NCBI GenBank assembly: GCA_000146045.2
Contig: BK006939.2
Span: 320,001-384,000, forward strand
Source of the DNA: TPA_inf: Saccharomyces
Lineage: Eukaryota
Direction: 5' to 3'
DNA: 64,000 nucleotides
Shown: positions 1-64,000 of the stretch, piece by piece
Numbering within the stretch: position 1 is the first letter of the stretch
Layout of the letters: each line of letters starts with the position of its first letter
Program-made: the position numbers and the translations under genes
Notes under the pieces: model-generated
Told to the model about the DNA's origin: nothing
What the model saw: the letters and a program-made list of their open reading frames with translations, nothing else
Databases searched by the model: none

Positions 1-1846
1 TGTAGTAGGAGCTTCGAAAAGAGTGGGTGCAATTAAATGTATCACCGTCGCCGCCACCAAGAGATTTATCTCCAATAAGCCAAACGAAGTTTTTACCAAG
101 CTAACGAATGACAATGATCCAAAGAGAGATGCCTTTTTCAAATATACGTGGGGCTCATGGCTTAAAAATGATAAGCAAGAAAAGGAAAAAAGATTCACGA
201 AGTTTTCGATTGAAGGTTTAAATCGCATTCTCAATGACATCTACATTCAATCTAATGAAATGGCTAAGGCCCCCGACGGTAAGATCTTACCACCAGTGTT
301 TAACAAGAACTTGACCGTTTCATTGGTCAATAACGTTGTACCAAAGAATATAGGTAAAATCAACCCAAATGAAAAAGTTCAAGTAACCACATTATCTAGT
401 ATTCACGAAGGTAAACATCACAGAATATACAAGGTCGACACGAATTTGAACAAGGCATTTATCTTGAGGATTCCTTATCCGCTGGAAAATGAAAACACTC
501 TATCCTACAGAATAAGAAGTGAAGTAGCAACCATGGATTTTGCTGACTTGAAGTTGGGCATCAAAGTTCCCAAGATTTTTTGTTATGGTGTCAATTCTTT
601 GAACCCTGTAAGGCAGCCTTTTGTCTTACAAGAATTTATCGAAGGAGAACTCTTGATGAAAGATTGGGATCCATTGATTGAAGACGGTTCCTCCAATCAA
701 AAAAAATATGACAATGTTATTAAACAAGTTTCTGATTTTCAGTCGAAGTTAGTGTCATTGAAATTAAATGCATTTGGATCCATATATTTTAACAATGACT
801 TAAAAGACGGAAATGAGAAGGAGTTTGTTAAGGAAGACATATACGATGGGGAAACTAATCCGGATCTACAAAACAGATGGAAAATTGGGCCATCCGTGGA
901 AAGATGTCTCTGGAGACATAAATCTCACTTGGATTTTCATAAACAAATGAAACCTTTTTTGGGACCATGGCCAAAGAAGTCTCCAATGGATATAATTAAA
1001 AATACTGGCCTATTGGAAGCTGAAAATGCTAAAACTAGAATAGCCATGAAAGAGGCAGGAAGTTCAGCTGAATTGATGTATCCTCGAACTTTGAAGGAGC
1101 AAATAACTACCTATGAAAATTTAGCTAAGATTGCCCCGGATTTATTCAACGTCAAAACAAAGGCCATTCCAAATATGCAGGAACTATTGTCACCACGTTT
1201 GTTTCATCCTGATCTAGACCCCATGAATATTATTGTTAACAAAGAAGCACAAGAAGCCTATCTATTAGATTTTGAAGGAGCATGCACAAAACCTTTCATT
1301 TTACAGAATTCGCCACAATTCATCGCCTATGATGGGCCCAAGATTTATGACTTAAAGGAGGACATAACCGATTTTGACAAATTATCTGAGGCGGAAAAGG
1401 TGCAATATCAGTTCATGTACAAGCGCACCCGTAATCAACATCAATGGGAGAAAAAATTAAATGACAATAATCCTAAATTAATTACTGCAGTTGCCCCACC
1501 TGTTAAGCTACTGAGAAGCCCATATATTGCAGCTGTCGAAAGAAAAACGGAAGAAGAGTATTTACTTATTGATGAATCACTATTGCAATTGAAGGAAGTT
1601 TGGGACATCTTTGCCCAGAATGAGTTAGTGAATCAGAAAAAGTTTCCTCTAAACTATAGTAAAGAAGATATTGAAAGACATGTTGAGGATTTGCAAAAAT
1701 TACACGAAAAGCTAATCTCTACACCATTTGCTGCCACTCAAGGGTGGATTCCTCAAGATATGTTTGATCAACTATTAAATTCCGGCAGTATTGTTAAGCA
1801 AGAGAACGGAGACTACACCGTGAAGCAACCTGAAGCTACCAAATAA
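1..1846 (+). CDS. AIM9: AIM9/FMP29, mitochondrial kinase-like protein (aminoglycoside phosphotransferase fold). The 5' end lies before the window, so the N-terminus is missing.
   Basis: ORF 23..1846 (607 aa) stays open upstream to position 2 with no stop. The protein has kinase-like motifs and sits immediately upstream of SER3, as YER080W does. Confidence 0.8.
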
Positions 1847-2125
1847 TCTATACTAAAAATGAAATATTTTTTTGTTTTCTTTACCTCATTCAACTGTATA
1901 GAACGTTATAACAAAATAATCAAGTTAAAACCCTTTTTTGTACACAATGGAATCTCTTCCATTTACTAATCAACTTAACAATGCTGGATTGGATATATTG
2001 ATAACGTTTTAAAAAGCGTTGCGTGATGTTTGGGTGCAATTGGCGGAAAAGCGGAACTTTCAAATTTACGATAGGTGGAGATACATCTCCACCTTTCTCC
2101 CCATTATCTTTGAATTTTCCTCAAA

Positions 2126-2133
2126 TATATAAA
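2126..2133 (+). promoter_or_regulatory. TATATAAA, candidate TATA box for the SRG1 ncRNA transcribed across the SER3 promoter
   Basis: Lies about 560 bp upstream of the SER3 ATG, consistent with the known SRG1-SER3 tandem arrangement. Confidence 0.4.
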
Positions 2134-2212
2134 GAGAACAACAAATCCATAGAAATGCCATTGTTTAATCCTGATTATCTACATTGTTTTAGTTTTTTAC
2201 TCACAATCGAGT

Positions 2213-2763
2213 AATGCCTTTGTTTGGCCAAGCTATGTGCAAATATCACAAATTAAAAATTTGGTTAAGCAGTTAGGCTGGACCTAATATTTTAGAAAAA
2301 CCTAATTTTTTTTGTGGACCCATTTTCGATATTTACTCACAAATGGAATTCAAGGGGAACAACTTCGGTCTCAGCACTTTAATTATTCTTCTCGTTCCCA
2401 CCTAATTTCGCAATTTATTGTCCTTGACTTCTACCACGAGAAAAAAATTAAGAAAATGCAACGCTGCCCGTGCAGGGTTTTCTGAGCGGGATGAAAAAAT
2501 CAGACAAATATCCAAGTTATGAGTAATTACTTTGTTGGAAGGAGGGAGCAGAGGATAAGGAAATTCTTAAAACTGTTATGTATATAAAGGAAGAACCATT
2601 TCTAGTTATTTCACTTTTTGATACTTGTCAACTATCTTAGTAAAAATACAGAACTCTATAAAGAACCACAGAAAAATCGACAGCAATGACAAGCATTGAC
2701 ATTAACAACTTACAAAATACCTTTCAACAAGCTATGAATATGAGCGGCTCCCCAGGCGCTGTT
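2213..2763 (+). ncRNA. SRG1: SRG1, the regulatory ncRNA whose transcription through the SER3 promoter represses SER3. Boundaries are approximate.
   Basis: The position relative to SER3 and the upstream TATA match the published SRG1 locus. No ORF lies in the interval except a 63-aa spurious one. Confidence 0.45.
2581..2588 (+). promoter_or_regulatory. TATATAAA, the SER3 core promoter TATA about 100 bp upstream of the ATG
   Basis: Sequence motif tatataaagg at 2581. Confidence 0.5.
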
Positions 2764-4095
2764 TGTACTTCACCTACGCAATCTTTCATGAATACCGTTC
2801 CACAGCGCTTGAATGCTGTAAAGCACCCAAAAATTTTGAAGCCTTTCTCAACGGGTGATATGAAGATTTTACTATTAGAAAACGTTAATCAAACTGCTAT
2901 TACAATCTTCGAAGAGCAAGGTTACCAAGTCGAATTCTATAAATCTTCATTGCCCGAGGAAGAGTTGATCGAAAAGATCAAGGACGTTCATGCTATTGGT
3001 ATCAGATCAAAGACTAGATTAACTTCAAATGTCTTACAACATGCGAAGAATCTGGTTTGTATTGGTTGTTTCTGTATCGGTACCAACCAAGTTGACTTAG
3101 ACTACGCTACCAGCAGAGGTATTGCTGTTTTCAACTCGCCTTTCTCCAACTCAAGATCAGTAGCAGAATTGGTCATCGCTGAAATCATTAGTTTAGCAAG
3201 ACAACTAGGTGATAGATCTATCGAATTACATACCGGTACATGGAATAAGGTTGCTGCTAGATGTTGGGAGGTAAGAGGAAAAACTCTTGGTATTATTGGG
3301 TACGGTCACATTGGTTCCCAATTATCAGTTCTTGCAGAAGCTATGGGTTTGCATGTGTTGTACTACGATATTGTAACTATCATGGCCTTGGGTACTGCCA
3401 GACAAGTTTCTACATTAGATGAATTGTTGAATAAATCTGATTTTGTGACACTACATGTACCAGCTACTCCTGAAACTGAAAAAATGTTATCTGCCCCACA
3501 ATTTGCTGCTATGAAGGATGGCGCTTATGTTATTAATGCTTCAAGAGGTACTGTCGTGGACATTCCATCTTTGATCCAAGCCGTGAAAGCCAACAAAATT
3601 GCAGGTGCTGCTTTGGATGTTTATCCACATGAACCAGCTAAGAACGGTGAAGGTTCATTTAACGATGAGCTAAATAGCTGGACTTCTGAATTAGTTTCAT
3701 TACCAAATATCATCTTGACACCACACATTGGTGGCTCTACCGAAGAAGCCCAAAGCTCAATCGGTATTGAAGTGGCTACCGCATTGTCCAAATACATCAA
3801 TGAAGGTAACTCTGTCGGTTCAGTCAACTTCCCAGAAGTGGCATTGAAATCATTGTCTTACGACCAAGAGAACACTGTGCGTGTGTTATACATTCACCAA
3901 AATGTACCAGGTGTTTTGAAGACCGTCAATGATATTTTATCGAACCATAACATCGAAAAGCAATTTTCCGATTCAAATGGTGAAATTGCTTATTTAATGG
4001 CTGATATCTCTTCTGTTGACCAAAGCGATATTAAAGATATTTATGAACAACTAAATCAAACCTCTGCTAAGATCTCAATTAGATTGCTATATTAA
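2686..4095 (+). CDS. SER3: D-3-phosphoglycerate dehydrogenase, 469 aa
   Basis: Full-length ORF with an NAD-binding GxGxxG motif (GIIGYGHIG) and a 2-hydroxyacid dehydrogenase catalytic domain. The neighbouring genes place it as SER3 rather than its paralogue SER33. Confidence 0.93.
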   Translation: MTSIDINNLQNTFQQAMNMSGSPGAVCTSPTQSFMNTVPQRLNAVKHPKILKPFSTGDMKILLLENVNQTAITIFEEQGYQVEFYKSSLPEEELIEKIKDVHAIGIRSKTRLTSNVLQHAKNLVCIGCFCIGTNQVDLDYATSRGIAVFNSPFSNSRSVAELVIAEIISLARQLGDRSIELHTGTWNKVAARCWEVRGKTLGIIGYGHIGSQLSVLAEAMGLHVLYYDIVTIMALGTARQVSTLDELLNKSDFVTLHVPATPETEKMLSAPQFAAMKDGAYVINASRGTVVDIPSLIQAVKANKIAGAALDVYPHEPAKNGEGSFNDELNSWTSELVSLPNIILTPHIGGSTEEAQSSIGIEVATALSKYINEGNSVGSVNFPEVALKSLSYDQENTVRVLYIHQNVPGVLKTVNDILSNHNIEKQFSDSNGEIAYLMADISSVDQSDIKDIYEQLNQTSAKISIRLLY

Positions 4096-4271
4096 TATGC
4101 AATCGATTCTCATACTGTCAACTTTTTGAACATGATTAAAAGTTTCCTATAAAATATTAAAAAGAACCAAAAAAAAAATGGATAGAAGAATGCTTGAGGC
4201 AATAATAATGATTATCTATTTTATATATACATACATAATCATTTAAGTTTTTTTTTTAAAGATATTTCGAT

Positions 4272-5936
4272 TTAGCCGAATCTGCTCAATGCCTCTTCGA
4301 TGACATCCTTGTGGTCTTCTGAAATTAGGCCTTGTTTGATTTGGTGGTTTCTTTTACGAATATTTTTCTCCTTATCCAGTTGTTTCTGTACTCTTAATTT
4401 TCTTTCATCAATAACGTTTTGAGTCTTTTTACGCAAAAAGGAACGCAAACCCGAATTCTTACCTTTCACATCAGGTTTTACATCTGGAATGTCGCTGTTG
4501 GTTTTGGCTTTATTATTAGCATCCATTGTAGTTTGCGCCAAATCCTTAGCGTTTAACCTTATGGTAGAAGACCTTTTATCCACTGAACCGATGGAATTCG
4601 GATCTAAAGTAATTGTATCTGCTGGCAGTTTGTTCAATAGGGTTCTGACTTCCTGTTCCTGTCTTTGTTTTTTGGTTTCGAATGGGTTTAATTCTAAGGC
4701 ATCGTAATTGGCTTCACCTGCACCAGGTACAATCAAATTCGTAATACCCGTTTGATGGCCTACACCTAGTAAATCTTCAAATGGTACGAATCCCAAATTT
4801 TCTACTTTGTTTCCGGCAAACAAATGTGACATGTAAGGGGTGTTTCTATGTGGGTTCCCTCCCATGGACCCGAAGCACGGTTTACTGTCTCCACTTAATT
4901 TTAAAGCGTCCTTCCACAACGTAACGTGAGGGCCCCTAGATAATGCCAATAGACCAGTATCTGAAATGGAAACGTTTGTTCCTGGCGTCGGTAAGCTTTC
5001 CACAGAATGTAGTTGCTTGAAGTTTCTGATATCCCAAATTTTCATCGACCTATCAGCCCCTGTGGTTGCCATGTAATACCCGCTTCTATCGATAGCAATG
5101 CTGTTCACTGGTCCTCTGGCAGAAAGTAATTTTACTAATGGTTCAGGCATGGATGGTGACCAGAGGGATACTGTACCGTTTGAATGACCTAGATGCATCA
5201 CAGCATTCCATGGGTTTTGTGCCATTGCCATAGTTGGCCCAGCTTTGGTCCTCAATTCCGAGACCAACTGGCCAGTGGAAACATCGTGGTACTTCAACCA
5301 ACCTGTCTCACCGGCAGTTACGAGCAGGTAATGATATGGTAGAAAATCTAAATGTCTTGCCTCAATATGTTGTTTCAAACGATGTAATTCTGTACCTTCG
5401 TGATCATAAATAAATGTATATTTTTTTTGCGCTACAGCAAAGTATTGTTCGTTTTGCAAATATGTCGCTGAGTGACAGGTTTCATTCAAAAACAGCTCAG
5501 CACGAAGTTGTCCCTTTCTCCAGTCCATAGATGCTACGTGACCTTTGCGGCCAGTAATCAAAAGATGCGTACCGTTTTTTGCATATTTTATATGATAAGG
5601 GCCGAATTCCTTCAAAGATAAATCCAAAGCTTTGTTTGCAGTACTGACATCCACACTCGATTTGATTTCCGATTGTTGCACTTTGAAAGTCTTTTCTAGC
5701 TCATTCTCAGGTTCCAAATAACCATTGGACTCGGGTAAAAGGTAATCTGTTGCCGCAGCAGAAGATACCGCCTTTTTATATTGCTCGTCTATTTTTTTCA
5801 AGCCTGCTCTTAGTTTTTTATCCTTTGTTTGAGTATGATTATTTTTAGCATTATTAGTATATGTGGAACGTTCAAATTTATTCTGGTTTTCTCTTTCTTT
5901 TATCTGGCGTCTGTGACCGTTCTTCTTGTGACCCAT
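4272..5936 (-). CDS. UTP7: UTP7/KRE31, a WD40 SSU-processome protein, 554 aa
   Basis: 554-aa ORF with WD repeats and a basic N-terminus. A PAC plus RRPE pair lies in its promoter. Confidence 0.9.
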   Translation of the reverse strand: MGHKKNGHRRQIKERENQNKFERSTYTNNAKNNHTQTKDKKLRAGLKKIDEQYKKAVSSAAATDYLLPESNGYLEPENELEKTFKVQQSEIKSSVDVSTANKALDLSLKEFGPYHIKYAKNGTHLLITGRKGHVASMDWRKGQLRAELFLNETCHSATYLQNEQYFAVAQKKYTFIYDHEGTELHRLKQHIEARHLDFLPYHYLLVTAGETGWLKYHDVSTGQLVSELRTKAGPTMAMAQNPWNAVMHLGHSNGTVSLWSPSMPEPLVKLLSARGPVNSIAIDRSGYYMATTGADRSMKIWDIRNFKQLHSVESLPTPGTNVSISDTGLLALSRGPHVTLWKDALKLSGDSKPCFGSMGGNPHRNTPYMSHLFAGNKVENLGFVPFEDLLGVGHQTGITNLIVPGAGEANYDALELNPFETKKQRQEQEVRTLLNKLPADTITLDPNSIGSVDKRSSTIRLNAKDLAQTTMDANNKAKTNSDIPDVKPDVKGKNSGLRSFLRKKTQNVIDERKLRVQKQLDKEKNIRKRNHQIKQGLISEDHKDVIEEALSRFG

Positions 5937-6055
5937 TGTGTCGTTGGAATCTGGTTCAGTTTCTTAAAGCTAGGATACTGAGTTTTTAATGCTATATATG
6001 GATTTTTTTTTACTATTGAACTCCAATTCAGTTCTATACATCGATTTTTCACGAA

Positions 6056-6076
6056 CTCATCGCTTAGAAAATTTTC
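6056..6076 (+). promoter_or_regulatory. PAC (CTCATCGC) followed by RRPE (GAAAATTTTC), the ribosome-biogenesis promoter signature, about 120 bp upstream of UTP7
   Basis: Exact motif matches at 6056..6063 and 6067..6076. Confidence 0.55.
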
Positions 6077-6173
6077 TTACCGTTTTTCTTTTTTTTTCAA
6101 TTACCTGAAAAGAAAGCCGGGAATAATGTCGGGTTATGAGAACAATGTATTATATTACTGAACTATCTAGAAT

Positions 6174-7031
6174 TTATAAGTACGTCAATAAGCCTAAGAC
6201 AATTAGCACAAACGAAATGTCAGTGATTAGCATGGACAATAGATCCCAGTATTGCAAAAGGGTAATTAGCTTCCCCTTCAGGTTGGCGACGGGAATTACT
6301 CCCTCGGGCACCAGTGAAACTAACTTGACAAGTTTATTGGTATCTTGTAAATTTTTAATCTTGCTCTTGTGTTCCACATTCTTCAATAGCTGGTAGTAGA
6401 TGGATATGGAAAGGAACTCAAACGTGGCAAAAATTCTAGTGAAATTCGATGGGTTCCGCAAAGGTGCAAACCAAGCTGATTGAGTAAATGCATAGGCCGG
6501 CCACACAGAGGAATTTGGTCTTGTGATTAGGTATAGATAGGGTAGTAGGAAAAAGACCCACTTCACAAGAATGGTCCAGGCTTTCAGTCTGTTCAGCAAG
6601 TAATCATGGTAGTCCAAAGCAGCTTGATTGATCGGGGCTGCAGGAGCCGCTTGACCAAACGATGGTGTACCCTCTGCACTGGGCATGCCAGTGTTCATAG
6701 AACTTAGTAGTGAGAGTAGATCGGGCGTAGAGGAGTCCTGAGGGGTACTTTTACCCGTACCTTGGCCTTGCATGGCAGCGAGCTGTTTCAATAGGTCCAA
6801 TTGGGGCGCTACGTTGCTATCTTCTTTGATATCTGGAGTAGCCGAATGCACACTCGCAGGTGGTGTGGTCTTTGCAGCGCTAGGAGCGTCTAAAGGTGAT
6901 TCTGCGTTCAAATGACTGCTTGCCTGCCCGGTGATTTTATTAAGCCTGGAGCTGGCACCTCCATTGCTAAACTTCTTCTGTCTCCTTTCCCTTAGTAACC
7001 TGCGCTTTTCCGCCTCTGTTAATTCAGACAT
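6174..7031 (-). CDS. GET2: GET2/RMD7, the GET-complex membrane receptor, 285 aa
   Basis: The ORF-track 307-aa ORF begins 22 codons upstream of the true start. The recognised protein begins MSELTEAEKRRLLRERRQKKF, with C-terminal TM segments. Confidence 0.85.
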   Translation of the reverse strand: MSELTEAEKRRLLRERRQKKFSNGGASSRLNKITGQASSHLNAESPLDAPSAAKTTPPASVHSATPDIKEDSNVAPQLDLLKQLAAMQGQGTGKSTPQDSSTPDLLSLLSSMNTGMPSAEGTPSFGQAAPAAPINQAALDYHDYLLNRLKAWTILVKWVFFLLPYLYLITRPNSSVWPAYAFTQSAWFAPLRNPSNFTRIFATFEFLSISIYYQLLKNVEHKSKIKNLQDTNKLVKLVSLVPEGVIPVANLKGKLITLLQYWDLLSMLITDISFVLIVLGLLTYL

Positions 7032-7064
7032 ATTTCCTAGAGCTACGTTGCTGATGCTACAAAC

Positions 7065-7451
7065 ATGGAAGAGCTCATTTGTACATATCCATATCATTCA
7101 AATCTTTTCATGTTCCTATTCTTGTTCTTTTGTCCCAGCAAACGCGCACGGCGGGGTCACCCCAAATTTTTATTTACCTTATGTTATAAGAGCAACCATC
7201 TCATCCCCAAACTTCTCCCTCCCTCCCTTTTCACAAAGAGAGTAATGCTCAACCCAAGTAGCCATCCGCCTTCCCCGGATTTTCCCACAGGATCTTCTGC
7301 AAGTCCTAGGGTCAAACTGAGACCATCCACGTTGTGGGCACCACCACTCACAGTATCCTCTGACTTTGCGGCTTCCAGTAGTTCTACTGCCCCTGTCACC
7401 GTCACAGATAAACCTGTCACACCCGCTGTATCAAAGCGGTATCAACCTTAA
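7065..7451 (+). CDS. Small ORF of 128 aa, an uncharacterised protein corresponding to YER084W
   Basis: Intergenic ORF with low-complexity protein, placed by position only. Confidence 0.3.
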   Translation: MEELICTYPYHSNLFMFLFLFFCPSKRARRGHPKFLFTLCYKSNHLIPKLLPPSLFTKRVMLNPSSHPPSPDFPTGSSASPRVKLRPSTLWAPPLTVSSDFAASSSSTAPVTVTDKPVTPAVSKRYQP

Positions 7452-7618
7452 CTCAGATTTTCAAGAAACAGAATAGCACATTCTCTAACATCAAGTTATC
7501 ATACCAATATATAACACAAATTATGCATAAATAGATAAGTAATATGTCCCTCTGCCCCTGCCTTTCCCTTTCCAGATGCTGGCATCGAAAGTAAGGCATG
7601 TATTTGTATGTAAGTTTT

Positions 7619-8140
7619 TTAATTAATAGTCTTCTTCTTTCTTATCAGTCGTGCTCTTCTTTCCAAATTAATAGGTTTGAATCTTATCGGAATCACCTGG
7701 AATTCGTTCTCATTACATGGCCGCCCACCATGCACCTTTACATTTCGTATTTCTTTCCTCTCTGCGCTATATCTTTGGGAAAGATTTGCAATCAAGGCAA
7801 ACACCCGCTTGTCCCCTTTCAATTCTTGTGTTATTTCAAAAACCATCCTTTCATAATATATTTGTATTTCTTTCGCCCTGGACTCTACCAGTTCATATTT
7901 AGAACCTTCCACATATCGTCCAATTCTGCAGCCCACATCTTTTTCCACCACGATACGGGAAACAGAATGGGTCCTTGGATTCTCGCTAAACAGTCTCTCT
8001 ATTCCCCTGTTCAAAACCCTCAAGATATTTGTTTCCCGCAACAGCTGCAATTGCAATTGATCAATCCTATGCGAAAATGCCGAGTTTATGTTATTCAAGA
8101 CGCATTTTAAAAAATTCACTAGCGGCTCCTTGAAATTCAT
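7619..8140 (-). CDS. Uncharacterised ORF of about 173 aa corresponding to YER085C
   Basis: The 186-aa ORF-track product has an internal Met start ([10 protein letters not shown]...) that gives the annotated length. No recognisable domain. Confidence 0.4.
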
Positions 8141-8343
8141 TATGTCTGATGAATATGAAAACCTTTTCCTGACTACCAAGACTCTTTAACTCTTCTCTCT
8201 TTATTGCATATTATCTCTGCTATTTTGTGACGTTCAATTTTAATTGACGCGAAAAAGAAAAAATAAGAAGGGCAAAAAGAAAAAGCGCAGCGGGTAGCAA
8301 ATTTGGAATCGCATAAAAAGAAAAAAAAAATATCAAAGAAAAA

Positions 8344-8349
8344 GAGTCA
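8344..8349 (-). promoter_or_regulatory. Gcn4 site (TGACTC on the minus strand) in an A-rich nucleosome-free tract about 130 bp upstream of ILV1
   Basis: gagtca at 8344..8349 inside a long poly(dA) stretch at 8262..8340. Confidence 0.4.
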
Positions 8350-8476
8350 TCTCAAACATATGTCTGCAGATACTTCATTATCAGCTTTGAAAACTTTTGT
8401 TGTTGCTGCTTTGAGTTCTTTCTTGTGTGAGTGCTACAAGCCACATTTAAACTAAGTCAATTACACAAAGTTAGTG

Positions 8477-10207
8477 ATGTCAGCTACTCTACTAAAGCAA
8501 CCATTATGTACGGTTGTTCGGCAAGGTAAACAGTCCAAAGTGTCTGGATTGAACCTTTTGAGACTAAAGGCTCATTTGCACAGACAACACCTGTCACCTT
8601 CCTTGATAAAACTACACTCTGAATTGAAATTGGATGAGCTGCAAACTGATAACACCCCTGATTACGTCCGTTTAGTTTTAAGGTCCTCTGTATACGATGT
8701 TATTAATGAATCTCCAATCTCTCAAGGTGTAGGTTTGTCTTCCCGTCTAAACACGAATGTCATCTTGAAAAGAGAAGATCTATTGCCTGTTTTCTCTTTC
8801 AAGCTTCGTGGTGCCTATAACATGATTGCCAAGTTGGACGATTCTCAAAGAAACCAGGGTGTTATTGCCTGTTCAGCTGGGAATCATGCCCAAGGTGTGG
8901 CCTTTGCTGCTAAACACTTGAAAATACCTGCTACTATCGTTATGCCTGTTTGTACACCATCTATTAAGTATCAAAATGTCTCGAGATTAGGGTCTCAAGT
9001 CGTCCTATATGGTAACGATTTTGACGAGGCTAAGGCTGAATGTGCCAAATTGGCTGAAGAGCGTGGCTTGACGAACATTCCTCCTTTCGATCATCCTTAT
9101 GTCATTGCCGGTCAAGGTACTGTAGCTATGGAAATCCTAAGACAAGTACGTACCGCTAATAAGATCGGTGCTGTCTTTGTTCCCGTCGGCGGTGGTGGTT
9201 TAATTGCTGGTATTGGTGCTTATTTGAAAAGGGTTGCTCCTCATATCAAAATCATTGGTGTTGAAACTTACGATGCGGCCACTTTACATAATTCCTTGCA
9301 ACGCAACCAGAGAACTCCTTTACCTGTGGTGGGTACTTTTGCCGATGGTACGTCTGTGCGTATGATTGGTGAAGAAACATTTAGAGTCGCCCAACAAGTG
9401 GTTGATGAAGTTGTTCTTGTTAACACTGACGAAATCTGTGCTGCAGTAAAGGATATTTTTGAAGATACTAGAAGTATTGTAGAACCATCTGGTGCCCTTT
9501 CAGTAGCCGGTATGAAGAAATACATCTCTACCGTACATCCAGAAATTGACCACACTAAAAACACCTATGTTCCCATCCTTTCTGGTGCTAACATGAACTT
9601 TGATAGATTAAGATTTGTTTCCGAACGTGCTGTTCTTGGTGAAGGAAAGGAAGTCTTCATGTTAGTTACTTTACCCGACGTCCCTGGTGCGTTCAAGAAA
9701 ATGCAAAAGATCATCCACCCAAGATCTGTCACTGAATTCTCTTACCGTTACAATGAACATCGTCATGAGTCCTCTAGTGAAGTGCCCAAGGCTTACATTT
9801 ACACTTCTTTCAGCGTCGTTGACAGAGAAAAGGAAATCAAGCAAGTTATGCAACAGTTGAATGCTTTAGGTTTTGAAGCTGTGGATATCTCCGATAACGA
9901 ATTGGCTAAATCTCATGGTAGATACTTGGTTGGTGGTGCTTCTAAGGTTCCTAATGAAAGAATTATTTCATTTGAATTCCCTGAAAGACCAGGTGCCTTG
10001 ACTAGGTTCCTTGGAGGCCTAAGCGATTCTTGGAATCTTACTTTATTCCATTATAGAAACCATGGTGCCGATATCGGTAAGGTTTTAGCTGGTATTTCCG
10101 TTCCTCCAAGGGAAAACTTAACCTTCCAAAAATTCTTGGAAGATTTAGGCTACACTTATCATGATGAAACTGATAACACTGTTTATCAAAAATTCTTGAA
10201 ATATTAA
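8477..10207 (+). CDS. ILV1: Threonine deaminase (PLP-dependent threonine dehydratase), 576 aa. An alternative ATG lies 3 nt upstream at 8474.
   Basis: PLP-binding lysine motif (SFKLRGA) and two C-terminal regulatory ACT-like domains. Mitochondrial presequence present. Confidence 0.95.
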
Positions 10208-10575
10208 AACCGACAATTTACTTTATAAATTTACGCAACAACTTGTTAGGTAAAATGAACGTCGTCATAATTTAAATACTAGACAGCGCGTGTATGTTAC
10301 TCATATTTATACTCATATCATGTGAACCTATAAACCAATTCAATACAAGATTTACAGTTCTCTTGTTTTCTTCTTCCAGTTTTCCCCTTTTATTTCCTGT
10401 AGAATAAACTTAAACAGTGATCATTAATTTATAATTTTCTGCTTTGTAAATACGGCGGTAATGGATGAACAAATGAAAACAAGGTTTGAAACATAGACGT
10501 AAGGATTTTATACTCCTTTCAAAACCACTAATTGACCAACGCCTTTTTTTGAAGATTGACTTCTTCCACATAGCC

Positions 10576-12306
10576 ATGTTGAAATATCGTACATTGTCTC
10601 GATCATGTCATATTTTTCACCCAAAATCTCTTTCAAACAATACCCTGAAATCTGAAACTACTCAGGAACTACTTCAAACTGTGGGATTCGTAAGACGCTC
10701 GCAGGTTGGGTTGTTCCAATGGCTGCCACTTGGACTCAGATCACTTAATAAAGTATCAAATGCTATACGGAACCGAATGGATAGCGATGGTGGAGCCATA
10801 GAAGTTTCATTAAGTGCTATCTCGTCAAAAGCATTATGGCAAGCGACGGATCGCTGGAACAACAGTGAATTATTTAAATTGAAGGATTCTAAAGGGAAGC
10901 AGTACTGCTTGACAGCAACATGTGAGGAGGACATTACAGATTTAATGAAAAATTACATTGCTAGTTATAAAGATATGCCTATCACAATATACCAAATGAC
11001 AAGAAAATATAGGGACGAAATCAGACCCAGGGGTGGTATCTTACGTGGACGAGAATTTTTAATGAAGGATGCGTATTCGTTTGCTAGTAATGAAGAGGAT
11101 GCGTTTGCCAGTTTTCAAAAGCTAGATGATACTTACAATAAGATATTCAAAGATCTGAAAATCCCCTTTGTTAGTGCGTGGGCAGATAGCGGTGACATTG
11201 GCGGTGAGTTTAGCAAAGAATTTCACCTGATTCATGAATCCGGTGAGGATACCTTGATGAGTTGCAAACATTGCGGCGATATATCAACTTTGGATATGTC
11301 CCAGTCATATCCTGAAAAAGATGGTCAATATTCAGGTGATGTCGATTGTAAGTATGCTTTGACTAAGGATCACTCAACATTGATATGTTTCTACTATCCA
11401 AAGGATAGACAATTGAATTGGAATTTAGCATTAAATGCTATGGATAAAGACATCGATTTGACGTTGAGGAACAAACCAAATGATCACGTCTTACAAGTCT
11501 ACGAAAAAGATAACGAAGATATTATGTTCAGTAAAATATTAAGAGTTATGGACTGTAGATTGAATTCAAAATCCAACTTTCCTGATTTTCCACTAAAGAA
11601 ATACCTGAAAAATAATTTTGGTCAAATCAGTGACGTTTCTATAGTGGATGCACAGGAAAACGAAATCTGTGGCAAATGTGAGGAAGGAAGGTTAGAACCT
11701 CTCAAAAGTATTGAGGTAGGCCACATATTTTTGCTGGGTAATAAATACTCGAAGCCGTTAAATGTCAAGTTTGTCGACAAAGAAAACAAAAACGAGACAT
11801 TTGTCCATATGGGTTGCTACGGCATTGGAGTAAGCAGGCTAGTTGGAGCAATTGCTGAACTAGGGCGTGATTCCAATGGATTTAGATGGCCCGCTATAAT
11901 GGCTCCATACAAAGTATCGATTTGTACTGGACCAAATAATCCTGAAAACTCACAGAGGTTACAGGATGTTAAATCAGAGCTGCTGAATGATCCTACCATG
12001 CAAAATTTACAGAATGACATCCTTGACCAGTTTAATGAAAAACTGGGTATAGGTGCTAGAATAAAATTATCGCATGCCATGGGTATACCATTATGTGTTA
12101 TCGTGGGCTCAAAAAGTTGGCCCAATGTGGAAATTGAAGTTCGTGGCATAAGATGGGGAGAAAAGGACCTGTGGAGAAAGCAGTTTGAAAAAAGATGTAG
12201 CGAACTGCAATGGAAGTGTACCAAAAATGAACATGGAATTGAGAAACATACTGTTCCAATCCAGCATTTAGCGGAAGTCATTGGCGTATTGCTAAAGGAT
12301 ATGTAG
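10576..12306 (+). CDS. AIM10: AIM10, a mitochondrial class II prolyl-tRNA synthetase-like protein, 576 aa
   Basis: The ORF-track 606-aa ORF has a 30-codon upstream extension, and the true start is MLKYRTLSRS. Class II aaRS motifs are present. Confidence 0.85.
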   Translation: MLKYRTLSRSCHIFHPKSLSNNTLKSETTQELLQTVGFVRRSQVGLFQWLPLGLRSLNKVSNAIRNRMDSDGGAIEVSLSAISSKALWQATDRWNNSELFKLKDSKGKQYCLTATCEEDITDLMKNYIASYKDMPITIYQMTRKYRDEIRPRGGILRGREFLMKDAYSFASNEEDAFASFQKLDDTYNKIFKDLKIPFVSAWADSGDIGGEFSKEFHLIHESGEDTLMSCKHCGDISTLDMSQSYPEKDGQYSGDVDCKYALTKDHSTLICFYYPKDRQLNWNLALNAMDKDIDLTLRNKPNDHVLQVYEKDNEDIMFSKILRVMDCRLNSKSNFPDFPLKKYLKNNFGQISDVSIVDAQENEICGKCEEGRLEPLKSIEVGHIFLLGNKYSKPLNVKFVDKENKNETFVHMGCYGIGVSRLVGAIAELGRDSNGFRWPAIMAPYKVSICTGPNNPENSQRLQDVKSELLNDPTMQNLQNDILDQFNEKLGIGARIKLSHAMGIPLCVIVGSKSWPNVEIEVRGIRWGEKDLWRKQFEKRCSELQWKCTKNEHGIEKHTVPIQHLAEVIGVLLKDM

Positions 12307-12581
12307 CCACAAAGCAAGCCATTTCCGTCTTGTATACATGTATATAACACCAAAATAAAAAGAACCATGAATTGAAAAACATACCTCGTTCTGTGGAAGT
12401 AAGTATTTAGTGTATTAAAGATATATACGTGCTTCTATAGAAACTTGAATCAAAAAGTACCGTGGACGTTATCCGATGGCAGGAATTTATTCAAAACAAG
12501 GCAATTCTCGCGTTCGTTTGCTCGTAGTCTTGTTTTGTCAAATAGGGTGGATAAAAGCTGAATCATTACTGAAGAAAATTC

Positions 12582-12830
12582 TTAAAATAACTTACCGGCA
12601 ACTTTAGAAATAACATGTAATGCAACAACAGAAAAGATGAAACCGACCGCTAGAAACAACACAACTAAGGGATCTACTCTTAGTCCCGTAGCCTCATCAG
12701 AATAAATCTTCAAAATCGAATTATTGCTGTTCGTGTTTTTCTTTGGAGCGGATGCCGCAACTTTTTGTGAACTTCCCTGTTTTCTCTTTTGCAAAGTACG
12801 TTGACCACCTGGAGGAGTTGGGCTTGACAT
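12582..12830 (-). CDS. SBH1: Sec61 translocon beta subunit, 82 aa, tail-anchored
   Basis: Recognised 82-aa protein with a C-terminal TM helix (LVVLFLAVGFIFSVVALHVI). Confidence 0.93.
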   Translation of the reverse strand: MSSPTPPGGQRTLQKRKQGSSQKVAASAPKKNTNSNNSILKIYSDEATGLRVDPLVVLFLAVGFIFSVVALHVISKVAGKLF

Positions 12831-13175
12831 TATGGAGTATGGTAGGAGGTAGAGTGTGGTGTTTTGAAGTGGTGGTTGAAATCTTTTCCCTTCATCAAAA
12901 GGCTACCGTGTATTAAAATAAAAACACGATTTTTTATGATGCTTTCCTTTTCCAATGTGAAAAGTTCAGGGTAACGTTGTTTGCGTTCCACGAAAAAAAA
13001 TAGTTGAAGCGGAAATGAAGAATGGATGAATACGTCATATAAACCAAAGAAACTTTTATACTTTTAAATATGCTAAACTATAGAAATTTAATGAACAAGC
13101 CCGCTAAATTCACATTTTTCTTTTTGTTGTTGATATTTTTTTATTTTTATTTTTTTTTCATTTTAAGTTTTCCCC

Positions 13176-15188
13176 TCACAGCATATCCTTGAAGATAGTG
13201 TTTATGCTTGGCAGCGGACTGTTGTTTGTGGTAGTAGTTGTAGAACTAGAGTGGTTTATCATGTTATTGGTGGTTTCGGTAGTGATGGATGTAGTTGTGG
13301 AAGAAGGCTTCGGTCTCGGAGTAATGGCTTCAGAACGAAAGTTGTTTAACAAAGCAATATCTTGCGGGTTTTTGGAATTAGGGGTGCGATTCATGGTTGC
13401 AGCCGAGGAGCTGGTATCGGAGGTTATGGTGCACCTAGAACCAGCATCAGAAGTATTCGATGAATCATCTGCGGGATCCGGTGAAAAGATCGGATCCGGT
13501 GAAACGTCTTTGGAGGATATGTTGGAACTGCTGGATGAAAAGACAGTCTTGTTACTGGATTGTTTAGCACGGTGCAGCGGGTCTACATTATCTTCGTCAT
13601 CATCGTTACTACCATCACCCATAACGTCCTCTTTGTCGCTACCTTTGTCATCATCAGTGGTAGAACCACTTTTGAACATTCTTGGACAAGTTTTCTTGGA
13701 CAGAGTTTTTTGAGGTGAATGTGTAGGAGACAACATATCCGCATCACTTGACAAGGCGTTTAATCTCCATTGAATTTCCACCTCAGTTCTCTGCGGCAAA
13801 AGAATGGATAGTTCCATAACGGATAGGTTTCTCTTTTTGTTTTCCATTAGCAAAGCGTCTTCATCTTTTGACCATAGATTAGTCGGATTACACGATGACT
13901 TCATAGAATGGCCAGAAAACGAACCTCGTTTAGACTTATGCAAAGTGGATGACGATGACACCGATGAAGAATGTGGGAGATCCATAAAGGTATAAGAGTT
14001 GGGGAAAATGGGCCCGTTGTTGGAGGTAGGACCTCCACTGTTACTTAAGTTGTTTAATCTTTGCTGAAATTCCTTCTTGATGACAGATTCCCTTCTTGAG
14101 TTGGTATTAGAAGTAGAAGCAGTGTTACTGCCGCTATTGTTGACATTGAATATGTTTGACACGGAATTTGGTGCAAGAATCATTGAAGACCGTCTTGAAG
14201 TGTTGTTACTTGAAACATTAAACGATGATCTTCTGGACCAATTCGCAAGCGAGCCCCTTCTTGACTTTGAGCTTAGTAAGACATGCGAAGAGTTTGGAGA
14301 AGACGGAGTAGTGGTTATTGCTACCTGTTGTGGATAGGCAAACGAACTTCTTCTGGATCTAACGAATACTTTAGGAATGAATCCATACTTCTCCTCATCA
14401 TTAGACCGAACGATGGGGTCTTGGTTCAAAGAATTGGTGAAGGAGTGAGAGTTTGACCTTGGCTTTAGAGTCTTATGATGGGGATGGTGGTGTAGGTGTT
14501 GATGAGGATGATGAGGGAGTGCGGCCGGCAGCGTGGGAGGAGCGAACGGCATGGAAGAAGCAGCGTTTGAGACAATCGTAGTGGGAGTCACATTGGACGG
14601 AGATTGAGAAAATGACATCGATGCGTGAAACGAAGGCAACGAGGTCTTTCTGGAGGGAATCGGGATGGATGACGTTGTAGTGAACTCAGCAGTATCTTCC
14701 GTTAATACGTTTTCTTCTACCTTCTTGCTGGGCTTTTGCTGAGCGTTGGCAGTCTCATCGCCGTGGGTGATCTTGAGTGGGCCCGTATAGGTGTTGATGT
14801 CGATCAAAGCAGTCTTGTTCGACTTCAAGTTACCAGACTTCAACCTTCTCCATCTGAACTGACACGCGTTAGGAGTCCTGTTTGGGAAGTATTGCGAAAT
14901 ATCCTTCCAGCCCATTTTCTTGACCTCCTTTAAATGACGTAGCAGCAGATCATCTTGAGGGTCCCAAGAGGAAGGGTTCTTGCTCGAATTCTTGGAAGAC
15001 GCAGATGCCGATGCCGAAGTCGACGATGAAGAGGAAGCTGGCAGAGAGGGCGAAGATTCCTGGGCTTCGTTCTTGGACATAGCTGTTGACGACGAGTGTG
15101 GCTGACGAGTGAGTGAGTGTAGCTGAGGATGGGTGTCCATGCTGCTCAAATGAATGGAAGCTGAGTTCAAACTGGTTGAAATGGACAT
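13176..15188 (-). CDS. DOT6: DOT6, a Myb-like PAC-motif-binding repressor of ribosome-biogenesis genes, 670 aa
   Basis: The 731-aa ORF-track product carries a 61-codon spurious N-terminal extension, and the true start is MSISTSLNSA. It has a SANT/Myb region (WDPQDDLLLRHL...) and Ser-rich low complexity. Confidence 0.85.
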   Translation of the reverse strand: MSISTSLNSASIHLSSMDTHPQLHSLTRQPHSSSTAMSKNEAQESSPSLPASSSSSTSASASASSKNSSKNPSSWDPQDDLLLRHLKEVKKMGWKDISQYFPNRTPNACQFRWRRLKSGNLKSNKTALIDINTYTGPLKITHGDETANAQQKPSKKVEENVLTEDTAEFTTTSSIPIPSRKTSLPSFHASMSFSQSPSNVTPTTIVSNAASSMPFAPPTLPAALPHHPHQHLHHHPHHKTLKPRSNSHSFTNSLNQDPIVRSNDEEKYGFIPKVFVRSRRSSFAYPQQVAITTTPSSPNSSHVLLSSKSRRGSLANWSRRSSFNVSSNNTSRRSSMILAPNSVSNIFNVNNSGSNTASTSNTNSRRESVIKKEFQQRLNNLSNSGGPTSNNGPIFPNSYTFMDLPHSSSVSSSSTLHKSKRGSFSGHSMKSSCNPTNLWSKDEDALLMENKKRNLSVMELSILLPQRTEVEIQWRLNALSSDADMLSPTHSPQKTLSKKTCPRMFKSGSTTDDDKGSDKEDVMGDGSNDDDEDNVDPLHRAKQSSNKTVFSSSSSNISSKDVSPDPIFSPDPADDSSNTSDAGSRCTITSDTSSSAATMNRTPNSKNPQDIALLNNFRSEAITPRPKPSSTTTSITTETTNNMINHSSSTTTTTNNSPLPSINTIFKDML

Positions 15189-15945
15189 CACGGAGCAGAG
15201 AAGGGAGGGAAGACTGGAACGTGCACGGAAGCTATTCGATGAGGTCGGATGAACTGACTGTGAAAAGGAGGAAACACGGATAAATATACTACAAAAGAGA
15301 GAAAAAATACAACAAGATACCAAACAGGACGAAAGAGAGAAGAAATAGAGAAGATGCAAAGAAAAGAACACTTTTCAAAACCTGTCCCTGTTTTTGTTGT
15401 ACTCGGTTTTTTTCCTTTTTAAACTGTGTGCACTTTCTGATTCCGTCTTGTCGAGGCTGTCGGAGAAAAGAGTAGCACACACGACGATAACAATAGATAC
15501 GGTAGATTGGATGGGGCACAGATGTGCAAGGCAATGCGCGAATCCTGTCTACGATGTCTGTACCGTCCATCCTTTCTCCTTTGCATCGGAAACATCCGCG
15601 CTGTCTACCTTAGGAGGACCTCATGGGACGGGCGCTGGGGACTCGTGCCCATCCGGGACTGGGGGTGAGATTTCACAACGGGGCCGCTGCTGGTCTCACC
15701 CTCTGGCCGGGCCGGTCCGTTTTTGTGGCGTCGCTGCAGGTAAACGCGCAGTTTCTGCGCGTTTACCCCTGAGGTGAATACCATCTTCAAGCGTCAAACT
15801 GCATCCGGATATCCTGCTGTTGGTAGCGATGGTGGTGGTAGTGGTGTATGCTCTTGGTTCTGGTGGTGTCTTGCGTCTTCTCTTCTCTTTCTGTTCGTTC
15901 GGTTCGTATATAGGTATGTATATATAATGAAGGATGGAAGATCCT

Positions 15946-17340
15946 TCATTGCAAGTGGGAACGGCCGGCCTTGTGGTCAGTGTTACTGTCATTCTCGGGA
16001 TGGGAGGAAGCCGGGTCATGGCCCATGGTTTGGAGCAGTTGGGCCAAGGCAGACTGGGGAAGAGTGTAGGTGACTTTGTTCCCGTTGCTGTCTGTCTTCA
16101 CTCCTCCTGTAGCACCAAGTAGCGCCTCCAAGGATGCTAGATCAATGGGGCCGGAGGTCTTGCTCTTGGATTGGCTGGAAGGGTCAAGATTTTCTGCATC
16201 TGTGTCAGCGTCCGTGTCGTCTATGTCCATTGGATCGTCGTTATCGGCGGCAGTCACCGAGGCCACAGCGGCTTCGTGGTCGCGAGTGAATTTGTCCTGA
16301 GGTTTCTTCGTAGTGATAGCGAACACCTGTTCGTCGTTACATTTGGAAAAATCGTAGTAACTAAACACCCTTCTTCTCTTGTCTGCAAAAGAACGCACTG
16401 ATGTGCGGTGGGCCTTGGACTTCATACGGTCGCTCCATTGAGCGACGTCTTCACCTTCTTTCAGCAGCGCGACAACCACTATACTCATGTTGTCGCATCC
16501 AATACCCGTCCCCTCTGTGGTGGGAGCACAACAGACATCGATGATCCGCGAAGAAATTTCATTCAATGTCTTGCCTTCGCGAAGGCCGAGATGAACCAAG
16601 TCCACACAATCTTGGGAAGTCAAACAATCCCAGATACCATCACAGGCTAAGATTACAAACTCGTCCCTATCGTAATCTAGAGAATGCTCGAGAATGTCCG
16701 GAACACATGTCACTATTTGCTCCTCGGGGCCCAATTTGGGGTTGGATTTGAACTCAAAATCACCAATGGCACGAGAGAGCGCCAAGTTACCGTTGACCCT
16801 ATCCATTTCTACGAAGCCATCAGCTGCCACAATACGTGATTTTTCGCTTGCTAGAGTGGGCTTGTGATCGTATGATAATGCCTTTGCGTTCCCGTCGGTG
16901 GCGAGTACGGTTCTACTGTCACCAGCGTTACCACATACTAACAAGTTCTGGGACTTTGATACTAATATGGATGTAGCCGTACATCCGCTATGGTCTTCTT
17001 TCATCACAGGATCTTGTAACAGTTTCACGTCTGTGTTTATGAAAGTATCAATCAAAGCCCTTGGTAAATTTCCTTCATGGAACGATTTCTGCTCTTGCAG
17101 GATCTCCACTATTTTATTACCACAGTATTCTGCTACTTTAGCGCCACCATGACCATCGAATATACCGTAAAATGCAATATGGTCCTTATCGGACTTTGTC
17201 AAAACATTAGGCTCTAGAATGTGTGAATCCTCCATTGACATCCGCCACCCTTGCATTGCACACAGTCCAAACGCGGTCAAGGAGTCAGCACCGGAGTGGC
17301 TCTCTTTATCAATTACCGGGTTTGATAGAATTTGTCCCAT
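15946..17340 (-). CDS. PTC2: PP2C-type protein phosphatase, 464 aa
   Basis: N-terminal MGQILS, PP2C catalytic motifs (GxFDGHGG, DGxWD) and an acidic C-terminal tail. Confidence 0.93.
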
Positions 17341-17786
17341 TTTTCTTTTTCTGGTTCTCTATATTTTATACAACAATGGAATAGTCAAAATCCTAGGGAT
17401 GTTATTAATCGGAAAACTACTATCTCGAACGAATAGTTATAATTAATCAATGAAAAAAAAAAAGAGAAAGTAAAAAATGTTACAACAACTAATATACACT
17501 AATTGTCCTTGATAACAGAACTTGTTGTAGTTTTATTCCGTGGGGAGGAGGGTGAATTTTTTTTATTTAGTTTTAAAGAACAAAACAGAAGTCTATATAC
17601 TTAGCACTATAATATCCAGTTTCAATTTGCTCTGTCAGAATCCGAATTGGCTGGTTTTCTTTGTTTTACCATCCCCTTCCATTTATCAGCATGATATTTT
17701 TTTTTTTAGAATAATCCTTTCAATCGTTGAAGTAGTTTGTGGGAAAAAAAAAGTTGTTAAAGGCATTAACGTACACAGTGATTTGC

Positions 17787-17793
17787 TGACTCA
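17787..17793 (+). promoter_or_regulatory. Gcn4 site TGACTCA about 155 bp upstream of TRP2
   Basis: Exact match to the TGACTCA consensus. Confidence 0.5.
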
Positions 17794-17948
17794 TTACGAT
17801 TTTTCACTCATCGAAGTATTGTTAGATTTTGATATATTAACATGACTAAAGGGCTATGGTCCATCGTAGCAGAAGGCAATCATCACTTTAAAACCGAGGC
17901 CACAATCGATAATTAGCACTGATATTCTGATTGGAAAAAAGGCAAAAA

Positions 17949-19472
17949 ATGACCGCTTCCATCAAAATTCAACCGGATATTGACTCTCTAAAGCAATTAC
18001 AGCAGCAAAATGACGATAGTTCCATAAATATGTATCCCGTGTATGCGTATTTGCCATCATTGGATCTGACTCCTCACGTGGCATATCTAAAATTGGCACA
18101 ATTGAACAACCCTGATAGAAAGGAATCATTTCTGTTGGAAAGTGCTAAGACAAATAATGAATTAGATCGTTATTCATTCATAGGTATCTCGCCACGCAAG
18201 ACCATCAAAACCGGTCCTACTGAAGGCATTGAAACAGATCCTTTGGAAATTTTGGAAAAGGAGATGTCTACCTTTAAAGTAGCCGAAAATGTTCCTGGTT
18301 TACCGAAATTAAGTGGTGGTGCTATTGGTTATATTTCTTATGACTGTGTTCGTTATTTCGAGCCAAAAACAAGAAGGCCTTTGAAAGATGTCCTAAGACT
18401 TCCAGAGGCATATTTAATGCTTTGTGATACCATTATTGCCTTTGATAATGTTTTTCAGAGATTTCAAATCATTCATAACATTAATACCAATGAAACTTCG
18501 TTGGAGGAAGGTTACCAAGCTGCAGCACAAATAATCACTGATATCGTATCAAAGCTAACCGACGATTCCTCGCCAATACCATATCCAGAACAACCTCCTA
18601 TTAAATTGAATCAAACTTTTGAATCGAATGTGGGCAAGGAAGGTTACGAAAATCACGTCTCCACTTTGAAGAAGCATATTAAGAAAGGTGATATTATTCA
18701 AGGTGTGCCATCGCAAAGAGTGGCAAGGCCAACTTCGTTACATCCTTTCAATATTTACAGACATTTACGTACAGTGAACCCATCTCCTTACCTGTTTTAT
18801 ATTGATTGTTTGGATTTCCAAATCATTGGTGCATCTCCAGAATTGTTGTGCAAATCGGATTCCAAAAATAGAGTCATTACCCATCCAATTGCTGGTACTG
18901 TCAAACGTGGGGCTACTACTGAAGAGGATGATGCTTTAGCGGACCAATTACGTGGCTCGTTAAAAGACCGTGCAGAACATGTTATGCTGGTAGATTTAGC
19001 AAGAAACGATATTAACAGAATTTGTGACCCATTAACAACAAGTGTCGATAAACTGTTAACTATTCAAAAATTTTCTCATGTCCAACATCTGGTTTCTCAA
19101 GTCAGCGGTGTTCTCCGCCCAGAAAAGACAAGATTTGATGCATTCAGATCGATTTTCCCTGCAGGTACTGTCAGTGGTGCTCCAAAGGTTAGAGCCATGG
19201 AATTGATTGCCGAACTAGAAGGAGAAAGGCGTGGGGTTTATGCAGGCGCCGTAGGTCATTGGTCATACGACGGTAAAACAATGGACAATTGTATCGCTTT
19301 AAGGACTATGGTCTATAAAGATGGCATTGCTTACTTGCAAGCTGGCGGTGGTATTGTTTACGATTCAGATGAGTACGATGAATATGTCGAAACCATGAAT
19401 AAAATGATGGCCAATCACAGTACTATTGTGCAAGCAGAAGAATTGTGGGCCGATATCGTAGGATCAGCTTAA
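17949..19472 (+). CDS. TRP2: Anthranilate synthase component I, 507 aa
   Basis: Chorismate-binding enzyme family. The true start is MTASIKIQPD, 6 codons into the ORF-track ORF. Confidence 0.93.
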   Translation: MTASIKIQPDIDSLKQLQQQNDDSSINMYPVYAYLPSLDLTPHVAYLKLAQLNNPDRKESFLLESAKTNNELDRYSFIGISPRKTIKTGPTEGIETDPLEILEKEMSTFKVAENVPGLPKLSGGAIGYISYDCVRYFEPKTRRPLKDVLRLPEAYLMLCDTIIAFDNVFQRFQIIHNINTNETSLEEGYQAAAQIITDIVSKLTDDSSPIPYPEQPPIKLNQTFESNVGKEGYENHVSTLKKHIKKGDIIQGVPSQRVARPTSLHPFNIYRHLRTVNPSPYLFYIDCLDFQIIGASPELLCKSDSKNRVITHPIAGTVKRGATTEEDDALADQLRGSLKDRAEHVMLVDLARNDINRICDPLTTSVDKLLTIQKFSHVQHLVSQVSGVLRPEKTRFDAFRSIFPAGTVSGAPKVRAMELIAELEGERRGVYAGAVGHWSYDGKTMDNCIALRTMVYKDGIAYLQAGGGIVYDSDEYDEYVETMNKMMANHSTIVQAEELWADIVGSA

Positions 19473-19863
19473 AAAGGGCATTCTCTGTTTTTTTCCCCTT
19501 AGACGACATTTTTATAGTTTTCGAATAATATGATATAATGATGTATAGCAGGATCCTGAAAAGTATTATTCTTTCGACATATACATTTGGTCCGACTTAC
19601 AACCAAAAAATTTTTGTTCAAAAAATATAGGAAATTTTAGAAAACGAATGTTGAATGCGTTATAAATAATACAGAATGTACGTGTATATAAAAATATAAT
19701 AAAAAAAATGCAAGAGTTATGGCTTTGTAATAAAATTGATATCAAAAAATTACCCAAATAAACTTTTAAATGTGAACACAAAAATTAAATCACCGATGTT
19801 GAATCCCAGAATAAAAAACAAAAAGTTCAGAAAATATCATTACTTTGCTTCCTTTTTAAAACC

Positions 19864-22167
19864 TTAATTCTTGTATTGTTCACGGAAGTACTTGGCGGCT
19901 TCGACCATATGAGTCAAAGACAATCTAGTTTCTTCCCAGCCTCTAGTCTTCAAACCACAATCTGGGTTAACCCAGAACTTTTCAGCTGGGTAGCTCTTCA
20001 AGATGGTTGAAATCTTGGCGATAAATTCATCCTTTGATGGAATTCTTGGAGAATGAATATCGAATAAACCTAGACCAATGTGGTTTGGATAGTTTTTGAA
20101 TTCAGCAATGTAGTTAGCATCGTCCTTCTTAGAGAATTCGATGGAAACAACATCAGCATCCAAAGCCTTGATATGGTTTGGATCCAAGTCAGAGTAACAG
20201 AAATGAGAGTGTATTTGAGTCTTGTTAGCAACACCAGAAGTAGCAACTCTGAAAGCTTCGGCAGCCCAGGTGTAGTAAGCAGATCTCTCAGTACCTTCTC
20301 TCAATGGTAAACCTTCTCTTAAAGCTGGTTCATCAACTTGGATAACCTTGATACCGGCAGCTTCCAAATCATTGACTTCATCTCTCAAAGCCAAAGCTAA
20401 TTGCATAGCTTGAGTTTTTTGGTCGACATCGTCTCTTGGGAAAGACCATCTCAAACAGGTAATTGGACCAGTCAACATACCCTTTACTGGCTTAGAAGTG
20501 ATGGATTGAGCGTAAACAGATTCCTTGACGGACATAGCCTTTGGTCTGGACAAGTCACCAACAATAATTGGTGGTCTGACATATCTGGAACCGTAAGATT
20601 GAACCCAACCGTTAACAGTGAAAGCATAACCGTTGATTTGTTCACCGAAGTATTGAACCATATCGTTTCTTTCTGGTTCACCGTGGACTAAGACATCCAA
20701 ACCAATTTCTTCTTGGAATCTGATGACCTTTTCAATTTCAGAATTGATGAATTTTTCATATTCTTCAGCAGAGATGGTGCCCTTGTTGAATTTGTTTCTG
20801 TTAATTCTGATGTCCTTGGTTTGAGGGAAGGAACCAATAGTTGTTGTTGGGAACAATGGCAAGTTGAAGACTTTTTGTTGTTCAGGCAATCTTTGTTCAA
20901 ATGGAGCTGCTCTAGTAGACATTTTTTCGTCGATAGAGGCAACTCTGGCCTTAACGGCAGCATCGTGGATAAACTTGGATTTACCTCTGGATTCAACAGA
21001 TTTAGCGTTAGCTTCTAGGGCAGCAGCAACGTCTTGACCGGAAACGTTCTTGGTGATCACAACAACTTCATCCAATTTTTGAGTGGCGAAAGAGAAAAAG
21101 CCCTTGATTTCAGCGTCCAACTTGGTTTCGTTGTTCAAATCAACTGGTGTGTGCAATAGAGAAGAAGAAGTGGCAACAACGACTCTGTCAGCACCCAACT
21201 TTTCAATAGCCTTGTTAACGATAGCGGAAGACTTCTTGAAATCATTCTTCCAAATGTTTCTACCATCAACAATACCAACGGACAAGGTTTGTTTGTTACC
21301 AATGGCGGCAACGACTTCATCAAATTGTTCTGGAGCTCTAACAAAGTCAACGTGTAAGGCAGCAACTGGCAAGCCCTTGATGGCGTCTAAGTTAGGGACA
21401 ACGGTACCGAAGTAAGTAGCCAAAGTAATCTTTGGTAGATTGCTTTGTTCACCGAAGTAAGTGTAAGCCTTCTTAATGGCGGCTTGGGCGTTGGCAGGCA
21501 AGTCCAAAACTAAGACAGGTTCGTCAATTTGAACTTCAGTGGCACCAGCAGAAGCCAATTTAGATAGGATTTCAGTGTATAGAGGCAACAATTGTTCCAA
21601 TAGGGACAATGGTTCCAAATCTAGAGAATCCTTGTCAGCCTTACCCAAGAATAAGTAAGAAACTGGACCCAACAAGACAGGTCTAGTATGAATACCTAAC
21701 TCCTTGGCTTCCAAAAATTCGTCAACTGGCTTTTGGCCGTTCAACTTAAATTGAGTGGTCTTGGAGAAAGTTGGTCTAACGTAATGGTAGTTAGAGTCGA
21801 ACCATTTAACCATTTCCAAAGCAGTGACGTCGACAGCCTTTTCAGTTTCAGTGGCCTTTCTTTGTAAACCTCTACCCATAGCAAACAAAGTGTCGATTGG
21901 AGATAGATCGTACTTAGTGTAACGGTCTGGAATGACATTGAACAACAAAGACAAATCCAAAACTTGGTCGTAAAAGGAGAAGTCATTGGATGGGATGATA
22001 TCAACACCAGCCTCCTTTTGCAACTTCCAGTTTTGAGTTCTCAAATCCTTACCGACCTTGAATAATTCATCGACAGTGATTTTACCGTTCCAGTAACCTT
22101 CAGTGGCCTTCTTTAATTCTCTGTTTGGACCGATTCTTGGGAACCCTAAGACAGCAGATTGAACCAT
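19864..22167 (-). CDS. MET6: Cobalamin-independent methionine synthase, 767 aa
   Basis: Full-length 767-aa protein MVQSAVLGFPRIGPNREL... with strong codon bias. Confidence 0.97.
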   Translation of the reverse strand: MVQSAVLGFPRIGPNRELKKATEGYWNGKITVDELFKVGKDLRTQNWKLQKEAGVDIIPSNDFSFYDQVLDLSLLFNVIPDRYTKYDLSPIDTLFAMGRGLQRKATETEKAVDVTALEMVKWFDSNYHYVRPTFSKTTQFKLNGQKPVDEFLEAKELGIHTRPVLLGPVSYLFLGKADKDSLDLEPLSLLEQLLPLYTEILSKLASAGATEVQIDEPVLVLDLPANAQAAIKKAYTYFGEQSNLPKITLATYFGTVVPNLDAIKGLPVAALHVDFVRAPEQFDEVVAAIGNKQTLSVGIVDGRNIWKNDFKKSSAIVNKAIEKLGADRVVVATSSSLLHTPVDLNNETKLDAEIKGFFSFATQKLDEVVVITKNVSGQDVAAALEANAKSVESRGKSKFIHDAAVKARVASIDEKMSTRAAPFEQRLPEQQKVFNLPLFPTTTIGSFPQTKDIRINRNKFNKGTISAEEYEKFINSEIEKVIRFQEEIGLDVLVHGEPERNDMVQYFGEQINGYAFTVNGWVQSYGSRYVRPPIIVGDLSRPKAMSVKESVYAQSITSKPVKGMLTGPITCLRWSFPRDDVDQKTQAMQLALALRDEVNDLEAAGIKVIQVDEPALREGLPLREGTERSAYYTWAAEAFRVATSGVANKTQIHSHFCYSDLDPNHIKALDADVVSIEFSKKDDANYIAEFKNYPNHIGLGLFDIHSPRIPSKDEFIAKISTILKSYPAEKFWVNPDCGLKTRGWEETRLSLTHMVEAAKYFREQYKN

Positions 22168-22465
22168 TTTTGATATGTACTTTGAAATTATATTGGTATT
22201 TTGTTTCTTAGAGTGTTGTCAATGCTCTTAGATGCTTGCTTTTTTATGATAAAGGAAGAGTTTAACAAAAATATTGAATACGTAAAAGAGAAACTAATGC
22301 TAGTAAAGATGGAAATATCTATCACTTATATAGAATTTTTTTTTCTTTCCTTTTTTTCTTTCGCAGTTGGGAAAACTAGCTAGCTTCCCTTAAATTAGTG
22401 CATCTATCGCATTTGTTCCATATTCACATTCACAGTTCTCAATTGAGCAGAACGAGCTATGACTA

Positions 22466-22474
22466 CCACAGTTT
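22466..22474 (-). promoter_or_regulatory. Met31/Met32 site (AAACTGTGG on the minus strand) upstream of MET6
   Basis: ccacagttt at 22466..22474. Confidence 0.4.
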
Positions 22475-22656
22475 TGCGACCGGGAGATAGAGCGAAAGAG
22501 CTGCCATGACTGCGATGACTCTAGCGAAAAATATTGGCCTTTTGCACGTTCGCGACTAAACGAGTTCGATAGTAGTCCCGTTTCTGGTTTTTTCCCTTTA
22601 CCGGCCCACATTTTTTCACCTGACTCCGGTCCTGACGTACGACTCTGTTTGTAAGT

Positions 22657-22700
22657 CACGTGAAATATTTCCTGTGGCTTTTACTAGTAATGTGCACGTG
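22657..22700. promoter_or_regulatory. Two Cbf1 E-boxes (TCACGTGA at 22657..22662 and CACGTGA at 22695..22700) in the MET6/IES5 divergent region
   Basis: Exact CACGTG cores with the flanking T/A typical of Cbf1 sites in MET genes. Confidence 0.5.
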
Positions 22701-22854
22701 ATGTGGCGTGATGGTCCTTTACCCGGAGTGCGGGACCCTGGTTCATGAAAAATTGTGTGAAATCAACTGCATTTTTGGAAGCGAAAAAGATGATGAACCT
22801 GAGTTGAATGGCTGTGGGAAACCAATACTTGACTGATTATAAAACAAGAAAAAA

Positions 22855-23232
22855 ATGCCTAGTAAAGATCCAGAGAGCGTTATAGACAAAGAAATACGGA
22901 AGATATCAGCAAGAAATGATGAGCTTATCAAACAGGATGGGACTCTAAAAAGGGAATACACTACATTATTGAGAAAAGTATCGAGCGTGATAACGGTACT
23001 GAACAGTATTGATGATGCAGATACTGGTTCTGCTGAAACGGAACTCCCACGCTTAATATCTCAAGCAACAGTAGAGAAAGTACCCGAATTGAAGTGGTAC
23101 AATGATCAGATATCACTGATTACAGAAAAGTTGGAGGACGATGAAGATATTGAGGTTCCCGAGGAGCTAATGGATGCTTATACTCTGTACAAGGAAACCC
23201 CATTATTATATAATGATACGCACACACCATAA
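22855..23232 (+). CDS. IES5: INO80 chromatin-remodelling complex subunit, 125 aa
   Basis: Recognised 125-aa protein in the expected position. Confidence 0.88.
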   Translation: MPSKDPESVIDKEIRKISARNDELIKQDGTLKREYTTLLRKVSSVITVLNSIDDADTGSAETELPRLISQATVEKVPELKWYNDQISLITEKLEDDEDIEVPEELMDAYTLYKETPLLYNDTHTP

Positions 23233-23319
23233 CGGTTTTGTATGCTGTGGTGTAGGGAAGTGCCTGGGTCTATGGAATATTGTGACTATATACATTTATA
23301 CATGCGGCCCTTTTTTGCT

Positions 23320-26300
23320 CTAACGTGTAAAATTAGCCGGCCTTTTGTCCCTTTTGTTGTCGTGCCTGATGACATTTTCAAGCGCTCTATTGTTAATAAA
23401 TAGTCCGCAAAGAAACTTCCTAACATGTGGCTTAAACCGATACTTCGACATCATATTAAATACTTTGAAGAACATTTTCTCGTTTTCAAAAAGCCTTGGA
23501 CCGTATTTATTGTTTATTTCTGTAATCTCCTTCACTGCGTGATTTGAAAGGATATGATTGCCTAGCTGACTTACTATATGTAGTACCTTGCTCTCGATGG
23601 AGTCATCGTCATTGCGGTATTGTGTAACATAGGGAGAAGAAAGGCCTTCGTTTGCGAAAAGACTACTATTTTCACCTGAAACAGTGATAGTTTGACTTGT
23701 GATATCGTTGTCGTATTTATTAGTAATGATTTTTTCATTTAATGGATTCTCTGCGGTATCTTTCTCTTTGAGTAGTTTGTCCAAATCAAATTCGATGGGT
23801 AAGCATTTTTCTATCAAGTCGCCATCGCTTTTATTAAAAACAATCATCTCATCAGAATACTCGCCAAATGCGGACCATTTGTGTTCGTTATACGATAGAA
23901 ATCTATCGAGCCTATTTGGTAGTGCGATCCCGATAGGCTCATCTTGTACACTGACACAACAGTTCCATCCCATCTCGTCTAGAATTTCGCAACCCTCGCG
24001 GGTCATGCTGATTAATCCCAGAACATAAAATGCTGTAAACCTAACGCTGGTTACGCTGGCATTGTAGGCCACCTCGATAATATCTTCCACCAATGAGTAG
24101 TTATCTAGTAGACCTATCCCCAATTCTGTGGATCCGATAAACCCAACACACCATAATGCTGCTTTTAAGTCGAGAATTTCTTTGGCATTTTCTACTGTGG
24201 CCATATTGTTTCCGTTGACGTATTTTTTTATAACGTTCATGAAAGTAACCAAATCTCCTGTTTGGCTTAATAGTAATATTCCGTCTTCTGTTTTCGTTAG
24301 ACTTTCATAAAAATGCAATGGCAGGCGACTCTTTTGTTGAAATGTGAGGGATTTTGCATTAATTGATTCATTTTTCTTCAGGAATTCCTCCACAATATGA
24401 ACATACTCAATGTTTTTTTTAGATAACCACGAATCCCTTTCCTCCTTCACAAAATTGATTTCGTTCAACAACTGGAACCCGTATGGGCGGCTTAATAACT
24501 CGAAAAGTATTGGAGACCTAATGAATACCATTTGGTTTAAAAACATCCTAAATGAGGTGCCCAGCTCTTCAGAGCCATTGCCCGCGACAATACATTCATA
24601 TAAAGCTTGGTCTGCTACGGCGACTACGCTGGGGCTCAGGTCGTATAGTTGCCTTGTTAACATTTCCATTTTGAATTGCTGCAGTTTCACTTTATTCGCT
24701 TTTAACTTAAGATCACTTTCTTTCGTGGATAACAGTTCTTTTAGTTTATCGCCTATATGCTTTGTAGCCTCAATCCTAACTTTCTCATTGGCCACTACAA
24801 GGGCCTTGCCGATAATGACGCGGCAATGTGATGAATATTTCAAATCTAATTCTGGTATTGTTAATAATAGAAACTCAAGCCCCAGTTTCGATTCAAATTG
24901 AAACATCTTATAGATTACGGTAAAAAAATTCCACCTCGTTAGGATATGAACCCCATTCTTTGACTGCGTCAATATTCCGATGAATTTGAAGTATCCAAAT
25001 ATTATTTTTTCTCGTAGTTTATTCTTGTTGAAGATGTTGCCTGATATATTTCCCTCCATTGCTCTAAACATTAAAGACGCCAGTTGCGGTATAATTTTTG
25101 TATCATCCATAAGGATTTTCATTCCTTCTGGAGTCGCCGTTAGTGTTTTGAAAAACTGGCATCCAACTTGTACATACTTTTGAGATAATTTTGCGCCTTT
25201 ATTGACGTTGGAAAATCTCAATCTGAGTGGTCTGTAAAACACCAAAAGTCTTCTGATGAATTTGGTTGATTTAACTAATTCTTCTAGTTGCTTTTTATTT
25301 AGTAATGGTCCTTCAAGTAATTCGTTAATTATGTTCCAATTCCATCGCGTAAAATCCTTCGTTTGCAAAACTTTAGAGTCATAAACCATTCTTCTAAATC
25401 GGAAATCATCTACTTCGCGGAGAAGAGTATTCTCTTTAATATTTTTGGAAAATGATTTTATATTTTGAGCATAATCAATGCCCGACATGCCAATTGTATT
25501 CCTGTTTCTATTCATTTTATAAGCGATCTTCTTGAACTGGAATGTTTCATTGACGTAAGTGAAGTTCTCCTTGTAAATTGGTTTTGATACTGAAGTATAC
25601 TTTTTATCGACTAAATTCATTCTTAAATTAAAATATTCGGTAAGAAGATATCTGCCTTTTGCTACCAAGTGATCATCTCTATCTTCTTCGTTCAAAAGTT
25701 CAAGGAGGTGGGGTACAAATTCCGAGTTCTCCAGAATTAGCACAATTAAGGCTAGCCGTTGATTCACAGACATACACTCTTTGTAGTACTGAGATGGGAT
25801 TGGTTTGAAAGAATGAGAATGTCTGCCCCTTGGCTTGTATGGTAGTGGTTTGATTTTCAAAACATCAAGAAAGATGTCGATAAGATATTGGGCGCATATA
25901 GGAATTTGGAAGAATGACACCAGCTGTTTTAACGGTTTGAAATTGTTGTTAGAAAAAAGCATAAAGCCATTGTAGCTGTTCAAAGTTATTGAGATAAGTG
26001 TAGAAGCGTTTTGCATTTTTTCCACATTAACGTTTGACTTTGTATTTGTATCCGAAAAGACCGTGGTTAACACAGATACATTGAAATCTTCCAGAAAATG
26101 TTGCCTTGTCTTGTGTGTAGCCATTAATTGTAAAATAGTATCAAGTATTACTGATGCGAGTGAAAAAGAAGTATAATCTTGTAAAAATCCCTCGATCACT
26201 CTCATACCACGGCATTCTTTAACCATTTCAGGGGCGACAAAACAAAGTTCCAACAAAGTTTCTAATGCCATGTGCCTTAAGGAGTCTTCAGGTTTTTCAA

Positions 26301-27612
26301 CACAGCTTATTATAGCCTGCATAATGCCTTGAGTAACACCGTTGTTGTATTCAATGAATCTTCGTACCATTTTTAAGGCTTGTTCCCTTTCTATTTGAAA
26401 AGAATTATCCTTCGCAAGGGAAATAATTATGAATGCATCCAGTCTTAGCTCTAACAGCTCATCAATGAAAATCGAGCTATTTATTAGGTAACGACATACC
26501 CTATAAGCAGATGCTGCTATAAGCTTGTTTCCATTGAGAAGCAGATTTTGAATTGATGACATGAATGAAGTTAAAACCAGATCTTTTCTTATCTCTGAAT
26601 GTTCTTTCAATAAGGTGACCAGGCCATTTGCTTTTTGAGCAATGAAATCAGGGTTGACGTTCTTTTCTTGAAAACTTTGCATATAATCGCTTACAAGCCA
26701 TGTTGCCGCTTCAGTTGTTGTGGATGTGAATATTTGATTTTCGTTTTCAAGATCACCAAGATCTTTTTCAGTATCACCGGTTAAGTTTACTTTATTAGAT
26801 CCATCTAAATCTGGAATGGAAAGCGTAGAATGATTTTCGTTATTCCGTGAGTTGACGGTACTATTACGATTTAAGTTCTGCTGACTATTACGCTCAGTTC
26901 CAGAAGTGGGAGTCGTAAGATATTCATCATCAAGAGTAACTTGATCTGTCAAACTATCATGGTCGCCCAATTCTTCACTATCGTTATTTTGGCCATCATC
27001 ATTCCTGATGCTCCCCACGTCAGCCTTTATTGAGCTGGATGTTGTGAGTGATCTTTGCCTTTTCTTGTCGAACTGTTGCTTGAGGTCAAAAATATGCTTC
27101 TCAACTCTTTTTATTGAATTGTCAATTTCTCTAAGTTGAGTATTCGCTCTAATCCTCATCGAGTGCTTTTGTAAATGATTCGTAGAGTAAGATCCAGAGT
27201 ATATATCAGATATTGTAGAATCCCGAAGATGTTCGATATCGTCTTTTTTCTTGCGCAATCGAGCTAATTCTTGATATTGGTTGTTTATTTCTGCTTTAAG
27301 ATTTAAAAGTGCCTTGGTCATAGTACTTCTCGTTCGTCTTGCCATTAAGGGACTGGTCGGTGAAGGTGCACTATTTTCTAGCCTCTTGGTGGAGATAAAT
27401 GAGGTCGAGAGTACCAGATTTTGTTTATTTCTTTTGGAACTTTCATTCGTTATGGTTGATGGGCTGCTGGAGGTGATGTTCTTGGCGCTTGATATTTGGG
27501 TGCTCGAGTTATCACGGCTATGTCTAGGGGTTAACAGTGGAGTAGTATTAGTTACTGACCGGCGCCGACTTGAGAGAGGGCTACTCTGTTTTGCACTGTG
27601 AGGTATGCTCAT
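23320..27612 (-). CDS. TSC11: TSC11/AVO3, the Rictor-like TORC2 subunit, 1430 aa
   Basis: Large 1434-aa ORF whose true start is MSIPHSAKQ, 4 codons in. Rictor-family HEAT/ARM-like architecture. Confidence 0.9.
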   Translation of the reverse strand: MSIPHSAKQSSPLSSRRRSVTNTTPLLTPRHSRDNSSTQISSAKNITSSSPSTITNESSKRNKQNLVLSTSFISTKRLENSAPSPTSPLMARRTRSTMTKALLNLKAEINNQYQELARLRKKKDDIEHLRDSTISDIYSGSYSTNHLQKHSMRIRANTQLREIDNSIKRVEKHIFDLKQQFDKKRQRSLTTSSSIKADVGSIRNDDGQNNDSEELGDHDSLTDQVTLDDEYLTTPTSGTERNSQQNLNRNSTVNSRNNENHSTLSIPDLDGSNKVNLTGDTEKDLGDLENENQIFTSTTTEAATWLVSDYMQSFQEKNVNPDFIAQKANGLVTLLKEHSEIRKDLVLTSFMSSIQNLLLNGNKLIAASAYRVCRYLINSSIFIDELLELRLDAFIIISLAKDNSFQIEREQALKMVRRFIEYNNGVTQGIMQAIISCVEKPEDSLRHMALETLLELCFVAPEMVKECRGMRVIEGFLQDYTSFSLASVILDTILQLMATHKTRQHFLEDFNVSVLTTVFSDTNTKSNVNVEKMQNASTLISITLNSYNGFMLFSNNNFKPLKQLVSFFQIPICAQYLIDIFLDVLKIKPLPYKPRGRHSHSFKPIPSQYYKECMSVNQRLALIVLILENSEFVPHLLELLNEEDRDDHLVAKGRYLLTEYFNLRMNLVDKKYTSVSKPIYKENFTYVNETFQFKKIAYKMNRNRNTIGMSGIDYAQNIKSFSKNIKENTLLREVDDFRFRRMVYDSKVLQTKDFTRWNWNIINELLEGPLLNKKQLEELVKSTKFIRRLLVFYRPLRLRFSNVNKGAKLSQKYVQVGCQFFKTLTATPEGMKILMDDTKIIPQLASLMFRAMEGNISGNIFNKNKLREKIIFGYFKFIGILTQSKNGVHILTRWNFFTVIYKMFQFESKLGLEFLLLTIPELDLKYSSHCRVIIGKALVVANEKVRIEATKHIGDKLKELLSTKESDLKLKANKVKLQQFKMEMLTRQLYDLSPSVVAVADQALYECIVAGNGSEELGTSFRMFLNQMVFIRSPILFELLSRPYGFQLLNEINFVKEERDSWLSKKNIEYVHIVEEFLKKNESINAKSLTFQQKSRLPLHFYESLTKTEDGILLLSQTGDLVTFMNVIKKYVNGNNMATVENAKEILDLKAALWCVGFIGSTELGIGLLDNYSLVEDIIEVAYNASVTSVRFTAFYVLGLISMTREGCEILDEMGWNCCVSVQDEPIGIALPNRLDRFLSYNEHKWSAFGEYSDEMIVFNKSDGDLIEKCLPIEFDLDKLLKEKDTAENPLNEKIITNKYDNDITSQTITVSGENSSLFANEGLSSPYVTQYRNDDDSIESKVLHIVSQLGNHILSNHAVKEITEINNKYGPRLFENEKMFFKVFNMMSKYRFKPHVRKFLCGLFINNRALENVIRHDNKRDKRPANFTR

Positions 27613-27911
27613 TGTGAATTTCAAAAACTTAATAGAAGCGGTACAGCACGAAGCAACCTCCCTAGCGTGTACACCTACAAATTGAAGGTACCTTAGTTAT
27701 ATCCGAGAACAATAGAACTGCTTGATATTCCATCTTCCATTTCGCCGATGGATCAATCAATTTTTAAGAGAATGCAAAAAAGAAAAAGATTACAATATGT
27801 ATAATTAAAAGAAGAAAGAATGTATACGGATATACGATATGTGACCAGCCGGCAACGGCTCGTAGTTATACCATTATTTACAGTTTAAAGAGATTAAGCC
27901 AATGCGTAGTG

Positions 27912-28201
27912 CTACTTGTTGTTTTCGCTCGACAGGAGGTCTTGCAATTGCTTAGTTAGTTTGGAAGTTTCTTCGTCCATGCTCGTGTCGGTTTCTAAGG
28001 CTTGTGGAAGGCTCATGAACTCTCTAGTCTTAAATACAAACTCTCTTGCCGTTGAAATGTCAAGTGCCCAACAAAAGCCGAATATCAATGTGCTGAACGT
28101 ACCTATTGAAGCGGCGGATGCATACGTTAACGCTGACATGGCTTCATTCCTTTGGGAAAAAGGTGGAAGCTTGTAATTTTGTTGAAATATGCTGGGGACG
28201 T
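27912..28201 (-). CDS. AIM11: AIM11 exon 2, including the stop. The mature protein is 137 aa.
   Basis: A 75-aa ORF extends upstream in frame to a CAG acceptor. The spliced product VRK-Y-VPSIFQQNYKLPPFSQRNEAMSALTY... matches AIM11. Confidence 0.8.
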
Positions 28202-28276
28202 CTGCTTTCAGTAGACGGTGTTAGTAACTATATCCTATTATTAGTTTTGGCCACTGAACTAGGACAAAATACATAC
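28202..28276 (-). other. AIM11: 75-nt spliceosomal intron of AIM11, with GTATGT 5' splice site, TACTAAC branch point and a tandem AAG/CAG acceptor
   Basis: The GUAUGU donor is the revcomp of 28271..28276 and the TACTAAC branch point is the revcomp of 28219..28225. The intron is phase 1 and splicing restores a single ORF. Confidence 0.8.
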
Positions 28277-28400
28277 ATTTTCGTACTTTTATGGCCCTGG
28301 AGATAAGCCTCATGGTAATCAGGGTGAAGGCGGCCGCACCATAAAATCTGGCCATTTGAAGAACCCTGCGTTTCTTAAGTTCCTTCTTCTCTTCGATCAT
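28277..28400 (-). CDS. AIM11: AIM11 exon 1, 41 codons plus 1 nt (MIEEKKELKKRRVLQMARFYGAAAFTLITMRLISRAIKVRK)
   Basis: ATG at 28400..28398 on the minus strand. It falls below the ORF-track size cutoff and was found through the intron signals. Confidence 0.8.
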
Positions 28401-28728
28401 AGTTTCGTTTCTTGATGAAGTAGGATAGTCGTACTAATTGCTGACAAACCCGTCAAAGAATCAAGTTCCCCATCCTAATAAGTATTAAAAGCGCCAATTT
28501 TTCAAGAGACTCGCGGCTGGTGAATAACGCTGCTCCTTAGAAAAGGACAGCCAGCGGATAGCTACTCAGATCTTCGACTGACTTTATGCATTTTAGTATT
28601 TATATATTCATTCGATCTATTCTGTTTACTTAAAAATTAAAGATGAGTTGGATGTGGAAAATTCTTGACGTTCCGCTGATATTTTGTGTTGGGGTTGTTT
28701 TTGGGACCATGAGATTGCCATGAACCGA

Positions 28729-29346
28729 TCAATCTTGTCTCATCTTCAAGTATCTCTTCACCACTTCATCCTTCTTGATGATGTATACTACAGCTCCCCA
28801 GCCTGATAGAGCGTCACGGTCAGCAGCATTCAGTAGGGCCTGACTTATAGTTTCGAAAAGATCTTCTGGCTCTAGATTAGGTTCGTACAGGGACTCACAC
28901 ATACCGAACAGTTGGTCGGATGCAGTACCGCTAACGATAAAATCCTTGGCCTCGTCGATACAGCCGATTAGGTCGAATCCCGCAATAAAGGGCTTCCCGG
29001 ACTTGGAATTAATACCTGCTACCACCGGCCCCACAAAGTATGGACCGAATCTTCTTTCATAAAGTGAACTTGACACTAATTGGGTAAACGTTTCAGGCTC
29101 AATGGCCCTTTCTTCCTTCAACTTATATAGGTTCGTCTTGTAGCGGAACATCTCGTTCAGAGTAGTCACGTCGGTAGCCAGACCGGTAATCCCTAAGAAC
29201 ACATGCCCATAGTGGAAGATTTTTTCAAACTTGTTCGACACACCTAGTGACTGGCTTCCGAGACGCAAATCACAGGCAATGGCCACACAGTCTTTACCTG
29301 TCATCGCAACGACGATACCACCGTTAATAGAACTTGGATCCGACAT
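28729..29346 (-). CDS. PUP3: 20S proteasome beta3 subunit, 205 aa
   Basis: Recognised full-length protein of the proteasome beta family. Confidence 0.95.
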   Translation of the reverse strand: MSDPSSINGGIVVAMTGKDCVAIACDLRLGSQSLGVSNKFEKIFHYGHVFLGITGLATDVTTLNEMFRYKTNLYKLKEERAIEPETFTQLVSSSLYERRFGPYFVGPVVAGINSKSGKPFIAGFDLIGCIDEAKDFIVSGTASDQLFGMCESLYEPNLEPEDLFETISQALLNAADRDALSGWGAVVYIIKKDEVVKRYLKMRQD

Positions 29347-29520
29347 TTTTTTTTTATGCTTTATTCACTGTTCAATATTTTCACCACAATTCGCAAGAAA
29401 CGCACTCTACTTCGAAACTACGGTTCAAACTTACTTAGCAGCTTCCCGATTTAATTGGCCTTTCTACTATGCCATAAACTCTTTCTTCCTCTCTTTTCAT
29501 CGCCCCTGCATTTGCACTTT

Positions 29521-29529
29521 TTTGCCACC
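29521..29529 (-). promoter_or_regulatory. PACE (GGTGGCAAA), the Rpn4 site, about 180 bp upstream of PUP3
   Basis: tttgccacc on the plus strand is a 9/9 match to the PACE consensus. Confidence 0.6.
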
Positions 29530-29778
29530 GGCAGTGCCATCCGGTCACATGACTACACCACGTTAATAGCGATCTGGCTTATCATTGTCACAGAGTAAAT
29601 TAAAATGGACGGTAAATGTTGGAAATGCACCACTACCGTTCTTCAACCAATCTAGTTTAGCTATCCTGCAACAGGTGGCCTTCTTGAGCATTCCCTGAGC
29701 ATTCCAACCGGTTGTATCAGTGTTTTATCACCGTCTCACCATATCCCACGACTAGGCCACACTTCGTTACCCTATGCT

Positions 29779-29825
29779 ACGCGTCATTTCCGCTATTTCT
29801 GTCCTGGTTTGTTTACAGTACGCGT
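29779..29825. promoter_or_regulatory. Two MluI cell-cycle box elements (ACGCGT at 29779..29784 and 29820..29825) upstream of RAD51
   Basis: Exact ACGCGT hexamers 200 and 155 bp upstream of the RAD51 ATG, matching the known MCB-regulated and damage-inducible promoter. Confidence 0.65.
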
Positions 29826-29979
29826 GGTGGGACCATAAAGGGGAATAGTGGGGACTGGAGAAAAAATTTTCTCAGTTACTTCTTCTATCTTCCGTAGTTT
29901 CCATATACTAGTAGTTGAGTGTAGCGACAAAGAGCAGACGTAGTTATTTGTTAAAGGCCTACTAATTTGTTATCGTCAT

Positions 29980-31182
29980 ATGTCTCAAGTTCAAGAACAA
30001 CATATATCAGAGTCACAGCTTCAGTACGGGAACGGTTCGTTGATGTCCACTGTACCAGCAGACCTTTCACAGTCAGTCGTTGATGGAAACGGCAACGGTA
30101 GCAGCGAAGATATTGAGGCCACCAACGGCTCCGGCGATGGTGGCGGATTGCAGGAGCAAGCGGAAGCGCAAGGTGAAATGGAGGATGAAGCATACGATGA
30201 AGCTGCCTTAGGTTCGTTTGTGCCAATAGAAAAACTGCAAGTGAACGGGATTACTATGGCGGATGTGAAAAAACTAAGGGAGAGTGGGCTTCACACTGCT
30301 GAAGCGGTAGCATATGCTCCCAGAAAGGATTTATTGGAAATCAAAGGTATATCGGAAGCTAAGGCAGATAAGTTGCTAAACGAAGCGGCAAGGCTAGTGC
30401 CTATGGGATTTGTCACGGCTGCTGATTTTCATATGAGAAGATCGGAGCTGATTTGTTTGACAACGGGTTCTAAGAATTTGGACACTCTTTTGGGTGGTGG
30501 TGTGGAAACTGGTTCTATTACTGAGCTTTTCGGTGAATTCAGGACAGGTAAGTCCCAGCTATGTCACACTTTGGCCGTGACATGCCAAATTCCATTGGAT
30601 ATTGGTGGCGGTGAAGGTAAGTGTTTGTATATCGATACCGAAGGTACTTTCAGGCCGGTAAGATTGGTATCCATAGCTCAGCGGTTCGGATTAGACCCGG
30701 ATGATGCTTTGAACAACGTTGCGTATGCAAGAGCCTATAACGCCGATCATCAGTTAAGACTTCTGGATGCTGCTGCCCAAATGATGAGCGAGTCTCGGTT
30801 TTCCTTGATTGTGGTCGATTCTGTTATGGCTCTATACCGTACGGATTTTTCTGGTCGTGGTGAACTAAGCGCAAGGCAAATGCATTTAGCCAAATTTATG
30901 CGTGCTTTGCAAAGGCTGGCCGACCAATTTGGTGTTGCAGTCGTCGTTACTAACCAAGTGGTCGCCCAAGTTGATGGTGGTATGGCTTTTAATCCAGATC
31001 CAAAGAAGCCTATCGGTGGTAATATTATGGCACATTCTTCCACCACGCGATTAGGTTTCAAAAAGGGTAAGGGATGTCAAAGATTATGCAAAGTTGTTGA
31101 CTCACCTTGCTTACCAGAGGCTGAATGTGTGTTCGCGATCTATGAAGATGGTGTTGGTGACCCCAGAGAAGAAGACGAGTAG
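29980..31182 (+). CDS. RAD51: RecA-family strand-exchange recombinase, 400 aa
   Basis: Walker [10 protein letters not shown], Walker B and a RecA core, with an N-terminal acidic and Gly-rich region. Confidence 0.97.
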
Positions 31183-31697
31183 GTATTTGGTCTCTTGTCT
31201 CTATTTATTTACACAGGTTTACTTTCAATTCTCCTCTTTTTCTTAGGTTGCGTTCCGTACATTTTTATCTTCATTTCCATCCACTGTCTTAGATTTTTGC
31301 ATATATTTTGTCATATACCTCGCAACCCTACTGCGGTCTTAACCTTTTTTTTCAGTTCTTTTAAATAACTTTCGTATTGTCTGTCACCCATGAAATATAT
31401 GTATTTTTCTACTCTTCTTCCCGATGACTACTTCCTCCTGCAGGGTCCGCGCGGCTTTATCCTTTTAGGGGAGTGAAGAGAAAAATTTTCTGATATGTCG
31501 CCATCCTCTTATAAAACCAACGTAAAATACCATACACTTCTTTATGGCAATGAATTTCCTTGTCTTCGTTTCGACGTTTTTAAATTGAATAAAAAATTGT
31601 ACTTGGAAAAAAGAATAGAACAATACTTTTGCTAACAGCAAGAGAAGTACGGTTGACATTACGAGTATCCCTTTGTTAAAATCAGGCAGTACCCATA

Positions 31698-33236
31698 ATG
31701 TCCATGACTATTTGCTCAAATACTCCTGGTGCATACCCTGAAATTGGAGCTTATAATGAGGTTGATAAACAGTTGGAATCAAGCGGATTCTCCTCTGATT
31801 CCTCTCTGATATTGAATAAACCAGAAGTTCGTCAATACTGGTCATCCGTTTCATCTCATATTTCACGCTCAGGTGATGTGTTTACAAATGATAAAGAAAA
31901 AATTTCATCCTCTATTGGTGAGGATGCGATGGATATCGACGCTTCGCCCTCATTGATTGAAAAATATAACTCTTTTCCCACAAGAAAGATTCTTCCTGAG
32001 CAGGACGAGTTTGAGAACGACGTTGAGGACGATGCTTCTTCCTCACTGAAGGAAAAATCACAAGGTTCTTGTGAAATTGAAATTGCTTCTGAAATTTCAT
32101 CCGAAATTTTAAATGGCACATCGGCAGACGGTAATTCCGAGTTTCACGACTTCGCTGAGCCCCCTCCCTCTCAGAATGAATCTGTCGCTCTGTCTTTTAG
32201 TCAATCGAATGATTTGGACTTTTTGAATAATCCAAGCGGATCAGGCTCTTCAAACGATATCAATAGAAGTACAAGTTCCATTTCACTTCCTAGACATGTG
32301 TCACTAGATTTTAACGTTTACAATAGTCTTTGCCTCACAAATGAGGTGACTGCATCAGAATCACATAATGTGGCCAAATTTCACCTTGGCAAGAAAAACA
32401 AGAAGAGCTTGCTACCAAGATGGAAAACCATTGAAATGTACGGGGAGGTAGTTAAGAAAACTCAAGACATATATTCTAATTTTCAGTATGCACAATACAT
32501 TTTAAGGGTAGGGTTGGATACCGAAAAACTACACGAACTTGTTAAGGAACTGGAGGATGAAAGCAATAGCTTCTCTGTAGATTCTTTAAAGGAATATTTA
32601 GTGAACGATGCCAAAGTTATTTTGAAGAAACTAAGTGCCGTTGGATACCCTGATGCACAGTACCTTCTAGGTGACGCCTACTCCTCTGGAGTTTTCGGTA
32701 AAATAAAGAATAGAAGAGCATTTCTTTTATTCTCCGCTGCAGCCAAAAGAATGCACATCGAAAGTGTTTACAGAACTGCCATTTGCTATGAGTGCGGCTT
32801 GGGTGTAACCAGAAATGCACCGAAGGCGGTTAACTTTTTGACTTTTGCTGCAACTAAGAACCATCCTGCAGCAATGTACAAATTAGGAGTATATTCGTAT
32901 CATGGTTTGATGGGTCTTCCAGATGATATTCTAACCAAAATGGATGGTTATAGATGGTTGCGAAGGGCTACATCTATGGCTAGCAGCTTTGTTTGTGGTG
33001 CTCCTTTTGAATTAGCCAATATTTATATGACGGGATATAAAGATCTTATCATTTCGGATCCAGATTATGCTATGGCATTGTATGAGAAGGCGGCGGCTTT
33101 AGGGCATACTGAATCGGCAAGAATACTAGAAGACGCTCGCAGAAGTGGAGGGTTTGTTTCGCGAGGACATCCTCCTTCGGCACAGAAATATCATAAAACC
33201 TCCCATGAAGCTGTGGCAGCCAAAAAGTTGATTTAA
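31698..33236 (+). CDS. SHC1: SHC1, a sporulation-specific Sel1-repeat activator of chitin synthase III and paralogue of SKT5, 512 aa
   Basis: Recognised protein with C-terminal Sel1/TPR-like repeats (LGDAYSSGV, YELANIYMTG). Confidence 0.88.
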   Translation: MSMTICSNTPGAYPEIGAYNEVDKQLESSGFSSDSSLILNKPEVRQYWSSVSSHISRSGDVFTNDKEKISSSIGEDAMDIDASPSLIEKYNSFPTRKILPEQDEFENDVEDDASSSLKEKSQGSCEIEIASEISSEILNGTSADGNSEFHDFAEPPPSQNESVALSFSQSNDLDFLNNPSGSGSSNDINRSTSSISLPRHVSLDFNVYNSLCLTNEVTASESHNVAKFHLGKKNKKSLLPRWKTIEMYGEVVKKTQDIYSNFQYAQYILRVGLDTEKLHELVKELEDESNSFSVDSLKEYLVNDAKVILKKLSAVGYPDAQYLLGDAYSSGVFGKIKNRRAFLLFSAAAKRMHIESVYRTAICYECGLGVTRNAPKAVNFLTFAATKNHPAAMYKLGVYSYHGLMGLPDDILTKMDGYRWLRRATSMASSFVCGAPFELANIYMTGYKDLIISDPDYAMALYEKAAALGHTESARILEDARRSGGFVSRGHPPSAQKYHKTSHEAVAAKKLI

Positions 33237-34135
33237 TAGATAAATACAAACTTCGTTTTCCTTTTATTTTGTTGTTTTTTTTTTCACAAACTGTGGAAGT
33301 TCGATTAACTTTAGAAGTTTGTTTGATCAAAAATAGACTGATCCTCACACCTTTCGTTACTATTTGTTACTTTGCTGTATATCGAATAAATAAACCTGAC
33401 TAAACTCCTTCTGTTATTTAGCGCAGATCCTATATGCTGCATTTTTAGATGTATTTGAGCACTACTATCGTTAATGCCGTGGCATTGGCTATGGACCAGT
33501 TAAGTCACGGCCTTTCTTAGTTCTATCATATACGACGTTATACTTATTTACTTTCCCAGCGTTGAAATTAATGTGTCTTTTTCATAATATTTACTTTTTG
33601 GTGCGGAAATCTGTAATATTTTAAAACAAAATCTCATCCTTTTGAAAAGAAACGATGAAGAAAAAAAATAATAACATACATTGTACCTTCACTAACACTT
33701 GTAAAACAAACGCTTACATTATAATGGCACAAATGAGCAATCAGTGTCACTTCTTCCTACATAAGCATAATTCAAGTATCGGGATATAAAGCTATTATAT
33801 ACCGCTTAAGATAAGAGGTATACACCTCATTGATCAAATACGCAACAGCGTCTCCTTTCAGACCTTTGTGGAGTAATTTCTGCGGGTAGGATTGACTATT
33901 TTTCAAGATCAATGCCCCCTCACACTAAGACCTGTTTGCTTAGCATCATAAATGAGTTTTTCCATAATTAAATTTCAACCATAGATTAGAATTTCGTTGC
34001 GGGATAAAACTCCAGAACCACAACGATTATGCAGCAAATGTAACCTTGAACTAAACTAAGATTTTGTTAGAGCAGGTGGTTTCCGTTACTCAGACAAGAA
34101 CCTATAGTAGAAATATAAAAGTTTAAGTAAAACTT

Positions 34136-34850
34136 TCTTGGAATAGGAATCAGCCATCATCTATCAACTAGTGTACTGATATTCATAATACTGGTATACA
34201 ATCATATACGGTGCGGGAAGATGACATAAAAAATTGAGAAACACTCATCAAATTTAATGGAGGCCGAAATGCAGGGACTCAGATCGTGATAGAATAATAA
34301 ACGAGAACATATAAAATGGAAGAAAAAAGAATAACAACAATATGTAGATTTATCGATTCTGTTGATAATTAGAGGTAAAAAAATAGTATTAATGAAGAAA
34401 TAATTACTGATCTTCTTATACTAAATAAGAGAGGTATATAAAACACACGCCGATTGGTCATATTAATCATGACCAATATAATAGTGATTCCGGTAGTTAC
34501 TATACATTGATGTGACGACTCATATTCCTCATATATGTACCTACCATAACATGTTCAACTAATAGGTGTTTAACACAGCTTCAGTATTGTCTGAGCTTCT
34601 CGTTTAACATTCCTTCTGCAATAGGCGCAATCACACTTAAACGTATACGAGGTGTACATTAATATACGATGTAAGCATTAGATTGTTACCATAGCAACTC
34701 ATGTCACTATTAATTACTCTCGTTCCAACAGATTCTCCTTTTATGGATTCCATATCTCGAGGAGACTTCTAGTATATTCTGTATACGCAATATTATAGCG
34801 TTTACGAACAATGAATCCCAACAATTATTTTAAAATTCACCAACATCTCA
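34136..34850 (+). mobile_element. Delta-like (Ty1/Ty2) solo LTR of about 340 bp, split by a 371-bp LTR insertion
   Basis: The 5' end tcttggaataggaatcag... resembles TGTTGGAATAGAAATCAAC. The 3' end ...ggattccatatctcgaggagacttctagtatat...caccaacatctca resembles the delta terminus. The two halves are 34136..34359 and 34731..34850. Confidence 0.6.
34360..34730. mobile_element. 371-bp LTR, most likely Ty4 tau, inserted into the delta with a 5-bp target-site duplication GATTC. Orientation is uncertain.
   Basis: Termini TGTTGATAAT...CGTTCCAACA, which read TGTTGGAACGAGAG on the other strand. The exact direct repeat gattc sits at 34355..34359 and 34731..34735. The length matches tau. Confidence 0.5.
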
Positions 34851-34917
34851 ATATGTGTTTTATGAATATTTTAGGTGGGTATTGTCATACTGACGTATTC
34901 CATTTTGAGATGCAACA
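34851..34917 (-). mobile_element. 67-bp 5' fragment of a Ty3 sigma LTR. Its end lies 16 bp upstream of the tRNA-Glu start.
   Basis: On the minus strand it reads TGTTGCATCTCAAAATGGAATACGTCAGTATGACAATAC...CATAAAACACATAT, matching the sigma 5' terminus. The -16 spacing is the canonical Ty3 integration position. Confidence 0.65.
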
Positions 34918-34933
34918 CATACGTGTATTGTAA

Positions 34934-35005
34934 TCCGATATAGTGTAACGGCTATCACATCACGCTTTCACCGTGGAGACCGGGGTTCGACTCCCCGTAT
35001 CGGAG
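34934..35005 (+). tRNA. tE(UUC): tRNA-Glu (UUC), 72 nt, no intron
   Basis: TCCGATATAGTGTAACGGCTATCACATCACGCTTTCACCGTGGAGACCGGGGTTCGACTCCCCGTATCGGAG shows a cloverleaf with anticodon TTC and A/B-box promoter elements. Confidence 0.95.
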
Positions 35006-35008
35006 TAC

Positions 35009-35014
35009 TTTTTT
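35009..35014 (+). terminator. RNA polymerase III terminator, a T6 run 4 nt after the tRNA 3' end
   Basis: tactttttttg immediately downstream of the tRNA. Confidence 0.6.
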
Positions 35015-35465
35015 GACATCATACAGTGTATGTATGGGGTTAGGAGCCACCTTCCAACAAAGCATCACGCTGTCGTATCTCAATTGTCCTTCAGCAAAAG
35101 AAAAAGCAGTTGGGCTCCTGTACGCCATATATACTTTATATGCGGTTTTTACCCCGGAAATCGCGTTTATTAATGTCAATGCGCGATTTCTATTATGGGT
35201 TGAAAAAGTTGCACTTCTGTTCCTTTCCAAACGATATACGCCCCCCCCACAAGAAAACGTTTCTCTTGCATTCAATAAGGTCCATCGAAGCTGTATTTGG
35301 AACTTCCGATTTTATTAAACTTCTAGGGGCGAACTCAACCTTTCGCTTGAACAAGCTTGAATGTGTCGAAAACCTTAGCTCGATCCTTAAAAAAGTATTT
35401 GCATTATCAGTAATAAACAGAAAATTAAAACATTTACCAAAGGCAACGAGTCTTCCATATGAAAA

Positions 35466-37730
35466 ATGATAAAAAGATGGTTATCTGTGAATAGGAAAAA
35501 GTCACACCCGGAGAAGAACACTCAAGGTAATGACGAAATTAATCGGAAAGCAACTAGCCTGAAGAAAACGAAAGGTTCTGGAGATCCCTCCATAGCGAAA
35601 TCACCAAGTGCTAAGAGTAGTACATCAAGCATACCTTCTAATCTTGCGAGCCATGAAAGAAGAAGCAAGTTTAGTAGTCAAACGGATAACCTTGCAGGAA
35701 ATAAACATTACCATGAGCATTACCATAATATGGCAAGTACTTCAGATGAAAGAGAGTACGATTCCTCGACTACATATGAAGATCGTGCGTTCGATACAGA
35801 GTCCTCCATACTATTTACTACTATTACAGATTTAATGCCATATGGGGATGGTTCCAATAAAGTGTTTGGTTATGAAAATTTTGGGAATACTTGCTACTGC
35901 AACTCCGTTCTACAATGCCTTTATAATATCCCCGAATTTAGGTGTAATGTGCTGCGATATCCTGAAAGAGTAGCCGCAGTAAACAGAATACGCAAAAGTG
36001 ATTTGAAGGGTTCAAAAATAAGGGTATTCACTAATGAAAGTTTTGAAACATCTACTAATAGCGGAAATTCTAATACGGGGTACCAAAGCAATGATAATGA
36101 AGATGCACATAACCACCACCACCTTCAGCAGAGTGATCAAGATAACTCCTCTTCTTCTACTCAAGAAAAACAGAATAATTTTGAAAGAAAAAGGAACTCG
36201 TTTATGGGTTTTGGAAAAGATAAATCGAACTATAAAGATTCTGCAAAGAAAGATGATAACAATGAGATGGAACGGCCTCAGCCTGTTCACACAGTTGTAA
36301 TGGCCTCTGATACATTAACAGAGAAGCTTCACGAAGGCTGTAAAAAAATTATTGTGGGAAGACCGCTTTTAAAGCAAAGCGATTCCTTATCAAAAGCTTC
36401 AACTACAGATTGTCAAGCAAATTCGCATTGCCAGTGTGATTCACAAGGCAGTAGGATTACATCAGTGGATGATGATGTCCTTGTTAACCCTGAGAGCTGT
36501 AACGATGCTGTCAACAATTCTAATAATAATAAAGAGAATACGTTTCCAACAAGTGAACAAAGAAAAAAAGCCGCTTTAATTAGAGGCCCCGTTCTTAACG
36601 TAGATCATTTACTTTATCCAACCGAGGAAGCTACACTTTACAATGGACTAAAAGATATATTTGAGTCTATTACTGAAAACTTGTCGCTAACCGGTATCGT
36701 TTCACCTACAGAGTTTGTCAAAATTTTAAAAAAAGAAAACGTCTTGTTCAACACTATGATGCAACAAGATGCCCATGAATTTTTAAACTTTTTATTAAAT
36801 GATTTCAGTGAATATATTCAACGCAATAATCCCAGAATGAGATTCGGACCACAAAAGACAGACAACAGCAACGACAACTTTATAACGGATTTATTCAAAG
36901 GTACACTGACGAATAGGATCAAATGTTTAACTTGTGACAATATCACCTCAAGGGACGAACCATTTTTAGACTTTCCAATAGAAGTACAGGGTGATGAAGA
37001 GACTGATATCCAGAAGATGTTAAAAAGCTATCATCAGCGTGAGATGTTGAACGGGGTTAACAAATTTTATTGTAACAAATGTTATGGTTTACAAGAAGCA
37101 GAACGTATGGTCGGACTGAAGCAACTGCCCCATATTCTGTCATTGCACCTAAAAAGATTCAAGTATTCAGAGGAGCAAAAGTCAAACATCAAACTTTTTA
37201 ACAAAATACTCTATCCACTAACTTTGGATGTTTCTTCCACTTTTAATACATCAGTATATAAAAAATATGAACTAAGCGGCGTCGTCATCCATATGGGGAG
37301 CGGTCCACAGCATGGTCATTACGTATGCATTTGCAGGAACGAAAAGTTTGGGTGGCTTTTGTATGATGACGAAACGGTGGAATCCATAAAAGAAGAAACT
37401 GTGTTACAATTCACAGGTCATCCAGGTGATCAAACTACAGCCTACGTTTTATTCTATAAAGAAACACAGGCTGATAAGACCGAAAATCAAAATGAAAATA
37501 TAGACACTTCTAGTCAAGATCAAATGCAGACTGACAATAACATTGAACAGTTAATAAAATGCGATGATTGGTTAAGGGATCGTAAATTGAGGGCAGCTGC
37601 AAATATTGAACGCAAAAAGACCTTGGGGAATATACCTGAAGTTAAGACTGCAGAAACCAAGACGCCATTAAATGATAAAAAACGCAATAAGCAAAAAAGA
37701 AAATCGAGAATATTGAGCTTCATCAAATAA
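35466..37730 (+). CDS. UBP9: Ubiquitin-specific protease of the USP/UBP family, 754 aa
   Basis: Cys box [14 protein letters not shown] and His box GHYVC, with Asn/Ser-rich insertions. Confidence 0.9.
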
Positions 37731-38104
37731 ATCGGGATTGTTTCGATACATCATATAGTTGAGACCCATCTGTTCTAAAAGTATCAATATTAGTGTACCA
37801 TTTTTTCTTCCTTTTTTAAATAATTTCCACGTTTCTTTCTATTGTTCCTGATCTTTCGAATTTAGTTGTATTTCACTTCACCTACTGTAATAACTTTTTT
37901 TTTTTAGAGCACAATAAAATTTCACATATTTTCCAAAAGCAAGGGCGGTAAATCAGAAAAGATTAAGCTTTAATGAAAATCTCATAGAGACCAGATGAAG
38001 AATATTGGTGGCAGCATAAGCGCTAATACTGAATAGATATACGCATTTTTTTTCAAAATATCTGTTAGTACATTTATACAAATATATTCGTTTATACCTC
38101 TTCT

Positions 38105-39061
38105 TTAAACAGGCGCATGTGTAAATAAATATGAGACTGATTCTCCATTATGCAATCTTCTGATAGCTTCTGCAATCGTAGGGCTGATATCCACCTGATC
38201 GACAATGTCCAAATCCAAATCAACAGGTACCGTGTTGGTGCAAACAATTCTTGATAACCTACTATTTATTAACTTCTCCCTAGCTGAGCCAGAAAATATA
38301 CCATGTGTGACAATAGCGATAACCTCCTTAGCACCGTGATCCATTAATGTGTCACAGGCTTTCACCAGCGTACCACACGTGTCAGCCATATCGTCAATCA
38401 ACAAGCATGACTTACCAGCAACATCACCGACAAGCAGCATTCGCGAAACTTCATTAGCTTTTTGCCTCTCCTTATGAATCAAGGCAAAATTCATATCCAG
38501 CTTGTCCGCTAAAGAAGCCACCCTTTTCGCACCACCAGCATCAGGCGATACCAGTATCGCATTATTGAAATCTGTTTTGGTCCTTATGTAATTCAACACA
38601 CTTGGTTCACCGTATAAATTATCAACCGGGATATGAAAAAACCCTTGAATTTGTGAAGCATGGAGATCCATAGTAATAACATGATCACAACCCGCAGTTT
38701 CCAAAAGATTGGCAATCAGCTTCGCAGTGATGGGCGCCCGCGATTTATCCTTCTTATCTTGTCTAGCATAAGGGAAATTTGGTATTACTGCCGTAATTCT
38801 TCTGACTGATGCCGTCTTACAAGCGTGAATTAAGATAAGTAATTCCATTAAGAAATCGTTGATTTCATGTTCCCCGTAACCAGTTTGGATGATATATACG
38901 TCTTCATCACGAATGCTTTCCCCTATTGTAACAGACGTCTCTTTATTTGAATACTGATATACCCCCACTTTAGATAACGGTACACCAAGCCTTTGGGAAA
39001 TAAGCTCAGCAAGCCCAGGATGTGAGTTACCAGCTAACAACTTAATACTGTTTGTAGACAT
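38105..39061 (-). CDS. PRS2: PRPP synthetase (ribose-phosphate pyrophosphokinase), 318 aa
   Basis: PRPP synthetase family. The start [25 protein letters not shown]... is 2 codons into the ORF-track ORF. Confidence 0.88.
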
Positions 39062-39561
39062 ATTCAACGAAACTTACGACAAGATAGTCTTTGGATGATG
39101 AGGAATATCCTCTTCTTAGCAATCCCTCGATGCCTCCTCATATCATCTATTGTTCAAAATTTTTTCATTGTTGAAAAATAGTCACGTGCTTAACCATTTT
39201 GCTGCGCGATTTGGTAGGAGGATAAATACACGGGCATACCGTATCTGTTCAATAGCAACAATGTCGGAGAGAGCTAAACTAGCCAACTCGCCATCCTATT
39301 CCACTGGTCGCTTGAGTCGATATCCTTCCACAGCAATATTGCACTTTACAATTAGGATAGCCTCCCCAATAAAATAAGGAAATTTTGGTTATTTGTGTTC
39401 AGAAAAAGCCGAAATCGATTGCAGAGAACAGAAAGGAACTTTCCGATTATCACACTTTAGGAGCCGTGATAAAGAAGACTACCATCGCATATCGCAGAAA
39501 AGACTTTAAATATTAACTAAAACCGCATTCGCAAATTGCAAACAAAGTACGTACAATAGTA

Positions 39562-40314
39562 ATGGCTACAAAGCAGGCTCACAAGAGATTGACGAAAGAG
39601 TACAAGTTGATGGTGGAAAACCCTCCACCATATATTCTTGCTCGCCCCAACGAAGATAATATTTTAGAGTGGCACTATATTATCACAGGACCTGCGGATA
39701 CTCCTTACAAGGGCGGTCAATATCACGGTACTTTAACTTTCCCGTCTGATTATCCATACAAACCACCGGCTATCAGAATGATAACACCGAATGGACGTTT
39801 CAAGCCCAACACACGATTATGCCTTTCTATGAGTGATTACCACCCTGATACTTGGAATCCTGGCTGGTCTGTCTCAACCATTTTGAACGGGTTACTAAGT
39901 TTCATGACCAGTGATGAAGCCACGACAGGATCAATTACAACATCAGACCATCAGAAGAAGACATTAGCAAGAAATTCCATAAGTTATAACACTTTTCAAA
40001 ATGTTAGATTCAAATTGATTTTTCCGGAAGTTGTACAGGAAAATGTAGAGACATTAGAAAAGAGAAAATTGGATGAGGGGGATGCGGCAAATACAGGTGA
40101 TGAAACAGAAGACCCTTTTACAAAGGCTGCGAAGGAAAAAGTCATCTCGTTGGAGGAAATTCTAGACCCTGAAGACAGAATACGCGCTGAACAAGCGTTG
40201 AGACAATCAGAAAATAATTCCAAGAAAGATGGCAAAGAACCTAATGATAGTTCTTCAATGGTTTATATTGGTATCGCTATTTTTTTGTTTTTGGTTGGCC
40301 TTTTTATGAAATGA
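39562..40314 (+). CDS. UBC6: ER-membrane tail-anchored ubiquitin-conjugating enzyme (E2), 250 aa
   Basis: UBC fold with active-site Cys (RLCLSMSDYHPDTWNP) and a C-terminal TM helix IGIAIFLFLVGLF. Confidence 0.92.
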   Translation: MATKQAHKRLTKEYKLMVENPPPYILARPNEDNILEWHYIITGPADTPYKGGQYHGTLTFPSDYPYKPPAIRMITPNGRFKPNTRLCLSMSDYHPDTWNPGWSVSTILNGLLSFMTSDEATTGSITTSDHQKKTLARNSISYNTFQNVRFKLIFPEVVQENVETLEKRKLDEGDAANTGDETEDPFTKAAKEKVISLEEILDPEDRIRAEQALRQSENNSKKDGKEPNDSSSMVYIGIAIFLFLVGLFMK

Positions 40315-40501
40315 AGCCATTAAATGAACTAAACTTTAGATAAATTTTGACAACACAGAATAGAAATCAATAGTATTATATAGACAAAACGGATCTTTTT
40401 ATTATGAACATTGTGAATTATTAATTATATTTTTGAGTATGTATTGACCAAGAAACCTCAATAAAAATGAGGTGAAACCTAGGGAGACAGAAACTCCCAT
40501 T

Positions 40502-41794
40502 TCAAAAACCTTCAACTTTCATTATAAGCTTACCTTGAGCACGTTGTGTAGCCATATAGGAAAATGCTTCCTTGAAATTTTTCCAGGAATAAACCTTATC
40601 AACAACGCAATCTACGACTCCCTCATTTAGCAGCTTGCCGCATTCATGTATCCAATCATTCTTCTTGGGGATAATCTTGATATTGGGGTCAAAGTAAAAA
40701 TGAGAATAATCGTATGACCATAACATTGATCCAAACATTTTTCTTGCATTGGCGCTAGGGTTATCCCAAGAATCAAAGACGTCTTTCTTATAATTTCCAA
40801 CATAATCACCAACTGTTGTAATATAAGCACCTTTAGCGTGAATTAAAGAACTCGAGTGACTCAAGATATCATAACCACCGATGAAGTCCAACACGACATT
40901 AAATTTACCCTGAGTATAATCTTCGGTTTCTTTGAGAGTATTAAAATCATCATAATCTACAACTTTACCGGTATCCAACATACGTCTGAGTGGTTTACTA
41001 GATTTTCCCCTACATGACAGATAATTTATGAAAATGATTTCATCTTTCAAATCCGGGAAATGTTCTGACAGGACTGCTGCACCATTACCTGACGTTACCA
41101 CTACTAGCTTTTTAGAAACTTTATAGTAACGCTTCAATAACTGGATAGCAAACATCCCTACAGAGCTTGTACCACCGTTTATTAAAACATTAGATTCTGT
41201 ATTCAATTGATCCTTCTCCTTTAGTTGAGCTAACAGATTAAGTGCTGTTCCTAAACAGAATAAGGAGCCTGCTGCCTTTTCTGGTGATAGAGTATTTTTG
41301 GGTCGCATTAAAATAGGATCGACACGCGGATCAATGAGCAACGAACTTTGCAGGGCGCCAATGGCTAACTTGGGATGATAGTAAATGCCGTACACATCGT
41401 CACCCACGTTCCATCTATTTGTCAAATTATCACCGACATGTGTTATCACTCCGCTGTATTCTCTTCCAATGCCGGCTTCACCATAAATAGGCTTGGTGTA
41501 ACCATTCCTAATCTTCATATCAACAGGGTTCAAACCTACATAGTTCACTTGAACTACCAGTTTGTTTTTACTTATGGGCAACTTAATTTTGTTCTCATAT
41601 GAAAAAGTAATGGGACCGTGTTTAGAATGAAAAACTAATGACTTAACGGGAATATGTCTTACATGTCTTAACGGTCTGGCGACTCTAGTCAGCGTAGGTT
41701 CATCCACGGGGATTGGCTTCGGCGCTGAAACTTCATGGTCCACTGTCATCGCTTCTAGTTTAGGGTCTTTATTTTCCAAGATTTTCTCTGCCAT
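40502..41794 (-). CDS. AST2: AST2, a protein of the zinc-binding/quinone oxidoreductase-like MDR family, 430 aa
   Basis: MDR alcohol-dehydrogenase-like fold, assigned by family and position. Confidence 0.8.
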   Translation of the reverse strand: MAEKILENKDPKLEAMTVDHEVSAPKPIPVDEPTLTRVARPLRHVRHIPVKSLVFHSKHGPITFSYENKIKLPISKNKLVVQVNYVGLNPVDMKIRNGYTKPIYGEAGIGREYSGVITHVGDNLTNRWNVGDDVYGIYYHPKLAIGALQSSLLIDPRVDPILMRPKNTLSPEKAAGSLFCLGTALNLLAQLKEKDQLNTESNVLINGGTSSVGMFAIQLLKRYYKVSKKLVVVTSGNGAAVLSEHFPDLKDEIIFINYLSCRGKSSKPLRRMLDTGKVVDYDDFNTLKETEDYTQGKFNVVLDFIGGYDILSHSSSLIHAKGAYITTVGDYVGNYKKDVFDSWDNPSANARKMFGSMLWSYDYSHFYFDPNIKIIPKKNDWIHECGKLLNEGVVDCVVDKVYSWKNFKEAFSYMATQRAQGKLIMKVEGF

Positions 41795-43099
41795 CTTTCT
41801 ATGCTAGTTTAACTTTCTTTTGATTGTTACGTCTTTACTTCCTGCGTAATGTACCCTTCAACTTAAGTATAATCGTGCATCCCTTCCTTTATACTTCTCT
41901 TTGTGTATAGCTGGGGCGATGTCTGAAAATCATAAAATAGGATGAATAATGGCGATAGAAGGTTTTACAATCAAGGTCAACTGGACGCAAGAAAAGGCTA
42001 AGTTAAGGTAGGTCTTCGACTTGACAACAAAACTTCCCCCTTAAGAGAAACTGAACTTGACCTACAGAGAAATTCGAATACGGATATTATTGGTTCTCCC
42101 CTCGTTGTGAGTAATTCCATTTCAAGCAGTAAATTCATGGACTTGTATCGCCTTGAGCAATGTACTCAATAAAAAGAGTTAGGCTGAGTGAATCCTTAAT
42201 GTACATAATCTATGCACCGCTTAAAAGTTTACTTGAAGCCTGTCGTTTATCTTTAGCTACCGACTTCTGGGCATAATAACCAAAGTCATATTTTATCGTC
42301 ATTAGAGTGAAAGTTTTTACTGCGAAACATCTTGACATCCAAGAAATTTAAACCCATACAATATATTTCAATATTTTTGTCTATTACTAAAAGTTCGCGG
42401 AGCACAATCGGTCGACAATTCGCCCGAACAGAGATTCTGCCTGATACCGACTTGCCCAGCCCAAGTGGGCAGAGAGGAAGGAGAAATTTCTCGGGTAGAG
42501 GGGAGGGACAGTCCGCCTAACTTCCTTACGAACGGGCATTGCTTTAGGCAGGAAAGGGTCCTGCTTCAGCGTGGACATTGAAACTTCCATTCTGCGGGAC
42601 GAGCTTGCCAGCATTCCAATGCCCATCGTATTGTACTCAATGGTGAAACTTACCACCATATTGTTAAAAGCTATTATTTATGATTTTTACTTACCAAACA
42701 TTGAAAGGAGACTGAACACACCACGATAAAACGTATGTTCTGATACCCAGCAAATGAGAAAGTAGAAGGAGAAACCTAAAAACCTGTGGCGGTCAAGACT
42801 GCTAGCAAGATGGATATTTAGATCATAAATTCTAACGCATGCATCCTGAGCAATGAAATCATGCAACCTAACATTTGAGGTTAATATATGAGAATTAACT
42901 AGCGTTGAGGAGGTACTGCAATTTAAAAGACCGAAGAATTATCGATGCAAGGAAAAATGGGTCTAGGATGAATACGAGCAATTGAAATACATTTGGAATA
43001 CCTTGTGAAAATATCACATACTTTCGCCTTCTATCTCGATGCGTTATTACAAGAAAATAGTTTTACTAACAAATTAACAAAAATTAAAATAGTGTAAAA

Positions 43100-43702
43100 A
43101 TGGGTATTTCTCGTGATTCTCGTCACAAAAGATCAGCCACTGGTGCTAAACGTGCTCAATTCAGAAAGAAGAGAAAGTTCGAATTAGGTCGTCAACCAGC
43201 CAACACAAAAATTGGTGCTAAGAGAATCCACTCTGTCAGAACTAGAGGTGGTAACAAGAAATACAGAGCTCTAAGAATTGAAACCGGTAACTTTTCTTGG
43301 GCTTCTGAAGGTATCTCCAAGAAGACCAGAATTGCTGGTGTTGTTTACCATCCATCCAACAATGAATTGGTTAGAACTAACACTTTGACCAAGGCTGCCA
43401 TTGTCCAAATTGATGCTACTCCATTCAGACAATGGTTCGAAGCTCACTACGGTCAAACCTTGGGTAAGAAGAAGAACGTCAAGGAAGAAGAAACTGTTGC
43501 CAAGAGCAAGAACGCTGAAAGAAAGTGGGCTGCTAGAGCTGCTTCTGCCAAGATCGAATCTTCCGTTGAATCTCAATTCAGCGCCGGTAGATTATACGCT
43601 TGTATCTCTTCCAGACCAGGTCAATCCGGTAGATGTGATGGTTACATCTTGGAAGGTGAAGAATTAGCTTTCTACCTAAGAAGATTGACTGCTAAGAAAT
43701 AG
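43100..43702 (+). CDS. RPS8B: Ribosomal protein S8 (eS8), 200 aa
   Basis: Recognised RPS8 sequence with high codon bias. The B copy is assigned from the neighbouring genes. Confidence 0.95.
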
Positions 43703-44335
43703 AGATAATAAGATAATATTTTATTACACTACATGTACAATTTTACTTTTACTTTGTGTTGTCTCTATCTGCTTTCTTATTTTTAATATTTACCATTCCA
43801 TTTATAATTTGTAAAACAATTAACATAAAAGTTTTTTAAACTCTAGACCAGCAACATATCTTCAAATATCAGTTGATAAGGTAAAGTATGTTGATAGCAT
43901 TCTACCGTCACACTTATCTAGCAGATCTTTGTTAGGTAGATCTGCTAATATATTTTACGTAAGATTCGTTGTATGTGCGGGAAAATTTGTATCTGTTGTG
44001 GTAGTCACTCACCCTTTCTATGTATTAAAAACTGATACCTTCCATACTAGAAAAGACATTCAGTTGAATCCTTCTCCAAATCAAGGATACTATTGTCACT
44101 TCTCCATTGAGATTCGAAAAACCCCTCGGGTCTTGTTAGAACTAAATTACGTTCATAGGGGTGGGATTTATATTGTAATTCCGCGAGGTTTACACGAAAG
44201 ATATCTCAACTCTAGCCGCACATCCATTCCGGTATGTACTCTCCCACCATTGGGTATTATAGAATGTAATAGGTTTCAAAGCGGATATCTTTTGCCCGGT
44301 GAGTTGTTACTTTTTCATTCGAGCAATGAAGTACA

Positions 44336-44363
44336 TTCTAGAAGTTCCTAGAACCTTATGGAA
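44336..44363 (+). promoter_or_regulatory. Heat-shock element of six contiguous alternating nGAAn/nTTCn units (TTCtaGAAgtTCCtaGAAccTTAtgGAA), about 230 bp upstream of SSA4
   Basis: Perfect 5-bp phasing of alternating GAA/TTC units. An AGGGG stress-response (STRE) motif lies 50 bp downstream at 44410..44414. Confidence 0.7.
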
Positions 44364-44588
44364 GCACCAAGAAAAAAGGAAGTTAAACAAAACACTGATT
44401 CAATAAGCAAGGGGGGAAGCTCCTTAGTTTGACGACAGTAACAAAATGTTCGTATAAATTGAACGAAACTCAAGCCAATAAAGGACTTTTCAGAGGCCTA
44501 TCTCTTCTTTCTCCACAACTTTCGAATAAAAACCACTAATAAAAAGTAAATAACAAAAACAAGAAAAAAAATAAACAAAACAATAATC

Positions 44589-46517
44589 ATGTCAAAAGCT
44601 GTTGGTATTGATTTAGGTACAACCTATTCATGTGTTGCTCATTTTGCAAACGATAGGGTTGAAATTATCGCTAACGATCAAGGTAATAGAACGACGCCTT
44701 CTTATGTGGCTTTTACTGACACAGAAAGGCTAATTGGTGACGCTGCGAAGAATCAAGCTGCGATGAACCCACATAATACAGTATTCGATGCTAAGCGTCT
44801 GATCGGACGTAAATTCGATGATCCAGAAGTGACGAACGATGCTAAGCATTACCCATTCAAAGTGATTGACAAGGGAGGTAAACCGGTAGTGCAAGTGGAA
44901 TATAAAGGCGAGACAAAGACATTTACTCCAGAAGAAATTTCCTCAATGATCTTGACAAAGATGAAGGAGACTGCTGAGAACTTTTTAGGAACAGAAGTGA
45001 AAGATGCTGTAGTAACGGTTCCAGCCTATTTCAACGATTCACAAAGGCAAGCAACAAAAGATGCCGGTACAATCGCGGGCTTGAACGTTCTTCGTATCAT
45101 TAATGAACCTACAGCTGCCGCTATTGCGTATGGGCTGGACAAGAAATCGCAGAAGGAGCACAACGTCTTGATCTTTGATTTAGGTGGTGGTACTTTTGAT
45201 GTCTCTCTGCTATCCATAGATGAAGGTGTCTTTGAGGTTAAGGCTACTGCTGGTGACACTCACTTGGGTGGTGAAGATTTCGATAGTAGGCTGGTTAACT
45301 TTCTAGCCGAGGAGTTCAAAAGAAAAAATAAAAAGGATCTAACAACTAACCAAAGGTCCCTAAGGAGGTTAAGGACCGCCGCTGAAAGGGCCAAGAGAAC
45401 TCTGTCTTCGTCTGCTCAGACATCTATAGAAATAGATTCATTATTTGAGGGTATCGATTTCTATACTTCCATTACAAGGGCAAGATTTGAAGAATTATGT
45501 GCTGATTTGTTTAGATCTACATTGGAGCCAGTGGAAAAAGTTTTGGCTGATTCAAAATTAGATAAGTCACAAATTGATGAAATTGTACTTGTTGGTGGTT
45601 CAACAAGAATTCCAAAAGTACAAAAACTGGTTTCTGATTTTTTCAATGGTAAAGAACCAAACCGTTCGATTAACCCTGATGAGGCCGTCGCTTATGGTGC
45701 TGCCGTACAGGCTGCCATCTTAACGGGTGACCAGTCGTCGACGACCCAAGATTTACTGTTGCTGGATGTTGCACCATTATCTCTAGGTATTGAAACTGCA
45801 GGTGGTATTATGACAAAGTTGATCCCAAGAAATTCGACTATCCCAACAAAAAAATCGGAAGTGTTTTCCACCTACGCTGACAACCAACCTGGTGTGTTGA
45901 TACAAGTTTTTGAGGGTGAAAGGACAAGGACAAAAGACAACAATCTACTGGGTAAATTTGAGTTGAGCGGTATTCCACCCGCTCCAAGAGGCGTACCACA
46001 AATTGAAGTTACATTTGATATCGATGCAAATGGTATTCTGAACGTATCTGCCGTTGAAAAAGGTACTGGTAAATCTAACAAGATTACAATTACTAACGAT
46101 AAGGGAAGATTATCGAAGGAAGATATCGATAAAATGGTTGCTGAGGCAGAAAAGTTCAAGGCCGAAGATGAACAAGAAGCTCAACGTGTTCAAGCTAAGA
46201 ATCAGCTAGAATCGTACGCGTTTACTTTGAAAAATTCTGTGAGCGAAAATAACTTCAAGGAGAAGGTGGGTGAAGAGGATGCCAGGAAATTGGAAGCCGC
46301 CGCCCAAGATGCTATAAATTGGTTAGATGCTTCGCAAGCGGCCTCCACCGAGGAATACAAGGAAAGGCAAAAGGAACTAGAAGGTGTTGCAAACCCCATT
46401 ATGAGTAAATTTTACGGAGCTGCAGGTGGTGCCCCAGGAGCAGGCCCAGTTCCGGGTGCTGGAGCAGGCCCCACTGGAGCACCAGACAACGGCCCAACGG
46501 TTGAAGAGGTTGATTAG
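44589..46517 (+). CDS. SSA4: Cytosolic Hsp70 of the SSA subfamily, 642 aa. It is heat-inducible.
   Basis: Full Hsp70 ATPase and substrate-binding domains with a C-terminal GGAP-rich tail and EEVD. SSA4 rather than SSA1 to SSA3 is assigned from tail sequence and position. Confidence 0.88.
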
Positions 46518-46801
46518 ATAAATACAAAGATGCGATGAAGTAGCAGCATCGAATTTCTTAGTTTTCCCTCTTAACAACTTTTTATAAGTATATATATAAG
46601 ATACACAATCAGTAATTAGCAAATGACTACTATTTGTACGTTCTCATCGTCATAAGCCAGAGTTTAATTAAGTGCCTCAACCGGGATGCGATTTCGCGTT
46701 CATATACAAAGCCGAAATGACAATAAGAAAGTCATCGCCAAACAACACGACTAATTGACCATTAAAAGGAACAAAATACAGTCAAAGAGTTTAGCTCGGA
46801 A

Positions 46802-47428
46802 ATGTACAGCAATCATAATTTAAATTCGGATGACTGTTGCTTCGATTGGAATGAAGAGAAGGCCGCAGAACTACAGCGTACAGGTGTTTCTTTTGACCGG
46901 AGTTTAACACCTCAATCTTTAAGAACATCTACACGTAGACTATCAGAAGAGAACAAACAACAAAGTGGCACTATGCACATTGACACTTCCCCTTCTGTGG
47001 TTTCAGATATAATATCAAGTAGACGAGATCGTTCACAGGATTTTTTTGGGCCTCATTCTTCATCCCCTATTGCCCCTTCAGAACGACAACGAGCGGATCA
47101 GAGATCACGGTTGGAGTCCATGAGATTAACTAGACGTCGAGACAAAATGACCAAAGTACGCGGTGGCCTAGAAAAGATGGAAGAAATGATCATGCAAGGT
47201 GAACACCTTAGAGAAATGCAAAGGCTAAAGCAGGAAGCACAAAAGAACGCTCTACCCTCTGACATGGCTGAATATATGGAATGGCAAAACAACGAGGATT
47301 TGGAAGACGATGAGTTGCTTGCCTTTATTGAAAAACAGGAAACTTATAAAAATGAATTAGAACACTTTTTGAACAATGCTAATAAAAATGTTTATGAGAA
47401 CAACTCGTATCCGAACTCTCATACGTGA
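46802..47428 (+). CDS. RTT105: RTT105, a regulator of Ty1 transposition and RPA chaperone, 208 aa
   Basis: 208-aa ORF in the expected position. It has low complexity and is assigned mainly by synteny. Confidence 0.75.
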   Translation: MYSNHNLNSDDCCFDWNEEKAAELQRTGVSFDRSLTPQSLRTSTRRLSEENKQQSGTMHIDTSPSVVSDIISSRRDRSQDFFGPHSSSPIAPSERQRADQRSRLESMRLTRRRDKMTKVRGGLEKMEEMIMQGEHLREMQRLKQEAQKNALPSDMAEYMEWQNNEDLEDDELLAFIEKQETYKNELEHFLNNANKNVYENNSYPNSHT

Positions 47429-47837
47429 TGGCATCATTGCTATTACAGAAATAGCCCTAGCCTGTCATATTTAACTGAGCTGTTGAGTATGGGCATCTTT
47501 CCGCATGCGCTAACTACGGAGCTGGCTCTTCCCCTTCTATTAATCCTTCTGGCAGGAAGCGAAAGCGACTGATGTCGTTTCTACGTTTCTATGTATATTC
47601 TATCGCGTTTAAGTGTGTATATTTTGAGCTGCTCAAGTGAAGGGAACGTATTCAGAATAACTAGATTCTCTGCCATACGATCAACTAACTGTTTACCATA
47701 TACAGTCTCAGTTCGCTACGGTTAGCGTACCGTAAAACAGCAGTTTACATTCACTATATAAAGGATGACGTAAGAATTTGCCTACGTATTAAAGAAAACT
47801 TCACAATCAAACTGCTAAAATATACAAATAATTCCGT

Positions 47838-50800
47838 TCATTTCAGGCCATGATGACGATCCTTCACATAATCTTGAACGGGATCGGTATTCGGATCATA
47901 TTTCTCCAATTTTTTGATTTGTTCTGGCGCAATTGAACCGCGTAAATCTGAATCACTTTGGTACCAATCTTTGATCAACCATACCATTTCTTTTTTTGCC
48001 AATTCGACATTTCCTTCAGAGTTTTCTATGATACGACTTAGAATGTAATAGAGTTTTAAATGAGAAACTCCGGCAAGCAAGAACATTGAACATACAGATC
48101 CATCAGCAGCTGAACTTTTATCAATGAATGATTCTAATATTTTATTCATTAAGAAATGTACAGGGAAAACAACGTCCGTATCGCGTGTTGTTTTACCAAT
48201 TCGAATTAGTGTGTTGGATATCGAGGAAAGAAAGGATTCTTGGCCTACACTTCCCACGTCAGGCGATGGAGCATTTTTCATGCTATCGAGCAATCGATTC
48301 CACTCTCCTTGAATGACTTTTTCATCTTTGAATTGAGATACTTTGAAAATTCTTAGTTTTATTTCGTAGTAATCTAATGGGTCTGCACAATCATTAAAGA
48401 GATCTGATAATGGGAGCACCCTTCCATTTAGTTTAAGTGTTAGTTGCTTTCTATAATCTTCGTCAATCCTTGTTTCATTCCTTACCAAATTAAGTAGGTC
48501 ATCCTGAATGGAAGCTATGTCGAAAAGTTCGTGGATGTTCTCAGATAACTGGACCAGTGCCGGCTTTTGGTCGAATGACGTTGAGCTATCACAAAGACCG
48601 TTTGCTCTTGCTAGGCATTCGATTCTTTCACTTAATTTTAAGTCAAAATCAGAACTAGCTAGAGCATATAAAACATCAGCTGCTTCAAGAAAATGTTCTT
48701 CTTTGAATAAGTAGAACCACAACAGATTACTAATTTCTAGAGATTTTTCTGCTCTTTCTTTCAAGTACGGCAAAACAAATTGAGAATCCAAACGTAATAA
48801 GTAGTCTTGTCTTTTATTTGCGACAAGCCAATCATAAAAGCAATAATGGAAGAACCTGTTATTGCTATTCATTATCACTGAGTAAACTCTTTTCTTCAGT
48901 GACGAAGCTGGTGAAAAAATAGATATATTTGCAATTGAAGGGGATTGTTCGATAGATGTATAGTCATCCACGCTTTTGACAATCTCAAAAATCAAAGTGT
49001 ACACATTTATGCGTTTGTCATAAAAAACTTTTCTTGGATCGGCAGTATTACAACCTCTAGACACATACTCTTGTGCTTGGTTTCCTTTATCAATTTTATC
49101 TGCAAATCTAAGTAGAAATCCAACAGTCTTAGGCTGGTAATTAAGTTTTACCATGATATCCACCACACGTCTCAATTCACATAATTCTATATTCTCGGCA
49201 CACCTTTCATAAAGGTCAATTGCGGTATCTAAATGGTTCCTTGATATTTTAGAATCTATCATTTCAAACTTCTGTGCTGCTTCTAAATGCTCTCCTGCCC
49301 TGTAACACAAAATGTCTGCACTATGACAAAAAGATCCAAAGCGTTCCTTTAAAACGTTCACAATATAATCTGCCGATGTGCCGCTTGCAATATTAGCGTT
49401 TACAACTTCTATTAAAATCTCTTTTATTAATTGTTTGGTTTTTGCGTTAGGGGTAAACAAATCATGGAACTTAAGATCAAAAAAATACTCACGTGTCTTG
49501 GAGTCATAAACTCCCCCTGCACCCATCAATGTATTTAGCAAAGATTTGAAAGCATCAATATCTTCGTAGAAGACATTTATAAGGGAAAGCGCATCCTTAA
49601 TAGAATTTATTAAGAGGATAAGAGCATTCATAGCAATAGACTCAGCATCGGATGCAGTTATAGCATTGCTACCTTTCGGAGGCACAAATGAAACGAAGGA
49701 AGGACGGTGGATGTTGAAGAAATCTGCCAAAACAGATATCGATGATAAATAATACTCAACCTGTGGCCTAGTTATAGAAATACCAAAAGCATCCATTTTT
49801 TCCGTTTTGGAAGCCCTTTTAAAAACAAAGACCCTCTCTTCCCATATTTGGCTAAATAATCTTGTAATTAATAACGCAGAACCATAAAACCTGGGAGATA
49901 GTACTATACCATCACATTCACCAGATTTATCGAATAAATTTTGTGAGATTGGCGGCACGCTGCCACTTTCTCTAGAACTTTTCGGTTTTATTTCAACTAC
50001 CCCAGGTATACCGGCAGAGAAGAAGGCCAGGGCACTTGATTTAATATGCTCTGACTTATTAAACTTACAAGCTAAATAAAGTGCCGTAGAGCAAGCCTCA
50101 GATAAACCATAACTGTGAATAAATGGCAAAGGATTTTCAATCAAGCTTTCGAACACTTCGTCGGGCGTGCGATAGCAATAAATTTCTAAGGCATTGCTTG
50201 TTAAAACGGCAACTTTTAATGGTTCTGCACTGTATTGTGAGGCAAACACATTGGCGTAACCTTGGGGAGTAGAAGTGTAATTAAAAGATCTTGTTAAGGG
50301 AACAATCTCTTTAATTTCATCTGTCGTATCGAGTAGTGCGGTATTCTCTACATATTTACCATAATTCTTTAATATACCGTAATCTGGAGCACTAACGTAA
50401 AGTTTGTGTTCCTCTTTATTTTCCAGCAAAGCTTTATTTGTAATACCTTTAGATAGTTCTCCGGAATTAGCTCTTTTCCTCACGCACGTAAAGTATATAC
50501 CTGGTGATATTATCGTACTAGCGCAAGTGGTATTGATATAAGTTGAACTAGCTTTTTGTGTTGAAAGTGGGCCTGTATCATGTGTGTTTAAGGGGTGATG
50601 ACCGATTATGAAAGATTTATTTTGCTCGAGGGAGCTAGATATACTGGTAGGAGGAAACTTTACAGAGTCTAATTTTAATGAGCCAATCGATCTCCTAGAA
50701 ATGGAACCTTTGAAATACAAGCGTACCCCAGTAGTAGTTATAACAGCTAAGAATAAATCATTGTTCTCACACATAGAGATAGAAACAATTTTGGCAATCT

Positions 50801-52013
50801 TGAAAGCTCGATTACTGAGTAGAGGTGAATTTTTTACACCCAATGCATTCATTCCACGCCTGATATGAGCAGCATCAATGAGGACCGGTCCTACTAGCCC
50901 GTTACTAGTAATTAGGTAAGATCTGACAATAGATTTCGTTGATAGAGTATGTAAAACGCCTCTTGACTGGTCAACTTCGAGCTGTGATATAGTTTCTTCT
51001 TCGGTACCTGCATCCCCTTCTAGTACTTTTTGTATCAACTTTCCTCCGGGTATGCTAGGTATTAGTTTTGTAGGTAGTAAATTTGCTAAGTTTGACTTTG
51101 TCAAACATATTTTGTTACTCTTGCTATTGAATAGGTTCTCCGAGCAGTTATATTGTAATTCCCACACGTTGACACCATCAGTCGCACCAGTGAAAAATAT
51201 TTGTCCAGTCCTTTCGTAGCTTATTATGTTAGAAACGTTGAACCCAGTTACATTTACTTTTAATCCTGTGTTAAAGATATTCAACTCATGAGTACGGTCA
51301 TTAAATGATATTGTCAAAATATAGATATCAAAAAGAGTGGCGACAATCAATAAATTTTCAACAGAAGAAACAAAAGTGTTTGGGCTAGGCTTAACTAGTT
51401 TCACTTTTAAAATGGTGTGCTCGATTTCATCGATACAGTGGTATTCTGAACTATTATTGATATTCCACAAGATCAATTTATTATCAGAGGTTATCCAACA
51501 ATAGTTCAGTTCGAGAAAAATACCCATATCACTCTTTATTTCGGTATTTGAAACTTGTGATAAAACTTCATCTGGTATATTTGTCACTTGTTGTCTTTGG
51601 AAGGGGGTAAATGCACCTAATCCACCGACTTCATCTGAGAAATTATAATCCAAACCTTTACTATAATAGTCTGGATTATCTAGTATTGGCGTATTTCTGT
51701 CCCTAAAGCTCAAATCCTGGACAAATTCACTAGCCAACTGCAACGGTTCAGAGGAAGTCAACCCGCTTATCTTGACGTGTGTAGTTACGTCACGAAGTTC
51801 TGATTCAATAGTATTTCCAGCCTCGCCATACTTGTTTAATACATCTTTCCTGGTTTTTCTTTCGCTTAGGAAGGAACGGCTCGACAGGTTGGGCTTACCG
51901 TTGTTTTGGTCATCTCTTGGCCGATTCCTTAAGCGATTTCCTCCTAAGGAAGCCGAAGCCGTAAACGTTTCGCGATCGTAATCAATCCTCTTTTTTAGTG
52001 GAGTTGAATACAT
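47838..52013 (-). CDS. NUP157: Nucleoporin Nup157 of the Nup155/Nup170 inner-ring family, 1391 aa
   Basis: Large beta-propeller plus alpha-solenoid ORF. The start is MYSTPLKKR, the second Met of the ORF-track ORF. Confidence 0.88.
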
Positions 52014-52325
52014 CACAATTGAAATCCGAGCTGTAGTTTTTGTGAAATGTTTCTCCTACAAACAGATTTTATTCTTAATTTCTTCTATTGATTTATAAAG
52101 CCATTCAAAATTCAGATGGAAATTATTCATTAGAAATCTTTCCTCTCCAAAGTCGGGTAATACTTTCTATTTTGTGTCACTAATTTTATAATACTTTAAT
52201 CAGCAAATACTATAATAATAGAATAATCTCCAGACGTTCATGGAAAGTTCAACAATGGAAACATAGCCATATTTATTTACTAGCAAAAGCATTTTCAGAG
52301 AATTTTTTTGTTTCCTGAAAAAAAA

Positions 52326-53234
52326 ATGAGGGAAAAAAGAACAATTTCAAATAAAGACACAAACTATCTCAAATTCCCAAATAAACTCCAAAGATATTCC
52401 CGATTCTTGAGCAGGAAGATATCCAATACCAGCCCAGAAAAGCAACCGAAGAAGAACATAAAAGAACACTGTTTATCGAGTTATCATAAAGAACACTCGG
52501 TAAAACCAAAGCAAAACTCCGGTAATGTTGCAGCAAAAGAAGACAAAGATACGCAGCATTTACAAAATAATGTCGCTAATGAAGAAGCAACGGAATGTCT
52601 AACAAGAAGTAATTTGAAAAAGTTACAAGAGAAAATTTTCGATAGAGAACTTAATGATATTGCCTGTGATCATTGTCTTTGTAGCACAGAAAATAGAAGA
52701 GATATCAAGTATTCACGACTTTGGTTCCTTTTTGAGTTGGAAATGAGTGAAAACTGGAATGAAAATCTCCGCCTTAGTTGCTATAATAAATATGTGTATT
52801 CCGCAATTGATGAGTCGTGGAAAATGGAGAATATTCTACTTAAAGAACAAGAGAAGCATTATGAATATTTTCCAATAGGACAATTACTGATACCCAATAA
52901 TATTGACTACACTAATAAACAGAAAAGGAAGGAAAACATTGAAGACTTAACAATTGAAATTGATAGTATTATAGAGACAAACCATCAAAAGAAAAGATTT
53001 TTGCCGCAAAGTGTCCTGATAAAAAGGGAGGATGAAATTGCATTTGACGACTTTCATTTGGATGCACGAAAGGTTCTAAACGATTTGAGCGCCACTTCTG
53101 AAAATCCATTCAGCTCTTCACCAAATACAAAAAAAATTAAATCAAAGGGAAAAACCTTGGAAGTGGTTCCCAAAAAGAAAAACAAAAAGATCATAGGTGC
53201 TTTGGAAAGAAAGCTACATATAGATGAAAATTAA
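52326..53234 (+). CDS. MAM1: Monopolin subunit expressed in meiosis I, 302 aa
   Basis: 302-aa product starting MREKRTISNKD. A candidate MSE-like TTTTGTG lies about 290 bp upstream. Confidence 0.75.
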   Translation: MREKRTISNKDTNYLKFPNKLQRYSRFLSRKISNTSPEKQPKKNIKEHCLSSYHKEHSVKPKQNSGNVAAKEDKDTQHLQNNVANEEATECLTRSNLKKLQEKIFDRELNDIACDHCLCSTENRRDIKYSRLWFLFELEMSENWNENLRLSCYNKYVYSAIDESWKMENILLKEQEKHYEYFPIGQLLIPNNIDYTNKQKRKENIEDLTIEIDSIIETNHQKKRFLPQSVLIKREDEIAFDDFHLDARKVLNDLSATSENPFSSSPNTKKIKSKGKTLEVVPKKKNKKIIGALERKLHIDEN

Positions 53235-53447
53235 TGAAAGTATTGTCTGCACATTACCACCGGTTAAAACGGCGACTCAGTGTAACCTGTAAAACTTTTT
53301 ATCAATTTTGAATAGGTATAGAGAGATTTTCCTATTCTCTCCAAAAGAACCTGTATCATTAAAAAATATATATCTTTTACATATTGCAAATATAAAAAAT
53401 TACAAAAGTAATGTGGTTGCGCACGGAAGCTATCCGAAGAACGAATT

Positions 53448-54545
53448 TCACCTTTTCTTTTTCTCTTTAACCTCTTCATCAGTTGTGGCATGTAGCCTAA
53501 TGACGTTTGGATAGTCGGGTCTGTTGCCCATATGGCCTTGATGCCAATCATAACTTAGAGCGTACGCAAATACGCTACCATTCCTATTGAAGCTGCATAC
53601 AGGAATAGATGCTTGCAAAGTAGGATAGCCTTTCAATCTATGCCTTTGATTCTTATCCCAAAAATTGAAGGTACCATCACCACCAGCCGTAACAAAAGTA
53701 CCATATAATGGATGAAATGCAATGCTATTTACAGGATACACTAGAGATTGACCATTGGAGCCAGGTGCCCTATTAGGATTGGTTTGACGATGGCATTTAA
53801 ATGAAAAGCCTGATTTTTTCTGCATACCATCATCGATATACCTTATGGAGCATCTACCTTCCACTGAACCAATCGCATATCCATCGGCTTCATTATAACA
53901 TGCCACGCATCGAGTTTGCCATTTTAAAGGTGACGTGGTTGCCTTAAAAATCGTTGTTGGGTTTGCTAGATTGATAATAGCGATATGTCTTTCGGCAGTA
54001 GCCACTACTAACAGAGACTGTTTATTATCCATCGAATATACTCTTTCAGGCATCATTACGGTGGATACGGGCTGGGGTTGTCTCATATCCCAATATTTTA
54101 TGGTTTTATCCCAGGATCCGGTTACTATACACTCTGTGTTCGATGGTCCACATTGTACAAAACGTAATACTTTTATTGGCGCAGAATGCATTCCAATTTG
54201 CTGTGTTTGACCACTGGCAATATCGTACAATTTCAGGGCATTATCACACCCGCCTGAGGCTACTTTTGTACCATCATTCGACCATCTGGTACATAATACA
54301 GGGCTGGAGCTTTCATGCTGCGCTCTACCTTGAGGTACACCATTTTGGACATCCCAAATACGTACCTTACCGTCCCAGGAACTGGCACTAAACATGAAAT
54401 CTTGTTGCGGTGAAAACGCAATATCCGATATTGAGTCCTCTGCTGGGCTATTAATGACAATATCATTGGCCAAATCCTTTTCATTCGCCATTGCAGTACT
54501 CGTTCCCAAAGCTGAGGTTGTATTTGATCGATTAAAAAAAGACAT
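53448..54545 (-). CDS. GLE2: GLE2, an mRNA export factor with WD40 repeats (Rae1 orthologue), 365 aa
   Basis: WD repeats throughout, with the N-terminus [14 protein letters not shown]. Confidence 0.92.
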
Positions 54546-55214
54546 AGTTCCCCACTTTTCCTCTTCTTACGTATTTCTTTATTTTATTGTAATATGCAGA
54601 TTAAGGTTTATGATATTTGATCAAGGTGGATGTGCCGGAATGATTGGTATGGTAAGCTTGCCCAATTCTTATAAGTCAGTCTCTGTTCAAGTAAAATGGT
54701 TATATAGTGCTTAACCGGAACAAACCTTTAGCAATTGCGATCAACTAAGATATCTTATTGTAAACCCTACCGTCATCATATGAAATATCAATCTTAGAAA
54801 TCTTAGAGAGCAATGCAAAAAAAAAAAAGAGACGAGACGGTCATCGTAAATCATGATCATAGTAATGTCAAAAGTTAATTTACCATTATGCCAAGCTACT
54901 TCAATGAGTGTACATCAACCAGAAAAGTGCCTGTATTTAATGGTTCAAATGTTCTTTTTATAAGTACAATATCTTATCTAAAAATTAAACACTTCTATCT
55001 TATCATGGAAGAAAAACAAAGCTATCACAAAACAAATATCCTAAAAAACCGTTTATAAAAAGTCGTTGCTGTGAAAATGGTTCAGTTCACAGGGCTTAAA
55101 CCCATCCCCAAATTTAGCGAAATGTCAGATACGTAACTCCATTCTCCTAGCTTTTTATTATGTTTCCTGTCATTAAGAGTTTTTATTTTTTATTATAATA
55201 CTCAACACGTGACT

Positions 55215-57614
55215 TCAGCCTTCCCAATTAATAAAATTGAAATCATTTTCATTTGTATCCAGTAAATTGAGATCGTAATCCGGTCCTTGGTCTTCAACCA
55301 TACCAATATTCCCAAACTTCAAGTTCTGAGAGTGTACATTCTGATTTTCATTAGTACTGGTTTGCTGAGGACCCAAAGTTGTACCCACATTGGATGAGGG
55401 CTGAATTAATGTGTTATCATTATCGCCACTATTTGTAGATGCAGAGGTTTCATCAGCAACATTTGAATTCTCGTTTGGTGTTCTATTGTTAGAAGCATAA
55501 GCTTGATTAGGAAACAACAAAGAACTTGAATTTTTGAGGGCGTCAAAATCATATCCTTGATTATTACTACTCGGCTTTTTTTCCTCTGGAGTAGATAATG
55601 TGTTACGATTGCCTTTACTACTTCTTGAATCATTGCCTACTTGCGCCTCCAGTATGTTTCCCCCATTCGGCAATTCTTGGGATACTGTATTATTCTGTGA
55701 AGTGATTATTTTAGAGTTCTTTAAAGTAATATTCAAATTGGTGGTTGAAAACCCATGTGGCGGCTTTATAACCACGTTTCCTGGTACCTTAGAACTTCTT
55801 TGCTTCTGAGCGTCACCAGACCGAGGTGTTGCTATGCTTAATGGGGATGATGCCGAAACTTTTGAGTTTACTGCTCGCTTGGGTCCATTCTTTCCGGCAA
55901 TCTTGCCACTTTCTGGATCGAAGCAACTCTCTGTCACTGAAGATAATGGACTGGATACAGCCGGCTTGTTGAAACTTCCCAAATTTATACCTGGAAAAGG
56001 GAGAGAATTCGCAGTTTTAGTGGGCGGAGCGGAATGAATATTCGGAGCAATAGTATTCGAGAATGTTCTTAACATATTATTCTCATCCTTAGTGGCATCA
56101 GCATTCAGAATAACAGAAGGAGTGGATTTCCTCCTCGACACTCTAGTGTTAGGGGGACTGCGCTTTTTACCTGTCACCACGCTGTTGCCACCGAGTTTAT
56201 TCGTAGACTCTACTGGAAAAGCTGAGGTGGATGCCTTTTTTGTATTTTTCCTTACCTTTGTGGGCTGTTTAGAAGCTAAAGCGGAAGGTGATGCTCCATC
56301 CAACGATGGGCTAGATTTGGAATTAGAATAAATATCTTCCTCGCCAAATATTATTGCTTGATTGCGGAAGTTAGTAGCAATATCTGATCTTGGAGTCTTA
56401 TTTACTCTTGAACCTACCATAGCGGGTTCACTTGTTGTTGAGCCTGGTGTGGTAATATTTGGCGAACAAGCGTTCGTCGATCCCGCGGAAACTGTAGCGG
56501 TATTATTTTTTCTTCGTCTCTTAGCCACTAGACCGGCTTTAACTTTACCCTTCGCTTTTGAGGTTGCAGATCTACTTCTTGTAGATTTTGACGTCGGGAC
56601 ATTATTTGGTTTATCTGTTGAATGCATAGTTTTTAAACTTTTAGGTTGGTTCACTGGAGATTTGTTATTAGTTGTATTATTTGTGGTATTATTGTTACAC
56701 GGGTTTCCCACTGGATTTTCCGTAGTGGGTTGCATTGGATAATTATAGACTGGCCAGCCAGTAACGTTTTGACTCCGATTCTGGGTTGGCCCTACATTTG
56801 TAAAATCGCCGGAAGGCGGCGCTGTGGGAGCAACAGCAGTTGCACCAGTCGTGGGGTTTGCATTATTGTATGGTGGAATGGAAAAATTATTAACGATAGG
56901 GTTACCAACCATAGGAATTGGTATAGGGTTCATATTAACATTGCGCATTTGAACCGCAGGTGCCATAGGATTTCCTAGCATCATAGCAGCCAAGTGCATG
57001 GGGTCTATGTCCTCGTTACTATATTCCCCTCTTCGTTCTGCATCGTGTTGTAGCCTTGCCGCATGAACAGCCAAGCTTCTATATATTTGTTCCTGCCTTT
57101 GTTCTTGAAGAACTAGTTGATAATATTGCTGAGCGAACTCTGAGCCACCTCTGGAAGAACTGGTATTAAAGATGTCCCAGAATATTTGCTACCATTCATA
57201 CAAAAAGCCTTGAGGTGTATCTACTACCTTCGAGAACGTATTCTGGTTACCATTGTTTTCTTTAGATTTGGGTCCGTCGACTGGGTTTTGGCCTTTGTCT
57301 CTATCTAGGTGCGCATCTTGAGCAAAGGCTGCTGCAGTGTTTTTCAAAGACGACTTCGTAAGAAAGTCAAATATGTACTCATTGAGCGTATTCTTGCAGT
57401 TCATTTTTTCCTTCAAATCCGAATTTTCCGCCGTAGGTTGATTTATCCACTGCTGTTGCTGCTGTTGCTGCTGCTGCTGTTGTTGTCGCTGCTGTTCACT
57501 ATTCGTTGCCATTGCAATATTACTCTGCAAATCTTGTTTATACTGGCTTGCCATGTACGGTTGTTCCGTGGGAGGAATTGAATCTGGATACGAACTATTC
57601 ACTTTATAACTCAT
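55215..57614 (-). pseudogene. FLO8: FLO8, a LisH-domain transcription factor, interrupted by one in-frame TAG at 57189..57191. This is the flo8-1 type allele; the uninterrupted reading frame would encode 799 aa.
   Basis: Two same-frame ORFs (57189..57614 of 141 aa, and 55215..57074) are separated only by a TAG. The N-terminal LisH region and poly-Gln are in the upstream piece. Total length equals the intact gene. Confidence 0.9.
57450..57494 (-). repeat. Imperfect CAG/CAA trinucleotide repeat encoding about 15 Gln in FLO8
   Basis: ctgctgttgctgctgttgctgctgctgctgttgttg on the plus strand. Confidence 0.8.
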
Positions 57615-58761
57615 TCTACCACGGAATGCGTTTCCTCTTTATTTATGTCTATAAACGTCTTCGTGTTTATTTTTTATAGCCTCAGTGACTTACTAACGTC
57701 AACTCACCGTGTCTTCGGCAAACAAAATGGTATCAAAGCAAATGCGCTTGAACAGGAGTAAAAAATGGTCACTTTTTCAATCTGTATTCTATGAATTTTA
57801 TCAGTACCGGTCTCAAACCAACCCTCTACAACTTCATCGTGATCCCATTCTTTCTTCGTTGTCTTCCCACGCTCTTCCGGACCCTCGTAAAAGAGTCCGA
57901 AGCCGAGAAGGCGCGATTTCATGCACTATACACTCGTTGGCAAACACAACAATGGACCCTGGCCAGTTGAACTGTGGTCCCTGTTGCGTCCACTATTGAT
58001 ATGCATGCATGTGGACGCAAGCACACGCCTGCATAAACGTTTAATTCCTCAGTATCCCACTCCCAGGGCTACTTATTCGAGGCATTTTCTATTTTTGTTA
58101 CTACTAGAGCCAGCATTAGAACTGGAAATACAGCAAAAAATTTTTCACATTCTTATCACAAGAATGTGCAGGAGAAGGTAAAACCTGCAGGTAACTTGCA
58201 TATATTTCAGTAAATTACATGTACTATACATCGTCAAATAATTTACATTTGTACAAGACCAATATCCGGGGCCCGCTAATTAGTAACGTGCCGTGATTCT
58301 TTCATTAGAACAAGTACAAGATGACCTGAACTTGCGCGTATTCATATGGAAAATACGCAAGGCCCGGTTATTTCCGTTCTGGGATATTCGCCGAAAGCTG
58401 CCTTCTGTTCGAATTGCGTCGTCAACATCCTTTTGAGCTTTCTTTAAGTTCTTTCCTTCGAGATGGACGATGCCAAGAGAATCATCGCTGAGTTGATCGG
58501 CGGCGTGTAGATGCGCCGATCAACTTTACAGGACGAAACTCACATAACCTTAATACAATAAAAAAGTATTGCATACAATAGGTCCCTCAGGACACATACA
58601 TACAAGATTGGCAAAAGTGAAGGCAGGTGCCTAAGATTGGGTGGGAAAGTAAATTTACATATAGTTTTTTCTAGGAAAAAAATAAAAATAATGAAGGAAG
58701 GTATACTTATATAAGCGCTGTTTATCGAAACAGACGAGAATAAAAAATGGTTTTAAAAAAA

Positions 58762-61700
58762 TCAAGCAATGACGGCAGCTAAAACCGGATTTTGAGCAAC
58801 AATTCCGTTGTAAGTAGTGTTTAGATACTTCAATAATTCAATAACCTTATGCTTCATCTCTTCGGTTTGGAATTGCTTTAATCTTTCCATATTCTCTTCC
58901 CTACCTAGAGTAGACTCCTTTTCTAACTTAATTCTATCATTTTCTTTGGTAAACACAGCACTGAAAATCTCGATGATCCTTGGGGTTTCGTTTGTGATAA
59001 CGGGACTATTTTCCTGGTATAGTTTCATGATCAATTCGAAAATTGGATTGTATTCTTCAAAACCGGTGTTTAGTGGTAAATGTGCCAATAATGCTGGAAC
59101 AGTTTGTTCCAATGGAACTAGAGCACTGTTCTTCAAAGCCATTCTGGCCACACATCCACTAGCATTAGCGTATGCTCTATCAATAATCTCTCTGGTGGCT
59201 TCGTCATCTTCGGCTGCTAAGGCCTTTTGGTCAGCAGCACTTAGTAACTCATAAAGCGCCTTCAAAACAGGTTCATAAACGGCTGAGATGTCCATAGAAG
59301 CATATTCACACAACAAACCAACACCATAAGCCGCGTTACCTCTAACTTCTAAAGATTTATCGCTTGTTAATCTAATGACTAAGGCTTCTAGCATTTCATG
59401 AACGAAAGGATTTTGTTCTTTCATACCTAGAGCTAATTCAGAGGCGGCACCGACGGCGGATGATCTCTTATTCTTGGATTTAGATTGGAATAATCCGAAA
59501 ACAACCGGTCTGAAGTTGTCAAAGACTTTGGCAAAATCACCAGCTAAAGCTTGAGATAAACTGACAAGAACTTCCAATGCAACATCTTGTAAAGTTGCTT
59601 CGGTTTCAGAAGCGTCTAATTCTTCATCTCTTGGAACGTCCTCCTCGATATCAATGGTTTGACAAGTATGGGTACCCTTCAAGACACTAAGAACTTGCAT
59701 GCACAAAGCTTCTAGCATAGAAGAGTCGCCGTTGTCCATGATGATGATTGCGCCAAATTGCTTAATCATATTGGCAAAATCTTCCATAACGGTAATGACC
59801 ATTGAGGTTTCGAATTCATCGCTTAAGTTACCCATGGAAGTTTCCCTGGCAGCTTGAATAACCGCCAAAACATCAGCATTAACGTAGGAAGAGGCTGGGA
59901 TACCCTTAGGATAGCTTTCTGGTTCTACTTTGGAAGCCAACAGGACAGACTTAACAACATTCCAGATGGTGTTTAGAGCGGTTTCTCTTAAACCGTACGA
60001 CTCATCGACTTGTTCATTCAAAACCTTTAAGGATTGTTCGACGTATGGCAAGAAATGCTCCTTCGTACCCAATGCTAATTCGGATAGAGCTGCAGAAGCA
60101 ACTTCCTTTTCATAGGAAATACCAGTGTTAACGGTGAATTTGTTCTGTAGTTCTTCTTCATTGGCAGAATCAGCAAATGCGGCTAAATCCTCTGCATCAC
60201 CATCGAAGTTGAATTGGTATTCATCTAATTCTAGTGTCTTGAAGATTTCTGGTAGGATAGTTTTCAAGAAAGGAGCAAAATTTTCGCCGTAAACTTTAGC
60301 CAAGTTTGCAATGAATGCATAACCAGATTCTCTTAATCTAGCAGAATCAGTTTTGATGGCCTCATAGGCGGAGTTAACCAAAGGTTCGGCAAATTCGGCA
60401 AATGCGTCTGATCTGACGGCTCTGGCCATAGTAGAAATATTTTCAAAAGTGTTGGCCCTTAGTTCTATATCATCTTCGCTCATACCTTCAATTTGAGAAC
60501 AGTTTTGGATGAATTTTTCCAAATAGTGAACACTAGTCTTGAAATATGGAATGAACGCGGAACCTGCTGCAAAAGCAGCGGAACCAATTGCAGAAACAAC
60601 AGCACATCTCAACTTGGATGATTCATTACTTTCCAACATATAGAATAGTTTGTTCATTAATGGATCCAAGTACTTAGCGATAGCATCATAAGCAATGAAC
60701 TCAAGCAGACCATCTAAAGCAACAGTTGCATAGTTGTAAATGACAATGTTTTTCGCAGAATCAATGATATCGATGATCAATGGCAAGTATTCTTCATGAA
60801 ATTTGGCAACTTCGTCTTGTAAGTCAGTGGTTAATTGGTGAATACACTTCAGAGCAGCTAATTTAACAATCGGTTCAGTATCCTTCAAACCGTTTATGGT
60901 GGCAGGGATAATTTTGTCGAATTGAGACAAAATGTAGTCTGGAGAACCAGTAACAGCAACGGAAATAGCTAAAAGAATAGCTCTTCTCTCAAAAACGTTT
61001 GCGGATTGCAACATAGCTGGAATGTGTTCAACAATAACGGAAGCAACCTGGGATGGTGGCAGTTCAGAGGAAGCGAAAGCTAACAGTCTAATAGCAGAAG
61101 AAGAGGGTGTATTTTCCTCATTTTCGCCTGTTTCGTCTTCGTTGTTTAATTCATCGTCAACATCGATCTCTTCACAAGCCACCTTCAAAGCTGCAACAGT
61201 AATTTCTGGGCCCAATTTGCTTTGAGAAACCTTCGATTTTCTGTAGGACAATGAAGATATGATGAATTGAAGAGCAAAAACTCGAACATCTTCGTCAATC
61301 TCACTGTTAACAGCAATTTGTAAAGACAGCTTAATCAAATCCACAATAAAGTTTCCTGTTAATTGGGAGTCCAATAGCAGGAAATCGTTTAAACAGTTAA
61401 AGATTAATTTAGCGTTCATGGTGTCGTCGGCCTTGATAACTGCGTCTAAAACGTTAACCACAGATGGAATTGAGGCGGCGAATTTTTGAGCTTGAACAGG
61501 GTTGATGGTTTCTTGTTCTTCAATCAAAGCAGAAACGTGGTTCAAAGCCTGGGCAGATAATGATCTGATCTCCAAAGAAGATGGATCATTAATTGTCTGA
61601 GAGAACAAAGCCAAAAAGTCATCGATGTGGCCAGATAGAGAAGAGGTGAAATCTTCCAACAGAGAAAACAAAATAAAAATGGCAGTTTGTCTTGTTTGAA

Positions 61701-62103
61701 CGTCTTCACCAGAAGCAGTTTGGATTAGGTTAGGGACTAAATCTGGCCATTTGTTACCATCTAGCTCTTCAGTACCAATAGAAGCAATTACTCGAGCGTT
61801 GGAATGACGAACATTTTCTTTTGGCTCACTAAATGCTGTTTGTAAAAGAGATGTTTTGATGGAGGCTCTAGTGGATTCATCAATGGCGTTCCAGTGCTTG
61901 GAAACCAACTTTCTAGCTTCAACACCAGCTAGTTGTTTCAACGAATCATCGGAGCCGTTCTGCAAAATATGAATCAAAGCTGGCAAAGTTGTAGGCTGGG
62001 TATAAAATTGAGTTTGCAAAGTTTTTGTAGCCTCCTTCAAGCCTACACCAGAAGTGATAGCGTGCAAAGTTTGCTCAAGTTGACTTAGAAATTGTTGATC
62101 CAT
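58762..62103 (-). CDS. KAP123: Karyopherin/importin-beta family nuclear import receptor, 1113 aa
   Basis: Recognised full-length protein [19 protein letters not shown]... with HEAT repeats. Confidence 0.93.
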
Positions 62104-62298
62104 TATACTACTTGATACTAAAAAAGTGTTTTTCGTCCCTCAGTTTTTATGCTGCTAAGGCAGGATTTTGGTAATATACAGAAACGAGAAGAAGGATCCT
62201 TGCGGGGTCTTGCCTATTCTTTTTTGTTGACTAATAAAATCAATACCAAACCTGACAACAAATAAAATGAAGGATCTATGGATAAGTGGATGTTTCTA

Positions 62299-62340
62299 TT
62301 TTTTTTTTTTTTTTTTTTTTTTTCGACCTCATCTCATCGC
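62299..62340. promoter_or_regulatory. KAP123 promoter: a T25 homopolymer (62299..62323) followed by a PAC motif CTCATCGC (62333..62340)
   Basis: Exact PAC octamer. The long poly(dA:dT) tract is a typical nucleosome-excluding element, and KAP123 is a ribosome-biogenesis regulon member. Confidence 0.5.
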
Positions 62341-62594
62341 GCTTTCCATTCATCATATTGTACGAAAACAAAGCACAATCGTAATAAAAGACATCCTGAT
62401 AATTAGCAAAGGGCTAACCATAATAGTCTAAGTTTAGTAGTTCAAATGTTTGTTGACATGCACTTGAAGCAACTCAAGCGCAATGAGAAAAGTGACTATA
62501 CAAATATGTAAAAAATTGCTACCAAAAAAAAAAAAAAAAAATTTAAAAACTCTGATAATATAGTAAAAATTATTGGTACATTGTGAATTAAAAT

Positions 62595-64000
62595 TTATGC
62601 GTTTGCCCTCAAATCCTTTTCTATATCGTCCAATTTTGAGTCAATGTTCTCAATTGTGATACCAATCAAGTTTCTGTATTTATCTAACTTCACCGATGAA
62701 TTAATTTTGCTTTTAGCTTCGCTTATTTTCAATGTTGTCATCCTTCTTTTAAACTGTAGAATAGTTAGTTCCGTTGCTAGTCTCAACGTCTCATTTACAT
62801 CATATGATTCTTGTACAGTATTAGAAAATTTGGCGTCCGCTTTGGTGTTTTTAGGAGAAGAAGTTTCCGACGTTGACTTTGGAATTGGCTCTTCATCTTC
62901 CTGTTTTTCTGGATGTGAACTTGAGTTAGTATTCATATCAACCTTTGATTCCTCATCCTGGACAATTGTAGCCAGTTTTAAAGCTTGAGATTTTTCCAAG
63001 CTTTGAATAAAATTTTGCTTTTCAGAATTCAACTTTGACGATGTTTCTTTAATCCTTGATTGTAAATCTGATATCGAATTTATGGGAGTTTTGTTTGATA
63101 CGGAATCGAAAGCATCCTCTATTTGATGTGCTATTGTAATCAATCTCTTCTTATTGTTAGAAATAGAGGATTCGGTTTCTACTACTTCGTTGTCCAGATT
63201 TTTAATTTCTTCACCCATTATTCTTTGTAGAGAAGAAACTTTTGTATTTAATTTGTTGATCTGCTGCGAAAGCGGTTTTGAGTACTTTCCTAGTGGAGAC
63301 ATCTGTATCGGCAGAAGGGAAGAAGGCGATTCCAATGATGGCATGGCAGTTTTCACACTATTCAAGGGATCCTTTTTCTTTTCAACTTGATTCTCATTAT
63401 CCTTTGCCTTTTCTTTTTCATCTGATATTGACTGTGATCTTCTTCTGTATAAAATGGGAGAGTTTTCAAGAATTTTGGACGGCGTAGACTTTATATCTTT
63501 AATGACAGACGACGTCACGAAAGAATTAATATTCGACAAGTCTTCCATAATAGTGTTCATATTTGTAGAATTTGGCTGGTTGGAATGCAGGTATTGACTT
63601 TCGTTGACTTCAGAATCTGTTTTAGCTATATTGACATCTGCAGTAGAATCTTCTTTATCAGGATGTTGAGTTTTTATAATTTTTGGAATTTTGACATTGT
63701 TTTGTGGTTGCTGTTGCTGTTGCTGTTGTTGGTAATAATTCTTTTGAGGAAGGTTTCGAGCTAACTTTCGATCTGCCTTGGTGTTGTTGTTTCTGCTGTT
63801 TGACCCGCCAGCCGGAGTATTAAACTTATTCATTATTGACGCAGGCGATTCGTTATCTAGATTCAATATATCTGTTGACGCACCAAGATATACCAGTCTG
63901 TTGTAAACCTCGAAGTTCAAGTTTAAAGCAGATAAATGCAGTGGAGTGTTCCCTATATTATCTTGGTAGTTCAAACATATCTTCAACAAATTGTAGTCCT
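62595..64000 (-). CDS. SWI4: SWI4, the SBF DNA-binding subunit. Only the C-terminal portion with ankyrin repeats and a coiled-coil is present; the N-terminus lies beyond the window end.
   Basis: The 464-aa ORF runs open to the window edge. It has an ankyrin repeat (GNTPLHLSALN) and a poly-Gln tract encoded at about 63705..63735. Confidence 0.88.
   Translation of the reverse strand, partial: DYNLLKICLNYQDNIGNTPLHLSALNLNFEVYNRLVYLGASTDILNLDNESPASIMNKFNTPAGGSNSRNNNTKADRKLARNLPQKNYYQQQQQQQQPQNNVKIPKIIKTQHPDKEDSTADVNIAKTDSEVNESQYLHSNQPNSTNMNTIMEDLSNINSFVTSSVIKDIKSTPSKILENSPILYRRRSQSISDEKEKAKDNENQVEKKKDPLNSVKTAMPSLESPSSLLPIQMSPLGKYSKPLSQQINKLNTKVSSLQRIMGEEIKNLDNEVVETESSISNNKKRLITIAHQIEDAFDSVSNKTPINSISDLQSRIKETSSKLNSEKQNFIQSLEKSQALKLATIVQDEESKVDMNTNSSSHPEKQEDEEPIPKSTSETSSPKNTKADAKFSNTVQESYDVNETLRLATELTILQFKRRMTTLKISEAKSKINSSVKLDKYRNLIGITIENIDSKLDDIEKDLRANA

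Follow-up and report, generated by a model that had tools for sequence, protein, structure and literature searches.

The DNA analyzed here, referred to as the window, is a stretch of 64 kb from S. cerevisiae that contains the 757-bp intergenic region between PTC2 and DOT6. The A of the DOT6 ATG is located at position 15188, and a TATA-like element is found at approximately -75 to -110 relative to this start codon. A preliminary description of the sequence had noted a GC-rich island of about 200 bp in this region, and the GC maximum of the window is indeed found there, at 15576-15775, with a value of 0.63 versus a mean of 0.39 for the entire 64 kb. Across 15500-15800, 200-bp windows peak at a GC content of 0.59-0.615, and the runner-up 200-bp windows in the 64 kb are coding sequence with a GC content of 0.58 or less. 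The positions of the coding sequences further confirm that the island is upstream of DOT6 and 3' of PTC2, as originally suggested. With the PTC2 stop codon on its other side, it lies 400-600 bp 5' of the DOT6 ATG, and the order of genes at the locus is the same in six Saccharomyces genomes. A tRNA/tmRNA scan returned no candidates. The promoter of the paralogue TOD6 in S. mikatae is without a GC island and instead has PAC (GATGAG) and RRPE-like repeats. A literature search with both locus names and the term 'intergenic' yielded no report specific to the PTC2-DOT6 spacer.

Three open reading frames traverse or adjoin the island (Table 1). All of them exist as given in the preliminary description, where they were judged unlikely to be genes, and the analysis bears out this assessment; conservation is lacking for all three. 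YER088C-A, dubious according to the literature, is intact in S. cerevisiae alone; in all five other species its frame is closed after 5-25 codons (24-25 codons in the S. paradoxus-like genome, S. mikatae and S. kudriavzevii), and an ATG is missing in S. kudriavzevii, S. uvarum and S. eubayanus. SAGE tags have been assigned to YER088C-A, and the PTC2 3' UTR could be an alternative source of these tags. A Pfam scan of the three reading frames gave nothing above threshold.

Table 1. Genes, reading frames and sequence elements in and around the PTC2-DOT6 intergenic region, numbered from the first position of the window.
Feature	Position	Strand	Remarks
DOT6 coding sequence	13176..15188	-	gene with the island in its upstream region
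Chance ORF, 127 aa, TTG start	15394..15777	+	traverses GC-rich DNA
Proximal conserved promoter block, including CCGTATCTATTGTTATCGTC and AGGATTCGCGCATTGCCTTGCGCATC	15483..15589	-	0.83-0.96 identity across the genus
GC-rich island	15576..15775		GC 0.63, top 200-bp window of the whole 64 kb
Fast-evolving, indel-rich core	15590..15707		identity to S. uvarum and S. eubayanus only 0.44
YER088C-A, dubious ORF, 107 aa	15696..16019	-	open only in S. cerevisiae
Conserved block CCGGCCCGGCCAGA	15702..15715	-	CGG- and GGCC-rich
Near-invariant block CTGCA(G)CGACGCCACAAAA	15721..15739	-	18 of 19 positions invariant
Perfect inverted repeat GGTAAACGCGCAG-TTT-CTGCGCGTTTACC	15739..15767		13-bp arms, 3-nt loop
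Left-arm CGCGC core	15745..15749	+	inner GCGC (15746-15749) invariant in six species
Loop TTT (AAA in DOT6 sense)	15752..15754	+	inverted in both S. mikatae-type sequences
Right-arm CGCGC core	15757..15761	-	inner GCGC (15757-15760) invariant in six species
TTTA, derived 4-nt cluster	15762..15765	+	CGCG in S. kudriavzevii, S. uvarum and S. eubayanus
8-mer CAGGGGTA	15764..15771	-	contains the stress-response element; invariant in 6/6 Saccharomyces genomes
Stress-response element CCCCT (AGGGG in DOT6 sense)	15766..15770	+	-578 to -582 from the DOT6 ATG
Chance ORF, 99 aa, GTG start	15774..16073	+	antisense to the PTC2 3' end
Invariant block GATGCAGTTTG	15795..15805	-	distal edge of the conserved region
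PTC2 coding sequence	15946..17340	-	upstream neighbour, 3' end toward the island

The comparison comprised S. cerevisiae, an S. paradoxus-like genome, S. mikatae, S. kudriavzevii, S. uvarum and S. eubayanus. Within this set, the block at 15708-15805 shows an identity of 0.76-0.96 to the other species, versus 0.63-0.88 over the whole intergenic region. The sequences CAGGGGTA, CGACGCCACAAAA and GATGCAGTTTG are invariant in all six genomes, as are both GCGC cores of the palindrome. The CCGGCCCGGCCAGA block presumably resembles the sites of Skn7 or of zinc-cluster factors, and among the consensus sequences of Reb1, Mig1, Fkh, Ppr1 and Rim101, none is known to be both exactly matched and conserved. 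A search for the conserved blocks in N. dairenensis, K. naganishii, T. globosa and the TOD6 promoter, with up to 20% mismatch permitted, did not produce a match, and sequence conservation therefore ends at the genus.

The S. cerevisiae intergenic region contains a single perfect AGGGG/CCCCT sequence, the stress-response element (STRE) CCCCT, which shares two nucleotides with the end of the right arm of the palindrome. The enclosing 8-mer is found at -561 to -684 across the six Saccharomyces genomes. Note that this STRE, the element with published support, was overlooked in the preliminary description. Its coordinate agrees with that of the one perfect Msn2 site reported for the DOT6 promoter "at -580 bp" (Kocik et al. 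2026). As evidenced by the same study, Msn2 and Msn4 occupy the DOT6 promoter under stress and are required to sustain DOT6 mRNA and Dot6 protein, and DOT6 mRNA was reduced in msn2 msn4 deletion cells; ChIP signals of Msn2/Msn4 at this promoter are cited there from five studies. Binding of Msn2/4 could not be ablated by the authors because Msn2 can reach the promoter without its DNA-binding domain. The main text of Elfving et al. (2014) makes no mention of DOT6.

The summit of Msn2/4 binding would be expected to fall within the island. With the STREs recognized by Msn2/Msn4 the element at DOT6 has in common the exact core motif, the location in a promoter and the conservation throughout the genus, and it fits the published occupancy and the Msn2/4-dependence of DOT6 mRNA. 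It is different in several respects. DOT6 has one perfect copy far upstream, whereas strongly induced stress genes typically carry proximal STRE clusters. Msn2/4 maintain the mRNA of DOT6 without strong induction, and the need for the -580 element in DOT6 regulation is unproven, even in published work, with Msn2 able to arrive independently of its DNA-binding domain. A distance of 580 bp from the ATG is also rather far for a yeast upstream activating sequence, and this counts against the explanation that we consider best, namely that the island serves DOT6 as a distal upstream regulatory region.

The palindrome that adjoins the STRE had been described as a perfect inverted repeat GTAAACGCGCAG-TTT-CTGCGCGTTTAC with arms of 12 bp. 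It is present, and it is in fact longer by one base per arm, with the two arms at 15739-15751 and 15755-15767 being 100% complementary. No other perfect inverted repeat with a short loop reaches this length in the window, where a mean of 0.03 repeats with 13-bp arms and a loop of up to 10 nt is expected from dinucleotide-preserving shuffles. For a single window it is thus a rare find, although, by extrapolation, a few such repeats should arise by chance in a 12-Mb genome. Folding of the single-stranded DNA of the palindrome yielded -16.2 kcal/mol, with a z score of -5.2, and a second copy of the arm was not found elsewhere in the window. Polymorphism among strains, which the preliminary description took to speak against a function, was not observed, as the palindrome is identical in 12 S. 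cerevisiae loci and 4 metagenome contigs. A metagenome scan with the pattern of invariant positions, aimed at species such as S. arboricola and S. jurei, returned only these 4 contigs, all of them identical to S. cerevisiae. Conservation beyond S. cerevisiae is limited for the palindrome as such. No more than three of the six Saccharomyces genomes have it in perfect form (S. cerevisiae, the S. paradoxus-like genome and S. mikatae), and in the other three, S. kudriavzevii, S. uvarum and S. eubayanus, pairing is confined to the inner GCGC. The unchanged arms in the former three could reflect selection on the palindrome itself, a question for which 26 nt provide a test of low power.

The distribution of the palindrome comes with a distinct pattern of substitutions. 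In the three genomes with perfect arms, positions 15762-15765 read TTTA and pair with TAAA of the other arm, and each of the four adjacent derived substitutions, CGCG to TTTA, creates complementarity to that arm. The direction of this change is suggested by parsimony over six genomes only, with S. arboricola and S. jurei not among them. In addition, the 3-nt spacer, read in DOT6 sense, is TTT in the two S. mikatae-type sequences (L002 and L007) versus AAA in the others, and perfect palindromes of independent origin, with arms of 13 bp and 12 bp, are found in S. eubayanus at other places of the same intergenic region. The four-base cluster, the flipped loop of S. mikatae and the palindromes of S. 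eubayanus indicate template switching during replication, a process for which both the homogenisation of arms and the inversion of spacers have been documented in the S. cerevisiae lineage (Abraham and Hazkani-Covo 2021). The likeness to the repeats of that study is that an imperfect outgroup repeat was perfected by one cluster of adjacent substitutions; here the arms measure 13 bp, the spacer 3 nt, and the spacer was inverted in one descendant lineage. The published survey dealt with coding sequences and with differences between strains, whereas the present palindrome is a promoter feature that is fixed between species and shares bases with the site of a transcription factor. The hairpin thus looks like a recent copying accident and not like a conserved structure of RNA or DNA.

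Both lines of evidence are joined in the explanation that we hold to be probable, namely that the distal upstream region of DOT6 contains an Msn2/4 element and that the perfect hairpin beside it is a functionless product of template switching. Msn2/4 would bind to the CCCCT element, possibly assisted by the conserved CGCGC cores, which are candidate sites for Rsc3/Rsc30 and RSC, and by the flanking conserved blocks. Binding would sustain the transcription of DOT6, and Dot6 would in turn repress ribosome-biogenesis genes. The perfect 13-bp hairpin presumably has no function of its own. It may date back to the ancestor shared by S. cerevisiae, S. paradoxus and S. mikatae, in which an older CGCG-rich repeat with imperfect arms would have received a copy of its left arm through a template switch during replication, CGCG being converted to TTTA, and the loop of S. 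mikatae would have been flipped later by the same mechanism. Apart from the placement of the stress site and the example of template switching, the locus is ordinary promoter DNA.

The preliminary description had proposed that the palindrome might be a site for a transcription factor or chromatin remodeller, either of the Rsc3-like CGCGC type or an MCB-like half site. The proposal was right in kind, and Rsc3/Rsc30 are possible ligands because the GCGC/CGCGC cores of the arms are kept in all six Saccharomyces genomes. The MCB reading does not hold, as S. cerevisiae has ACGCGC and GCGCGT in place of ACGCGT, and a perfect ACGCGT occurs in S. eubayanus only. Rsc3 and Rsc30 bind CGCGCG-type motifs and contribute to nucleosome-depleted regions, and the CGCG palindrome might mainly serve to recruit RSC through them and to exclude nucleosomes from the 3' end of PTC2 and from the DOT6 promoter, with the adjacent STRE being secondary. 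We consider such a primary role unlikely, although it is compatible with the explanation favored above. The two inverted CGCGC cores in a GC-rich promoter patch, one on each arm, do resemble the known motif, at least one CGCGC is retained at this position in six of six species, and S. kudriavzevii and S. uvarum even show (CG)n runs there. Nevertheless, the hexamer CGCGCG itself is missing in S. cerevisiae, where CGCGCA and GCGCGT are found instead, the left core is degenerate (TGCGC) in both S. uvarum and S. eubayanus, and the candidate site is located some 560-575 bp from the ATG, far from a core promoter whose TATA-like element is near the gene.

The composition of the island poses a separate question. 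Its GC richness, in particular that of the variable core, might not be required for any function and might result from a mutational bias, for instance from GC-biased gene conversion at a promoter hotspot of recombination that has been conserved, a view that we find improbable as an account of the island. Nowhere in the intergenic region is conservation lower than in the core at 15590-15707, and the anchor-bounded interval containing this core nevertheless retains a GC content of 0.61-0.74 in every species. At the equivalent position N. dairenensis has an island with a GC content of 0.70 in a locus of 0.34, without any shared sequence blocks. GGGG/CCCC, CGG/CCG, GGCC and CpG in the island were not significantly enriched relative to shuffles in any species; with no k-mer enriched beyond base composition, a cluster of weak sites therefore does not explain the GC richness of the core. 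The region has also repeatedly gained palindromes and repeats. All this is in line with a mutational bias, but sequence constraint is clear in the parts of the island that flank the core, and a bias accounts for the composition and not for the conserved motifs. A different interpretation of the same composition, quite improbable in our estimate, is that after the whole-genome duplication the DOT6 copy lost its TatD neighbour and gained a GC-rich module whose composition, not sequence, was kept across Saccharomyces and Naumovozyma. Such a module could be a nucleosome-favouring or non-B DNA 'gate' beside the STRE, to which the hairpin-prone CGCG element would belong. This hypothetical gate would render DOT6 dependent on Msn2/4 and thereby wire the induction of stress genes to the repression of ribosome biogenesis.

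An action of the island through a non-B shape, be it a cruciform formed by the palindrome or a plus-strand G-quadruplex around 15625-15711, is very unlikely. S. cerevisiae, S. mikatae, S. uvarum, S. eubayanus and N. dairenensis all have runs of at least four G3 tracts on the antisense strand of DOT6, but such G runs are expected at a GC content of 65-70%, the motifs of S. cerevisiae and S. mikatae require loops of more than 12 nt and were found only at the limit of 25 nt, and the S. paradoxus-like genome and S. kudriavzevii have no motif at all. The palindrome, with 29 bp, is short for cruciform extrusion in vivo.

The remaining suggestion of the preliminary description, that the hairpin is the stem of a structured RNA, fails. 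Whether placed in a non-coding RNA, in a 3' UTR or terminator element of PTC2 or in a long 5' leader of DOT6, such a stem has only a minute probability. In the S. cerevisiae sequence alone the likeness to conserved RNA hairpins is evident, with an RNA hairpin of -22 to -24 kcal/mol and z scores of -2.7 (plus strand) and -2.6 (minus strand) for folding of the 241-nt island. Conservation of the structure is what is lacking. Perfect pairing is restricted to three species; S. kudriavzevii, S. uvarum and S. eubayanus lack four of the 13 pairs, all of them A-T, three in the outer stem and one adjacent to the loop. DNA folding of the orthologous segments gave z scores of +0.7, +0.3 and -1.0, versus the strongly negative value of S. 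cerevisiae. The covariation score was 0.138 versus 0.123 in shuffles, with 169 of 500 shuffles reaching the observed value and one double change present. An Rfam scan of 15000-16200 on both strands at E ≤ 10 produced only chance matches to bacterial families, the best with E = 1 and 20.7 bits versus a gathering score of 45. Moreover, the inversion of the loop and the change in the arm are events at the level of DNA, and the hairpin would be located some 80-100 nt past the likely poly(A) signals of PTC2 (TATATA and A-rich elements at about 15860-15925).

We practically dismiss the notion that the island is a decayed TatD-nuclease gene from before the whole-genome duplication or encodes a small protein in YER088C-A or the plus-strand frames: a TatD gene does lie between the PTC2/PTC3 and DOT6/TOD6 orthologues in T. 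globosa and at the TOD6 locus of S. mikatae and is absent at the DOT6 locus, and the reading frames are long for intergenic DNA, but a tblastn search with the T. globosa TatD protein against nine intergenic regions gave a best E value of 0.6, the indels are not multiples of three, and the loss of the YER088C-A frame in the relatives and the Pfam result speak against a protein.

The published '-580' Msn2 site of the DOT6 promoter is now placed inside a sequence block that is invariant throughout the genus. The layout of the region allows the role of the stress-response element to be separated from those of the palindrome and the CGCG cores, a design that is useful because Msn2/4 binding at this site could not be ablated in the published work (Kocik et al. 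2026). At the same time the locus adds a non-coding case between species in which template switching makes a perfect hairpin and then flips it, and it is a reminder that a structural function does not follow from the presence of a perfect palindrome beside a conserved motif.

The GC-rich stretch that the preliminary description had placed at 15580-15790, upstream of DOT6 and 3' of PTC2, is present in the sequence as described. Sliding windows of 200 bp across this interval reach a GC content of 0.59-0.615, and the island at 15576-15775, with 0.63 against a mean of 0.39, is the top 200-bp window of the 64 kb; all remaining top-GC windows are coding sequence and do not exceed 0.58. Its location agrees with the identities of the flanking open reading frames as listed in the table. 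As both are encoded on the minus strand, the spacer comprises the 3' end of PTC2 and the promoter of DOT6, with the island at 400-600 bp upstream of the DOT6 start codon. Note that the DOT6 frame is open for 61 codons beyond the ATG (15189-15371, minus strand), back to a GTG at 15371, and that automatic gene calls in public assemblies, such as the 718-aa P0001, run into this segment; the extension is probably an artefact.

Features of the PTC2-DOT6 region and of related loci
Feature	Locus	Position	Strand	Description
DOT6	window	13176-15188	minus	product a Myb-domain protein, closest relatives named Dot6p
PTC2	window	15946-17340	minus	PP2C phosphatase, identical to S. cerevisiae Ptc2p
PTC2-DOT6 spacer	window	15189-15945		757 bp
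Proximal block	window	15483-15589		identity 0.83-0.96 across the genus
Core	window	15590-15707		least conserved part of the spacer; identity 0.44 to S. uvarum and S. eubayanus
Distal block	window	15708-15805		identity 0.96, 0.92, 0.89, 0.79 and 0.76 to the five species
CGCGC, left arm	window	15745-15749	plus	
CGCGC, right arm	window	15757-15761	minus	
YER088C-A	window	15696-16019	minus	open in S. cerevisiae only
Palindrome in species-specific insertion	S. eubayanus (L006)	3460-3489		GGCAACAGCCGGG-CTGC-CCCGGCTGTTGCC; 13-bp arms, 4-nt loop
Second palindrome	S. eubayanus (L006)	3810-3837		ACAAACACACGT-CAGA-ACGTGTGTTTGT; 12-bp arms
TatD-nuclease gene	T. globosa (L020)	4316-5545		
TatD-nuclease gene	S. 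mikatae TOD6 locus (L023)	2009-3265		

The inverted repeat, previously described with 12-bp arms, is perfect and one base longer on each arm, with GGTAAACGCGCAG (15739-15751) and CTGCGCGTTTACC (15755-15767) flanking a TTT loop. It exceeds every other perfect short-loop palindrome of the window in length, and its occurrence is surprising for a single window, since dinucleotide-preserving shuffles of the window yield a mean of only 0.03 such repeats (arms of 13 bp, loop of at most 10 nt); by simple extrapolation, a 12-Mb genome would hold a handful of them by chance. Folding of the element as single-stranded DNA gives -16.2 kcal/mol (z = -5.2), and this single perfect stem is apparently the main source of the moderately low values for the entire island folded as RNA (z = -2.7 and -2.6 for the two strands). 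Polymorphism of the palindrome among strains, raised as a possible objection, was not observed: the loci of 12 S. cerevisiae strains, two of them with the PTC2 allele named for strain HN1, share the same 29-bp sequence, which is also unchanged in four metagenome contigs. Strain SNPs fall mostly into the variable core (15604, 15632, 15655, 15661, 15668, 15687 and 15695), and one is found at 15771. A second perfect palindrome, AATGAAGGAT-CTTCC-ATCCTTCATT with 10-bp arms (15926-15950), extends across the PTC2 stop codon at 15946-15948.

The best-supported functional part of the island is a stress-response element that the preliminary description overlooked. CAGGGGTA comes before the palindrome in the DOT6 sense and gives, on the plus strand, a CCCCT at 15766-15770 that overlaps the end of the right arm by two bases and stops immediately before the SNP at 15771. 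The hairpin thus directly adjoins the one canonical element of the region, the sole perfect AGGGG/CCCCT of the S. cerevisiae spacer, at -578 to -582 from the ATG, and an AGGGG in the same orientation is found in all six species between -561 and -684. In a recent study the single perfect Msn2 site of the DOT6 promoter was placed at -580 bp, binding of Msn2 and Msn4 to this promoter after several stresses was documented with five ChIP studies, and deletion of msn2 and msn4 lowered DOT6 mRNA and Dot6 protein and impaired repression of Dot6 targets (Kocik et al. 2026). Position and published data together therefore make the island the probable Msn2/4-bound region upstream of DOT6. Note that binding at the -580 element could not be ablated, as Msn2 can reach the promoter without its DNA-binding domain (Kocik et al. 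2026), so that any requirement for the site is putative.

Much closer to the gene, at 15237-15243 (about -50 to -55 from the ATG), all six Saccharomyces genomes carry a PAC-like GATGAG (CGATGAG on the plus strand, CTCATCG in the DOT6 sense). Dot6 and Tod6 bind sites of this kind, and the motif hints at auto- or cross-regulation. The reported Dot6-dependent cluster contains TOD6, not DOT6 (Kocik et al. 2026).

We further aligned the syntenic TRP2-PTC2-DOT6-SBH1 loci of a S. paradoxus-like genome (a Logan assembly with a putative species label, its DOT6 90% identical), S. mikatae, S. kudriavzevii, S. uvarum and S. eubayanus, those of S. mikatae and S. kudriavzevii each from two sources. The island is divided into three parts, and the distal block, which holds the palindrome, can be compared to a whole-spacer identity of 0.88 down to 0.63. 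Its invariant stretches are GATGCAGTTTG, CAGGGGTA, two GCGC cores, CTGCA.CGACGCCACAAAA and CCGG.CCG. The core is rich in indels and lineage-specific repeats, but the anchor-bounded interval that holds it maintains a GC content of 0.61-0.74 in all species. No k-mers in the core were enriched beyond base composition, and G-quadruplex motifs are patchy across species; its GC richness may stem from nucleosome affinity, from the turnover of weak sites or from biased gene conversion at a promoter hotspot. At 15583-15600, S. cerevisiae has CGCGGATGTTTCCGATGC, a CGG-N6-CCG resembling a zinc-cluster factor site; its place is taken in S. uvarum and S. eubayanus by CACGTGTAT..CCGATGC with a CACGTG E-box, and the difference may reflect binding-site turnover beside the invariant CCGATGC. 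Closer to DOT6, a 39-bp deletion polymorphism in the CT-rich promoter or leader (15304-15342) occurs in two of 10 aligned S. cerevisiae loci (L014 and L016), and the S. mikatae promoter carries a species-specific (GT)n microsatellite insertion (L002, around 3700-3740, alignment columns around 645-680).

The conservation is thus that of flanking and inner motifs, kept in all six genomes, but not of the hairpin itself. RSC, in line with the Rsc3-like site of the preliminary description, would be one reader of the CGCG cores, as its subunits Rsc3 and Rsc30 recognise CGCGCG-type sequences and aid formation of nucleosome-depleted regions. CGCGC is present on both arms and at least one copy is retained at this position in every species; S. 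cerevisiae, however, lacks the CGCGCG hexamer, and S. uvarum and S. eubayanus carry a degenerate left core. The CGCG cores are possible candidate sites with a helper function. A structured RNA fares worse. Conserved are the left arm (DOT6 sense) and the inner GCGC of the right arm, but the outer right arm, TTTACC, is restricted to S. cerevisiae, the S. paradoxus-like genome and S. mikatae, with CGCGCC in S. kudriavzevii and S. uvarum and CGCGTC in S. eubayanus. Among the 13 stem pairs in six genomes, four are each broken in three species and there is one isolated double change. Covariation over these pairs (0.138 versus 0.123 in shuffles) was matched or exceeded by 169 of 500 shuffles, the orthologous segments fold as single-stranded DNA no more stably than shuffled sequence (z = +0.7 in S. 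kudriavzevii, +0.3 in S. uvarum and -1.0 in S. eubayanus), and searches for Rfam families and tRNA-like genes returned no match. A conserved structured RNA is therefore unsupported. The proposed MCB half-site fails on its sequence, ACGCGC rather than ACGCGT.

Three overlapping stop-free reading frames had been noted and judged unlikely to be genes; all are present, and the judgement holds. None of the three has a Pfam match above threshold. YER088C-A is considered dubious in the literature and used there as an example of a de novo ORF. In the S. paradoxus-like genome, S. mikatae and S. kudriavzevii a stop cuts its frame short at 24-25 codons, and its ATG is absent from S. kudriavzevii, S. uvarum and S. 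eubayanus. Of the interpretations first offered, that of a regulatory site rather than a gene stands, but not those of a structured RNA or an MCB element.

The hairpin itself most likely arose by template switching and serves no function of its own. CGCG is found in S. kudriavzevii and in the S. uvarum/S. eubayanus pair and TTTA in the other three species, so that by parsimony a single change occurred on the branch to S. cerevisiae, S. paradoxus and S. mikatae. It comprises four adjacent substitutions (CGCG to TTTA, 15762-15765), each of which allows a further Watson-Crick pair with the TAAA in the opposite arm. The loop, moreover, is exactly inverted (AAA to TTT) in both S. mikatae-type sequences, with the arms unaltered. 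For the S. cerevisiae lineage, DNA-polymerase template switching at short inverted repeats has two documented signatures, arm homogenisation and spacer inversion, and published cases include flips of 3-nt spacers whose flanking arms measure at least about 10 bp (Abraham and Hazkani-Covo 2021, PMC8604942). The palindrome shows both. S. eubayanus has two further perfect palindromes elsewhere in the spacer that occur in no other species, and the one with 13-bp arms folds at -18.3 kcal/mol (z = -6.0). Long imperfect TGCAG/TGCAC repeats are found in the same locus at 3383-3436. In the simplest reading, GC-rich, CGCG-containing spacer DNA would be prone to template-switch events, and the S. cerevisiae hairpin would be a mutational product overlaid on conserved binding sites.

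Outside the genus, in N. dairenensis, K. naganishii and T. globosa, none of the conserved blocks was recovered. In the pre-duplication species T. globosa and at the S. mikatae PTC3-TOD6 locus, a TatD-nuclease gene separates the phosphatase from the DOT6/TOD6 gene, and the upstream regions of these loci have no GC island (200-bp maximum 0.49); that of S. mikatae TOD6, the DOT6 paralogue, has PAC (GATGAG) repeats together with an RRPE-like motif, that of T. globosa three CTCATC motifs. The TatD gene is lost from the DOT6 locus of Saccharomyces, K. naganishii and N. dairenensis, and no remnant was detectable in the Saccharomyces spacers. The DOT6-locus island is clearest in N. dairenensis (0.70 versus 0.34 for the locus), with a peak of merely 0.595 versus 0.46 in K. 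naganishii. In N. dairenensis it is annotated as a 176-aa Arg/Pro-rich ORF between PTC2 and DOT6 (L018 5060-5590) that belongs to no Pfam family and probably represents a spurious gene call. Island and hairpin are a further example of already known kinds of feature, and the contrast between the DOT6 and TOD6 upstream regions fits the reported divergence of the paralogues, with TOD6 repressed alongside the ribosome-biogenesis genes and DOT6 maintained by Msn2/4 (Kocik et al. 2026).

Follow-up and report, generated by a model that had tools for sequence, protein, structure and literature searches.

Clusters of nested Ty LTRs close to tRNA genes were reportedly described in the yeast genome by Kim et al. 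in 1998. The target preferences of the elements are well characterised: the Pol III start site is located ~10-12 nt before the mature tRNA, and Ty3, guided via TFIIIB, inserts 1-4 bp upstream of it, with the tRNA-proximal end of the Ty3 target-site duplication <20 bp from the mature 5' end; Ty1, Ty2 and Ty4 insert <~1 kb upstream of Pol III genes, and Pol III subunits tether Ty1 onto nucleosomes (PMC5911963, PMC6673722). These two papers provided the position criterion used here for the Ty3 LTR (sigma), as no relevant paper was found for a '16-19 bp' rule.

Here, we analysed a cluster of this kind in a 64-kb window, i.e. the whole stretch of DNA under study, in whose coordinates all positions are given unless stated otherwise. 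The cluster lies on chromosome V of S. cerevisiae S288C, in the SHC1–UBP9 interval, and is composed of an old Ty1-type delta, in which a young Ty4 LTR (tau) is nested, and the stub of a Ty3 sigma. This nested structure was already known from the SGD annotation and from a published re-annotation with population frequencies (Carr et al., 2012; PMC3511429).

Identity and boundaries of the three LTRs

The long open reading frames around the LTR cluster gave the gene order RAD51 (400 aa), SHC1 (512 aa), tRNA-Glu, UBP9 (754 aa; the protein falls in a cluster named Ubp9p, Saccharomyces cerevisiae), PRS2, UBC6 and AST2-like. According to ARAGORN, tRNA-Glu(UUC) is the sole tRNA gene in the window; it is syntenic across S. 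cerevisiae strains, one sister species and S. kudriavzevii, and is the putative Pol III-transcribed target that drew the insertions. The features upstream of it are as follows.

34136-34359, plus strand: left part of the delta (YERCdelta13), 224 bp, approximately reference bases 1-219 (BLAST, global alignment, Carr et al., 2012)
34355-34359, no strand: first copy of the tau target-site duplication, GATTC; these bases are also part of the delta (re-reading, empty alleles)
34360-34730, minus strand: complete solo Ty4 LTR (tau, YERCtau2), 371 bp (BLAST, Carr et al., 2012)
34731-34735, no strand: second copy of the tau target-site duplication, GATTC (re-reading, empty alleles)
34736-34850, plus strand: right part of the delta, 115 bp, approximately reference bases 220-338 (BLAST, global alignment)
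34851-34917, minus strand: sigma fragment (YERCsigma2), 67 bp, reference bases 1-68, TGTTG end toward the tRNA (BLAST, Carr et al., 2012)
34918-34933, no strand: spacer between the sigma end and the tRNA, 16 bp, CATACGTGTATTGTAA
34934-35005, plus strand: tRNA-Glu(UUC) gene (ARAGORN)

The assignments were obtained by running the reference LTRs of Ty1, Ty2, Ty3, Ty3p, Ty4 and Ty5 (File S1 of Carr, Bensasson & Bergman 2012, PMC3511429) by BLAST against the whole window; in that file the TY4-LTR is placed ahead of the internal sequence of Ty4. Matches were confined to 34136-34917, adjoining the tRNA gene, and the remaining ~63 kb gave zero matches to any Ty LTR reference at E <= 0.01. The matches to the Ty4, Ty3 and Ty1/Ty2 references were:

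34730-34360, minus strand: TY4-LTR 1-371, 97.8% identity, 8 mismatches, no gaps, E = 8e-147
34917-34851, minus strand: TY3-LTR 1-68, 83.8%, E = 4e-13
34917-34851, minus strand: Ty3p LTR 1-66, 73.1%, E = 1e-6
34138-34370, plus strand: TY1-LTR 3-233, 68%, E = 5e-26
34730-34850, plus strand: TY1-LTR 215-338, 84%, E = 2e-26
34138-34359, plus strand: TY2-LTR 3-216, 70%, E = 1e-28
34729-34840, plus strand: TY2-LTR 210-322, 82%, E = 5e-20

The notion that AT-rich intergenic DNA produced the LTR resemblance and the 5-bp repeat by chance, which has nothing in its favour beyond the low complexity of the region, can be dismissed: the E-values run from 4e-13 down to 8e-147, the tau match is ungapped and full-length, and the presence and absence alleles presented below differ by exactly 376 bp.

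The tau begins with TGTTG (34360-34364), ends with CAACA (34726-34730) and lies 203 bp upstream of tRNA-Glu, inside the ~1 kb upstream zone of Ty4. Once the tau and one GATTC are removed, the two delta pieces of 224 and 115 bp add up to 339 bp, and the rejoined delta aligned globally from end to end with TY1-LTR (338 bp, 79.3% identity) and with TY2-LTR (332 bp, 77.8%). Its 5' terminus, TCTTGG, differs from TGTTGG by a one-base substitution. At the other end, the delta retains an intact 3' terminus, ...TCTCA, at 34850; the distance from there to the tRNA is 83 bp, which places the delta within ~1 kb upstream of a Pol III gene. The two parts have diverged unequally from the references, with 68-70% identity on the left and 82-84% on the right. 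No 5-bp target-site duplication belonging to the delta itself was seen, the flanks being AACTT on the left and ATATG on the right; these unmatched flanks leave the identity of the element unaffected. In the strain survey of Carr et al. (2012; PMC3511429) the delta is inactive and fixed (25/25).

With 67 of 340 bp, the sigma fragment is not a complete LTR. Read on the minus strand it starts TGTTGCATCTCAAAATGG... and its terminus is separated from the tRNA by the 16-bp spacer, the first 5 bp of which, CATAC (34918-34922), end at -12 relative to the tRNA. CATAC is presumably the surviving copy of the Ty3 target-site duplication, its partner having probably been lost together with the distal end of the sigma. 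Taken together, the positions of the sigma end (16 bp), the delta (-83) and the tau (-203) all fit the known target preferences.

Ty3p is the S. paradoxus-type Ty3, of which S. cerevisiae is known to contain nothing but degenerate solo LTRs. Such an origin could be considered for the stub, which is old and diverged: Ty3p and Ty3 have their first ~17 bases in common, and the match to the Ty3p LTR is significant by itself (E = 1e-6). Over the same bases, however, identity was 83.8% to Ty3 and 73.1% to Ty3p, and Carr et al. (2012; PMC3511429), who list the stub as inactive and fixed (20/20), class it as TY3 and not as TY3_1p. We consider derivation from Ty3p rather than from Ty3 proper improbable, and Ty3p was rejected as the source on the basis of identity (73% vs 84%).

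The elements annotated by SGD and by Carr et al. (2012) represent the same DNA; they are listed with sacCer2 coordinates, which equal the window coordinate + 320000 - 4 and thereby put the window at ~320-384 kb of chromosome V:

354134-354355 and 354727-354836, plus strand: chrV_s126+_TY1, YERCdelta13
354356-354726, minus strand: chrV_s127-_TY4, YERCtau2
354847-354913, minus strand: chrV_s128-_TY3, YERCsigma2

After correction for the 4-bp offset the boundaries agree to the base, with the exception of the 3' end of the delta, which REannotate places at 354836 (window 34840), 10 bp short of the terminus found by global alignment at 34850. The 'C' in the name YERCdelta13 stands for Crick, yet both REannotate and BLAST put this delta on the plus strand, a discrepancy of name or strand that seems to stem from the older annotation.

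Much of this arrangement had been proposed in an earlier note, which was drawn up from the raw sequence without tools. The note had read the segment as a 67-bp sigma 5' end located 16 bp upstream of the tRNA, abutting a delta-like LTR of about 339 bp, itself interrupted by a 371-bp LTR of tau length between two copies of GATTC. All of its coordinates were correct on re-reading, both GATTC copies are present, and the LTR matches at 34136-34917, with that of 34360-34730 to the Ty4 LTR among them, bear out each of the assignments. Its count of at least three successive integrations agrees with the published annotation, which contains the same three elements and designates the tau '1-nested'. The present analysis refines the note in three respects: strand (plus for the delta, minus for both the tau and the sigma), the absence of a target-site duplication around the delta, and the polymorphism of the tau.

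The Ty4 LTR as a segregating insertion

Four independent sequences were found to be without the tau, and each of them keeps a single GATTC. Two are the SGRP strains DBVPG6044 and DBVPG6040, which in the File S7 alignment of Carr et al. read ...TTTATCGAT, followed by a gap and T-CTCCTTTTATGG. The third, contig L015 (JXWR01000999.1), was one of two contigs retrieved when a metagenome collection was scanned with the 23-mer left junction; it aligns to 33237-34360 and to 34731-35212 with a 6-base overlap, i.e. exactly 371+5 bp are absent, and the other contig, L016, represents the filled allele. The fourth is an S. cerevisiae chromosome V (L019, GCA_000978255.2), in which the delta matches TY1-LTR 3-338 in one piece. 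Among the S288C-like contigs obtained by exact-protein look-ups with UBP9 and SHC1 (L001-L014) there was no empty allele: L001 carries the tau, and L002-L014 end at the tRNA or within the tau. As the empty alleles are devoid of exactly 371+5 bp and retain one GATTC, the tau is a real insertion with a target-site duplication; an identical 5-bp flank would arise by chance with a probability of ~0.0015 at the local base composition. The tau is listed by Carr et al. (2012; PMC3511429) as a '1-nested LTR' of an active clade present in 10/23 strains, and it is a segregating insertion, not fixed in the species.

The presence of both states in the population could in principle also be accounted for by an ancestral tau that was later lost precisely, along with one of the two GATTC copies. 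We regard this as very improbable. Such a loss needs recombination across a 5-bp repeat, either recurrently or with a subsequent wide spread in the species; the tau is 2.2% diverged and belongs to an active clade, as opposed to ~20% divergence and fixation of the host delta; and the empty alleles are clean, with the same single GATTC that the Ty1 and Ty2 LTR references carry at the tau junction in the global alignment.

Besides being empty with respect to the tau, DBVPG6044 has a separate Ty2-type insertion of its own. This one interrupts the old delta between 34197 and 34198, which in DBVPG6044 is ~360 bp upstream of the tRNA. The 102 readable bases of this insert are 100% identical to the 5' end of TY2-LTR on the minus strand, and the arrangement constitutes a third structural allele of the locus.

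As a side observation, CCAAT-type motifs form an almost perfect inverted pair within the tau at 34453-34477, ATTGGTCAT ATTAATC ATGACCAAT; of the eight substitutions that separate the tau from its Ty4 reference, one (reference base 263) is located in this pair.

Probable order of insertions and the missing distal sigma

The tau is younger than the delta. It is the youngest element of the cluster, as judged from its nested position within the delta, its much lower divergence (identity to reference of 97.8% for the tau, 84% for the sigma and 79% for the delta) and its polymorphism, as opposed to the fixed delta. The intact right terminus of the delta abuts the sigma at base 67/68 and looks integrase-made, so that the Ty1-type element most likely entered a pre-existing sigma. 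On the left the delta is flanked by non-sigma sequence, AACTT.

The earlier note had stated that the rest of the sigma is missing and had suggested a later deletion or recombination as the cause. The first part holds: bases 69-340 of the sigma are absent from 33237-34135 (~900 bp upstream) and from 35006-35465 (460 bp downstream), where none of the six LTR references scored higher in Smith-Waterman searches than shuffled sequence did. The second part is a reasonable explanation, and it can be made more specific. Homologous recombination between two different elements of the same orientation is expected to delete the DNA between them and to yield a solo LTR whose ends are intact but whose flanks do not match. 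Since the delta has intact ends and unmatched flanks, recombination between two elements is the most economical route, and a later event of this type is the likeliest cause of the sigma loss; the partner copies of the sigma and delta target-site duplications are gone.

From these observations we propose a history in four steps, which as a whole we hold to be highly probable. First, Ty3 would have inserted at the Pol III transcription start, where TFIIIB is described in the literature as guiding its integrase, so that 16 bp separate its LTR end from the mature tRNA. Second, a Ty1-type element would have split the sigma at base 67/68 by integrating 83 bp upstream of the tRNA; as known from the literature, its integrase may have been tethered by Pol III subunits to upstream nucleosomes. 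Third, recombination would have reduced the elements to solo LTRs with loss of sigma bases 69-340, probably by homologous recombination of the Ty1-type element with a second, upstream Ty1 or delta in the same orientation, the product being a single delta whose two flanks come from different sites. Fourth, and much later, Ty4 entered the delta on the minus strand, 203 bp upstream of the tRNA, and duplicated GATTC; it would then have collapsed to a solo tau via recombination between its two LTRs.

The reverse order of the two older elements, with the delta first, Ty3 arriving later at its usual site and a simple deletion then extending from the right end of the delta to sigma base 68, is in our judgement unlikely. 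In its favour, the sigma would occupy the canonical Ty3 position under either order and is less diverged than the delta (84% vs 79%). The deletion, however, would have had to stop exactly at the last base of the intact delta terminus (...TCTCA, 34850), a junction that is expected from an integrase and not from random deletion, and the unmatched left flank of the delta would be left unaccounted for. The delta-first order is less economical than insertion of Ty1 into the sigma.

A further possibility within the preferred history, which we put forward tentatively, is that the delta is a chimera of two Ty1-type insertions, one in the sigma at 67/68 and the other farther upstream, and that recombination between them deleted sigma 69-340 along with the intervening DNA. 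The difference in divergence between the left and right parts of the delta fits a chimera, and fits equally well a faster divergence of that end of the LTR. If the delta is indeed chimeric, S288C records at least four integrations and a deletion between elements, the Ty2-type insertion of DBVPG6044 would be a fifth, independent one, and the tRNA gene would have been targeted again and again up to the present, with no fewer than three structural alleles of the locus in the species.

Repeated use of the target is also evident in a sister species (UBP9 87% identical; L017, a contig of ENA ERZ922844), in addition to the Ty2-type insertion of DBVPG6044. The orthologous tRNA-Glu of the sister species carries an independent delta in the opposite orientation, whose TGTTGG end is ~77 bp upstream. 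The contig breaks off within this delta, and the 160 bp that it covers upstream of the tRNA contain no sigma stub. In S. kudriavzevii ZP591 (L018, GCA_947243785.1) the similarity to the window extends no further than 6 bp upstream of the tRNA, and neither a sigma stub at the orthologous position nor a match to the S. cerevisiae LTR references was found. The sigma and the delta may accordingly be specific to the S. cerevisiae lineage and younger than the species split, a suggestion that is weak because such flanks turn over fast. In the same S. kudriavzevii contig, the 3.4 kb upstream of tRNA-Glu (positions 1-3465) contain no ORF >=150 aa, no tblastn match to SHC1 and no Ns; the interval between SHC1 and the tRNA seemingly has a different organisation or species-specific repeats in this species.

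Comparison with known Ty insertions

The main value of the locus is that of a clean positive control, in which nested LTRs, their boundaries and a target-site duplication were correctly read from raw sequence without tools. It is also a textbook case of Pol III genes as safe-haven targets for Ty1-Ty4, of nesting as a guide to the time order of insertions, and of solo LTRs whose lack of a target-site duplication hints at rearrangement between elements.

Compared with active-clade Ty4 solo LTRs, the tau has the same length (371 bp), TGTTG...CAACA termini and 5-bp target-site duplication, the same location <~1 kb upstream of a tRNA gene and the same polymorphism among strains. It differs from them in that its host sequence is another LTR and not unique DNA, and from the Ty4 reference LTR by eight substitutions. 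The sigma resembles other Ty3 sigma elements at Pol III start sites in the placement of its 5' LTR terminus 16 bp from the mature tRNA, and its presumed duplication ends at -12, as in de novo Ty3 insertions; unlike other Ty3 sigma elements, 67 of 340 bp are left and the second copy of the duplication is gone. The cluster as a whole, with several Ty families upstream of one tRNA gene and the young nested in the old, is like those of Kim et al. 1998 and Carr et al. 2012; it shows no difference from them and represents a typical example.

Follow-up and report, generated by a model that had tools for sequence, protein, structure and literature searches.

On the minus strand of the window (the whole 64,000-nt stretch of DNA analyzed), two open reading frames of 141 aa (57189..57614) and 619 aa (55215..57074) follow one another in a shared frame. 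Does this locus hold two genes, or is it the single gene FLO8 disabled by one stop codon? Read codon by codon, the minus strand from 55215 to 57614 is one frame of 2400 nt (800 codons) with exactly two in-frame stops, a TAG at codon 142 (57191..57189) and the terminal TGA (55217..55215). No frameshift or intervening sequence lies between the 141-aa and 619-aa ORFs in this check of 55215..57614, and the ORF list gives both in the same frame; the TAG alone parts them, as an earlier note on this DNA had proposed. Over the same interval the two other minus-strand frames run into 39 and 78 stops. A sequence with this gene's base composition would have one stop or fewer in 799 codons with a probability of about 8e-21, and all 20,000 shuffles contained 25 stops or more; thus, chance cannot account for a frame with a single internal stop. 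The same note had placed the first Met 38 codons downstream of the TAG, where the 619-aa ORF begins. That codon, number 181 (57074..57072), is a TTG (Leu181), shown as Met because the ORF track applies the bacterial code (table 11) and prints TTG as M. The first genuine ATG past the TAG is codon 206 (Met206, 56999..56997), 64 codons downstream. The frame is composed as follows:

55215..57614, minus strand: frame of FLO8 (YER109C), 799 codon positions plus TGA, broken at codon 142 alone
57192..57614, minus strand: 141-aa N-terminal fragment (ORF list), the sole part expected to be translated
57189..57191, minus strand: amber TAG at codon 142, assigned to flo8-1 (W142*), causal base 57190
55215..57188, minus strand: codons 143-799 and the stop, intact but now presumably untranslated, collinear with full-length orthologues and no independent gene
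57072..57074, minus strand: TTG (Leu181, codon check), the artefactual start of the 619-aa ORF in the ORF track
56997..56999, minus strand: Met206, the first true ATG (codon check) and the start of 594-aa models in public annotations

The gene can be named from its homologues and its neighbors. A protein search with the read-through product, carrying X at position 142, returned nine homologues of 67-98% identity: one S. cerevisiae protein of 798 aa (98%), six proteins of 758-810 aa that include S. arboricola (Flo8p), S. uvarum and S. eubayanus ('FLO8-like'), and two distant proteins (P0008 and P0009) that carry PF08513, one of them from Nakaseomyces bracarensis. The Saccharomyces homologues of 758-810 aa are collinear with the read-through frame across the stop position, among them those of 797-810 aa (S. 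arboricola, S. uvarum, S. eubayanus and P0002). In the 90% cluster, whose members span 791-802 aa, other entries are named Flo8p, for example that of CEN.PK113-7D. The flanking genes GLE2 (53448..54545) and KAP123 (58762..62103) were recognized by exact protein matches, named GLE2 [S. cerevisiae S288C] and Kap123p, and MAM1 and NUP157 by their domains; the order KAP123 - FLO8 - GLE2 - MAM1 - NUP157 is the same in 10 complete S. cerevisiae chromosomes. Flo8p orthology and this conserved neighborhood both point to FLO8. Gene sizes along the window match those of chromosome V between YER081W (SER3) and YER111C (SWI4), both included, and its coordinates correspond to S288C chrV:320001..384000, with FLO8/YER109C at 375215..377614. 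Furthermore, an internal TATA element has been described in FLO8 at +1,626 to +1,631 (PMC2581627), and this published offset coincides exactly with a TATAAA in the frame, supporting the identification:

55984..55989, minus strand: TATAAA, the cryptic intragenic TATA of FLO8, at +1626..+1631 (position according to PMC2581627)

Comparison of alleles resolves the lesion to one base. Codon 142 is TGG in all 14 intact S. cerevisiae loci (L001-L011, L027, L030, L031). These include a metagenome-derived S. cerevisiae contig (L001), which has TGG where the window has TAG and thus G rather than A at nt +425, and ten chromosome-scale loci (L002-L011), all with TGG; identity of L001-L011 to the window is 98.97-99.75%. 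The earlier expectation of TGG in place of TAG is borne out by these loci, and likewise by the nine homologues, each of which has Trp at this position. Look-up of the 141-aa, 619-aa and 594-aa products in Logan, ENA and NCBI sources yielded 16 contigs with TAG (L012-L023, L025, L026, L028, L029), 99.9-100% identical to the window; in one of these, L028, 18,786 of 18,786 bases are equal. The most informative intact haplotype (L024/L027, GCA_947370305.1) carries TGG and, across 18.8 kb, is set apart from the window by 6 substitutions and 2 indels. Within a 7,785-bp stretch its only difference is at 57190, which argues for a single base change with no second lesion. Accordingly, neither the frame check nor the comparison with this haplotype over 7,785 bp revealed a second disabling change in FLO8, and against the same haplotype the downstream coding sequence has no secondary decay. 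The lesion is one G>A transition at window position 57190 (nt +425, A on the gene strand versus G in intact alleles) that converts TGG to TAG (W142*) in an otherwise intact S288C-type haplotype. More broadly, intact FLO8 alleles (CEN.PK113-7D, YJM strains, Peterhof strains, ScRAP assemblies) share 98.97-99.94% DNA identity, the length class (791-802 aa) and synteny with the window, and differ from it in TGG at codon 142, in poly-Gln length and in a few substitutions. When the 141-aa product was looked up, two short contigs alone were recovered, which are uninformative on strain.

A change of this kind resembles an error, and an intact haplotype that departs from the window at 57190 alone might suggest that the TAG is a sequencing or assembly fault of this record and that the gene is truly intact. 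This is scarcely credible. The 16 TAG contigs were assembled independently, from different runs and in different assemblies (Logan, ENA, NCBI), and one of them is present in at least 20 samples. In addition, 60 blocks of the sequence collection index the 619-aa product, and a stop at residue 142 has been reported independently in S288C-derived strains (PMC4859572, PMC9534892). The many independent contigs that bear TAG rule out an assembly error.

The window is almost certainly the flo8-1 allele of S. cerevisiae FLO8 (YER109C), and the two ORFs are one disabled gene. With flo8-1 of S288C it shares the gene, the codon (142), the Trp-to-stop change and the chromosomal neighborhood, and TAG-bearing contigs of laboratory strains have the haplotype of the window, with no difference detected. 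The locus, the codon and the changed base all agree, no other lesion is present, and the haplotype is that of laboratory strains; since every feature of flo8-1 that can be read from sequence is present, the finding is one already known. The allele is the textbook, long-known nonsense mutation of the S288C lineage. No evidence contradicting this explanation emerged from the frame, homologue, allele and literature comparisons. The literature describes FLO8 as a key activator of FLO genes that carries a nonsense mutation in S288c (PMC2780560), lists the genotype 'S1 (isogenic to S288C) ... flo8-1' and correlates 142Stop versus 142Trp variants of Flo8 with clumping (PMC4859572). YPH499 is recorded as flo8 W142* (PMC9534892), and 74-D694 and G600 share the FLO8 stop of S288C (PMC3240633). 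For this mutation PMC2780560, PMC4859572 and PMC9534892 cite Liu, Styles and Fink (1996, Genetics 144:967). In SGD a single gene, FLO8/YER109C, covers both non-functional ORFs (PMC3962479). The earlier identification as flo8-1 is thus upheld by the codon (TAG versus TGG), by the single change and by the published designations 142Stop/142Trp and W142*. As to the strain, the TAG contigs that are 100% identical and the exact protein matches suggest S288C itself. The claim that the allele is strain-diagnostic holds for an S288C-related laboratory lineage, in keeping with TAG contigs at 99.9-100% identity. It does not hold for S288C alone, because YPH499, 74-D694 and G600 carry the stop as well (PMC9534892, PMC3240633).

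What the mutation would remove can be judged from the architecture of the N-terminal part of the protein:

57450..57485, minus strand: CAR repeat encoding a poly-Gln tract, the CAR run lying at +130..+165
57312..57386, minus strand: LisH-like motif, residues 77-101 (Pfam PF08513, E=6.8e-4)
56976..57227, minus strand: most conserved block, residues 130-213, the putative second half of a LUFS-type domain, with the stop inside it

The CAR run differs in length between strains (L001 departs from the window by a 3-nt indel, and cluster members range over 791-802 aa). Short-read contigs break at this run, and Logan contigs end at 57480-57485. The match of PF08513 to residues 77-101 scores 19.9 bits, just below the curated cut-off of 21.6. 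The earlier description of a 799-aa LisH factor with a poly-Gln tract therefore stands as to frame and CAR run, and its LisH label is the less secure part, with the Pfam score just under the cut-off, though comparison with the more distant homologues that carry PF08513 supports it. In an alignment of the nine homologues, V130 to L213 is the longest invariant block of Flo8. Trp142 lies within it, in the invariant block GFLYEWWQIFWDIF, and is present in 9/9 homologues from S. cerevisiae to Nakaseomyces. A search against solved structures aligned a 16-residue N-terminal segment of Flo8 with PPGFLHSWWCVFWDLY, and Flo8 residues 131-155 with GFLHSWWCVFWDLY of SSBP2/SSDP (8HIB, 6TYD, 6S9R, 6IWV; E=0.0017-0.004).

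This likeness is weak (E about 2e-3) and is read from sequence alone. LUFS-domain proteins (LUG/LUH, Flo8, SSDP/SSBP) have in common a LisH-like helix pair followed by GFL(H/Y)xWWxxFWD(L/I). Flo8 has the GFLxxWWxxFWD segment after its LisH motif, invariant among its homologues, and W142 aligns with the second Trp of the motif. Flo8 departs from SSBP in about 30 extra residues that separate its LisH part from the WW motif, and in a long Asn/Ser/Thr-rich C-terminal region with no SSBP counterpart.

The G>A change at nt +425 (57190) turned the invariant Trp142 codon, TGG, into an amber TAG. Translation is predicted to end after 141 residues, keeping the poly-Gln tract and the LisH-like helices. 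The stop falls in GFLYEW/WQIFWDIF, so that the second half of the LisH/LUFS-type N-terminal domain would be lost; the product would be missing the WWxxFWD helix together with what remains of the invariant block and the 657 residues further downstream. Nonsense-mediated decay probably also acts on the flo8-1 mRNA. According to the literature, Flo8 is needed to activate FLO1 and FLO11, and cells without it show no flocculation, adhesion, agar invasion or pseudohyphae. Only when FLO8 was restored in S288c were FLO1 and FLO11 switched on and adhesion and filamentation regained (PMC2780560).

Could the portion beyond the stop be expressed separately as an independent functional protein, either because ribosomes reinitiate at Met206 or because an internal promoter is used? 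Public assemblies do include a 594-aa product beginning at Met206, and FLO8 is known to contain a cryptic internal promoter, with its TATA at +1626 (PMC2581627). However, the 594-aa models are also placed on intact TGG alleles (L027, L030, L031), in which 799 codons run uninterrupted; they are therefore annotation artefacts and do not speak for a separate gene. Wild-type cells are described as normally repressing the cryptic promoter, which is activated in spt6 mutants, and the first ATG past the point where it starts lies in another frame (PMC2581627). Furthermore, the homologues of 797-810 aa run without a break across the stop position. Yeast ribosomes are not generally expected to reinitiate 64 codons beyond an ORF of 141 codons, which also counts against separate expression. 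An independent downstream protein is highly improbable. The candidate of a separate gene was rejected on the ground that its models sit on TGG alleles too, and the earlier advice not to annotate the downstream ORF as an independent gene proves sound on the same ground and on collinearity with full-length orthologues.

The truncated 594-aa annotations are apparently inherited from the S288C reference. L027, the near-identical TGG haplotype, is annotated only as the 594-aa piece, and by exact look-up the 799-aa sequence with Trp restored is absent from the sequence collection. The 594-aa product is common to GCA_947370305.1 (TGG) and GCA_947370585.1 (TAG); one record bears the name 'CBK_G0015800'.

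With the two ORFs taken as one gene disabled by flo8-1, a further question is how tight the stop is. In its native context the amber reads ...TATGAATGG TAG CAAATATTC..., and the element that follows it is this:

57183..57188, minus strand: hexamer CAAATA directly 3' of the amber, fitting CA(A/G)N(U/C/G)A

In yeast, CA(A/G)N(U/C/G)A is a consensus that promotes readthrough; CAAATA also follows the stop of IXR1, for which an IXR1-TAG reporter gave 25% readthrough (PMC4150775). By its match to this motif the amber may be incompletely tight. Some full-length Flo8 would then be made, and the allele would be hypomorphic or conditionally suppressible, with [PSI+], loss of upf1 or stress as proposed suppressors, rather than null. 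Besides the hexamer, which fits the consensus and is identical to that of IXR1, the nature of the inserted residue lends this idea some appeal, Tyr being the main residue inserted at UAG (92%) and aromatic like Trp. Nevertheless, readthrough of UAG inserts Tyr, Gln or Lys and not Trp, and all nine homologues keep Trp at position 142. The 5' context is also unlike that of IXR1, with UGG before the flo8-1 stop as opposed to GAA. Published observations weigh against leakiness as well: among isogenic strains, the presence of [PSI+] or of another suppressor made no difference to clumping (PMC4859572), there was almost no bypass according to Namy et al. as cited in that paper (PMC4859572), and S288C is phenotypically flo8-deficient and rescued by added FLO8 (PMC2780560). 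A leaky, partly functional allele is thus unlikely, and there is only a slim chance that impaired termination or lost nonsense-mediated decay could yield some full-length Flo8, mostly with Tyr142.

The comparison with natural readthrough genes leads the same way. IXR1, SFB2 and TIP41 all have after their stops a hexamer that fits CA(A/G)N(U/C/G)A, as flo8-1 does. Unlike theirs, the flo8-1 stop is a recent mutation that is absent from all relatives, and the measurements on flo8-1, in the form in which they are cited, show almost no bypass. A conserved in-frame stop, as in programmed readthrough genes, was found in none of the 9 homologues and none of the 14 intact loci. Assignment to the programmed readthrough class was rejected because the stop is conserved in no relative.

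The flo8-1 reading bears on annotation first. The two ORFs in the window should be annotated as one disabled gene. The broken gene model of the reference seems to have spread, as at least three public assemblies with intact FLO8 annotate only the 594-aa tail, and pangenome or presence/absence analyses of FLO8, a gene that determines phenotype, could be misled by such models. The use of the finding lies in strain identification and annotation and not in discovery. If the stop were leaky after all, translation fidelity could be used in part to tune how far S288C-derived strains adhere and form filaments. As the flo8-1 allele, the sequence marks the S288C-related laboratory lineage and accounts for the lack of flocculation, adhesion and filaments in such strains.

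Three public S. cerevisiae assemblies carry TGG at codon 142 of FLO8 together with an unbroken 799-codon reading frame (L027, L030 and L031, our labels for the FLO8 loci compared with the window). The sole FLO8 annotation in each is a 594-aa product starting at Met206, which corresponds to window 55215..56999:

10001-11785, 594-aa model in L027 (GCA_947370305.1)
1501-3285, 594-aa model in L030 (GCA_030036275.1)
1501-3285, 594-aa model in L031 (GCA_947369955.1)

It looks as if the 594-aa model was propagated from the S288C reference, in which codon 142 is amber. The intact-allele count covers these three loci; the same protein cluster holds five more 594-aa sequences. L027 is 99.94% identical to window 45215..64000 over 18.8 kb, but reads TGG at codon 142, the ancestral state of the codon. 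This locus could represent a close relative or a progenitor-type haplotype of the laboratory lineage, or else a derivative in which FLO8 was repaired. [quoted passage not shown] Within the window, ARAGORN detected a single tRNA gene across the 64 kb:

34934..35005, plus strand, tRNA-Glu, anticodon TTC

Two further elements lie within the FLO8 coding sequence:

57450..57485, minus strand, CAA/CAG run encoding the poly-Gln tract
55984..55989, minus strand, TATAAA at FLO8 +1626..+1631

The poly-Gln run differs in length among strains (L001, another intact locus, has a 3-nt deletion), and members of the FLO8 protein cluster span 791 to 802 aa. All short-read Logan contigs with the TAG allele have ends that fall in this run (57480-57485). 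The TATAAA occupies exactly the position of the published cryptic intragenic TATA element (+1626..+1631, PMC2581627), which is used by FLO8-HIS3 reporters of spt6/spt16 chromatin defects.

The amber codon is directly followed by a hexamer and lies within a conserved segment:

57183..57188, minus strand, CAAATA, immediately 3' of the amber
56976..57227, minus strand, conserved segment containing the amber, in part aligned to SSBP2/SSDP LUFS-domain structures

CAAATA matches the yeast readthrough-promoting consensus CA(A/G)N(U/C/G)A and is identical to the hexamer after the stop of IXR1, whose TAG reporter gave 25% readthrough (PMC4150775). This is mildly at odds with a flo8 bypass that is almost nil according to work cited in PMC4859572. 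The segment GFLHSWWCVFWDLY of the solved SSBP2/SSDP LUFS domains (6TYD, 8HIB, 6S9R, 6IWV) aligns to Flo8 residues 131-155, so that in S288C the stop takes the place of the conserved motif's second Trp. Flo8 has about 30 extra residues separating this motif from the LisH part.
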